A DNA stretch of 32,000 nucleotides from Parasynechococcus marenigrum WH 8102 (GTDB lineage Bacteria > Cyanobacteriota > Cyanobacteriia > PCC-6307 > Cyanobiaceae), in assembly GCF_000195975.1 (NCBI RefSeq), contig NC_005070.1, forward strand, positions 2,130,001 to 2,162,000. The letters are read 5' to 3'. Made by a program: the position numbers and the translations under genes. Below are positions 1-32,000 of the stretch, piece by piece; position 1 is the stretch's first letter; the number at the start of each line of letters is the position of its first letter. The notes beneath the pieces were generated by a model that was not told the origin of the DNA, did not search any database, and saw nothing but the letters and a program-made list of their open reading frames with translations.

Positions 1-1
1 C

Positions 2-1051
2 ATTCCCCTGATTCGGGAGGACACCGGCGTTGTGCTGATGGGAGTTGGGATCTGGCTGGGTCTGCGCCGTAAGGGGCGCTGGCCGATGGCCGTGACATTG
101 ATCCTGTTCGGTGGCGGATGGGTGGCCCTGTCCACCAACGTTCTGATGCCGTTGTTCAGCGCAGACAACGCCCAACGGTTCATGGTGGAGAACTTCGGGC
201 AATACCTGGAAGGCCGCGACCAGGCCAGCAGCCTGGAGGTGCTTGGGCTGGTGCTGCGCCAGCCCCTGGTTCTGCTGCGCGAACTGGTGTCGCCACCGGG
301 CAACACCATCACCTACCTACTGGCCCAGGGCTTACCGCTGATCCTGGTGCCCTTCATCTCGATCGACAGCTGGCTGCTGATGGGGCTGCCACTGCTGGGG
401 TTGCTACTGGCCCAGGGCTTCAACAATCCGCTGTCCATCAGCATCCGTTACACCTATCTAGTGGTGCCGGGGCTGTTCGCTGGAGCCGTGCTCTGGTGGC
501 GCAGCCGTCAGGTGCTGTTCGAATCTCGCCGCCTGCGCCGGATCTGGGCTGGCGCCATCGCCCTGTCCTGTTTGTTCACCGTGACGGCCAATCCAAACCA
601 GAGCTTGTCCTGGATGATTCCAGACAGCATCCAACCTTGGATCTACCGGGATCCCGTGGCCCAGTTCCGCCATGGCCAGCGGGCCCTTGCTTTGATCCAG
701 ACCATTCCAGATAACAGCAGCGTTGCGGCCACCACGGGCCTGATCCCCCACCTGGCCAATCGTGAAGTATTGATCCGCTTTCCTTACAACGACCGTTATC
801 AGAATCAGGACGGCCAACCCGTTCCGGTGGAATGGGTTGCGGCCGATCTCCACAACCAACGCCTGTTTCAGACGTTTCGAAAACAGCGCAAAGGTCTGAA
901 ACGCAATCTTCGACAGATCAATAAGTTGTCGGATCAGGGGTATGGCGTTGTTGCCTTCGACGATGACGTCGTCCTGCTGCAACGACAGGCCCAAATCAAT
1001 GCAGGGGCACAACTGGCGTTCAATGCACTCTCTGAATCTTTGAATTTCTGA
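2..1051 (+). CDS. polytopic integral membrane protein, 5'-partial (frame open to the window edge)
   Basis: The frame of track ORF 32..1051 has no stop back to position 2. The protein is very hydrophobic and Leu/Gly-rich with several predicted TM stretches and a hydrophilic C-terminal part. No family recognised with certainty. Confidence 0.6.
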   Translation: MPLIREDTGVVLMGVGIWLGLRRKGRWPMAVTLILFGGGWVALSTNVLMPLFSADNAQRFMVENFGQYLEGRDQASSLEVLGLVLRQPLVLLRELVSPPGNTITYLLAQGLPLILVPFISIDSWLLMGLPLLGLLLAQGFNNPLSISIRYTYLVVPGLFAGAVLWWRSRQVLFESRRLRRIWAGAIALSCLFTVTANPNQSLSWMIPDSIQPWIYRDPVAQFRHGQRALALIQTIPDNSSVAATTGLIPHLANREVLIRFPYNDRYQNQDGQPVPVEWVAADLHNQRLFQTFRKQRKGLKRNLRQINKLSDQGYGVVAFDDDVVLLQRQAQINAGAQLAFNALSESLNF

Positions 1052-1065
1052 ACTGCGTCATTACA

Positions 1066-1091
1066 TAAAAAAGCCTCCCTTTCGGGAGGCT
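1066..1091 (-). terminator. intrinsic terminator of psbD, lying between convergent genes
   Basis: Stem AGCCTCCC / GGGAGGCT with loop TTTC. On the minus strand it is followed by a T-run (plus-strand AAAAAA at 1066-1071). It sits 20 nt downstream of the psbD stop. Confidence 0.8.
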
Positions 1092-1111
1092 GGTAACTAT
1101 GGTCTTTGAAA

Positions 1112-2167
1112 TCAGAGGGCGTTGCCGCGGGGCAGAACCTCTTCAGGGAAGACGAAGTTTTCGTGCGGCTGGTCAGCCGGTGCCATCCAGGCACGCAGAC
1201 CTTCATTCAGAAGGATGTTCTTGGTGTAGAAGGTCTCGAATTCGGGATCTTCTGCAGCGCGGATTTCCTGCGACACGAAGTCGTAGGCGCGCAGGTTGAG
1301 GGCCAAGCCGATGATGCCAATGGAGCTGGTCCACAGACCCATCACAGGCACGAACAGCATGAAGAAGTGCAGCCAGCGCTTGTTGGAGAAGGCGATCCCG
1401 AAGATCTGACTCCAGAAGCGGTTGGCGGTGACCATGGAATAGGTCTCTTCTTCCTGAGTGGGCTCAAACGCCTTGAAGGTGTTGGCCTGCTCACCGTCCT
1501 CAAACAAGGTGTTTTCCACGGTGGCGCCGTGAATGGCGCAGAGCAGTGCACCGCCGAGGATGCCGGCGACGCCCATCATGTGGAATGGGTTCAGGGTCCA
1601 GTTGTGGAAGCCCTGGAGGAAGAGGAGGAAGCGGAAGATCGCAGCCACACCGAAGGAGGGCGCGAAGAACCAGCTGCTCTGGCCGAGGGGGTACATCAGG
1701 AAGACGCTGACGAACACCGCGATCGGACCGGAGAAGGCGATGGCGTTGTACGGGCGGATGCCGACCAGACGAGCGATTTCGAACTGACGCAGCATGAAGC
1801 CGATCAGTGCGAAGGCGCCGTGCAGGGCCACGAAGGCCCAGAGGCCGCCGAGCTGGCACCAGCGAACGAAGTCGCCCTGGGCTTCAGGGCCCCAGAGCAG
1901 CAGCAGGCTGTGACCCATCGCATCAGCGGGGGTGGAGACAGCAGCGGTGAGGAAGTTGCAACCTTCCAGGTACGAGGAGGCAATGCCGTGTGTGTACCAA
2001 GAGGTGACAAAGGTGGTGCCTGTGAGCCAGCCACCGATGGCCAGGTAGGCCGTGGGGAAAAGGAGGATGCCGGACCAGCCGACAAAAACGAAGCGGTCGC
2101 GCTTGAGCCAGTCATCGAGGATGTCGAACCATCCCCGCTGAGGCGCGCGTCCTACAGCGATCGTCAT
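1112..2167 (-). CDS. psbD: photosystem II D2 reaction-centre protein
   Basis: 351 aa. N-terminus [33 protein letters not shown] and C-terminus ...[11 protein letters not shown] are the canonical D2 sequence. Confidence 0.98.
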
Positions 2168-2331
2168 GAGAAAGGCGCTTCATGAAGCGTTACACGACAA
2201 CCCTAGGTGTTGTTTTCCGTCCTGGAGCAAGAAATCCGTACCAGGGCGAAACGATGAGTAGAAATGCCCAGGCGTGAACAGTCAGGCGCGCTGCTGCTCC
2301 GCGAGAATGAGTTCCTTGAGACATCAATGCC

Positions 2332-2595
2332 GTGTACGTCATCGAACTTGCCCTGCGCATGAGCCCCGTCCCGGTGTCCGTACAGCGCAAGGAGGCCGAG
2401 GCCGCTGAAGCTCTTTACCAACAGATCCGACAAGCCCTGGAGAGCGGTCAACCCCGCCTGCTGGAGCTCACCTGCGAGAAAGTTGAAGGCAAGAAAGTCA
2501 CCCTGCTGATCAGTGAGGTTCTCGCCGTTCAGCTTTATGAGAAGACTGCTGCGACGGGCGGCAGCAAGCGCCCCGGCTTCTCCTTTGACTCCTGA
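2332..2595 (+). CDS. small conserved hypothetical protein
   Basis: 87-aa ORF with a GTG start, host-like GC and plausible composition. It is immediately upstream of, and overlaps, the ABC ATPase gene. Family not recognised. Confidence 0.55.
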
Positions 2596-3274
2596 GACCG
2601 CGACCGCTGAGCTTCGGATCACAGGCCTGAGCCATAGGTGGGCCAATGGTCAGACTGTTCTTGACGATTGCAATCTCGTCATCCCGAAGCCTGGTCTCTG
2701 GATGCTGGTTGGCTGCAACGGCAGTGGCAAAAGCACCCTGTTTCGCCTGATCGCAGGGCTGATCGAACCGCAATCCGGATCGATCAGCACCGACCATCAA
2801 TCGGCTCTGGTATTTCAGAACCCGGATCATCAACTGCTCCTGCCGAGCTGCAGCAGCGATCTGTTGCTGGGCATGGATCAAGGCCTCGGCAACAGCGAAC
2901 GCCGCGAACGCATCCGACTGCGGCTGGAGGAACTAGGACTGGCAGGCCTGGAGCGCCGACCGATCCATGCCCTCAGTGGTGGCCAGAAACAGAGACTGGC
3001 CATTGCCGGAGCCCTGGCCAGCGAGGCGAGCCTGCTGTTGCTGGATGAACCGACGGCTTTGCTCGATCCAGACAGTCAGTCCAGCGTGCTCGCCGCCGTT
3101 CAGGAGCTCTGCCGACGACCAGAAGCCCCCCTCACAGCGCTGTGGATCACCCACCGGCTTGAGGAACTGACCTGTGCCGATGGCGCAGCGGAGATGCGTG
3201 CGGGGCGTATTGGTCCGTGGATGTCAGGAATAAAACTGCAACGACGCTTGCAGCACGGGAGCTCTGACAGGTAA
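2585..3274 (+). CDS. ABC transporter ATP-binding protein (CbiO/EcfA-like)
   Basis: Walker [10 protein letters not shown], signature [12 protein letters not shown] and Walker B LLLLDEP. The start is uncertain: TTG 2585 gives a normal N-terminal length, and ATG 2537 or GTG 2513 are also in frame. Confidence 0.85.
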
Positions 3275-3290
3275 GTTCTTCGGGAGTCAC

Positions 3291-3362
3291 TCCTCGGTAG
3301 CTCAGCGGTAGAGCGGTCGACTGTTAATCGATTGGTCGCAGGTTCGAATCCCGCCCGGGGAG
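3291..3362 (+). tRNA. tRNA-Asn (anticodon GUU)
   Basis: Cloverleaf folded by hand. Acceptor stem TCCTCGG/CCGGGGA, D-arm GCTCAGCGGTAGAGC, anticodon loop CTGTTAA, T-loop TTCGAAT. There is one A-C mismatch in the T stem and no encoded CCA. Confidence 0.9.
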
Positions 3363-3366
3363 CTTG

Positions 3367-3395
3367 AAAGCCACAGCGTTTGCTGTGGCTTTTTT
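3367..3395 (+). terminator. intrinsic terminator after tRNA-Asn
   Basis: 11-bp stem AAAGCCACAGC / GCTGTGGCTTT, loop GTTT, followed by a T-run. Confidence 0.85.
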
Positions 3396-3641
3396 ATCGA
3401 CAAAAAAGGAATTTTCATGACAACCGATTGCCCGAAGCGGAAGACTTCCTGAACAGCCGCCTCGGCTCAGCCAATCACCATGGCGCAAGATCGCCTGCAG
3501 TGCAGTGGATCTCAGGGATCAACCTGAAATTCCTCTCACAACGCAAAATCTGCACTCACCCGAAAAGCTTGAGAGAATCCGTTCAGCGTCGCTCCAGAAG
3601 ACCAGCGCTCCGTTTTCTTTTCTTGTTCCGCCCCTAGATCG

Positions 3642-4430
3642 ATGAAGCCTTGCATCCTGTTGATCGAAGACGACCAGGACATGCGCGACCTGGTGAGCGG
3701 CCATTTGGAGCACAGTGGCTTTGACGTTCAACGGGCCGATGACGGCATCAAGGGCCAGGCCCTTGCGCTCCAGTACACCCCGGATCTGATCCTGCTGGAC
3801 CTCATGCTGCCCAAAGTCGATGGCCTGACCCTCTGTCAGCGCCTGCGCCGCGATGACCGCACCTCCGGCATCCCGATCCTGATGCTCACGGCCCTCGGCG
3901 GCACCAAGGACAAGGTCAGTGGGTTCAACTCAGGCGCCGACGACTACCTCACCAAGCCCTTTGATCTGGAAGAGCTGCAGGCGCGGGTGAAGGCACTCCT
4001 CCGCCGCAGTGATCGTGCTCCCGTGGGCTCGAGCAACCACAACGAAATCCTCAGTTACGGACCGCTCACCCTTGTTCCTGAGCGGTTTGAAGCGATCTGG
4101 TTCGACACCCCGGTGCGACTCACCCACCTGGAATTCGAACTGCTCCACTGCCTGTTGCAACGCCACGGACAGACCGTCGCTCCATCCCTGATTCTCAAAG
4201 AGGTCTGGGGCTACGAACCGGACGACGACATCGAAACCATTCGTGTTCACGTGCGTCATCTGCGCACCAAACTTGAACCTGACCCGCGCAAGCCACGCTT
4301 CATCAAGACCGTGTACGGAGCCGGCTACTGCCTTGAGTTGCCGATCGGTGGCGAGCTGGACGACCTTCAAGATGTTGTTGCCATCGCCCGCAATGAGCGC
4401 AATCAAGACAGTGAACGGGCCAGCGCCTGA
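3642..4430 (+). CDS. rpaA: OmpR-family response regulator, RpaA-like
   Basis: Receiver domain ([11 protein letters not shown]..., [22 protein letters not shown]) plus a winged-helix C-terminus. GIKGQALA and the overall sequence match my memory of cyanobacterial RpaA. Confidence 0.8.
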
Positions 4431-4433
4431 GCC

Positions 4434-5378
4434 TTACTTACCGGTTGTCAGCTCCAGCAACGCCACCTCCCAGGCGAGGCGTGGCTGAACGAAAGACAGC
4501 AATTGGCGCCGCAGTGTTTCCAGGCGTTGCAACGGTCGATCACCGGCACCACGGGCCCACAGCTGCTGCTGCCACCAGTTGATTAACCACAGCTGTTGCT
4601 CACCATCGAGGGCTTCACACACATCCCGGGCGAGAGCCAAGGCTTCCATGGGTTGATCCCGCATAGATGCCAATCGCCCCGTGAGCTCCTCGGGCAAGCC
4701 TGCCCGCTGGCGCCGATGCTCCAGCAGAGCACCCGGTGAACCAGCCGCCATGGCCAGCAGCTCCGGCGGATCGTGCTCAGCAACCGCTCCACAACCCTCC
4801 AGCACACGATTCAGATCCGCCTGGGCCAGCCGCAGGAAGCGAATCAGCTGACATCGTGAGCGGATCGTGCTCAGCAACCGCTCCGGCGCAGCCGAAAGCA
4901 GAATCAACAGCCCGTGTCCTGGCTCCTCCAGGGTCTTCAGCAGAGCATTGGCCGCGGCCTCCGGCATCGCCTCCACCGCTTCGATCACCACCATGCCCCG
5001 TTCAGCCTCCACCGGTTGACGGGCCAGGAAGCGGCTGATCGAGCGGACCTGCTCCAGCCGTAGCTGAGGCGGCGTGCGGCGGGTGATCCCGGCCTCCTCG
5101 GCTTCCTCCCGGGTCAGCAGACGACCCTGGTGCTGAAACGTCGGCTCAACCCAGAGCAGGTCGGGATGGTTGCGCTCCTCCAGCCGCCGTCGCTGCCGCT
5201 CCGCTTGTTGCCCCGCCCCCAGCACACCCTCCAGAAATCGCACGGCTGCCAGCCGACGGCCCACACCATCAGGGCCGGCGAACAGATAAGCCGGTGCCAG
5301 GCGCTGCCGGTTCAACGCGGCTTTCAGCAGATCCACCGCCAAGGGTTGACCGATCAGGTCCTCGAAAAGATTGGTCAT
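4434..5378 (-). CDS. holB: DNA polymerase III delta' subunit
   Basis: MTNLFEDLIGQPLAVDLL...AYLFAGPDGVGRR, typical of the clamp-loader delta' subunit. ATG 5378 is chosen because it overlaps the tmk stop as ATGA; the track ORF extends to 5456. Confidence 0.8.
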   Translation of the reverse strand: MTNLFEDLIGQPLAVDLLKAALNRQRLAPAYLFAGPDGVGRRLAAVRFLEGVLGAGQQAERQRRRLEERNHPDLLWVEPTFQHQGRLLTREEAEEAGITRRTPPQLRLEQVRSISRFLARQPVEAERGMVVIEAVEAMPEAAANALLKTLEEPGHGLLILLSAAPERLLSTIRSRCQLIRFLRLAQADLNRVLEGCGAVAEHDPPELLAMAAGSPGALLEHRRQRAGLPEELTGRLASMRDQPMEALALARDVCEALDGEQQLWLINWWQQQLWARGAGDRPLQRLETLRRQLLSFVQPRLAWEVALLELTTGK

Positions 5379-6004
5379 CCCAGGCGGTCCATCAGTTCCC
5401 GTTCCAAGGCGCGGCTCACGGCCTCCGGCGGACGATCCGCCGCAATGGCCGACCACTGCCGCTGCTCGGCAATGGCCGCAAACCCGTCAATGACGCGCTG
5501 CAGAAAGACCTGCCCCTCTGCTTCGATGCGGTCGGCCTGATCACCCTGCCGGCGCCGCAGACTCTCCTCCAGCGGCAGGGTCAACCACAGGGTGAGATCC
5601 GGTTGCACACCCGCGGTGGCGATCCGTTCCAGCTGATCGATGAGCTGGCGATCCAAGCCCCGGCCATAGCCCTGATACGCCATGGTCGAGCCGGAGAATC
5701 GATCGCTGATCACCCAATCGCCCCGTTCCAGGGTTGGGAGGATCAGCCGCTCCACGTGTTGGGCGCGATCCGCTGCGTAGAGCAACAATTCCGCCGTTGG
5801 CGCCGGAGCCTGCTCCGCCCGTGTGTGCAGAAGAAGCTCGCGCACGGAACGGCCCAGCGGCGTCCCCCCCGGTTCCCTGGTGCTGATAAGCTCGGCCCCT
5901 GCCGGCATCAGTCCGCTGCCCGGCAGCCAGCCCAAAAGATGATCGAGCTGCGTTGACTTGCCGCAGCCATCAATCCCGTCGAGAACAATGAAGCGACCGC
6001 TCAT
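5375..6004 (-). CDS. tmk: thymidylate kinase
   Basis: P-loop FIVLDGIDGCGKST, DRF motif region, 209 aa. Confidence 0.9.
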   Translation of the reverse strand: MSGRFIVLDGIDGCGKSTQLDHLLGWLPGSGLMPAGAELISTREPGGTPLGRSVRELLLHTRAEQAPAPTAELLLYAADRAQHVERLILPTLERGDWVISDRFSGSTMAYQGYGRGLDRQLIDQLERIATAGVQPDLTLWLTLPLEESLRRRQGDQADRIEAEGQVFLQRVIDGFAAIAEQRQWSAIAADRPPEAVSRALERELMDRLG

Positions 6005-8316
6005 GCCACCCGCAGCAGCAGGGCATTGAGCACCACCGTGATCGAACTGATGGCCATCAGCAAGGCCGCCAGGGGCGGGGACAGCAGCACCCCCTGACTC
6101 GGCAGCAGGGCACCGGCGGCAAGGGGCAGGGCGATCAGGTTGTAACCGAATGCCCAGAACAGGTTCTGCCGAACCTTGGCCAGGGTGCGGCGGGCTAGGG
6201 TCAACGCTTCCGGCAGGTTGTCCAGACGATCTCCCATCAACACCATGCCGGCGGTGTCCTGGGCGATCTGTGTGCCGGTGCCGATGGCGATGCCCAGATC
6301 AGCCGCGGCCAAAGCCGGCGCATCGTTGATGCCATCTCCCACCATGGCGACCCGCCCCCGTTGGCGCAGCTCCTCCAGACGCTGCAGTTTCTGCTCCGGC
6401 AGCATCTGCCAGCCCAGATCAGCCGCCTCAAAGCCCAGCTGCTGACCCAAGGCACGCACGGCCGGCTCGCGGTCACCGCTGAAGATCGCCAGGGCAAGGC
6501 CCTGCTGACGCAAGCGTTCCAGCGCCGGCACCACATCGGCACGCAGCTGGTCTTCGATCTGAACCAATCCCAGCAACGCACTGCCATGGGCCACCGCCAC
6601 CACGGAGCCATCGGCCTGAGCAAGCCAGGTCCTGGCTTCATCGCTGAGGGCAACGCCGAATGAACCCAGCCAATCGGGACGTCCCACCCGGATCGGTTGA
6701 GGCCAACCCTCCACCTCGCCCACCAGACCCTGCCCGGACACGGTGGTGACCTGCACTGGTTCCAGCAGGGTCAGGTCCCGTCGCTGCGCCTCCTGCAGCA
6801 GGGCATGGGCCAGGGGGTGACGACTGCTCTGCTCGAGGCTTGCGGCCAGCTGCAGCAGCAGAGCCGCGTCCTTGGCCCACACGCTGGTCACCAGCGGGCG
6901 TCCGAGGGTGAGGGTGCCGGTCTTGTCGAACACAACGTGATCGAGGCCGGCGGCGGTTTCGATCACATCGCCGCCGCGGAACAACCAGCCCCGCTGCGCT
7001 GCCAGACCAGTGGCCACGGTGATCACGGTGGGGGTGGCCAGACCAAGGGCACAGGGACAGGCCACCACCAGCACAGCGATCGACAACTGCAACGCCAACC
7101 CGACCGGGGAGGTGGCACCACTGCCGAGGCCGCCGTGATGCATCGCATGGCCACTGGTCATCAGATGCCCCTGGGGCATGCCAGGTGCTGACGCCTGCAT
7201 CACCTGAGGCCATTGAGAAGCGCCGAACAGCCACCAGAACAGGAAGGTGGCCAGGGCAAGAGCGATCACGCCGTAGCAGAAGCGTCCGGCTACGCGATCC
7301 GCCAGCCCCTGAATCGGGGCCCGACGCGCCTGGGCCTGCTCCACCAGGCGTATGATACGCGCCAGCGCCGTTTCCGCTCCAACCCGCGTGACCTCCAGCA
7401 CGAGCGGTGCATCGAGGTTGAGGCTGCCGGCGGACAGCTCAAGTCCGGGTTCTGCCTGCCAGGGCAGCGGTTCACCGGTGAGGCTGGAGGCATCCACCGC
7501 CGAATACCCCTCCACCACAACACCATCCACGGGCACACGGTCCCCCGCCAGCAGCTGCAGCCGCTCCCCGGGGCGCAAGGCCCCGACCCGAACATCCCGG
7601 ATGGCGCCATCCGGCAGTACCAGACGGGCCGTATCGGGTTGCAGCTGGGCCAACTGATGCAGCGCCTGACCGGTGCGGAAGCGGGCCCGTTCCTCCAGGA
7701 AGCGCCCAAGCAACACGAAACCCAGCAGCATCACCGGCTCGTTGAAAAAACAGGGCCAGCCCACCTGGGGCCAGATCAGTGCCACAAGACTGGCCAGATA
7801 GGCGCTGCCGACCCCCAGACCCACCAGGGTGTCCATGCTTGGCGCAGCCGCCCGGGCAGCCGCGAATCCACCCAGCAGAATCGGCCGACCGGGACCCAGC
7901 AAGGCCACGGTGGCCAGCGCGGCATGGAACGGCAGGCTGCCGATCAGGGGCAACGACAGATGGCCGGCCTCGCTGAGGTGACCAAGCACCGACAGCAGCA
8001 GCAGTGTGAGGGCCACCATAAGTTGGCGCCACTGCTGCCACCAGGTCAATCCGGAAGCTCCAGTCGCAAGCCGAGCGGACGATGGCTCCAGGGAGCGTTC
8101 ACGGGCCGGAAATCCACGACTGGCCAAGGCCCCGAGTACGGCGTCGACATCGCCATCGGCTTCGCTGAGATCTAGCCATGCCGCACGGCTCACCAGGTTC
8201 ACATCAGCGCGCTGCACCCCCGGCTGCTCGAGCAAGGTGCGCTCCACGGCTCGTACACAGCCTCCGCATTTCATCCCCTCCACATCGAGGACGACGGTCT
8301 GAACCGCAGGACTCAC
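6001..8316 (-). CDS. copper-translocating P1B-type ATPase (CtaA/PacS family)
   Basis: N-terminal HMA motif [11 protein letters not shown] motif [10 protein letters not shown], phosphorylation site DKTGTLT, hinge GDGINDAP. Confidence 0.93.
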
Positions 8317-8390
8317 TGGCGCTTGTTCGTTACGGCAAGGCTAGGTCGGGTGCTGTTCCCGTCAGGATGGGGGCCTTCCGCCGGAGCGCC

Positions 8391-8912
8391 GTGCCCCGCA
8401 GTAATCGCAACGACAACTTCATCGACAAAAGCTTCACGGTGATGGCGGACCTGATCGTCAAGCTGTTGCCGATCAACGCCCGATCCAAGGAGGCATATGT
8501 CTATTACCGCGATGGCCTCTCCGCTCAGAATGATGGCGACTACGCCGAAGCGCTGGAGAACTACGACGAGGCGCTGAAACTCGAGGACAACCCCACCGAC
8601 CGTGGGGAGACCCTCAAGAACATGGCGATCATCTACATGTCCAACGGCGAGGAGGAGCGGGCGATTGAGACGTACCGCAGAGCCCTGGACGAAAACTCCA
8701 ACCAGCCGTCATGCCTCAAGAACATGGGGCTGATCTTTGAGAAATGGGGGCGGATCGCCGAAGAAGACGGCCGCCAGGATGACGCCGATCGCTGGTTTGA
8801 CCAGGCCGCCGAGGCCTGGACCCAGGCGGTGCGCCTCAACCCCGGTGGCTATCTGGACATCGAGAACTGGTTGAAATCCACCGGGCGCAGCAACGTCGAC
8901 GTCTACTTCTGA
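8391..8912 (+). CDS. ycf3: photosystem I assembly protein Ycf3 (TPR)
   Basis: The GTG start gives the canonical 173-aa protein, (V/M)[14 protein letters not shown]...NVDVYF. ATG 8367 is an alternative start. TPR-like repeats are present. Confidence 0.9.
8899..8911 (+). repeat. left direct repeat (putative attL core) ACGTCTACTTCTG
   Basis: Identical 13-mer at 14861-14873. Overlaps the last codons and the first two bases of the stop codon of ycf3. Confidence 0.85.
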
Positions 8913-8969
8913 CAAATGCACCTCCTAAGAATCCAGTCATAGAGCGGGATTTGACGAGGTGCGCTAAAG

Positions 8970-10388
8970 TTGTTCCGAGTCTGTTCCAACAGGGTCGTGC
9001 CAAAAGTCCTCGAAAAGCGGAAAGTCGCCGGAATCAAAGGTGACATCGTTTTGCTTCAACGCGGGCACAATTCGATTGGTTACTACTACCGGGAATACAG
9101 GTCGCTCACCCGTGACTACAAGTTTCAGAAAATCGAAGGCGCCAAGGACATGTATGAGGCGTGCGAGCAAGCCGTTGATATTGCATTCAAGTTTAAAAGT
9201 GAATTCTCAAAAGAGAAGAAGGTTATAAGCGAGCAAGTTGGCGTATACGCACCAAAAAGACAAAGCAGAAAAAGATATAAGCCAATTAAAGCAGCAATAG
9301 ATGAATATCTTGGCGAGGAAGAGAAGAGGGCACGATCTGGTCTCATACAACCTGGCACTTTCAAGACTAAGAATGAATCCTTCAGGCTGTATATCGAACC
9401 TTATATAGCCTCAAAAGGCATTAAGTATACGCAACAGATAGATCACAGCACCTTTGAAGAATATTTTATTTATCGAGCACGAACAACAGCTCTGATGCGG
9501 CAGAGAGAACTTGCTTTCATAAAGCAATGGATCAATAATTATCTACTTCCTAACAAGCTGCTGAATGAAATGCCATCAAAAGCATGGTATCCGCGACAGA
9601 TCGTCAGACAAACGGATCGAATGGCTAACCCAGCTATAAATCCAGCTGATTGGAAAGTAATTATTGATTACATTCGTGATGATTGGCGACATTATCATGA
9701 GCAGGGAGGAATGAAAGGACCTGCAACAAGAATATGGCGAGATGCCTTTTGGCATTTCTGCCTATTCATGAAAAATACCGGGATGAGTCCTGAGGAGATC
9801 TTGAAACTCAAATGGAAAAACGTCGAGATACGAGACATAGGCAGGATTGACAGCAAAGGCGAACGACAAGAATGGCTAGTTGCGTACATCAACACAATCC
9901 GAGCGAAGACACAACAGATGCGAGAAATACCAACTAACCAAGGCAAAGAACTAAAGAGATATATGCAGATGCTGAAGGACTACTGCGCTAAGTACAAGAT
10001 TCCAAATTCAATAGGACCTAACACGCTGGTCTTTGGCAATCCAAATCTAAACTTCGAACCATATGGCCACTGGCGATACGGAAGGTGCTGGCGTGAAATC
10101 AGAGAAGAACTAGCCGACAAGCTCAAAGGCCACAAGTTCAGCAATCACCCATACACCCTGTACTCAATGCGAGCAACATTTATAGAAGATCATCTGCGTA
10201 GAGGCACAGACATCTTTCTACTGGCACGGATGGCTGGCCACGACGTCAAAGAATTAATGAAGAGCTACGAAAGACTTGACATAAGAGAAAGAACCAAAGA
10301 AATAACGACAATTGAATTCGGCAAGCAGAAAAGCAAGGAGGAAGACTTCCTGATCGACCTGATGCAACCAGAAGACGATCAAATCTGA
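8970..10388 (+). CDS. tyrosine recombinase / phage-type integrase (atypical active site)
   Basis: C-terminal catalytic domain: TGMSPEEILKLKWKNV (box I region), IRAKTQQMREIP, YSMRATF (HxxR position), AGHD, and KSYERL (nucleophile Tyr). The start is uncertain: TTG 8970, GTG 8997 or ATG 9150. Confidence 0.85.
   Translation: MFRVCSNRVVPKVLEKRKVAGIKGDIVLLQRGHNSIGYYYREYRSLTRDYKFQKIEGAKDMYEACEQAVDIAFKFKSEFSKEKKVISEQVGVYAPKRQSRKRYKPIKAAIDEYLGEEEKRARSGLIQPGTFKTKNESFRLYIEPYIASKGIKYTQQIDHSTFEEYFIYRARTTALMRQRELAFIKQWINNYLLPNKLLNEMPSKAWYPRQIVRQTDRMANPAINPADWKVIIDYIRDDWRHYHEQGGMKGPATRIWRDAFWHFCLFMKNTGMSPEEILKLKWKNVEIRDIGRIDSKGERQEWLVAYINTIRAKTQQMREIPTNQGKELKRYMQMLKDYCAKYKIPNSIGPNTLVFGNPNLNFEPYGHWRYGRCWREIREELADKLKGHKFSNHPYTLYSMRATFIEDHLRRGTDIFLLARMAGHDVKELMKSYERLDIRERTKEITTIEFGKQKSKEEDFLIDLMQPEDDQI
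8971..8990 (+). repeat. two TGTTCC repeats 11 bp apart (putative arm-type or operator sites)
   Basis: TGTTCCgagtcTGTTCCAAC. Same motif and orientation as the clusters at 11490-11518 and 14776-14823. Confidence 0.6.
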
Positions 10389-10429
10389 GGCCTCGGCCGA
10401 AAAACAGGTTTCTCAATAAGGGTGAATTA

Positions 10430-10476
10430 TTGACAATTCGCGCATGCGCGAAATTTGAGACTGCTCACGAAATTTG
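10430..10476 (+). promoter_or_regulatory. putative promoter/operator upstream of the 295-aa ORF
   Basis: Consensus -35 TTGACA (10430-10435) is directly followed by the perfect 16-bp palindrome TTCGCGCATGCGCGAA (10437-10452). Two CGAAATTTG direct repeats follow (10449-10457, 10468-10476). No convincing -10 found. Confidence 0.4.
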
Positions 10477-10523
10477 CCATATGCCAAACAAGAGGTTAAT
10501 TTGGCTTTAGAGAACAACTCACA

Positions 10524-11411
10524 ATGACTACTAGCACTACAACAAAAGATCGTCACATTACTGACGAAGAATTTGAAGATATTCTTGAATCAGATACATC
10601 TCAGAAGCTGTCCATGTCGATTGAGAGGCAGCCATCGGCTTTATCTCAATCAGATATCGAGCCTGGCCTGCAGGAAACATTCAATGAGAACTGGGAAGCC
10701 AGTATTATCAGCGGACTAACACCGGATCAAATAAGATTACTCAAAGAAAGAACATATTATGCCAATAAATATTACTGGGCTGCTGGCAAATCAATCAGAG
10801 AGACAGCCAGATACTTAGCTGAGATTAGAGAAAATTGCCAAACAGGAACATGGATGGCATTATGCGAAAGCAACAAGCTTAATATCAGCTCCTCGAAAGC
10901 CCGCGAGCTCGCTAATGTATGGGATAAATGGTTAAAGCATGACTACACTATTCCAGAGCTTGCACTCGTTGATGTCTCCACTCGTACACTCAACTTCGTG
11001 GCAAACATCAAAGACGAGGAAACAAAATTAAAAGCAGTAGGATTACTTCGTGACGGCAACAAGATTTCCGAAGATAAATTAAAAGCTATTTTGAAGGAGA
11101 AGAAAACAGCTACAGATGAAGAAAAAGCCAAGGCAAAGCTGAAAAAAGAATTGGATGAGATTGAAAAAGATGCTTCACTGACTGACTACTCAAAACTTGT
11201 CAAGAAGAGTATCAAGCAAAGTGAATTTAAACTCTCTCAAATGCCGGCAAGGATCAAGAAACTCCAGCAAGAAAACAAGGAATTAGAGGAAAAGCTCGAT
11301 GCCTTGAAAGAGGCAGCCAAAGGCCCTGAAGAAGCAAAGGCCTACATTGAAAAGATACGAGCAACTGCACAAGCCAAGAGAGAAGAAACCTCCTTTGCAC
11401 GCAAAGGCTGA
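10524..11411 (+). CDS. hypothetical protein: acidic N-terminus, central region reminiscent of DUF3102, Lys/Glu-rich coiled-coil C-terminus
   Basis: 295-aa ORF with an ATG start, followed by two hairpins. The segment AAGKSIRETARYLAEIRENCQTGTWMALCESNKLNISSSKARELANVW resembles the DUF3102 pattern from memory only. Confidence 0.7.
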   Translation: MTTSTTTKDRHITDEEFEDILESDTSQKLSMSIERQPSALSQSDIEPGLQETFNENWEASIISGLTPDQIRLLKERTYYANKYYWAAGKSIRETARYLAEIRENCQTGTWMALCESNKLNISSSKARELANVWDKWLKHDYTIPELALVDVSTRTLNFVANIKDEETKLKAVGLLRDGNKISEDKLKAILKEKKTATDEEKAKAKLKKELDEIEKDASLTDYSKLVKKSIKQSEFKLSQMPARIKKLQQENKELEEKLDALKEAAKGPEEAKAYIEKIRATAQAKREETSFARKG

Positions 11412-11448
11412 AGACAAGGGTTCTAAAACCCTGCTTGGAAAGAATTCA

Positions 11449-11474
11449 AGCCTCTACATAAGCAGGGGCTTTTT
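11449..11474 (+). terminator. intrinsic terminator after the 295-aa ORF
   Basis: Stem AGCCTCT / AGGGGCT (one G-U pair), 8-nt loop, then TTTTT. Confidence 0.6.
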
Positions 11475-11489
11475 CATGTTGAGCAGGCA

Positions 11490-11518
11490 TGTTCCATGTC
11501 TTATGCATATATGTTCCA
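11490..11518 (+). repeat. two ATGTTCCA repeats 22 bp apart
   Basis: cATGTTCCATG (11489-11498) and atATGTTCCAaa (11511-11518), in the same orientation as the end clusters. Confidence 0.6.
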
Positions 11519-11915
11519 AAATTCTCTGGAAAGCCAGTGGGGATGGGGGTTGCAAAAGTCTTGGTATAACGTCGACGCCAGACGAGACTCCTAAAATTGC
11601 TAGAGCGGTGGTAGCTAATCAAATTAGTAGCCAAATATAGAGTCGCCTTGTATAAACGAGTAGAAAATATCAGAAGCAAGAATTAACTACAATCTCAACC
11701 TGCCAGCTCAACTAAATTCATCAATTTAAGCAAAAGGGTAATCACATCTGCTATCACAATATATACACAATTCAAAGGATTTTAAAAGCATTGCTTGATT
11801 TAACCCTCTATTAGCTTGAGTCACGCACAGGGCAAAAATTAGAAACACCTAGAAGGAAATATATAATCAAAACTTTTACGTGAACTGTGTAGATCTAGGT
11901 ATGAAAAACTTATGA

Positions 11916-11937
11916 CGTTACGCTCGTTACGCTCGTA
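11916..11937 (+). repeat. 9-bp tandem repeat CGTTACGCT x2.4 (iteron-like)
   Basis: CGTTACGCT CGTTACGCT CGTA, read directly, inside the AT-rich non-coding stretch. Confidence 0.8.
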
Positions 11938-12047
11938 GCACCGTAATCTATATAAGTGCTGTATTAATACCAGCTACGTTTACCATGCCGCCTTTCCCTC
12001 TTATGTCTTTCAACTAGTGTATTAAAAAAAGAATATATAAGGGCTTT

Positions 12048-12100
12048 AGCGTAACGAGTTTTATAACTTTGCAGTCATACCAATGCTTTTGCTCGTTACG
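12048..12100. repeat. inverted pair of the same CTCGTTACG motif, separated by 33 nt
   Basis: AGCGTAACGAG (12048-12058) is the reverse complement of 11923-11933. GCTCGTTACG (12091-12100) is a direct copy of 11922-11931. Confidence 0.8.
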
Positions 12101-12267
12101 GTCTATTTTGTGATTAAGCCAATTTATAAGATTAAACTTTTCCAATATCTCATCAGATATAAAAAAGTTAAAACTAAATTTTGAGATAAAGAAACCCATA
12201 AGATCATGAAAGCATTCAAAGGGTAAGAAGCAAAGTCTGTTAAAATATATGCAAAGCAGCTCAAGAA

Positions 12268-12465
12268 ATGAATATCGAATCAATCGAGACAGCATTATCT
12301 AGAGCAAAAAGGTTTCATCTTGGTAATAATGCGAGAGCTAGATACAACGCACCTGGTGATGACACCAATATTACAATCAATACCAAAGAAAAAGTAGTTG
12401 TTGAGAAGCTTTATTTGGTTATGAATATGGATGATTACTGGGGAACGAAAGATAAAGAAAATTAA
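12268..12465 (+). CDS. hypothetical small protein (65 aa)
   Basis: ATG-started ORF in the island with plausible hydrophilic composition. No recognisable motif. Confidence 0.4.
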   Translation: MNIESIETALSRAKRFHLGNNARARYNAPGDDTNITINTKEKVVVEKLYLVMNMDDYWGTKDKEN

Positions 12466-12554
12466 ATGTACGGTAACTACGAAAAAGAGATGCAACATTA
12501 CCCAACCCTGCGTTCCAACTGATAGTTAGCTTCGAAGTAATTTAATTGAATCTC

Positions 12555-12809
12555 ATGCCACGTTTTCGCAAAGGTCAATTGACTTCAAAGACTGATTTCG
12601 AATATGCAATCTATTGGGAACATTTGAGAGCTGAATATTTCAGAGTTAAAGGAAATCAATCCCAATATGACGAGTGCTTAAGGAGAATCACAGAACTAGA
12701 ATGGCGGAATGCAACACGATTTAGTGCAGACGAAATTGATATCTCTTCAAACAATGATTTACAAGATATTGGCATTGTGCCATCCGATGAAATCTCTATA
12801 AAAGACTAA
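12555..12809 (+). CDS. hypothetical small protein (84 aa; 87 aa if TTG 12546)
   Basis: ORF in the island. A GTTCCAAC motif lies 43 bp upstream of the ATG. No recognisable motif. Confidence 0.45.
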   Translation: MPRFRKGQLTSKTDFEYAIYWEHLRAEYFRVKGNQSQYDECLRRITELEWRNATRFSADEIDISSNNDLQDIGIVPSDEISIKD

Positions 12810-12886
12810 AACTGATAAAAAATTTGCGAGACATCTAATATCATCTGAGATGAGTAATCCGGCTGAACAAAAAAAATAAACATCAA

Positions 12887-13156
12887 CTATGGACAATTGA
12901 TTCTTTCCATCCCAGCTTTGATTGTCTGCTCTTGTTCTCTGAGCTGCTCTATTTCAGCAAGAGCAGGAATAGCAGGCACAAAGGCATTAACTTGAACTGT
13001 GAGAAATGTAACTTCTTCATTCTTTATTTCACGCAATGCGTTAGCACCTGATAGACAAGCAAGAGTTACTGACTTCAGGTCAGCATCCTCTTTTTTCTCC
13101 ACCTTCTTGATTGATGAGATAGCTGAGTGTATATTCTCCATCAGGTTTCCAGTCAT
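12887..13156 (-). CDS. hypothetical small protein (89 aa from ATG), the only minus-strand island ORF
   Basis: ATG-started ORF. The frame stays open 28 codons further upstream and encodes a signal-peptide-like segment (see findings). Confidence 0.45.
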   Translation of the reverse strand: MTGNLMENIHSAISSIKKVEKKEDADLKSVTLACLSGANALREIKNEEVTFLTVQVNAFVPAIPALAEIEQLREQEQTIKAGMERINCP

Positions 13157-13339
13157 TGCGAATACTGTAGTTGGAGTAAGTGCAAGTAATGCACACAGAA
13201 CTATTCCTAGTAATCGGCTAATATCAGTTAGTGGCTTCAGTCAATTCTAATTTCTATAGCCATATGAGCAAGAGCTTTCAGTAAGACAACGCCGGCTAAC
13301 GCCGGCTTTATCGGTTAATGTCCATTCGGAGTTAACCCG

Positions 13340-13723
13340 ATGACATTTCAAACAGTTCCCATTGCATCAGCACAGCTCGACCAACTTGCGGACAATATCC
13401 CTGGGTTCACCAGTGATTAGCAATTACTGAAGGATACGCTACAAACAACGATCTTCGTGTCTGGAGCATCTTCTTCATCTGATGGCCGCGCTTCTTACAT
13501 CCTTGGAAATGAGGGTGAACGTGTGTGGCTTCCTAACACTCTGACATGCTGGATTAACGATCTCAAGATTGTTACTCAAACCTACGAACAATATGATCCT
13601 GTTGAAAAGCTACTTGTTTATGTGACAAGTATAACTCGACATCATGGGTCTACCGAATGGGCTTTGATTCATGGGCAAGCTCGTCATTGCTTACAATCAT
13701 CAAATCGATGTCACCAACAATGA
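13340..13723 (+). pseudogene. 127-codon reading frame interrupted by one in-frame TAG (13418-13420): nonsense-disrupted or readthrough gene
   Basis: ATG 13340 through TGA 13723 is a single frame with one internal amber codon. The track only reports the GTG-started distal part, 13457..13723. Confidence 0.5.
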
Positions 13724-14055
13724 TCAAAAAGCGTATTCAAATTAGCCTTAGGCCTAAAGGTCGCGCTTGTTTTGTTGATGTTTCTGCAATCACAGAAGAT
13801 CAATCTGATTACAAGCGTGTTCAAATCAAGGATATTGATTTAGGCCGCAAGCTCGGATACACCGAGATGCTCGATGTCATTTCGTATTTCCATTTGGCAC
13901 AATCCAGCATGCAAGCCCAGATGGCTCAAGCACCTGTCGAACCCAAGCAGCTACCAGCAAGCTCCGAGAGCTCTTCAGAAGCTCTTGAAGCTATGGCTAA
14001 ACCCAGGCGATCTAGGCGCAAGTCCAAAGCACCTGCAAAGGCTACAACCGCATGA
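13720..14055 (+). CDS. hypothetical protein with Ser-rich linker and basic C-terminal tail (111 aa; 132 aa if ATG 13657)
   Basis: ATG 13720 overlaps the upstream stop as ATGA. The C-terminus is KPRRSRRKSKAPAKATTA. Two strong terminators follow. Confidence 0.55.
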   Translation: MIKKRIQISLRPKGRACFVDVSAITEDQSDYKRVQIKDIDLGRKLGYTEMLDVISYFHLAQSSMQAQMAQAPVEPKQLPASSESSSEALEAMAKPRRSRRKSKAPAKATTA

Positions 14056-14061
14056 ATACAT

Positions 14062-14091
14062 AGCCTCGCATTTCTAGCGGGGCTTTTTTTG
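14062..14091 (+). terminator. intrinsic terminator (first of a tandem pair)
   Basis: Stem AGCCTCGC / GCGGGGCT, loop ATTTCTA, then TTTTTTT. Confidence 0.8.
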
Positions 14092-14100
14092 ATACTTGAT

Positions 14101-14126
14101 AGCCGGTTAACACCGGCTGTTTTTTT
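14101..14126 (+). terminator. intrinsic terminator (second of the tandem pair)
   Basis: Stem AGCCGG / CCGGCT, loop TTAACA, then GTTTTTTT. Confidence 0.75.
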
Positions 14127-14206
14127 AGTGGTCGAAATGTAAAAGATGGATAGTTCCAACCAGGATCTTGCGGCATCAACAACTTCGGCCACCAAACCCA
14201 CTAGCT

Positions 14207-14437
14207 ATGCACACTATGCGCTTCAAAATCCCAGGCCGCGACATCCAAGTTCGCATTGTCGAACGTGTCATGACGAATGACCCACAATATGACATATTTG
14301 ATGTTGGTATTGAGTACCAAGATGGATCAATTGATTCACTCGTCGTACCAGGAAGCGGCTCTTACAAATCGGCAAAGGCTTTTGTCAAACGTATTGACGA
14401 CAAAGCGCAGACAAAAGAATCAATTGCTACAGTCTGA
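14207..14437 (+). CDS. hypothetical small protein (76 aa from ATG 14207; the track ORF starts at TTG 14168)
   Basis: ORF with a GTTCCAAC motif upstream (14153-14160) and a strong terminator downstream. Confidence 0.5.
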   Translation: MHTMRFKIPGRDIQVRIVERVMTNDPQYDIFDVGIEYQDGSIDSLVVPGSGSYKSAKAFVKRIDDKAQTKESIATV

Positions 14438-14445
14438 ATAAAATT

Positions 14446-14471
14446 GCCTGCAATAACTGCAGGCTTTTTTT
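14446..14471 (+). terminator. intrinsic terminator
   Basis: Stem GCCTGCA / TGCAGGC, loop ATAAC, then TTTTTTT. Confidence 0.85.
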
Positions 14472-14542
14472 ATTTTCTATCTATCTTTAGGCTTGCATTA
14501 CTAGCTGCATTTGCGAATATTTAAATAATTGGCATTGGAACG

Positions 14543-14731
14543 ATGGGTATTTTTGCTGCCACATTGTCAAGCGTAAGCATTTTAATTTCTATTCCACTTA
14601 TCCAAACGTATTTAAAGACTAATGAATCAAAACAGGCAATATTAATGGACTGTATTAGCAGGCAAATCATATCTCCGCTATGCACTGATTTGTATCTTCG
14701 AAATCCAGGCAAAACTTACGCTGGACATTAA
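14543..14731 (+). CDS. possible small membrane protein (62 aa)
   Basis: Hydrophobic N-terminus GIFAATLSSVSILISIPLI. It competes with antisense ORF 14521..14712. Weak call. Confidence 0.3.
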   Translation: MGIFAATLSSVSILISIPLIQTYLKTNESKQAILMDCISRQIISPLCTDLYLRNPGKTYAGH

Positions 14732-14775
14732 CGAACCTTTAAATTTTAAGAAGTGTTACAAACCTTAATAGGATC

Positions 14776-14823
14776 TGTTCCATGTCACGTTCCATGCTCT
14801 GTTCCATGTTTGTTCCGTTCCAC
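14776..14823 (+). repeat. array of five GTTCC(ATG) repeats with 12/12/11/5-bp spacing (putative arm-type sites)
   Basis: TGTTCCATG tcac GTTCCATG ctct GTTCCATG tt TGTTCC GTTCCAC. The array ends 38 bp before the right direct repeat. Confidence 0.75.
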
Positions 14824-14860
14824 TGACAGTGGCAAACCCTTTAGTATGACACGAACATGC

Positions 14861-14873
14861 ACGTCTACTTCTG
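14861..14873 (+). repeat. right direct repeat (putative attR core) ACGTCTACTTCTG
   Basis: Identical to 8899-8911. Contains the radA stop codon (CTA on plus, 14865-14867). Confidence 0.85.
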
Positions 14874-16259
14874 GTCCGTCACGTCCTCACCGAGGGCCAG
14901 CACCAGGGCCTCGGTGACCCCATCGGCCTCCAGGAGGGCAAGATCAAGACCACTGGCCAAGGCACCTAGTCCACTGCCACGGGGCACCACCGCCCGCCGG
15001 AATCCGAGCCGCGCTGCCTCCTGCAGGCGTAACTCCAGCTGACCGACCGGTCTGAGCTGCCCCCCCAGACCGAGCTCGCCGACCAGCACCGTCCCCGGCG
15101 GGAGGGTGAGATCGCGAAAACTGGCCACCACCGCAGCCGCCACCCCAAGATCCGCCGCCGGCTCCTCCACCTCCAGCCCACCGGCCACGGCCAGGTAACA
15201 GTCAAAGCGGGAGAGGGGTAACCCCATGTGCTTTTCCAGCACCGCCAGGATCTGGTGAAGCCGGTTGGTGCCGATGCCCGTGGCCGTGCGTCGAGGGCTG
15301 GCATAGCTGGTGACATTGACCAGGGCCTGCAGGTCCACCACCAGCGAACGTGATCCCTCACAGGCCACGATCGTGGCGACACCCGAGGCACGGGTTTCAC
15401 TCAGGAACAACTCGCTGGGATTGCTCACCTCCTCCAGGCCCTGGGCCTGCATCTCGAACAGTCCCAGTTCATGGGTGGCTCCGAAACGGTTTTTCACGGC
15501 CCGCAACAGCCGGTGACTGGCAAAGCGGTCCCCTTCGAAGGTGAGCACCGCGTCCACCAGGTGTTCCAGCACCTTGGGTCCAGCCAACATTCCCTCCTTG
15601 GTCACGTGGCCCACCAACAACAGGGCTGTGGTCTGGCGTTTGGCCAGCCGTTGCAAGGCGGCGGCACATTCCCGCACCTGACCAACCGAGCCGGGAGCAC
15701 TGGGGAGGTTGGCGTCGTGAAGTGCCTGGATGCTGTCGATGATCGCCACGGCAGGACGCAGGGCCTCCAGCTCCTCCAGCACCAGCTCGAGGTCGGTTTC
15801 CGCCAGCAGCTGCAGATCAGAGGGGCCACCCGCCAGGCGCTGCCAACGCAGCTTCACCTGCTGGGCCGACTCCTCAGCACTCACATACAGCACTGAGGTT
15901 TGAGCAGCCATCGTCGACGCGCTCTGCAGCAGCAGGGTGCTCTTACCGATGCCCGGATCTCCCCCCACCAGCACCAGGGAGCCCGGCACCAGCCCGCCAC
16001 CCAGCACCCGATCAAATTCACCGGAACCCGTTGGCAATCGCCGGATCGGCTGATCCTCCAGCGAGGCCATGGCTGTGGAGCGTTTCGGCGTCGATGGTCG
16101 GTCTGCATCGGGCGCACGGCGACGACGGCCGCCGTCATTGGCGGGCTGGGACTGCTCGACGAGGGAATTCCAGCTGCCGCACTCCGGGCAGCGCCCAAAG
16201 AACTGTCGTGACTGGGCTCCACAGACCTGGCAATGGAACACAACGGCGGATTTAGGCAC
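14865..16259 (-). CDS. radA: DNA repair protein RadA/Sms
   Basis: N-terminal zinc finger CQVCGAQSRQFFGRCPECGSW, Walker A GDPGIGKST, RadA motif KNRFG, Lon-protease-like C-terminal domain. Confidence 0.95.
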   Translation of the reverse strand: MPKSAVVFHCQVCGAQSRQFFGRCPECGSWNSLVEQSQPANDGGRRRRAPDADRPSTPKRSTAMASLEDQPIRRLPTGSGEFDRVLGGGLVPGSLVLVGGDPGIGKSTLLLQSASTMAAQTSVLYVSAEESAQQVKLRWQRLAGGPSDLQLLAETDLELVLEELEALRPAVAIIDSIQALHDANLPSAPGSVGQVRECAAALQRLAKRQTTALLLVGHVTKEGMLAGPKVLEHLVDAVLTFEGDRFASHRLLRAVKNRFGATHELGLFEMQAQGLEEVSNPSELFLSETRASGVATIVACEGSRSLVVDLQALVNVTSYASPRRTATGIGTNRLHQILAVLEKHMGLPLSRFDCYLAVAGGLEVEEPAADLGVAAAVVASFRDLTLPPGTVLVGELGLGGQLRPVGQLELRLQEAARLGFRRAVVPRGSGLGALASGLDLALLEADGVTEALVLALGEDVTDQK

Positions 16260-16349
16260 TGCGAACTGTGAAGAAAGTTGCCGTTAGATGAACGGACGGG
16301 GGGGCAGGTCTTTTATTTGTGACCAGAAGAACAAAACGCCCCAGGCGTC

Positions 16350-17096
16350 ATGACGGCCACGACCCCCTCCAAGGAAACAATCCTCGTGGTCGATGACGAG
16401 GCCTCGATCCGACGGATTCTGGAAACCCGCTTGTCGATGATCGGGTACAACGTCGTCACGGCCTGCGACGGCACCGAAGCGCTCGAGCTGTTCGAAAACA
16501 CGGCTCCAGATCTGGTGGTGCTCGACGTGATGATGCCGAAGCTGGACGGCTACGGCGTCTGCCAGGAGCTGCGCAAGGAATCCGATGTGCCGATCGTGAT
16601 GCTGACGGCCCTCGGCGATGTGGCGGACCGGATCACGGGTCTTGAGCTCGGGGCCGATGACTACGTCGTCAAACCGTTCAGCCCAAAGGAGCTGGAAGCC
16701 CGCATCCGTTGCGTGCTGCGTCGGGTGGAGAAGGAATCCGTGGCTGGCATCCCCAACTCGGGGGTGATTCAGGTGTCGGATCTCCGCATCGACACCAACA
16801 AACGCCAGGTGTTCCGGGCCGACGAGCGGATCCGACTGACCGGGATGGAATTCAGCCTGCTGGAATTGCTGGTGAGTCGCTCCGGTGAGCCATTCAATCG
16901 GGGAGAAATTCTCAAGGAAGTCTGGGGATACACCCCGGAACGCCATGTGGACACCCGCGTGGTGGATGTCCACATTTCGCGGCTTCGCTCCAAGTTGGAG
17001 GATGATCCTGCTAACCCCGAGTTGATCCTCACGGCTCGCGGTACCGGCTACCTGTTCCAGCGCATCATCGACTCCGTTGCCTCCGAAGGACCCTGA
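16350..17096 (+). CDS. rpaB: OmpR-family response regulator RpaB (Ycf27)
   Basis: ILVVDDEASIRRILETRLSMIGY..., VVLDVMMPKLDGYGVCQELRK and ADDYVVKPFSPKELEARI match my memory of RpaB. Winged-helix C-terminus. Confidence 0.88.
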   Translation: MTATTPSKETILVVDDEASIRRILETRLSMIGYNVVTACDGTEALELFENTAPDLVVLDVMMPKLDGYGVCQELRKESDVPIVMLTALGDVADRITGLELGADDYVVKPFSPKELEARIRCVLRRVEKESVAGIPNSGVIQVSDLRIDTNKRQVFRADERIRLTGMEFSLLELLVSRSGEPFNRGEILKEVWGYTPERHVDTRVVDVHISRLRSKLEDDPANPELILTARGTGYLFQRIIDSVASEGP

Positions 17097-17259
17097 CTCC
17101 TCCCGGACCCCAGAGTCCAGGAGCAAGAGCAACCGACCCCGGGCGATCCGCCGCCTGGTGATCTGGTATCGCCGCAATGCCGCGGTCACCTCCCTGGTGG
17201 ATACAGCGACCAGCTCCGCCTCAGCAGCGGGAACCGTTGCGGGAACGGTGGCCAATTCC

Positions 17260-18363
17260 ATGCTGCAACCGCTGGTGTTTGACCCATTGCGCTGGCTGCA
17301 GGGCAACACCGACGATGAAGAGATCCAGGAGGCCGACCGCCTCTGGGTGGCCGTGGATGGCATGGGCGGGGACCACGCCCCCGGCCCGATCCTCGAGGGC
17401 TGCCTCGAAGCCATCGAGCGCCTGCCTCTGAAAATCCGCTTTGTCGGCGAAACCGACAAAGTTCTCGAAGCGGCTGATGCTCTGGGCCTGAGCGAGCGCC
17501 TGGCCCAGGCGCAAGCAGCGGATCATCTCGACCTGGTGGCCAGCGGCCCCTCCATCGGCATGGACGATGAAGCCACCGCCGTGCGACGCAAGCGCGACGC
17601 CAGCATCAACCTGGCGATGGATTTGGTCAAAAAGGGGCAGGCCCTGGCCGTGTATTCCGCCGGCAACTCCGGCGCGATGATGGCCTCCGCCATTTTTCGA
17701 CTCGGACGGCTGAAGGGCATCGACCGACCAGCCATCGGTGCACTGTTTCCCACCAAGGACCCTGGACAACCGGTGCTGGTGCTCGATGTGGGCGCCAACA
17801 TGGATTGCAAACCGGCCTATCTGCACCAGTTCGCCCTGTTGGGCAACATTTACAGCCGCGATGTACTCCAGGTGGAGCAACCACGGATCGGCCTGTTGAA
17901 CATCGGGGAGGAGGACTGCAAAGGCAACGACCTCGCCCTCAAAACCCATGCGCTGCTGCGAGATGAACGTCGTCTGCACTTCGCCGGCAACTGTGAAGGG
18001 CGGGATGTCCTGTCCGGCGCGTTCGATGTGGTCGTCTGCGACGGTTTCACCGGCAATGTCCTGCTGAAGTTCCTGGAGTCCGTGGGCAGCGTGCTGCTGG
18101 GGGTTCTGCGGGCTGAACTGCCCCGAGGCCGGCGCGGCAAGGTGGGCTCTGCCTTCCTGCGCAGCAACCTGCGGCGAATCAAGAAACGCCTCGACCACGC
18201 CGAACATGGAGGTGCACTGCTGCTGGGGGTCAACGGCGTCGCGGTGATCGGCCACGGCAGCAGCAAGGCCCTGTCGGTGGTGAGTGCCCTGCGCATCGCC
18301 CATTCCGCCGCCAGCCATGGCGTGATGGAGGATTTGGCCGCCCTGCAGAGCGGCTGTGATTGA
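17260..18363 (+). CDS. plsX: phosphate acyltransferase PlsX
   Basis: AVDGMGGDHAP motif and the overall PlsX fold sequence. The start is uncertain: first ATG is 17260, but the frame is open from TTG 17077. Confidence 0.88.
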   Translation: MLQPLVFDPLRWLQGNTDDEEIQEADRLWVAVDGMGGDHAPGPILEGCLEAIERLPLKIRFVGETDKVLEAADALGLSERLAQAQAADHLDLVASGPSIGMDDEATAVRRKRDASINLAMDLVKKGQALAVYSAGNSGAMMASAIFRLGRLKGIDRPAIGALFPTKDPGQPVLVLDVGANMDCKPAYLHQFALLGNIYSRDVLQVEQPRIGLLNIGEEDCKGNDLALKTHALLRDERRLHFAGNCEGRDVLSGAFDVVVCDGFTGNVLLKFLESVGSVLLGVLRAELPRGRRGKVGSAFLRSNLRRIKKRLDHAEHGGALLLGVNGVAVIGHGSSKALSVVSALRIAHSAASHGVMEDLAALQSGCD

Positions 18364-18390
18364 CTGACGCCACTCGTCTTCCACCGCGCT

Positions 18391-19407
18391 TTGGTCGAGC
18401 AGCTCCACAGGACCGGCGGTGTGATGTTCCGTGGCAGCGGTAGCGCTACTCCACAGCGTTCCATCAGCAACACTGAGCTGGGACAACGGGTGGAAACCAG
18501 CGATGACTGGATCCGCAGTCGCACCGGCATCGCAGCCCGACGTGTCATCGGGGCCGACGAAAGCCTGGGTGAACTGAGCGGCCTTGCGGCAGAACGTGCA
18601 CTGGCCATGGCGGGATGGTCGGCGGACAGCCTGGATCTGATCCTGCTGGCCACCTCCACACCCGATGATCTGTTCGGATCCGCACCGCGGCTGCAGGCCC
18701 GCATCGGTGCGGTGAACGCCGCGGCCTTCGATCTCACTGCCGCCTGCAGCGGTTTTCTGTTCGCAGTGGTCACGGCGGCCCAGTACCTGCGCAGCGGGGC
18801 GATGCAACGGATCCTGGTGGTGGGCGCCGACCAGCTCAGTCGCTGGGTCGACTGGGACGACCGCCGCTCCTGTGTGCTGTTCGGGGATGCCGCCGGTGCC
18901 GTGGTGATGGAAGCCTCCGATGAGCAGGACGACCTCCAGGGGTTCCTGCTGCGCTCCGATGGCGGCCGCGGTGCGGTGTTGCAGCTGCCCCAGAGCAGCG
19001 AACGAGCACCTCTGGTGGGCGATGCCAGCCATCAGCGCGGTGGCTTTGAGCCAATTCAGATGAACGGACAGGAGGTCTACAAATTCGCCGTACGGGAAGT
19101 GCCGGCGATTTTGGAAGCGCTGCTGCAGAAAACCGAGACCCAAGCGGATTCCCTCGACTGGCTGTTGTTGCATCAGGCCAACCAACGCATCCTCGATGCC
19201 GTGGCTGAGCGGTTCTCGATTCCGAACGAAAAGGTCCTGAGCAACCTGGCCCACTACGGCAACACGTCAGCCGCCACCATCCCCTTGATGCTGGATGAAG
19301 CGGTGCGGGACGGACGGATCGAACCGGGCCACCGCATCGCCAGCAGCGGCTTCGGCGCAGGACTGAGCTGGGGTGCAGCCCTGCTGCGTTGGAGCGGGCC
19401 CGCGTAA
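18391..19407 (+). CDS. fabH: 3-oxoacyl-ACP synthase III
   Basis: Active-site Cys context AACSGF, HQANQRI, GNTSAATIP. The start is ambiguous: TTG 18391, GTG 18421 or ATG 18424. Confidence 0.93.
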   Translation: MVEQLHRTGGVMFRGSGSATPQRSISNTELGQRVETSDDWIRSRTGIAARRVIGADESLGELSGLAAERALAMAGWSADSLDLILLATSTPDDLFGSAPRLQARIGAVNAAAFDLTAACSGFLFAVVTAAQYLRSGAMQRILVVGADQLSRWVDWDDRRSCVLFGDAAGAVVMEASDEQDDLQGFLLRSDGGRGAVLQLPQSSERAPLVGDASHQRGGFEPIQMNGQEVYKFAVREVPAILEALLQKTETQADSLDWLLLHQANQRILDAVAERFSIPNEKVLSNLAHYGNTSAATIPLMLDEAVRDGRIEPGHRIASSGFGAGLSWGAALLRWSGPA

Positions 19408-19435
19408 TCTCCCCGCACATCGGTGCGGACACATC

Positions 19436-20332
19436 ATGGCGATCGCCTGGGTTTTTCCCGGCCAGGGCTCACAGAAGCTGGGTATGGCGGATCCGGTGCT
19501 CAGCCTCAGCGGCGCCAGCCAACGCTTTGCCATGGCCTCCGAGCTGCTGGGCCGTGATCTGCTGGCCATCTGCCAGGGCAACAGCGTTGGCGGCAGCGGT
19601 CCCGACGACCTCAACGACACCCGCAACACGCAACCAGCCCTGTTCGTCGTGGAGTCCCTGCTGGTGGACAACCTGATCGAGCAGGGGCGCGACGCAGCGC
19701 TTGTGGCTGGCCACAGCCTTGGGGAACTGGTGGCGCTCTATGCCGCCGGCGTGTTCGACCTGGAAACGGGCCTCAAGCTGATGCAGACCCGATCGGAACT
19801 GATGGCAGCCGCCGGTGGCGGCGCGATGACCGCCGTGATCGGCTTCGACCGCAGCCAGCTCGAAGCATTAGTGAACGACACCGAAAGGGTGAGCATCGCC
19901 AACGACAACAGCGACGCCCAGGTGGTGATCTCGGGGCAGCCGGACGCTGTTCAGAGCGTGAGCGAGAAGCTTAAGTGCAAACGGGCTATTCCCTTGGCGG
20001 TTTCCGGAGCATTTCACTCCCCGTTCATGGCCGAGGCGGCAGAGGCCTTCGCCACAACGCTGGATGGCGTCAGCTTCCGCGATGCCCGGATCCCGGTCTT
20101 GAGCAACAGCGATCCCAGCGGTTGCAGCGATGCAGCCCTGCTCAAGCAACGCTTGAAGCAACAGATGACCACCGGCGTCCGCTGGCGGGAAACCATGGCC
20201 TCGATGGCGGAGCACGGCATCGACACCCTGGTGGAGATCGGTCCGGGCAATGTGCTCAGTGGCCTGGCCAAACGCAGCATGAACGGGGTGACCACCGCGC
20301 AGATCGCCAGCTCTGGCGATCTCGGTCAGTGA
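19436..20332 (+). CDS. fabD: malonyl-CoA:ACP transacylase
   Basis: MAIAWVFPGQGSQ and GHSLGE motifs. ATG 19436 chosen over the longer track ORF. Confidence 0.93.
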   Translation: MAIAWVFPGQGSQKLGMADPVLSLSGASQRFAMASELLGRDLLAICQGNSVGGSGPDDLNDTRNTQPALFVVESLLVDNLIEQGRDAALVAGHSLGELVALYAAGVFDLETGLKLMQTRSELMAAAGGGAMTAVIGFDRSQLEALVNDTERVSIANDNSDAQVVISGQPDAVQSVSEKLKCKRAIPLAVSGAFHSPFMAEAAEAFATTLDGVSFRDARIPVLSNSDPSGCSDAALLKQRLKQQMTTGVRWRETMASMAEHGIDTLVEIGPGNVLSGLAKRSMNGVTTAQIASSGDLGQ

Positions 20333-20982
20333 GCAGCGCCCCACTGGCCCAGGCACCTAAGCCCAGCCTTGCCTACCGGCTAGTGAGTGAGCTGCTGGTG
20401 TTTCCACTCTTCCGGGGGCTGTTCCGTGGCTCCACCCGCGGCCTGCACCATGTGCCGAAGCAGGGAGCGGTGGTGGTGGTGTCCAACCATGGCTCCCATT
20501 TCGACCCACCCCTGCTAGGTCATGCCCTGGGGCGGCCGGTGGCCTTCATGGCCAAGGCGGAACTGTTTTCAATCCCGTTGCTGGGGGCCGTGATTCGCGC
20601 CTGTGGCGCCTATCCGGTGCGGCGAGGGGGCAGTGACCGCGAGGCCATCCGCACGGCCACCGCGCGACTGATGGAGGGATGGGCGACAGGTGTCTTCCTC
20701 GATGGCACCCGCCAGCCTGACGGTCGAGTGAATGCACCACAGCCTGGCGCTGCGCTCCTAGCCGCCCGCAGCGGTGCTCCGCTGCTCCCCGTGGCGATCG
20801 TCAACAGCCATCGAGCCCTGGGAACGGGCCAAGTTGTACCGCGGCTGGTGCCGCTGCAGCTGCGGGTGGGGGAGCCCGTGCCAGCGCCGGCGAGTCGCCG
20901 CCGTGCTGATCTCGACGCCACGACAGCCATTCTTCAGCAACGGATCAACGCACTGCTGGAGCTGGATCCGCTGCATCCCTGA
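20329..20982 (+). CDS. plsC: 1-acyl-sn-glycerol-3-phosphate acyltransferase
   Basis: NHGSHFD (NHxxxxD) and FLDGTR motifs. GTG 20329 overlaps the fabD stop as GTGA. Confidence 0.85.
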   Translation: MSSAPLAQAPKPSLAYRLVSELLVFPLFRGLFRGSTRGLHHVPKQGAVVVVSNHGSHFDPPLLGHALGRPVAFMAKAELFSIPLLGAVIRACGAYPVRRGGSDREAIRTATARLMEGWATGVFLDGTRQPDGRVNAPQPGAALLAARSGAPLLPVAIVNSHRALGTGQVVPRLVPLQLRVGEPVPAPASRRRADLDATTAILQQRINALLELDPLHP

Positions 20983-21520
20983 GGTCCCGGCCGGTCACCA
21001 CCCAGGCCACGGCTCGCAGCCAATCCCGCCAACGCCGTAAGGCACTCTCCTCACGGCAGGTGGGTTCACAGTCCACCGGCACGCCCGTGAGGTGGATGCC
21101 AAGACTGCCGGCCACCACCTGGCCCACCGCCAGGGAGCGTTCCAGATGGTCGGCGCTGGTCACCACCAACACATGGCGGACGCCCTCTGACGCCAGGTCA
21201 TCAACTACTGAGGTGAAGTTGCTCAAGGTGTCGCGAGCCCTGTAGTCCAGCTGCACCTGATCGGTCGTCAACCCTTCCTCCTGAACCAACCAGCTGGCGT
21301 ATTCAGGGTTGCTGCCACCACTCACCAAGAGCGGTTTATCCAGCTGACGTGCCAACCGCGCCCCGACCCGTTCGCGCTCAACATCACCCCCCAGCACCAG
21401 CACCTGCTGGGGCGGTGCTGTGTCCAGCAGAGCCTGGCGATAGGGCGCCAGGGGCCCTCGGACCACCAGCCATGTCAGCAATCCTGCGCTGAGCAGAACT
21501 CCGGCCCGGACCCCTGCCAT
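20945..21520 (-). CDS. DUF218/YdcF-like protein
   Basis: 191 aa with an N-terminal hydrophobic segment, LVLGG...VSGG and a RARDTLSNF-type motif. Its start overlaps the tsaB stop by 1 nt. Confidence 0.6.
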   Translation of the reverse strand: MAGVRAGVLLSAGLLTWLVVRGPLAPYRQALLDTAPPQQVLVLGGDVERERVGARLARQLDKPLLVSGGSNPEYASWLVQEEGLTTDQVQLDYRARDTLSNFTSVVDDLASEGVRHVLVVTSADHLERSLAVGQVVAGSLGIHLTGVPVDCEPTCREESALRRWRDWLRAVAWVVTGRDLRDAADPAPAVR

Positions 21521-22125
21521 CAGACCGGCCCCACCGGAGAGGTTGGATAGATGGGGAGAACGGGTTGCCAGGGCAGCGGCTCACCCTGTTGAAGGGCCTG
21601 CCGCAGACGCCCCAGCAACGCCTCCACGTCGGCATCCACATCGACAGCGGCCTCGATGGCAGGGCTCACGATCCTGTCGGCCTCAAGCAGATGCGGAGCC
21701 TCAAGCTCCTCAACCACGGCAGCCCCCACGCGGTATCGGCCAGCGACCACGCCCCGCCGGGGCAGCGGTTGCGTGATCCAGAACGGCTGCTCATCAGGCG
21801 CCAGACGCTCGGCCATCAGGGCAAAACTGCTGACGCCCAACAACGGACAGCCGAGTTGCTGGGACAAAGTTCGTGCCATCACAACCGAGAGACGTGTGCC
21901 GGTGAACCCTCCTGGCCCGGTCGCAACGGCCAAACCCTTGAGCTCACCCCAGCGGCCGCTGGGCAGCAGGGTCGAGACCCGCTCAATCAGGCTGTTGGAG
22001 AGACCTCGTCCGTCATCGAACCCCATCACCCGCGGGCGGCCCTGATCGGTCTCTGGATCCTGCACCGCCACTCCGAAACGTTCGGTGCAGCTGTGCAGGG
22101 CCAGCAGTAGAGGGGAAACAGTCAT
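21520..22125 (-). CDS. tsaB: tRNA t6A37 biosynthesis protein TsaB (YeaZ)
   Basis: LLALHSCTERFGVAV..., ATGPGGFTGTRL motif. ATG 22125 shares one base with the ycf34 stop. Confidence 0.8.
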   Translation of the reverse strand: MTVSPLLLALHSCTERFGVAVQDPETDQGRPRVMGFDDGRGLSNSLIERVSTLLPSGRWGELKGLAVATGPGGFTGTRLSVVMARTLSQQLGCPLLGVSSFALMAERLAPDEQPFWITQPLPRRGVVAGRYRVGAAVVEELEAPHLLEADRIVSPAIEAAVDVDADVEALLGRLRQALQQGEPLPWQPVLPIYPTSPVGPV

Positions 22126-22376
22126 CAATCCGGCACGGCTTGTCCTGGGCGCAGTCGGCCCCAGCGTCCGGGATCAGGCGTGAAGCTGGAGCAGGCCCGT
22201 ACATCCCATTCGATTCCCGCACCACCCCCGGGTAGATCCATCACAGAGACGTGGATCCTCGGGGAGCGAGGTTCAAAATCCGGCACGTCACTGAGGTGGT
22301 CCACGCCATGTTGTCGTTCAACTGCGTGATAGGCCTGGCAGCGGTCGACCCAGCGGCAGTCCACACAAATGCACAT
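22125..22376 (-). CDS. ycf34: Ycf34 (small Cys-rich Fe-S protein)
   Basis: MCICVDCRWVDRCQAYHAVERQHG is the characteristic Ycf34 N-terminus. The longer track ORF (to 22658) is rejected. Confidence 0.85.
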   Translation of the reverse strand: MCICVDCRWVDRCQAYHAVERQHGVDHLSDVPDFEPRSPRIHVSVMDLPGGGAGIEWDVRACSSFTPDPGRWGRLRPGQAVPD

Positions 22377-23559
22377 GCCCTCCAACCCACCAGCTACCGC
22401 CATTTTGGAGCGCCTGGCACCCGAGCGCTGGCCCCTTCCCCTGGATCTTCTGCCGGCGGAGGCGGTGCTGGTGGGGGGAGCGGTCCGTGATGCCCTGCTG
22501 GATCGGCTCAAGCCCCAGCCGGATCTTGATCTTGTGGTCCCCAGCGGTGCCCTCGCCCTGACGTGCACCCTGGCCAATCGGCTGGGGGGCAGTTGCGTGG
22601 TGCTCGACCAGGAGCGGGACATGGCCCGTCTGGTGCTGCGGGGCTGGACCGTGGACATCGCCCGACAGGACGGTGCAAGTCTCGAGGCGGACCTGCAACG
22701 CCGGGATTACCGCATCAACGCCATCGCCCTGCCGCTGAATGGGCCTGCACAGCTGATTGATCCCACCGGCGGCCTGGCTGACCTCCAGCAAGGCTGGCTG
22801 ACGGCCGTACGCGAATCAAACCTCACCGACGACCCGCTGCGGCTGCTGAGGGGCCTGCGGCTGATGGCTGAGATCCCCCTCAGCCTCGATCCGATGACCG
22901 CTGGCTGGATGCGACGGCACCGGCAGCAACTGACGCAAGCAGCGCCGGAACGGATCCTGGCGGAACTGCAGAAACTGGTGGCGGGTCCCCTGGCTGATCA
23001 AGCCATCGAGCAGCTCTGCCAACTCGAACTGATCCAACCCTGGGCGGCCGATCAGCCACTGCCGACGTCCGTCGACACGATTCAGATGACGACAGACGAA
23101 CAGGAGCAGGCTCTGCCATTGGCCCGCCTGACCGCCTTGATCAGCGACCAGGGGCTGGAACAGCTGAGGGGCAGTCGAGCCCTGCGTCAGCGTTGCCGGC
23201 GACTGCGCCAGTGGCAGCGACGCTTACCGGATGACCCGGAGACGCTGCCGGAAGGGGAGCGGGTGCAACTGCATCTGGATCTCGATCGGGATCTGGCGGC
23301 ATTGATCCTTCAGCTCGAACCAGCCCATCAGACCTGCTGGCTGCAGCGCTGGCGGGACTCGGAGGACCCGTTGTTTCACCCGGCCAGCCCCGTGGATGGG
23401 ACCACGCTGCAGCGTGAACTCAAGCTGGCTCCAGGCCCTCGGCTCGGGGACCTGCTGATGCATCTGCGCCAGGAGAGAGCCTTCGGCCGCTTGCAGAGCC
23501 GCGACGATGCAATCCAGGAAGCGCACCGCTGGACCAAACGGAATCAGAACGCTCTGTGA
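22369..23559 (+). CDS. CCA-adding enzyme / poly(A) polymerase family nucleotidyltransferase
   Basis: LVGGAVRDALLDR...DLDLVV head-domain motif. The start could be ATG 22369, ATG 22375 or TTG 22405. Confidence 0.8.
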   Translation: MHMPSNPPATAILERLAPERWPLPLDLLPAEAVLVGGAVRDALLDRLKPQPDLDLVVPSGALALTCTLANRLGGSCVVLDQERDMARLVLRGWTVDIARQDGASLEADLQRRDYRINAIALPLNGPAQLIDPTGGLADLQQGWLTAVRESNLTDDPLRLLRGLRLMAEIPLSLDPMTAGWMRRHRQQLTQAAPERILAELQKLVAGPLADQAIEQLCQLELIQPWAADQPLPTSVDTIQMTTDEQEQALPLARLTALISDQGLEQLRGSRALRQRCRRLRQWQRRLPDDPETLPEGERVQLHLDLDRDLAALILQLEPAHQTCWLQRWRDSEDPLFHPASPVDGTTLQRELKLAPGPRLGDLLMHLRQERAFGRLQSRDDAIQEAHRWTKRNQNAL

Positions 23560-23620
23560 TTAACTTTGCATGTGTCAACGATGACGGTCCGACACCGACG
23601 AATCGCATTTCCCTTCTTTC

Positions 23621-24055
23621 ATGAGCATCCGCCTGTACATCGGCAACCTGCCGCAGACCTTTGACGAACAGGAGCTGGCTGCTCTGATCAAGAGTGTTGG
23701 AGAGGGAATTCGGTTCAAATCGGTTCTGGATCGTGAGACCGGAGCATCCCGTGGTTTCGGGTTCGCCAACGTCGATGACGAAAAAGTTGCTGATGCTGTG
23801 ATTGAACAGCTCAATGGCAAAGACTTCGGCGGCAGCGCCCTGCGGGTTGAGCGCTCCGAGCGCCGTGAGAATGGTGGTGGCGGCAATCGCCGCGGTCCCA
23901 ACGGTGGTGGCAACGGTCAGCCCCAGGTGGCCCGCAAGGCCGTCAACAAGGTTGTCCATAGCGACGCACCCGGTGAAGGAGCTCCGGACCCCCGTTGGGC
24001 TGGTGAGCTATCCAAGCTGAAGGATCTTCTGGCCAATCAAAAGACAGCCGTCTGA
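23621..24055 (+). CDS. RRM-type RNA-binding protein with Gly-rich region
   Basis: RNP2 LYIGNL, RNP1 RGFGFANV, GGGGNRRGPNGGGNG, conserved C-terminal PDPRWAGEL...LK motif. Confidence 0.9.
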   Translation: MSIRLYIGNLPQTFDEQELAALIKSVGEGIRFKSVLDRETGASRGFGFANVDDEKVADAVIEQLNGKDFGGSALRVERSERRENGGGGNRRGPNGGGNGQPQVARKAVNKVVHSDAPGEGAPDPRWAGELSKLKDLLANQKTAV

Positions 24056-24087
24056 TTGCTGCCGATCAATCATTTCTTAAGCTCAAT

Positions 24088-24118
24088 TAACCCCGGATGT
24101 CCAGGCCTTCGGGGTTTT
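24088..24118 (+). terminator. intrinsic terminator after the rbp gene
   Basis: Stem AACCCCGGA / TTCGGGGTT, 10-nt loop, then a T-run. Confidence 0.7.
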
Positions 24119-24130
24119 TCGATGGGCCGA

Positions 24131-25042
24131 TCAGCGGGCCTGCGCCAGAACGAAGGAACGCGGCAGATCCAGCAATTTGCTGACCTTGCCGACATAGGCA
24201 CGGTTATTGAAAACGTCGTAATCCACCCGCTCGATGGCATCGAGAATGCCTCTGTAGAGACGCAGGGACGTCCAGACCGGCCAGCGCGCATCACGGGAGA
24301 GCCAGCGCACGCCAGCCTCCGATCGCGCGAACCAGTCCCTGGCCCGTTTCAGCTGGAACTGCATCAGCTCACACCAGGCGCTGTTAAGACGTCCGGCCAT
24401 CAGATCATCTTCTGAGTAGCCAAAACGCTCCAGATCCTCAAGCGGCAGATAGATGCGCCCACGCCCCCGGTCTTCACCCACATCGCGGAGGATGTTGGTG
24501 AGCTGATTGGCAATACCGAGAGCCACCGCAGCATCAGAGGTGTCAGGACGGTCACTCCATGGAGCCGAGGTGTAGGCACCATCAACCCCCATCACACCTT
24601 GAGTCATCAGCCCAACGGTTCCAGCGACGCGATAGCAATAAAGCTTGAGGTCGTCAAAGCGCGGATAGCGCGTCCAGGTCAGATCCATTCGCTGACCCTC
24701 AATCATGTCGAGGTAGGGCTGGATGTCCTGGGGGAAGCGCTCGAGAGTGTCCACCATCACAGCATCGAGATCATTCTCGACCGTTCCGTTGAACAAGGCG
24801 CGGGTTTTCTCCTCCCAGCGATCCAGGCGTTCCGCCAATTCAGCAACTGGGCGGGATTGGGCCTCAGGGCTGTCCATCAGCTCGTCGGTGCGTCGGCACC
24901 AGACGTAGATGGCCCAGATGGCACGACGCTTCGCCGGGGGCAGCAGGAGCGTCCCCAGGTAAAAGGTCTTGGCCCACTCAGCGGTCTCACGACGGCAAGC
25001 CTCAAAGGCTGCGTCGAGATCCGGGGCTGCGAGGGGCATCAC
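24131..25042 (-). CDS. crtB: phytoene synthase
   Basis: YVWCRRTDELMD and ILRDVGEDRGRGRIYLP (the two Asp-rich motifs). Starts directly after the pds stop. Confidence 0.93.
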   Translation of the reverse strand: MMPLAAPDLDAAFEACRRETAEWAKTFYLGTLLLPPAKRRAIWAIYVWCRRTDELMDSPEAQSRPVAELAERLDRWEEKTRALFNGTVENDLDAVMVDTLERFPQDIQPYLDMIEGQRMDLTWTRYPRFDDLKLYCYRVAGTVGLMTQGVMGVDGAYTSAPWSDRPDTSDAAVALGIANQLTNILRDVGEDRGRGRIYLPLEDLERFGYSEDDLMAGRLNSAWCELMQFQLKRARDWFARSEAGVRWLSRDARWPVWTSLRLYRGILDAIERVDYDVFNNRAYVGKVSKLLDLPRSFVLAQAR

Positions 25043-26488
<1,446 letters not shown>

Positions 26489-26547
26489 TTAAAAGGGCCT
26501 GATCCCCATTCGCTTCTTAAAGTCGACGCACGTCCCCAACGCACGCC

Positions 26548-26895
26548 ATGGCTGACACCCTGCTGAAATGCACCACCCGCCATGTACGCCTGTTCACGGC
26601 ACGGGTGGACAACCAGGATCTGGTGCCATCAGCGGATGAGCTGACCCTGGACCTTGATCCCGACAATGAATTCCTCTGGTCGGACGCCGTGGTGAGCAAA
26701 GTGCAACAGCGCTTTCAGCAGTTGGTGGAGGCCGGCGCCGGTGGCGAACTCAGCGACTACAGCCTCCGGCGGATCGGTACAGACCTGGAGGGCTACATCC
26801 GCCAGCTGCTGCAGGCCGGGGAACTCAGCTACAACCCGGATGGCCGGGTTCAAAACTTTTCTATGGGTCTTCCTCGCACACCGGACCTGTTGTGA
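26548..26895 (+). CDS. ndhM: NDH-1 subunit M
   Basis: 115 aa. [16 protein letters not shown]...[11 protein letters not shown]...GLPRTP matches my memory of NdhM. Confidence 0.85.
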
Positions 26896-27506
26896 GCCGT
26901 TCCCGCTACGACAGAGCCGACCGTTACGACAGGCCCGATCGCTACGACAGGCCTGAGCGCCGCGGTGGTGGCTATGGACGCCCCCCCGGTCCACCTCAGG
27001 GCAATGAGGGGCAGGGTGGATTCCAATTCAGCACGCTCACGGCAGCGGTGCTGGCAGGAGTGTTGGTGGTGGGCATCGGTATTGGCAGTGCGGTTACCAG
27101 CACCACCCAGGGCGATCAGGGCAACATCGCCAGCTCTCAGCAGCTGGACATGGCCGTTCCGGATCCCGAGTTCTGCCGTCAGTGGGGGGCCAGCGCCTTC
27201 GTGATGGATATTGAGATGTACACAACGCTCAACCCCTCCAGCAGCTTCGTCACCCAACCCACGCTTCAGCCCGGCTGTGTGATTCGACGGGAAAACTGGA
27301 GTGTACTGCGCAAGGAAGGAGCCATCACCGCGAACCAGGAACGCGAGTGCAAGCAGCGGATGAACACCTTTGCTTATATCGGCTCTGTACGCGACAAACC
27401 TGTGGTGCGTTGCGTTTACCAGACCGACATCAGCGAAAACAAGTTCCTCACCCGTGGTATCGCTGATGACGCAGCCGGCGTCACGCCGGAAGCCGATCAG
27501 TTCTGA
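26892..27506 (+). CDS. conserved cyanobacterial membrane-anchored protein (DUF3172-like)
   Basis: GTG start overlaps the ndhM stop as GTGA. N-terminal (RYDRxD)x3 repeat, one TM segment, Cys-containing C-terminal domain. Confidence 0.6.
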
Positions 27507-27510
27507 CCAT

Positions 27511-28485
27511 TCAGGCCTGCAGCGGTTGGGGCTGGGACGGCTTGGCTTGGCGCAACGGGCTGTCTGCACTGGCGAACACCGGCAGCACGTCCTGCCGGAA
27601 AGCCGCTGAAGCGCGGGAGCTGTAACGGGCGGGGTGGGTGATCAGCTTCAGCTGTCGACGCACCTGGAGATCCGCCACGACCGGGCGGTGAATTGTTCCG
27701 GCCGCCAGCTCCCGCTCGATTGACACCACCGGTACGAATGCAGCGCCGAGGCCTGCCTGAACAGCGTTTTTGATCGCCTCCAGCGAATTCAATTCCATTT
27801 CGATGCGCAGCCGCTGAACGTCCAACCCGGATCGAGCCAGCAACTGGTCCACCATCTTGCGGGTGGTGGACTGGGCATCAAGGCAGACAAAGCCCAGTCT
27901 GTAGAGGTCTTCTTTGGTGAGTTCCGCCAGGCGAGCCAGGGGATGCTTCACCGGCAACACCAGAGCCAACTCGTCGCTGGCGTAGGGCACCACCTGGAGC
28001 AGGTCGTTGAGCTCAGGCGGCAATTCACCACCGATGATCGCCAGATCGATCTGGCCATTGGCCACGCTCCAGCCCGTGCGGCGCGTGCTGTGAACCTGCA
28101 GCTGGACCGCCACTTCCGGGTACTTCTGCCGGAACAGACCAATCATCCGGGGCATCAGATAAGTGCCAGTAGTCTGGCTCGCTCCGACAATCAGGGAGCC
28201 GCCCTTGAGGTTGTGCAGATCATCCAGAGCACGGCAGGCCTCATGGCACTGGCTGAGGATCCGATCGCAATAACTGAGCAGCAGGTGCCCGGCTTCCGTC
28301 AGCTGAGCCTTCCGCCCCCCACGGTCAAACAACGACACCTCAAGCTGCTTCTCAAGGTTCTGGATCTGCAAGCTGACGGCCGGCTGCGTGACGTAGAGAC
28401 TGTCGGCCGCTTTTTTGAAGCTTCCTTCGCTGACGATGGCGCGAAGAATGCGGAGCTGATCCAGCGTGAAGGGCAGATCGGCCAC
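27511..28485 (-). CDS. rbcR: LysR-family transcriptional regulator (RbcR/Ycf30-like)
   Basis: [43 protein letters not shown] followed by a LysR substrate-binding domain. Confidence 0.8.
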
Positions 28486-28564
28486 CGCGCGCGATGCGGA
28501 AGAGCTTGGAATCTAGGTCTGCCTCGGCCGGCGTCCAGAATCACGGCGCAATGTTCAGAGGCCG

Positions 28565-29296
28565 ATGGCCGTTTCCCACCACAGCAGCATCGTGATGCTG
28601 ATCCTGCTGGTGCTGTTTGCTGTGATCCACAGCGGCGGTGCGGCCCTGCGGCAACGCGCTGAAGCCCGGATTGGGGCAAGGGCATGGCGTCTGCTGTTCG
28701 CCAGCGCGAGCATCCCCTCAGCCGTCGTTGTGATCGGCTGGTTCCTCGCTCACCGCTATGACGGCATCCGCCTCTGGAACCTGCAGGGGGTGCCGGGGAT
28801 GGTGCCGCTGGTCTGGATTGGAACCGCCGTCAGTTTCCTTTTCCTCTACCCCGCCACCTACAACCTCCTGGAGATTCCAGCCGTCCTCAAACCCCAGGTT
28901 CGGCTGTACGCCACAGGCATCATCCGCATCTCACGTCACCCCCAGGCCATCGGTCAGATCCTCTGGTGCATCACCCATGCCCTGTGGATCGGCAGCAGCT
29001 TCATGTTGGTGACCTGCTTCGGACTGGTCGCCCATCATTTATTTGCGGTCTGGCACGGCGACCGCCGTCTCCAGGAACGGTTTGGCGCGGCCTTTAACGA
29101 CCTGAAAGCCAATACATCCGTGCTGCCATTTCGGGCGGTGATCGATGGCCGACAGCAGTTGGATTGGCGTGAATTTCTCAGACCAGCCCAGCTGGGAATC
29201 CTGATTGCAGTCGGCGTGTTCTGGTGGGCGCACCGCTTCATTCCTACCGCCGCGGCAATGGTGCGCAACTCAGCACTGGAGATTCTGCTGAGCTGA
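28565..29296 (+). CDS. NnrU-family membrane protein
   Basis: 243-aa polytopic protein with RISRHPQ and a His-rich TM pattern. Position upstream of ndhF is typical from memory. Confidence 0.6.
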   Translation: MAVSHHSSIVMLILLVLFAVIHSGGAALRQRAEARIGARAWRLLFASASIPSAVVVIGWFLAHRYDGIRLWNLQGVPGMVPLVWIGTAVSFLFLYPATYNLLEIPAVLKPQVRLYATGIIRISRHPQAIGQILWCITHALWIGSSFMLVTCFGLVAHHLFAVWHGDRRLQERFGAAFNDLKANTSVLPFRAVIDGRQQLDWREFLRPAQLGILIAVGVFWWAHRFIPTAAAMVRNSALEILLS

Positions 29297-29330
29297 GCTG
29301 CCTACACTCCAGGCAACCTGTTGAAAGCGG

Positions 29331-31340
29331 ATGCCTTCGGCCGCGGAACTTGCCTGGTTAATCCCGGTGCTTCCCCTTGCGGGAGCCGTGATCACTGGTC
29401 TTGGCTTGATCAGTTTCAACCGCACCATCAACCGGCTGCGCAAGCCGGTGGCGCTGCTGTTGATCAGCTGCGTGGGTGCAGCCGCGGTGTTGAGCTACGC
29501 CATCCTTGCCGGACAGCTGGCCGGCGCTCCGCCGGTTGAAAGCCTGTTCGTCTGGGCCAGCGCCGGCAACTTCGTGTTGCCAATGGGTTTCGTGGTGGAT
29601 CCCCTGGCCGCCGTGATGCTCTCCCTGGTGACCACCATCGCTCTGCTGGTGATGGTGTACTCCCACGGCTACATGGCCCACGACAAGGGCTACGTCCGCT
29701 TTTTCACCTACCTGGCGCTATTCAGCAGCTCGATGCTGGGACTGATCATCAGCCCGAATCTCCTCGAGATCTACGTGTTCTGGGAACTGGTGGGGATGTG
29801 TTCCTACCTCCTGGTGGGTTTCTGGTACGACCGGGATGGTGCAGCCCACGCCGCCCAGAAAGCCTTTGTGGTAAACCGCGTCGGAGACTTCGGTTTGCTG
29901 CTGGGCATCCTCGGACTGTTCTGGGCCACAGGCAGCTTCGATTTCCAGGGCATTGCCGATGGTTTGCGTGATGGCCTGAGCTCAGGAGCGGTTGCCCCAT
30001 GGGCCGCACTCCTGCTCTGCCTGCTGGTGTTCCTGGGACCGATGGCCAAGTCGGCGCAGTTCCCACTGCATGTGTGGCTTCCAGATGCGATGGAGGGCCC
30101 CACCCCGATTTCCGCCCTGATTCATGCCGCAACGATGGTCGCCGCGGGAGTCTTCCTGGTGGCTCGCCTAGATCCGCTCTACAGCCAGTTCCCGATTGTC
30201 CAGACCGTGATCGCCGTGGTGGGCACGATCACCTGCTTTCTGGGGGCATCGATCGCCCTCACCCAGATGGACCTGAAGAAGGGGCTGGCGTACAGCACCG
30301 TCTCGCAGCTCGGATACATCATGCTGGCCATGGGCTGCGGAGCCCCTGTCGCAGGACTGTTCCACCTGGTCACCCACGCCTTTTTCAAGGCGATGCTGTT
30401 CCTGGGATCGGGCTCAGTCATCCACGCCATGGAAGAGGTGGTCGGCCACGAACCGGTCCTTGCCCAGGACATGCGGCTCATGGGTGGTCTGCGCCAGAAG
30501 ATGCCGGTGACGGCCATCACCTTCTTCATTGGCTGTATCGCGATCAGCGGCATCCCCCCCCTGGCAGGGTTCTGGAGCAAGGACGAAATTCTCGGCCAGG
30601 CCTTCAACAGCTTCCCCGTCCTCTGGCTGGTGGGCTTCCTCACCGCCGGGATGACCGCCTTCTACATGTTCCGACTGTATTTCCTCACCTTTGAAGGTGA
30701 GTTCCGCGGCAACGACACGGCCATGCAGGCCCAGCTGCTGACGGCATCAGGCAAGGACCCTGGCGACCATCACGCCCTTGGCGGCAGCGTTCATGAATCC
30801 ACCTGGCCCATGGCAGCCCCTCTGGCGGTGCTGGCAGTGCCTTCGGTCCTGGTGGGCCTGCTGGGCACTCCTTGGAACAGCCGCTTCGCCGGCCTTCTGA
30901 ATCCAGAGGAAGCCATGGAGATGGCCGAGCATTTCAGCTGGAACGAGTTCCTGCCCCTGGCCGGCGCTTCCGTGGCCATCTCTGTTGTGGGCATCACCCT
31001 GGCCGTGCTGGCCTACGCCCTGCACCGCATTGACCTGGGTGTGTTGGTGGCAGGTCGTTTCCCCAGCATCAACGCCTTCCTGACCAACAAGTGGTACCTC
31101 GATGCCATCAACGAGAAGTTGTTCGTGCGTGGCAGCCGCAAGCTGGCCCGGGAAGTGCTGGAGGTCGACGCCAAAGTTGTGGATGGCGTGGTGAATCTCA
31201 CTGGCCTACTCACCCTTGGCAGTGGAGAGGGTCTGAAATATCTGGAAACGGGTCGAGCCCAGTTCTATGCCCTGATCGTTTTCGCTGGAGTGATCGGTCT
31301 GGTGGTGTTGTTTGGCGTCATCGGCGGACCAACCGCCTGA
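29331..31340 (+). CDS. ndhF: NDH-1 subunit 5 (NdhF1)
   Basis: 669 aa. Typical antiporter-like subunit motifs (KSAQFPLHVWLPDAMEGPTPISALIHAATMV). Confidence 0.93.
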   Translation: MPSAAELAWLIPVLPLAGAVITGLGLISFNRTINRLRKPVALLLISCVGAAAVLSYAILAGQLAGAPPVESLFVWASAGNFVLPMGFVVDPLAAVMLSLVTTIALLVMVYSHGYMAHDKGYVRFFTYLALFSSSMLGLIISPNLLEIYVFWELVGMCSYLLVGFWYDRDGAAHAAQKAFVVNRVGDFGLLLGILGLFWATGSFDFQGIADGLRDGLSSGAVAPWAALLLCLLVFLGPMAKSAQFPLHVWLPDAMEGPTPISALIHAATMVAAGVFLVARLDPLYSQFPIVQTVIAVVGTITCFLGASIALTQMDLKKGLAYSTVSQLGYIMLAMGCGAPVAGLFHLVTHAFFKAMLFLGSGSVIHAMEEVVGHEPVLAQDMRLMGGLRQKMPVTAITFFIGCIAISGIPPLAGFWSKDEILGQAFNSFPVLWLVGFLTAGMTAFYMFRLYFLTFEGEFRGNDTAMQAQLLTASGKDPGDHHALGGSVHESTWPMAAPLAVLAVPSVLVGLLGTPWNSRFAGLLNPEEAMEMAEHFSWNEFLPLAGASVAISVVGITLAVLAYALHRIDLGVLVAGRFPSINAFLTNKWYLDAINEKLFVRGSRKLAREVLEVDAKVVDGVVNLTGLLTLGSGEGLKYLETGRAQFYALIVFAGVIGLVVLFGVIGGPTA

Positions 31341-31433
31341 CCATTCACCAGCTCATGTGTGTCATCGCCTATCGAGGTGATGACAGTTGGGCTGTGATTT
31401 CTACGATCCAGCCAGTGGTGATCGGGACAGATC

Positions 31434-32000
31434 GTGATCGAATTTGCAGTCGCTGGGGCGAATGACCCCATTGCGGCGACCGTGCCCTGGCTGAGCCTCT
31501 CCATTCTTGTTCCGATCGTGGGCGCCCTGCTGGTGCCGTTCATTCCGGACTCCGGTGATGGCAAGCAGATTCGCTGGTACGCCCTCGGCGTCACCCTGAT
31601 CACCTTCCTGATCACGGTGAGCGCTTACCTCAATGGTTATGACCCGAGCCTCAGCGGTCTGCAGCTGAGCGAACGGGTGAGTTGGCTACCGGACCTTGGT
31701 CTCACCTGGGCCGTTGGAGCCGATGGGTTGTCGATGCCGCTGATCTTGCTGACCAGTTTCATCACAAGCCTGGCCTGCCTGGCGGCCTGGCCGGTGAGCT
31801 TCAAGCCACGCCTGTTCTATTTCCTGCTCCTGGCGATGGATGGCGGCCAGATCGCCGTGTTCGCCGTGCAGGACATGCTGCTGTTCTTCCTGGCCTGGGA
31901 ACTGGAGCTGATCCCGGTGTATCTGCTCCTGGCGATCTGGGGTGGCAAGAAGCGCCAGTACGCCGCCACCAAATTCATCCTGTACACCGCCGGAAGTTCC
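31434..32000 (+). CDS. ndhD: NDH-1 subunit 4 (NdhD), 3'-partial, not in the ORF track
   Basis: Hand translation from GTG 31434: [39 protein letters not shown]...[13 protein letters not shown]...[19 protein letters not shown]. The frame is open to the window end. Confidence 0.88.

Follow-up and report, generated by a model that had tools for sequence, protein, structure and literature searches.

A probable site-specific integrative element at the overlapping 3' ends of ycf3 and radA in Synechococcus WH 8102

The AT-rich segment between ycf3 and radA of Synechococcus WH 8102, the source of the 32-kb window analyzed here (the whole stretch of DNA, whose coordinates are used throughout), is very probably a site-specific integrative element of marine picocyanobacteria, with the 10-bp overlap of the two genes as its attB. 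The island measures 5.95 kb between its repeats (41% GC) and is present in both WH 8102 and WH 8103. A preliminary description had interpreted this DNA as a recombinase-bearing integrative element between direct repeats; the observation was confirmed, and the interpretation is supported as essentially right. The features of the element and its landing site are collected in Table 1.

The ends of the island are marked both by a repeat and by a shift in composition. The 32-kb window contains two copies, and no more, of the 13-mer ACGTCTACTTCTG, both on the same strand (8899-8911 and 14861-14873). Chance alone predicts 0.02 matches, and none of 100 shuffles contained two copies; the concern that it might be a common genomic word can be set aside. 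The flanking DNA has a GC content of about 0.63-0.66 and the interval between the repeats one of 0.41, the change coinciding with the repeats, in agreement with the perfect 13-bp direct repeat and abrupt composition switch first reported. In imperfect form the direct repeat extends to 20 nt (85% identity), and the ancestral repeat was 14 bp, since attL and all of the empty sites carry A at position 14 and attR carries G. attL and attR match at 13 of the 14 core positions and do not differ in TACTTCT, the candidate crossover segment. The attL core holds the last four codons and the stop of ycf3, with the left 13-mer ending at the TG of that stop, and the right 13-mer covers the stop and final codons of radA on the minus strand.

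Alignment of the interval against close relatives, the check originally proposed, recovered nine empty sites (five Synechococcus genomes and four metagenome contigs), all with an identical Ycf3. At these sites the ends of ycf3 and radA share 10 bp (…ACGTCTACTTCTGAtccgtc…) and the core that forms the 13/14-bp flanking repeats of the island is present as a single copy. The target had been described as the tail-to-tail junction of the two genes; the convergent arrangement stands, and the target is more exactly the 10-bp overlap of both stop regions. Because the duplicated core spans the entire overlap, attL still supplies the stop of ycf3 and attR that of radA, leaving both genes undamaged. The sole tRNA gene in the window, a tRNA-Asn located 5.5 kb away (3291-3363), is unoccupied, as had been stated, since positions 1-8912 are collinear with the relative A18-46.1 (98.6% identity and only two gap openings).

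Table 1. Features of the island and its landing site, in window coordinates
Feature	Position	Strand	Remarks
ycf3 (photosystem I assembly protein, 173 aa)	8391..8912	+	NCBIfam NF002725 equivalog, 312 bits, 1-173/173
attL core ACGTCTACTTCTGA	8899..8912	+	14 bp, first 13 = attR; provides ycf3 stop codon
P' arm	8913..8996	+	two direct YGTTCCR repeats (8971-8977, 8982-8988) just upstream of integrase start
Tyrosine integrase, 463 aa	8997..10388	+	GTG start 8997; mechanical ORF from TTG 8970 = 472 aa
295-aa all-alpha protein, C-terminal coiled coil	10524..11411	+	conserved companion of integrase family
AT-rich non-coding spacer	11412..12267		31-37% GC
Terminator-like hairpin	11448..11471	+	3' of 295-aa gene
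65-aa ORF	12268..12465	+	42% identical to A18-46.1 sister-island ORF
87-aa ORF	12546..12809	+	74-77% identical to sister-island ORF, which has a paralogue there
111-aa-type gene	12887..13222	-	hydrophobic N-terminal stretch, possible signal peptide
Pseudogene of 240-aa protein	13340..14055	+	intact in A18-46.1
Two terminator-like hairpins	14062..14121	+	after 240-aa pseudogene
89-aa ORF (conserved part about 73 aa)	14168..14437	+	74-75% identical to sister-island ORF
Bidirectional terminator-like hairpin	14446-14464		follows 89-aa ORF
62-aa hydrophobic ORF	14543..14731	+	41% identical to sister-island ORF
P arm	14754..14860	+	five direct YGTTCCR repeats at 14776, 14788, 14800, 14811, 14816; ~12-bp spacing
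attR core ACGTCTACTTCTGG	14861..14874	+	position 14 = G vs A in empty sites; holds radA stop and last codons
radA (DNA repair protein RadA/Sms, 464 aa)	14865..16259	-	NCBIfam TIGR00416 equivalog, 577 bits

The recombinase gene noted just inside the left repeat encodes a tyrosine recombinase of 463-472 aa with its start 85 bp in. The protein matches the integrase family phrog_1 (2e-14), its score against Pfam PF00589 (21.6 bits) falls under the gathering score of 27.1, and a phmmer search against the PDB returned no match. An AF2 model (pLDDT 84.4) has a beta domain at the N terminus together with helical and catalytic domains, and the top Foldseek results for this model were full-length lambda Int (1z1g/1z1b), Cre, XerA, and Tn1549 Int (E 1e-7 to 1e-5), with the lambda Int alignment spanning 405-440 columns. 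Based on the model, the product, annotated in WH 8102 as having 'weak similarity to phage integrase family', is predicted to be a divergent three-domain, lambda-like tyrosine integrase. Residues R283, K304, H379, R392, and Y424 are invariant across 34 family members, while the usual TGxR arginine is replaced in the family by TGMS; due to this replacement and the sub-threshold PF00589 score, catalytic competence can only be presumed. Between WH 8102 and WH 8103 the integrase differs by 10 synonymous and 3 non-synonymous changes with the ORF intact, and the gene looks to be under purifying selection.

Among species-representative genomes the integrase family comprises 28 loci, confined to Synechococcus and Prochlorococcus and including many AG-series single-cell genomes. 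A tRNA gene adjoins the integrase at none of the 28 genome loci. The members examined occupy the ends of protein genes, those at other gene ends having flanking repeats of their own, and in Prochlorococcus copies are stacked with att repeats between them. The non-tRNA target noted in the preliminary description is a trait of the whole integrase family and not a peculiarity of this copy.

The arms next to the cores carry short direct repeats of the motif YGTTCCR, five of which lie within 47 bp of the P arm, as compared to 30 plus-strand matches per 32 kb. Both repeats of the P' arm are invariant in WH 8103 and in the environmental L028, L032, and L033, and the P arm is 85% identical to that of the environmental attP contig L032, with four of its five repeats invariant; these 4+2 repeats are unchanged despite an overall identity of 85-88%. 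The repeats look like arm-type integrase sites and are good candidates for this role. The circular junction that had been predicted for metagenomes is present, with two base differences, in two independent environmental assemblies (L032 and L028) of an 88%-identical relative, in the attP-type order of right end, core, and left end. In L032 the core has 321 bp of element DNA on its left, and the final 120 bp of this stretch are 85% identical to window positions 14754-14873; L028 holds just 9 nt of the P arm. This junction belongs to relatives and was not seen for the WH 8102 copy: exact-match scans of IMG/VR and JGI metagenomes for the attP/attL junction returned nothing, and all 12 public contigs with an identical integrase represent the integrated form. 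The environmental variant L033 is also integrated (attL). It should be noted that the junction in L028 and L032 could stem from tandem integrated copies instead of a free circle.

These components suggest a route for the insertion. The lambda-type tyrosine integrase of the element very probably recombined an attP, consisting of the 14-bp core ACGTCTACTTCTGA between arms bearing the YGTTCCR repeats, with an attB at the overlap of the convergent ycf3 and radA 3' ends. Strand exchange may occur within TACTTCT, around which there is weak dyad symmetry, and the N-terminal beta domain of the integrase may bind the YGTTCCR repeats.

The remainder of the island had been regarded as orphan small ORFs, but not all of them are orphans: the 295-aa protein is a companion of the integrase family, and the right half of the island is held in common with the sister island of A18-46.1. 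A homologue of the 295-aa protein adjoins the integrase in L011, L012, L013, L028, L031, L032, and L033 and is distal in L014; the protein resembles DUF3102/ParB-HTH at a weak level only, and its gene differs between WH 8102 and WH 8103 by 4 synonymous and 8 non-synonymous changes. The spacer contains two further TGTTCC motifs (11490 and 11512) and a cluster of CTCGTTACG at 11923, 12050 (minus strand), and 12092, with a near-copy at about 11914. In the 111-aa-type gene, the ATG start of A18-46.1 is an Ile codon in WH 8102, leaving an 89-aa ORF, and the gene is called at 111 aa in WH 8103. The 240-aa pseudogene is interrupted in frame at codon 27 (13418-13420) by a stop that is unchanged in WH 8103 according to the WH 8102/WH 8103 alignment. 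It also has a WH 8102-specific frameshift at about 13633, and WH 8103 has a different, later stop. The earlier failure to recognize any replication, packaging, transfer, or excisionase gene was borne out by the Pfam, PHROGs, PADLOC, and NCBIfam searches, which also revealed no defense gene. Specifically, no island ORF matched Xis, AlpA, or HTH_17 (Pfam, PHROGs, and NCBIfam), the window copy has no primase, helicase, or polymerase (Pfam, PHROGs, tblastn, and NCBIfam), tblastn found no homologue of the 57-aa RHH protein of the sister island, and PADLOC matched no known defense protein to nine island ORFs or homologues, or to the L028 helicase.

The two halves of the island have different affinities. 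The left module (integrase and 295-aa protein) matches environmental elements that continue to a DUF3987 helicase (L028; Pfam 3e-21, phrog_2373), which the WH 8102 copy is without, and the breakpoint relative to the helicase-bearing elements lies at about 11764. The right module matches the A18-46.1 sister island, which is 7.3 kb long and occupies a different site with a 55%-identical integrase. The WH 8102 copy is a mosaic that is partly decayed, with pseudogenes and an intact integrase. WH 8103 carries the same island with the shared attR G and the same stop at 13418, and the two strains appear to have inherited it from a common ancestor. Between them, the island has diverged 3-10 times faster than its flanks, a difference attributed to a putative relaxed constraint. 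The A to G change at attR arose after insertion and is synonymous in radA, but upon precise excision it would convert the ycf3 stop from TGA to TGG; the stop would therefore be removed and a 56-aa tail added to Ycf3 (read-through ORF 14857-15042), from which we infer that the island is effectively locked in.

Several alternative histories were weighed. The pseudogenes of the resident copy would fit a relic whose ancestor, a larger temperate phage or a satellite of one, of about 17.7 kb and with virion genes, integrated here and then, through internal deletion, lost its structural and replication genes. Integrases 49-50% identical, paired with a homologue of the 295-aa protein, do occur on virus-like contigs, among them L012, which has a self-repeat period of 17,692 bp, T7-like internal virion proteins (phrog_6651 and phrog_19560), a C5 methylase, and an HTH_23/Terminase_5-like protein, and L062, an IMG/VR UViG of 17,723 bp. 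However, both ends of the element remain intact, their sequences matching the attP arms in small environmental relatives, the closest relatives (88-91% nucleotide identity) carry the helicase and no virion genes, and the A18-46.1 sister island is likewise small and without virion genes. No virion or helicase remnant was detected in the island by tblastn, and neither the integrase nor the 295-aa protein matched any of 50,697 GenBank phage records (tblastn), making such a relic improbable. Far less credible still, and refuted by the empty sites and the environmental attP junction, is an ancestral AT-rich segment that was never mobile and was deleted in the relatives, with the 13-mer arising by chance or as deletion-associated microhomology. 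Deletions between short direct repeats do occur and two strains have the island, but nine independent identical empty sites would have had to keep the exact functional overlap of two conserved genes, and the segment has a foreign composition (0.41 vs 0.65 GC), an integrase encoded close to the junction, ends that are seen joined in environmental DNA, and family members at other gene ends.

For the site-specific integrative element itself, a further possibility is that it is still active and excisable, in a tycheposon-like or satellite-like manner, leaving WH 8102 under stress or phage infection and relying on the functions of a host or helper for its replication and transfer. The mostly synonymous change in an intact integrase, the near-identical cores and intact arm repeats, and the existence in nature of an attP form of relatives would all permit this. 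Additionally, mitomycin C induces many genes in the atypical-GC regions of WH 8102, though this island was not singled out (PMC3744912). The loss of the ycf3 stop upon excision, the pseudogenes, the absence of a replication gene or recognizable excisionase from the searches above, and the exclusively integrated form in the 12 public contigs weigh against continued activity, which we consider unlikely, if considerably less so than the phage relic.

Elements that integrate into the ends of protein genes are well known from other bacteria; for SGI1 the site is the 3' end of trmE/thdF. SGI1 is a genomic island with an integrase targeting a protein-coding gene end (PMC2297512), and dusA-specific integrases target the 5' end of dusA (PMC4482086). 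As in these islands, the tyrosine integrase here would recognize the conserved terminus of a housekeeping gene, the element brings a copy of that terminus such that the gene is intact after insertion, and short direct repeats mark the island edges. Unlike them, the core is a 10-bp overlap shared by two convergent genes, and therefore one duplication must restore two reading frames on opposite strands; sequence kinship between the integrases is undetectable (weak Pfam match, and the empty phmmer search against the PDB). The predicted small beta, core-binding helical, and catalytic domains are those of lambda Int, and in lambda attP, as here, the arms on either side of the core bear repeated short motifs that differ from it. 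Identity to lambda Int is only 12-13%, TGMS stands in place of the usual TGxR, no Xis was found in the island, and the arm motifs of the island are all direct and phased tightly at about 12 bp.

Within the same host group, tycheposons have been described at seven tRNA/tmRNA genes (Hackl et al., bioRxiv 10.1101/2020.12.28.424599), and in Synechococcus tRNA-Phe is the site of tycheposon-like insertions (PMC8995045). Like this element, tycheposons and the Prochlorococcus 'cryptic' elements, which are integrase-only, are small (2-20 kb) and low in GC, with a tyrosine recombinase at one end, a modular mosaic content, many ORFs of no assigned kind, and, in relatives, a helicase replication module (DUF3987 in L028). 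The tRNA/tmRNA targets at the proximal island end set tycheposons apart: this element, like the other members of its integrase family that were examined, uses protein-gene ends, and the WH 8102 copy has neither the hallmark replication module nor a packaging gene. It is not a recognizable prophage, as capsid, portal, terminase, tail, and lysis genes were all lacking below E 0.01 in PHROGs and Pfam, and, relative to PICI-like satellites, it holds an integrase only, with no terS or capsid gene and a helicase only in relatives. In WH 8102, regions of atypical G+C that adjoin phage integrases were flagged in 2003 (Palenik et al. 2003, as cited in PMC3744912), and the island fits that description as relayed there; islands also appear in Dufresne et al. 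2008 (PMC2441476). Neither the att and empty sites nor the ycf3/radA overlap and the attP form are described in PMC3744912, PMC2441476, or the other literature searched, and a search for ycf3 and radA in PMC2441476 and a wider literature set gave nothing relevant. As an integrative island the element is genuine and of an ordinary, known kind, though its landing site, not being a tRNA gene, is unusual.

The AT-rich insert at 8899-14873, between the convergent 3' ends of ycf3 and radA in WH 8102, is a real integrative element, and the preliminary description, which had proposed such an element between 13-bp repeats, is supported overall. The repeat ACGTCTACTTCTG has exactly two copies in the window, both on the same strand (8899-8911 and 14861-14873), where 0.02 matches would be expected by chance and no shuffle contained two; it is therefore not a common genomic word. 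G+C content is 0.41 between the copies and 0.63-0.66 outside, and the change falls at the repeats, confirming the reported composition switch along with the repeat positions and the identities of the two gene ends. An exact look-up of the Ycf3 sequence returned ten loci (five Synechococcus genomes, four metagenome contigs, and WH 8103). In all nine empty-site loci, including the five genomes CP047955 (A18-46.1), CP047960, CP047956, CP047934, and RHLE01, ycf3 and radA share a 10-bp overlap and the core is present once (…AACGTCGACGTCTACTTCTGATCCGTCACG…), such that the empty sites sought in close relatives do exist. The flanks of these relatives are collinear with the window (98.6-99.1% identical), from which it follows that the tRNA-Asn gene is unoccupied, as had been claimed. 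The tenth locus, WH 8103 (LN847356), carries the same island and is collinear with 99.3% identity overall. A chance repeat and a deletion of the segment in the relatives were considered as alternatives, and both are ruled out by the nine empty sites and by the occurrence of joined element ends in environmental DNA.

Features of the ycf3/radA locus and of related loci (coordinates refer to the window unless a contig is named)
Feature	Location	Strand	Description
tRNA-Asn	3291-3363		Sole tRNA in the window
ycf3	8391-8912		173 aa; left repeat is its end; NCBIfam equivalog, 312 bits
Integrase gene	8997-10388		463 aa
Companion gene	10524-11411		295 aa
radA	14865-16259	minus	Right repeat covers the stop and last codons; equivalog, 577 bits
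A18-46.1 sister island	L011 9840-17195		Between the kdsA 5' end and the pcrA/uvrD start codon; integrase 55% identical
L032	ENA ERZ17093070, 4,091 bp		Right end, core, left end, integrase, 295-aa homologue, two small ORFs, cut ORF
L028	Tara Oceans scaffold, 5,412 bp		Nine P-arm bases, then the same order as L032 into a DUF3987 ORF
L033	Environmental variant		Integrated at ycf3 (attL)
His_Phos_1 gene, 3' end	Low-light Prochlorococcus		Integrase-family target; 37-nt imperfect repeat
EVE-domain gene, 5' end	About a dozen Prochlorococcus loci		Integrase-family target; core TACTGGCTAATGA, often 3-4 same-strand copies
rsmE-like gene, 5' side			Integrase-family target

The left junction (attL) of WH 8102 and every empty site (attB) agree through …CTTCTGA, and the original core was therefore 14 bp; a single duplication of this length can keep two overlapping convergent genes intact. 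The right junction (attR) is …CTTCTGG in WH 8102 and WH 8103 alike, and the attL of WH 8103 reads …CTTCTAA. Read on the radA strand, the empty site is GAT CAG AAG TAG. The A→G substitution at attR is silent in radA (GAT→GAC) and would abolish the ycf3 stop codon in the overlapped state (TGA to TGG), while the G→A substitution at the WH 8103 attL (TGA to TAA) would convert the radA codon CAG to TAG. From the reading frames it follows directly that both substitutions became tolerable only once insertion had parted ycf3 and radA, and the locus can be viewed as a natural experiment in which each core copy, after the overlap was split, gained a substitution harmful in the overlapped state.

The same reasoning bears on the mobility of the WH 8102 copy. 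Wherever in the 13 identical bases a crossover fell, the attB it restored would carry the G of attR, turning the ycf3 TGA into TGG, and Ycf3 would gain 56 residues upon excision (ORF 14857-15042). No excised circle of this copy was found, and all of the public contigs with an identical integrase (12/12) represent the integrated form. Because excision would destroy the ycf3 stop codon and only integrated forms occur among these contigs, we think that the WH 8102 copy was inherited vertically and survives as a relic that has largely lost its mobility; its loss should now be penalised by the attR change. The mobile form would be represented by the helicase-bearing relatives.

These relatives are environmental. 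Close homologues of the 295-aa protein encoded next to the integrase (80-87% identity) were found only in environmental assemblies, among them the contig L032, in which 321 bp of AT-rich DNA precede the core. The final 120 bp of that DNA are 85% identical to the right end of the element (window 14754-14873), and the core, ACGTCTACTTCTGA, is followed by the left end. The last ORF of L032 is truncated by the contig end at 55 aa and corresponds to a helicase gene by collinearity with the Tara Oceans scaffold L028, which opens with nine bases matching the WH 8103 right end (CGAACGTGC) and holds an ORF, 599 aa or longer, with a DUF3987 domain (Pfam 3e-21) and a match to the DNA helicase family phrog_2373. 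Combined with the integrated variant L033, attB, attL, attR, and an attP-type junction (element ends joined through the core) are all documented for the element family. For the WH 8102 copy, the predicted sequences are …GAACATGC-ACGTCTACTTCTG-ACAAATGC… for attP and …GTCG-ACGTCTACTTCTG-GTCCGTC… for the restored attB. The circular junction predicted in the preliminary description was borne out as a sequence that exists in nature, with two base differences; as to its form, a free circle and a tandem array both fit. It should be noted that the junctions were recovered solely through protein-identity look-ups in ENA assemblies, and that exact-match scans of IMG/VR and the JGI metagenomes for the attP and attL junctions (…CTTCTRACAAATGCAC, …CTTCTRACAAAYGC) returned no matches.

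The window integrase is 100% identical to a WH 8102 protein named 'weak similarity to phage integrase family', and its Pfam score (21.6 bits) falls under the 27.1 threshold; it does match a PHROGs integrase (2e-14). Searched against solved structures, the sequence gave no catalytic-domain match and a sole weak match, of the N-terminal helical domain to 3nrw. In the AlphaFold model (pLDDT 84.4), computed from 34 members of the family, residues 1-45 form a four-stranded N-terminal beta domain, and a helical and a catalytic domain make up the other two parts. Structurally the model comes closest to full-length lambda integrase (E about 1e-7 over 405-440 aligned columns), with Cre, XerA, and Tn1549 Int also among the best matches. 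R283, K304, H379, R392, and Y424 are invariant across the family, which has TGMS where most recombinases show TGxR. The motif TGMSPEE (residues about 260-285) replaces the TGxR carrying the first catalytic Arg, and the invariant R283 lies ~20 residues downstream; from the alignment, either the active-site Arg would have been relocated in this family or the alignment is unusual.

The DNA flanking the core resembles a set of recombinase sites. The right arm holds five direct copies of the motif YGTTCCR, phased at about 12 bp over 47 bp (14776-14822), and two more copies lie just upstream of the integrase start (8971 and 8982); 4+2 of these copies are invariant in environmental elements of 85-88% identity in which the surrounding bases vary. 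These repeats are candidate arm-type binding sites for the N-terminal domain of the integrase. Weak dyad symmetry surrounds TACTTCT in attP (GTGCACGTC-TACTTCT-GACAAACGCAC) and in attB, and we infer that strand exchange would occur within this heptamer. Two more copies of TGTTCC lie at 11490 and 11512, 22 bp apart, right after the terminator of the 295-aa gene.

The cargo has more than one origin. Similarity to the helicase-bearing relatives ends at about 11764, and the ORFs from 12268 onward share 41-93% amino-acid identity with the 7.3-kb island of Synechococcus A18-46.1; the element is thus a mosaic, its left part matching the former and its right part the latter. The A18-46.1 island has its own 14-17-bp flanking repeat, CGATAGCCTCCAGC(C/A)AT, the right copy of which overlaps the pcrA ATG, and the ycf3/radA site of that genome is empty. 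Of the genes shared with this island, a 240-aa gene that is intact in A18-46.1 has a stop at codon 27 in WH 8102, with no difference from WH 8103 in the alignment there, and a frameshift at about 13633 only in WH 8102, while WH 8103 has a different later stop. In a 111-aa gene, the ATG that starts the A18-46.1 homologue is replaced by an Ile codon in WH 8102. The stop, the frameshift, and the lost start are signs of decay in the WH 8102 copy. The two island-bearing strains differ at 1.46% of positions within the island (8912-14860) and at 0.15-0.49% in flanking core genes; constraint may be relaxed, AT-rich DNA may carry a mutational bias, or recombination may have homogenised the flanks. In the integrase, 10 changes are synonymous and 3 non-synonymous; the corresponding counts for the 295-aa gene are 4 and 8.

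Searches of the island ORFs against Pfam, PHROGs, PADLOC, and NCBIfam assigned no function beyond the integrase and detected no defence, replication, packaging, transfer, or excisionase genes, upholding the earlier reading for the last four. A scan against Rfam at E ≤ 1 found no RNA family in the island. Terminator-like hairpins are enriched (15 versus 5.3 ± 2.1) and are placed after the main ORFs. The 9-mer CTCGTTACG is clustered in the AT-rich non-coding spacer at 11916-12100 (11923 plus, 12050 minus, and 12092 plus, with a near-copy at about 11914), with 0.07 matches expected over the whole window. The cluster is kept in WH 8103 and L033, and may function as an operator or as a set of iterons.

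Homologues of the 295-aa protein adjoin the integrase in seven loci (L011-L013, L028, and L031-L033) and lie at the distal end of a related Prochlorococcus island (L014, 24-30% identity); the protein is a conserved partner of the integrase family. Neither it nor any of the 46 relatives recovered by a profile search has a Pfam domain. The AF2 model (pLDDT 72.7) is all-alpha with a C-terminal coiled coil and gave sub-threshold structural matches only, to Spo0J/Noc (E about 1) and a DUF3102 phage protein (E 0.027), a modelled likeness that serves as a lead only. In three culture-derived contigs (L018-L020) the gene following the integrase is called at 185 aa instead of 295 aa, and the protein P0139 is 99% identical to the 295-aa query over 63% of its length; the shorter call may reflect start-codon choice or polymorphism in WH 8102 cultures.

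A profile scan using one genome per species placed the integrase family at 28 loci, all in Synechococcus or Prochlorococcus. None of the 28 has a tRNA gene adjoining the integrase, and a tRNA lies within 8 kb at just two of them, at distances of about 2 and 7 kb; Rfam found no RNA gene at the att sites tested. Shortly ahead of its start codon, every integrase of the family carries a distinct set of short direct repeats. The core TACTGGCTAATGA coincides with the 5' end of an EVE-domain gene (MTDCNYWLMKSEP…). Each locus has 1-4 copies of it, all on one strand and some 100-120 bp upstream of the integrase (L047 at 7911-7923 and 13546-13558, L016, L042-L045, L049, L051, L058, and L059). Its repetition is a pattern that suggests stacked elements seeded by the start of a protein gene and not by a tRNA. 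Origin of TACTGGCTAATGA as a tRNA or tmRNA fragment is ruled out by its identity with the EVE-domain gene and by Rfam and ARAGORN, which find no RNA gene. The L014 island also contains an iteron-like array (13680-14145) of about 28-nt units containing GTATACAGG, which may be a replication origin.

Integrases 49-50% identical to that of the window occur with a 295-aa homologue on three virus-like contigs (L012, L013, and L062). The sequence of L012 (1-21419) recurs every 17,692 bp, as in a circle or concatemer, and L062, from IMG/VR, is 17,723 bp. Among the products of L012 are the T7-type internal virion proteins phrog_6651 and phrog_19560 (the latter with a lysozyme domain), a C5 DNA methylase, and an HTH_23/Terminase_5-like protein. 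No gene for a capsid, a portal, or a large terminase could be identified on it, and the contig may represent either a small phage or a satellite. No GenBank phage record matched the integrase or the 295-aa protein. Considering the ycf3/radA overlap, the EVE-domain 5' end, the His_Phos_1 3' end, the pcrA start, and the rsmE 5' region together, it is possible, though we would rate it at somewhat short of an even chance, that the integrase and the 295-aa protein mark a separate lineage of picocyanobacterial elements, not described to date, that lands systematically at protein-gene ends instead of tRNAs. Its members would span cargo islands of 6 kb, replicative forms with a helicase, and virus-like circles of 17.7 kb that carry T7-type internal virion proteins. 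If true, this lineage would be a second island-seeding system beside the tRNA-targeting tycheposons.

A full att system is thereby documented for an element of marine Synechococcus that integrates elsewhere than at a tRNA gene. Island-finding pipelines anchored on tRNAs will miss this integrase family, and its preference for non-tRNA sites, of which the ycf3/radA overlap is a neat example, deserves a systematic survey. The integrase, the 14-bp core, and the arm repeats are a candidate tool for site-specific integration into marine Synechococcus at a neutral, conserved locus. No description of the ycf3/radA att site was found in the searchable literature. Regions of atypical G+C beside integrases in WH 8102 were reported in 2003, as cited in PMC3744912, where the citation concerns such regions in general and not this island by name. 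In the papers covered, the integrative elements described for this group, the tycheposons and the Synechococcus tRNA-Phe insertions, all lie at tRNA or tmRNA genes (bioRxiv 10.1101/2020.12.28.424599, PMC8995045). In host range, size, and modularity the WH 8102 element resembles tycheposons and the integrase-only 'cryptic' elements of Prochlorococcus, but it has neither the tRNA/tmRNA target nor the replication module of the tycheposons. Its mode of insertion is that of classic islands aimed at the ends of protein genes, such as those of the dusA integrases (PMC4482086) and SGI1 (PMC2297512), and its attP is lambda-like.

What the first reader, a model, noticed from the sequence alone, without database searches (positions are those of the whole stretch)
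8897..8913. The att core contains both host stop codons, and the ycf3 TGA is completed by the first island base
The left repeat ends ...TTC TG, and the A of the ycf3 stop (8912) is the first non-repeat base. The right repeat contains the radA stop (CTA, 14865-14867) and is followed by G (14874). A precise excision junction (left flank + core + right flank) would read TTC TGG. Ycf3 would then run on for roughly 57 codons antisense to radA, which is the frame of track ORF 14857..15042. A single A at 14874 would restore a 14-bp repeat. It would give TGA for ycf3 and a synonymous GAT(Asp) for radA. So the ancestral site may have been a 10-nt tail-to-tail overlap of ycf3 and radA, with the right copy mutating after integration. 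In either case the element is coupled to correct termination of a PSI assembly gene.
Basis: inference. Interest (0 to 1): 0.6.

Follow-up and report, generated by a model that had tools for sequence, protein, structure and literature searches.

The report
Island inserted at overlapping stop codons
A 6-kb mobile island in a marine Synechococcus inserted exactly where the stop codons of two converging genes (ycf3 and radA) overlap, and one later silent base change means that cutting the island out cleanly would now leave ycf3 without a stop; this is a neat but ordinary kind of site-specific integration.

Summary
An exact 13-bp direct repeat, ACGTCTACTTCTG, lies at 8899-8911 and 14861-14873, where GC falls from about 0.66 to about 0.40. 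The ycf3 stop is at 8910-8912 and the radA stop at 14865-14867.

The four closest genomes and four metagenome contigs have no island, one of them 97-98% identical to the window. All read ...CTTCTGATCCGT..., so ycf3 TGA and radA TAG overlap tail-to-tail by 10 nt, with A where the window has G (14874). Of 47 other genomes of the genus, 16 show this overlap.

New evidence comes from three relic ends of the same element family elsewhere in this genome. All three keep the A after the core. So the ancestral common core was 14 bp and contained the whole TGA. The A at 8912 is a core base, not a lucky island base, and the G in attR is most likely a later silent change in radA (GAT to GAC).

Precise excision would now give Ycf3 plus 56 residues; this follows from the sequence and was not tested experimentally. 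The integrase has a lambda-Int/Cre-like fold. In the genus, no homologue had a tRNA within 1.5 kb and most sit at the ends of protein genes, unlike tycheposons. I class this as a new variant of a known kind, of moderate interest.

The parts
8367..8912 (+). ycf3 (TPR protein for photosystem I assembly); the likely start is ATG 8367, though the open frame begins at 8178
   Evidence: Pfam TPR hits. The start was chosen by comparison with the 181-aa ORF of G052. The gene is conserved in 48 of 51 genus genomes.
8899..8912 (+). attL core: exact 13-bp repeat 8899-8911 plus A 8912, the inferred 14-bp ancestral common core; it holds the ycf3 stop at 8910-8912
8913..8996 (+). Left arm of the element (P' side), with GTTCC words at 8972 and 8983; no promoter-like or terminator-like site lies between the ycf3 stop and the integrase start
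   Evidence: The arm is 85% identical to the left arm at the relic junction near genome position 346 kb.
8997..10388 (+). Tyrosine integrase, 463 aa from GTG 8997 (the ORF is open from 8970)
   Evidence: PHROG_1 integrase E 2e-14. Pfam PF00589 is weak, at 21.6 bits. Homologues begin MPK.... The AlphaFold model matches Cre, full-length lambda Int, Tn1549 Int and XerH.
10524..14731 (.). Cargo: a 295-aa ORF and several small ORFs with no family match
   Evidence: The stretch 12358-14873 is repeated at 88-93% identity near genome position 1.847 Mb.
14776..14860 (+). Right arm (P side), with five GTTCC words; the last 8 nt before the core carry a decayed copy of the ycf3 end
14861..14873 (+). attR core, an exact 13-bp repeat; it holds the radA stop (CTA, 14865-14867)
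14874..14874 (+). Derived G (complement of the third base of radA Asp codon GAC); it is A in every empty site and in three other element ends
14865..16259 (-). radA (DNA repair protein RadA/Sms)
   Evidence: Pfam AAA_25, the zinc-ribbon family PF18073 and ChlI hits. The C-terminus ...VTDQK-stop is shared with the closest relatives.
14872..15042 (+). Frame that ycf3 would run into after a precise excision that keeps the G (56 extra residues, antisense to radA)
   Evidence: part of ORF 14857..15042.

Best explanation
A 5,962-bp integrative island with a lambda-type tyrosine integrase entered the chromosome by site-specific recombination. Its target was a 14-bp site, ACGTCTACTTCTGA, formed by the 10-nt tail-to-tail overlap of the ycf3 and radA stop codons. 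Integration duplicated this core, so ycf3 ends in the left copy and radA ends in the right copy, and both proteins are unchanged. In the right copy the last core base no longer serves as part of a ycf3 stop. It later changed from A to G, which is silent in radA (GAT to GAC). Shown here: the repeat, the empty sites, the ancestral overlap, the A in all other copies of the core and the recombinase fold. Inferred: the order of events (integration first, then A to G). Also inferred is the consequence, which depends on where the integrase cuts. If the strand-exchange region lies within the 13 identical bases, excision would leave TGG and a Ycf3 longer by 56 residues. If the mismatch falls inside that region, excision would be hindered.
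For: Direct repeat at the GC boundaries. Eight island-free sequences carry a single copy of the 14-bp core with A, including contig L064 at 96.6-98.1% identity over 14.7 kb. The 10-nt overlap occurs in 16 of 47 genus genomes, including the most divergent one, so it is old. The 13-mer is exact four times in the genome, each time at an end of this element family. The base after the core is A in attL and in all three relic ends. These are the arm-core-arm junction near 346 kb, the arm-core-orphan radA fragment near 345 kb and the partial copy near 1.847 Mb. It is G only in attR. No G variant turned up in the metagenome scan. The integrase has a tyrosine-recombinase fold with an N-terminal beta domain. 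Relatives of the integrase in two other genomes sit at the 3' ends of protein genes, with short repeats covering the gene end.
Against: No excised circle or free attP of this element was found, so the attP sequence is inferred from relic copies. The cut positions of the integrase are unknown. Asp codons GAC and GAT are used about equally (186 to 180), so no codon bias predicts the change; it is one neutral event at a site with roughly a 5% chance of change at this divergence (my own rough estimate). The canonical first catalytic arginine position is a serine in the whole integrase family, so activity is not certain. I could not check reads, so a sequencing error at 14874 is not excluded.
Confidence: 0.78

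Rival explanations
1. The G was created at integration, not later. On this reading attP carried G after the 13-bp core, and the position lay at the edge of the strand-exchange region. Both new junctions were then heteroduplex, and replication yielded one daughter with attL = A and attR = G.
For: This is the known strand-exchange geometry of lambda-type integrases (textbook knowledge, not tested here). It predicts exactly the observed pair, attL A and attR G, with no mutation needed.
Against: The related arm-core-arm (attP-like) junction near 346 kb reads A before the left arm, and the other two relic right ends also read A. A mismatch beside a cleavage site is known to inhibit the second strand exchange (my own knowledge).
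Confidence: 0.1
2. The G at 14874 is a sequencing or assembly error, or a variant peculiar to the sequenced culture. On this reading both cores are really 14 bp.
For: It is a single base in a single assembly, and I had no read data.
Against: The genome is a finished single contig. Nothing else around the site looks odd, and the change is a plausible silent transition.
Confidence: 0.05
3. The change was selected, not neutral. It acts as a one-base lock that makes excision costly and so keeps the island in place.
For: Precise excision with G gives a Ycf3 without its stop, 56 residues longer. The island appears in a second near-identical genome and on several environmental contigs.
Against: There is no evidence that the island excises, that the cargo is useful (no family hits) or that a longer Ycf3 is harmful. 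A neutral silent change explains the data as well.
Confidence: 0.07

Closest known systems
Phage lambda Int with attP/attB (heterobivalent tyrosine integrases with arm-type sites)
   Same: Predicted fold matches full-length lambda Int, Cre and Tn1549 Int. There is a short common core duplicated at both junctions. Repeated GTTCC words lie in both arms. The integrase gene sits just inside one end.
   Different: No PDB hit by sequence and only a weak Pfam score. A serine sits where the first catalytic arginine motif is expected, in the whole family. The target is two overlapping stop codons, not an intergenic site. No excisionase was recognised.
Prophages and islands that insert in the 3' end of a protein gene and carry a replacement end (e14 and phage 21 in icd of E. 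coli; cited from memory)
   Same: The core lies in the last codons of the target genes, and both genes keep an intact end. In relatives of this integrase the element carries a synonymous copy of the last 7 codons plus stop of a cobO-like gene (Pfam CobA_CobO_BtuR) (L069). In another it replaces the last 3 residues plus stop of a gene (L072).
   Different: One 14-bp core serves the ends of two converging genes at once. The element supplies at most the last base of one stop codon.
Tycheposons of Prochlorococcus and Synechococcus (Hackl et al., bioRxiv 10.1101/2020.12.28.424599; Grebert et al. 2022, PMC8995045)
   Same: A small AT-rich island in a marine picocyanobacterium with a divergent tyrosine recombinase at its edge and orphan cargo. 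Tandem and degraded copies occur elsewhere in the genome.
   Different: Tycheposons attach at tRNA or tmRNA genes. This element and 18 homologue loci in the genus have no tRNA within 1.5 kb. No tycheposon hallmark genes were recognised. I had no tycheposon integrase sequence to compare.

Membership tests
Tyrosine-recombinase integrative element | Encodes a tyrosine recombinase (fold) | tested here: met
   PHROG_1 integrase E 2e-14. A model with mean pLDDT 78.8 matches Cre, lambda Int, Tn1549 Int and XerH at Foldseek probability 1.00.
Tyrosine-recombinase integrative element | Complete catalytic set R-K-H-R-H/W-Y | tested here: inconclusive
   Family-invariant K313, R401 (in Y-S-M-R), H424 and Y433 fit the later motifs. 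The expected first-arginine motif reads T-G-M-S-P-E-E, with Ser273 invariant in 15 of 15 sequences. No residue-level structural alignment was made.
Tyrosine-recombinase integrative element | Direct repeats (att core) at both junctions, at the composition boundaries | tested here: met
   13 bp exact at 8899-8911 and 14861-14873.
Tyrosine-recombinase integrative element | Empty site in relatives equals one copy of the core between the same flanks | tested here: met
   Four genomes and four metagenome contigs.
Tyrosine-recombinase integrative element | Excised circular form or attP junction | tested here: not met
   No match to the attP junction of this element in viral or genome collections. Only an attP-like junction of a diverged relic was found, near genome position 346 kb.
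Tycheposon | Attachment site in a tRNA or tmRNA gene | tested here: not met
   The only tRNA in the window is at 3291-3363. There was none in 18 homologue loci.
Tycheposon | Tycheposon-type recombinase and hallmark genes | not tested
   No reference sequences were available. The cargo has no Pfam or PHROG hits.
Elements targeting 3' ends of protein genes | Core inside the terminal codons of the target gene, with the gene end preserved after insertion | tested here: met
   The ycf3 stop lies in attL and the radA stop in attR. Both C-termini are identical to those of island-free relatives.

The most novel reading that the evidence does not exclude
Inserting into a site where two genes share overlapping stop codons splits the double constraint. 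Each copy of the core then serves only one gene and is free to drift in the other gene's stop. Here one silent change has already turned reversible integration into a one-way step, because clean excision would destroy the ycf3 stop. If this is general, elements at overlapping gene ends would become fixed faster than elements in tRNA genes.
Probability: 0.25. Interest if true: 0.55.

Novelty: new variant of a known kind. Interest (0 to 1): 0.4.

Why it matters
This is a clean natural example of how a mobile island can use overlapping stop codons of two essential-type genes as its docking site without harming either gene. It also shows how one silent change afterwards can make removal costly. 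The integrase family in marine Synechococcus docks at the ends of protein genes rather than at tRNA genes. That extends the picture of how genomic islands are seeded in picocyanobacteria. The practical weight is modest, because the mechanism is a known one and the cargo has no recognised function.

Tried and rejected
- **Contig look-up:** I therefore could not read the sister genome or the environmental contigs that carry the same integrase.
- **Junction scans:** scans for the attP junction and for the right arm plus core found no relevant copy. The viral collection gave none for the core plus left arm and one hit for the right arm plus core in a 167-kb contig, which I did not inspect. The genome collection gave only unrelated taxa. 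I read these hits as chance matches.
- **Codon bias:** I expected GAC to be preferred over GAT, which would have explained the A to G change. The host ORFs use them 186 to 180, so I dropped that argument.
- **Dead integrase:** The serine is invariant in all 15 family members aligned, so it is a family trait, not decay in this strain.
- **PDB by sequence:** a profile search gave nothing; only the fold search worked.
- **Empty site at 1.847 Mb:** I tried to define the empty site of the partial copy there. The relatives are only about 72% identical at that locus and no clean empty site could be read.
- **Contig breaks:** two metagenome contigs end 4 nt before the core. I considered this a sign of population variation at the site. 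The shared 4 nt belong to ycf3, not to the island arm, so it proves nothing.

Full report
**Observation**

The window lies at 2,130,001-2,162,000 of a finished 2,434,428-bp genome.
- The exact 13-mer ACGTCTACTTCTG lies at 8899-8911 and 14861-14873. The repeat finder extends it to 20 nt at 85% identity.
- GC is about 0.66 outside these points and about 0.40 between them.
- The ycf3 frame (TPR repeats) stops at TGA 8910-8912, so its A is the first base after the exact repeat.
- radA (14865-16259, minus strand) stops at 14865-14867, inside the right copy. The next base on the right is G (14874).
- Chance is unlikely. One of 500 shuffles of the boundary windows reached 13 nt, and the analytic expectation is 5e-4. 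The 13-mer is exact four times in the genome against about 0.07 expected.

**Empty sites**

ycf3 and radA converge and are adjacent throughout the genus.
- The four closest genomes (G053, G009, G021, G022) have no island. They read ...GTCTACTT(C/T)TGATCCGT....
- Four metagenome contigs found with a pattern that allowed A or G all carry A and are empty sites.
- Contig L064 is 96.6-98.1% identical to the window over 14.7 kb. Its left match ends at 8912 and its right match starts at 14861, with 14 nt of the query shared by both.
- In these sequences RadA ends D-Q-K-stop and its stop lies 10 nt inside the end of ycf3.

Across 47 other genus genomes the junction falls into these classes:

| Junction type | Genomes |
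|---|---|
| 10-nt overlap | 16 |
| 1-nt spacer | 16 |
| 4-nt spacer | 8 |
| 4-nt overlap | 1 |
| 31-nt spacer | 1 |
| Larger insert or unresolved | 5 |

The 10-nt overlap also occurs in the most divergent genome, so it is old.

**Other copies of the core in the same genome**

[quoted passage not shown] A pattern search then found all copies of the core.
- **Near 1,847,168:** the right 2.4 kb of the island is repeated at 88% identity. It ends in right arm, core and A, followed by unrelated DNA.
- **Near 346,500 (minus strand):** a right arm, a core with one mismatch, A and a left arm follow one another. This is the arrangement of attP. Here arm plus core read N-V-D-V-Y-F-stop, a synonymous copy of the ycf3 end.
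- **Near 345,270 (minus strand):** a right arm, core and A are followed by an orphan 240-nt fragment of a radA 3' end at 88% identity.

In the alignment of seven junctions and empty sites, the base after the core is A in six and G only in the window's attR. So the common core of this element family is 14 bp and contains the complete TGA. The G is the derived state.

**The integrase**

The ORF is open from 8970, but homologues start M-P-K, which fits GTG 8997 and gives 463 aa.
- Pfam scores it below threshold. PHROGs calls it an integrase. A PDB sequence search finds nothing.
- A model with mean pLDDT 78.8 matches Cre, full-length lambda Int, Tn1549 Int and XerH. It has an N-terminal beta domain, as lambda-type integrases with arm binding do.
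- The serine at the expected first-arginine position is invariant in all 15 aligned family members. It is a family trait, not a defect of this strain.
- No promoter-like or terminator-like site lies in the 85 nt between the ycf3 stop and the integrase start. Read-through from ycf3 is possible, but that is only an inference.

**The family**

Homologues at 24-44% identity occur in 18 of 50 other genus genomes. None of the 18 loci checked has a tRNA within 1.5 kb. Their neighbours are protein genes:
- the 3' ends of rpsD, ychF, a DUF3611 gene, a ubiE-like gene and a gene of unknown family;
- a ThiF-family gene upstream of an element that inserted in the 3' end of a cobO-like gene (Pfam CobA_CobO_BtuR);
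- the 5' side of leuS;
- a comM-like gene that appears to be split.

In G053 a roughly 45-nt imperfect repeat carries a synonymous copy of the last seven codons and the stop of the cobO-like gene. In G041 a 13-nt core lies 14 nt before a stop, and the element replaces the last three residues and the stop. Tycheposons, the known island builders of picocyanobacteria, are described as attaching at tRNA or tmRNA genes. This family differs in that respect.

**Mechanism**

What is shown:
- a site-specific insertion that duplicated a core spanning both stops and left both proteins unchanged;
- that A is ancestral in attB and is shared by other ends of the element family.

What is inferred:
- attP of this element carried A, and attR changed from A to G after integration. 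The change is silent in radA (GAT to GAC). It became neutral once ycf3 used the left copy.
- Codon usage gives no direction, since GAC and GAT occur 186 and 180 times.

The main rival is that attP had G and that heteroduplex segregation at integration produced the pair attL A and attR G. It fits the geometry of strand exchange. It is weakened by the A in the attP-like relic and in the two other right ends.

The consequence depends on where the integrase cuts:
- If the exchange region lies inside the 13 identical bases, excision leaves TGG and Ycf3 gains 56 residues read antisense to radA.
- If the mismatch lies inside the exchange region, excision is hindered or gives mixed products.

Neither outcome was tested.

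**Known or new**

That this genome has regions of atypical GC next to phage-type integrases is long known (Palenik et al. 2003, as cited in PMC3744912). Integration into the 3' ends of protein genes is also a known strategy. I did not find, in the library searches (which held only a handful of relevant papers), either of two things:
- an att core made of two overlapping convergent stop codons;
- a description of this protein-gene-targeting integrase family in Synechococcus.

I rate the finding as a new variant of a known kind, with moderate interest.

**Limits**

The sister genome, whose integrase is 460 of 463 identical, could therefore not be read.
- I had no read data.

Noticed in passing
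L110:7270-10181 (genome 1,844,269-1,847,181): A partial second copy of the island's right 2.4 kb (88% identity, plus a 128-nt piece at 93%), without an integrase. It ends in right arm, core and A, 5 nt from the stop of a small minus-strand gene.
   Followed up: partly
L117 (genome 345,020-346,570, minus strand): Relic array: right arm, core (one mismatch) and left arm (attP-like); then about 1.05 kb with a 276-aa ORF of no known family; then right arm, core and a 240-nt orphan radA 3' fragment at 88% identity. It looks like a mini-element plus host DNA carried along from another strain.
   Followed up: partly
L033:3192-3839 and L032:3986-4425 (G043, G044): Integrase homologues at 44% identity lie head-to-head with the C-terminal half of a comM-like Mg-chelatase gene (the Pfam match starts at profile position 110 of 207). 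This suggests insertion in the middle of that gene.
   Followed up: no
L069 (G053) and L072 (G041): Two relatives of the element with clear repeats at the GC boundaries. One carries a synonymous copy of the last 7 codons plus stop of a cobO-like gene. The other replaces the last 3 residues plus stop of a 420-aa gene of unknown family.
   Followed up: partly
L098:1180-2158 (G052); also L099, L100, L012: In four genus genomes about 1 kb of AT-rich DNA lies between ycf3 and radA. In G052, the one read in full, it holds two small minus-strand ORFs and no integrase. The junction is a recurrent insertion point.
   Followed up: partly
window 9780-9800 (integrase residues 270-276): The T-G-M-S-P-E-E motif, with serine where tyrosine recombinases usually have the first catalytic arginine, is invariant in all 15 family members aligned. 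An invariant R257 lies one helix earlier.
   Followed up: partly
L102:850-1050 (IMG/VR contig, 17.7 kb): A viral-collection contig carries an integrase 49% identical to this one. It is preceded by ATACCAAC repeats instead of GTTCC words and has no ycf3 upstream. It may be a free or phage-borne member of the family.
   Followed up: no
window 8913-8996: Only 85 nt separate the ycf3 stop from the integrase start, with no promoter-like or terminator-like site. In most homologue loci the integrase is likewise co-oriented just downstream of a host gene.
   Followed up: no
window 14446-14464: A two-way terminator-like hairpin about 400 nt inside the island's right end. It may now end radA transcripts, which before insertion had to run antisense into ycf3.
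   Followed up: no

Follow-up and report, generated by a model that had tools for sequence, protein, structure and literature searches.

The window, a 32,000-nucleotide stretch of the Parasynechococcus marenigrum WH 8102 genome (NC_005070.1:2130001-2162000), contains an island of 5.95 kb (positions 8912 to 14860, no strand assigned) with a GC content of about 0.42 versus about 0.63 in the rest of the window and the host. Its extent is defined by composition, ORF content, Pfam and PHROG searches and comparison with an empty site. The same 13-mer, ACGTCTACTTCTG, occurs on the plus strand at both ends, as the left att core (attL, 8899 to 8911) and the right att core (attR, 14861 to 14873). On the left flank, a plus-strand gene for a ycf3-like TPR protein ends at 8912; the left core falls in its last codons, and an A supplied by the island completes its TGA stop. 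On the right flank, the minus-strand radA gene ends at 14865, and the right core contains its stop codon (CTA on the plus strand). Two metagenome contigs (L031 and L032), whose encoded Ycf3 is 99% identical, possess a ycf3/radA junction without the island. Their empty site reads GACGTCTACTTCTGATCCGTCACG (more widely ...GACGTCTACTTCTGATCCGTCACGTCC...), and in it the ycf3 TGA stop overlaps the radA stop, with zero intervening DNA. Because these contigs display the empty junction, the segment from 8912 to 14860 is a precisely inserted element with the 13-mer as its att core, and it sits where ycf3 and radA overlap at their 3' ends. Since everything between the cores is missing from that junction, the GTTCC repeats described below are carried by the island and not by the target site. 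Twelve further contigs with an identical integrase show the same ycf3 context, and each of them ends within the island.

Position 14874, at attR, is a G in the window and an A in the empty site (position 3023 of L031/L032), where it forms the third base of the ycf3 TGA stop. The A-to-G difference is synonymous in radA (GAT to GAC), and the G either derives from attP or arose by mutation once the island had given ycf3 its stop. In four other marine metagenome contigs (L041, L042, L043 and L038), the ycf3 stop is followed by AT-rich, foreign-looking DNA and radA is absent there; L038 additionally has a short duplication (ctacttcta atcagcta...) at the ycf3 junction, and the 2.5 kb examined in these contigs holds no relative of the island integrase. 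The ycf3/radA junction may be a recurrent insertion site, as judged from these sequences. Integration linked to a tRNA gene was considered and rejected, as ARAGORN found no tRNA at the att sites of the window or of the 16 related loci scanned; the sole tRNA gene of the window, tRNA-Asn at 3291 to 3363, lies 5.5 kb from the att site.

The integrase gene (int) faces inward at the left end of the island, and the remaining island ORFs have no family assignment: searches against Pfam and PHROG retrieved no family except the integrase and, in particular, no replication-initiator family. The only other island protein with relatives is orf295 (10524 to 11411; 34% identity in L004 and 29% in L001), the C terminus of which is rich in coiled coil. 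Between the block of island ORFs and the distal att arm lies a perfect GC-rich hairpin (14446 to 14464, GCCTGCA-loop-TGCAGGC) with T-runs on both strands, resembling a bidirectional terminator. An 850-bp noncoding AT-rich stretch of the island houses a second repeat family (11916 to 11936, about 12049 to 12060 and about 12092 to 12101), with 2.3 tandem copies of CGTTACGCT at 11916 to 11936 (Tandem Repeats Finder score of 42) and, about 130 to 180 bp downstream, an inverted copy (agcgtaacgag) and a direct copy (ctcgttacgg). This family is a candidate origin or regulator site.

GTTCC repeats in both arms of the island

The arm next to the right core contains five plus-strand copies of GTTCC, which start at 14777, 14789, 14801, 14812 and 14817, i.e., at spacings of 12, 12, 11 and 5 bp. 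The copies at 14777, 14789 and 14801 each read GTTCCATG, that at 14812 reads GTTCC and that at 14817 reads GTTCCAC; the array ends at 14823, 37 to 38 bp ahead of the right core. A direct reading of the sequence thus bears out the earlier note, which had listed five same-orientation copies ending 38 bp before this core. It had also placed two copies 60 to 80 bp past the left core, and these lie at 61 and 72 bp beyond the core end (+73 and +84 from its start), with GTTCC starting at 8972 and 8983, 11 bp apart and in the same orientation as the right array. Delimited as plus-strand features, the distal (P-type) arm repeats are repeat 1 (TGTTCCATG, 14776 to 14784, -84 from the core start), repeat 2 (CGTTCCATG, 14788 to 14796, -72), repeat 3 (TGTTCCATG, 14800 to 14808, -60), repeat 4 (TGTTCCGTT, 14811 to 14819, -49) and repeat 5 (CGTTCCACT, 14816 to 14824, -44). 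Repeats 4 and 5 overlap, with an offset of 5 bp, such that a reader of about 9 bp cannot occupy both. The int-proximal (P'-type) arm has repeat 1 (TGTTCCGAG, 8971 to 8979, plus strand), situated at +73 from the core versus +64 to +77 in relatives, and repeat 2 (TGTTCCAAC, 8982 to 8990, plus strand), 11 bp past repeat 1 and 6 nt from the int start.

The concentration of the word in the island far exceeds a composition-matched background, as had been anticipated: the plus strand has 12 copies of GTTCC versus 2.3 +/- 1.5 expected, a count reached in 0 of 2,000 dinucleotide shuffles, and the minus strand has only 4. The five copies within 47 bp compare with a shuffle maximum of 2 for GTTCC (2,000 dinucleotide-preserving shuffles) and of 4 for any 5-mer in a span of that length (500 shuffles). 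Tandem Repeats Finder independently called 14777 to 14809 with a period of 12. The proposal that these are chance or slippage-derived tandem repeats devoid of function might draw on period-12 GTTCCATG arrays that also occur in unrelated viral contigs without an integrase, but it is effectively refuted by the shuffle statistics, the recurrence of the word in the opposite arm and the conservation of the architecture in more than 10 relatives (see below). We set aside the viral arrays themselves (five, all in contigs with no integrase homologue) as unrelated and probably coding or simple repeats.

Five of the plus-strand GTTCC copies lie inside the island beyond both arms; they add to the strand bias. 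Two of these, TGTTCCATG and TGTTCCAAA, are 22 bp apart downstream of orf295 (11490 to 11520, plus strand) and are at most candidate members of the system; the other same-strand GTTCC(A) copies are at 12512, 13355 and 14153. An explanation at the level of RNA was ruled out, as an Rfam scan of 8700 to 15100 retrieved no family, and a 54-aa ORF (14753 to 14917) with a repeated VPC, which runs through the array and core and antisense into radA, was treated as spurious.

The integrase and its N-terminal domain

The integrase gene occupies 8997 to 10388 on the plus strand, counted from a probable GTG start; its assignment draws on the family alignment start, PHROG, PF00589, Foldseek and a model of the N-terminal domain. 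The left repeat pair had been described as overlapping the most upstream candidate start of the gene. This is correct for the TTG at 8970, but the true start is probably the GTG at 8997 (MPKV...), because the alignment of the family begins uniformly with MPK[IV]..K..V, and the overlap is therefore probably an artefact of picking the TTG. With the GTG start, the proximal pair lies just upstream of int and outside the gene.

On the basis of structure prediction, Int is a three-domain tyrosine recombinase, with an N-terminal sheet-plus-helix domain (residues ~1 to 80), a SAM-like core-binding domain and a catalytic domain. Profile searches recovered phrog_1, "integrase" (E = 2e-14), and a match to PF00589 of 21.6 bits, which is under the 27.1-bit cutoff; across the family, 40 of 41 members match PF00589 and 7 match the SAM-like core-binding family. 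The full-length AlphaFold model (pLDDT 85) was aligned by Foldseek with Cre, IntI, Tn1549 Int(82-397), XerA and XerH (E ~1e-7, probability of 1.0, ~350 columns), with approximately the first 100 residues falling outside the match, and the core-binding region matches 3nrw. The family, homologues of which turned up only in genomes of Synechococcus and Prochlorococcus and in marine metagenomes, is further distinguished by an invariant serine in a TGMSPEE motif (box I; 9810 to 9830 of the window, residues ~271 to 276 in 472-aa numbering), which hhalign aligned with R212, the first catalytic arginine of lambda Int, and by an invariant arginine (DVGR) 19 residues after this serine.

Modelled alone, the N-terminal domain adopts four β strands followed by a long helix (pLDDT of 86.6 overall and >90 over residues 1 to 70). 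Pfam yielded no Arm-DNA-bind match to it; Foldseek searches of the model against the PDB and BFVD gave insignificant matches only, a PDB profile search with the domain alignment gave nothing, and an hhalign comparison with the N-terminal domain of lambda Int was not significant (probability of 1.3%). Arm-binding domains have been described as highly variable, consisting of three strands and a helix, and as frequently overlooked by Pfam (PMC8138268). As modelled, the N-terminal domain of Int shows the general secondary-structure pattern of the arm-binding domains reported there.

Matched arms in related elements and in apparently unintegrated contigs

An alignment-based scan detected 27 related loci in Synechococcus and Prochlorococcus genomes, and further ones came from exact-protein look-ups and a viral collection; single-protein queries of the genome and viral collections retrieved no related loci, an alignment query being required. 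The expectation that homologous elements would have repeats at their ends held for 10 of the 11 elements with both ends available, which display a pair of repeats phased at about 11 bp, with the motif matching in both arms. The words differ from GTTCCA: they are element specific, at the same position and in the same phase, and the GTTCCA word itself is found in no other element examined. Comparison with relatives therefore backs the sites of the window by positional analogy rather than by sequence conservation. Of 24 int-upstream regions, 16 contain a mismatch-free direct repeat of 8 nt or more with a period of 10 to 12, versus 1.2% of background 70-bp windows, and the arm repeat motifs are unrelated to the core sequences.

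The positional agreement is clearest in seven Prochlorococcus elements with both ends (L007, L012, L013, L015, L016, L019 and L022) that share the core ACTACTGGCTAATGAA, which lies at the 5' end of a gene coding for an EVE domain protein (PF01878, E = 9e-53). The right pair occurs in all seven, at -61 to -59 and -50 to -48 from the right core, with an 11-bp period, and the left pair occurs at +64 to +65 and +75 to +76 in six, with L013 having it at +76 and +87. Copies 3 and 4 of the window (14801 and 14812), at -60 and -49, have the offsets of this conserved pair. The motifs found at the shared core (CATTCCAAC, CATACCAGCA, ATCCACACA, TTATCCAAAC and GTCCACAC) are identical within an element and differ between elements. 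The same arm logic recurs at a different target site in an element of Prochlorococcus MIT0707 (core GTTTCGAAAGAGAACA, motif ATACCAAC). In an element of Synechococcus A18-46.1, the core, CGATAGCCTCCAGC, lies just 5' of a UvrD-type helicase gene and the arms have CATACC/CATTCC repeats; its distal arm comprises three overlapping copies in a register (CATTCCCATTCCATTCCCAG) that resembles the overlap of repeats 4 and 5 in the window. The exception among the 11 is L009, where the int-proximal pair is CATTCGAAC, whereas the right arms that come next have motifs of the ATCCACACA and TTACCCAAAC types. Judged from their sequences, these arms look as would be expected of a hybrid produced by recombination between stacked elements.

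Prochlorococcus single-cell genomes contain up to seven copies of the EVE gene core in 21 kb (L009, L012 and L016); in L009, the cores are at 1218, 3896, 6180, 7534, 9908, 16190 and 16978. At the stacked-core junctions examined, a repeat pair of varying type is present about 50 to 60 bp upstream. From its sequence, the Prochlorococcus island appears to be a stack of elements and their remnants, located at a protein-coding gene's 5' end rather than at a tRNA gene. In L022 and L025, the int frame is broken after 151 and 134 codons, respectively, reflecting either decaying elements or errors of single-cell assembly; the arms and cores of L022 look intact.

It had further been proposed that in a reconstituted circle the repeats would flank the core on both sides, and this layout is displayed by four contigs that appear to be unintegrated (L029, L112, L030 and L111), in which repeats flank a stretch of about 80 to 110 bp immediately upstream of int. 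As far as sequence can tell, it is apparently the layout predicted for the circle. L029 (ENA ctg43093, 29.5 kb) is phage-like and has element genes on both sides of the int-upstream region; it has a 3.7-kb terminal repeat (97.8% identity, period of 17.7 kb) and may be a concatemer or a tandem pair. Its close relative L112 is truncated, with no more than some 300 bp of contig ahead of int. L030 is a viral contig of 17.7 kb (IMG/VR UViG_3300047546_002074), whose attP has three copies of the ATACCAAC type, about 100 bp and then a pair abutting the ATG, and L111 is a contig of 6.1 kb. The first three represent phage-like elements of about 17.7 kb with integrases 49 to 51% identical to that of the window; they also encode very large proteins with a Phage_lysozyme2 domain, a DNA methylase and a small-terminase-like HTH protein.

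By the same arrangement, the attP of the window island in an excised circle would comprise the five-copy array ([T/C]GTTCCA..., spacing of 12/12/11/5), 37 to 38 bp, the 13-bp core, 59 bp, the two-copy pair 11 bp apart, 6 nt and the GTG of int. The circle junction would read ...GAACATGCACGTCTACTTCTGACAAATGCACC..., and a search of viral contigs for this junction did not find it.

The reader of the repeats and comparison with known systems

From the sequence comparisons and by analogy with characterized integrases, we consider it likely that the island's own tyrosine integrase uses the GTTCC repeats as arm-type binding sites. In tblastn searches of all window-island proteins against the related loci, Int alone proved common to all elements, with orf295 present in two loci only; this screen covers the proteins encoded by the window island. 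Across 22 elements, the distance between motifs correlated with the divergence of Int residues 1 to 50 (Mantel r = 0.47, P = 0.0002), more weakly with that of the following helix (r = 0.27) and not with that of either the core-binding or the catalytic domain (r = 0.01 for both); the partial correlation of motif and N-terminal domain given the rest of Int, r(M,N|C), was 0.57. With near-identical elements removed (n = 15), the correlation for the N-terminal domain was 0.27 (P = 0.056) and those for the other domains were at or below zero. The motif differences thus seem to track the N-terminal domain, with a consistent direction and modest statistical support. By eye, Y-[KR]-F in the third strand accompanies motifs with TTCCA or TTCGA, including those of the window; Y-R-T accompanies those with TACCA, and WYYKEK accompanies those with CCACAC.

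A different protein might instead read the repeats and thereby shape attP or control int, be it an excisionase or regulator of the element or a host factor (e.g., of the OmpR/PhoB type). Excisionase sites and the sites of winged-helix response regulators typically show direct repeats with a period of about 11 bp, the searches linked the N-terminal domain of Int to no known arm-binding domain, and the small ORFs of the island have no family assignment. We nevertheless regard this as unlikely. The motif varies within the same host genus and at the same core, which argues against a host factor as the reader, and an element-encoded reader is disfavored by the presence of Int as the only window-island protein that the elements have in common and by the association of motif differences with its N-terminal domain specifically. 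Another notion is that the int-proximal pair, and possibly the array, serve only the transcription of int or of neighboring genes, as operators or promoter elements, without taking part in recombination. It finds some encouragement in the position of this pair, which ends 0 to 59 nt ahead of the int start codon in every family member, and in the distal arm of the Prochlorococcus elements, which precedes the start of the reconstituted target gene. It is a good deal less probable, given that the same motif recurs in the other arm, 5 to 10 kb away, at a distance fixed to the core rather than to a gene start, and that no sigma-70-like promoter was predicted in either arm of the window; a regulatory role would, moreover, be compatible with arm sites and is no true alternative to them. 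Less plausible still is a role as iterons, with the excised circle replicating from an origin that contains the repeats. Iterons are indeed phased direct repeats, and some tycheposon-type elements have replication genes (bioRxiv 10.1101/2020.12.28.424599). However, the Pfam and PHROG searches of the island uncovered no replication initiator, the placement of repeats at either end of the island, each set a fixed distance from the core, is the geometry of an attP, and the different repeat family at 11916 to 12100 is a better candidate for an origin.

With Int as the reader, a mechanism can be conceived wherein each Int molecule would hold the arm repeats through its small N-terminal domain and the core through its core-binding and catalytic domains. 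With the arm DNA folded back, Int would bridge arm and core, assembling a recombination complex that would give specificity, and probably direction, to recombination. Binding by the N-terminal domain, DNA bridging and control of directionality are proposed here by analogy with lambda Int, Tn916 Int and IntDOT. As the proximal pair directly precedes the int start codon, Int bound to it may also lower the expression of int, an autoregulation made plausible by the conserved position of the pair. The failure to predict a sigma-70-like promoter in either arm speaks neither for nor against an int promoter there, and, in the integrated state, int is directly downstream of and co-oriented with ycf3, such that read-through from the latter is possible.

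A broader reading, which we advance only tentatively, combines three proposals: that the N-terminal domain represents an unrecognized class of arm-binding domains, that its codiversification with the arms constitutes an element identity code and that the proximal pair is the operator of an autorepressor. At least five motif classes occur at a single core, that of the Prochlorococcus EVE gene. If there were such a code, each of the integrases of elements competing for, or stacked at, one core would assemble only on its own arms, and an element could leave a tandem stack independently of the others; hybrids with mismatched arms, such as L009, would be unable to move and would end up as island "fill." This would offer a concrete hypothesis as to how different elements stacked at one site remain individually mobile.

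Arm sites make a tyrosine integrase directional and element specific. What is described here is most likely a known kind of device, in a cyanobacterial integrase family where it had not previously been described, and comparison of the loci suggests that it extends across the whole picocyanobacterial family. Within a marine Synechococcus that serves as a model, the analysis furnishes an exact predicted attP for one small mobile island. It also yields a signature, namely, a core accompanied by matched pairs with 11-bp phasing, located about +64 to +88 bp on the left and -44 to -95 bp on the right, which could be used to delimit related elements and their remnants in the genomic islands of Synechococcus and Prochlorococcus. 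The natural series of N-terminal domains paired with different 9-bp motifs could help in deriving a recognition code and could furnish orthogonal integration tools for the engineering of picocyanobacteria, in which such work is difficult.

Known systems close to these elements include the tycheposons of Prochlorococcus, which are defined at seven tRNA/tmRNA sites, are flanked by partial tRNA copies and have a recombinase lineage distinct from the common types, the tree of which includes "non-tRNA-associated" recombinases (Hackl et al., bioRxiv 10.1101/2020.12.28.424599). Like them, the elements studied here are picocyanobacterial, have an inward-facing and apparently lineage-specific tyrosine recombinase at one end and stack at one site. 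Unlike them, they target the ends of protein-coding genes, with no tRNA at the att sites of the loci scanned with ARAGORN, and the window island has no hallmark replication or mobility genes (primase, helicase and others) detectable with Pfam or PHROG. The text of the tycheposon preprint (bioRxiv 10.1101/2020.12.28.424599) has no mention of arm sites or direct repeats, and a full-text literature search for arm-type sites together with Synechococcus returned nothing relevant.

Mechanistically, the reference point is lambda Int, whose attP has the arm-type sites P1, P2 and P'1 to P'3. The earlier note had likened the repeats to the arm sites of lambda-like integrases, and the likeness stands for the architecture and the matched arms but not for the N-terminal domain, for which homology went undetected. 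As in lambda, an additional N-terminal domain precedes the core-binding and catalytic domains of the recombinase; both arms of attP carry repeats unrelated to the core, in tandem copies about one helical turn apart; int adjoins the P'-type arm (attL); and the element restores the end of its target gene. In contrast to lambda, the N-terminal domain has no detectable sequence or fold match, so that the resemblance is one of architecture; the window repeats are all in one orientation and lie within about 45 to 85 bp of the core, with the multicopy array in the arm distal to int; the target consists of the overlapping 3' ends of two protein-coding genes instead of an intergenic attB; and no accessory bending protein or excisionase was recognized for the window island.

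IntDOT of the Bacteroides element CTnDOT also uses arm-type sites, and its arm-binding domain was at first missed by Pfam; in the IntCTnDOT subgroup, the first catalytic arginine is absent and an alternative arginine is present downstream (PMC8138268). The integrase family of the window may compare with this subgroup in its invariant serine, aligned by hhalign with lambda R212, and its invariant arginine downstream, but it differs from IntDOT in having no Pfam match to the CTnDOT-type domains, in the phylum of its host and in belonging to a small element without conjugation genes. The arm-binding domain of Tn916 Int is a three-stranded sheet with a helix (PMC8138268), a secondary-structure order similar to that of the N-terminal domain modelled here, and residues 82 to 397 of the Tn1549 integrase, which exclude the arm-binding domain, are among the best Foldseek matches to the core-binding and catalytic part of Int. 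Unlike the domains of these transposons, the N-terminal domain of Int is built of four strands and a long helix and had no significant match in the structure searches, and insertion of the island is site specific, at an identical 13-bp core, whereas the target choice of Tn916 and Tn1549 is relaxed. Three features of a heterobivalent integrase, namely, the recombinase fold, the extra N-terminal domain and repeats in both arms of attP, are present together in the island, and on the combined strength of sequence, structural models and analogy, a heterobivalent integrase system is the best-supported reading of it.
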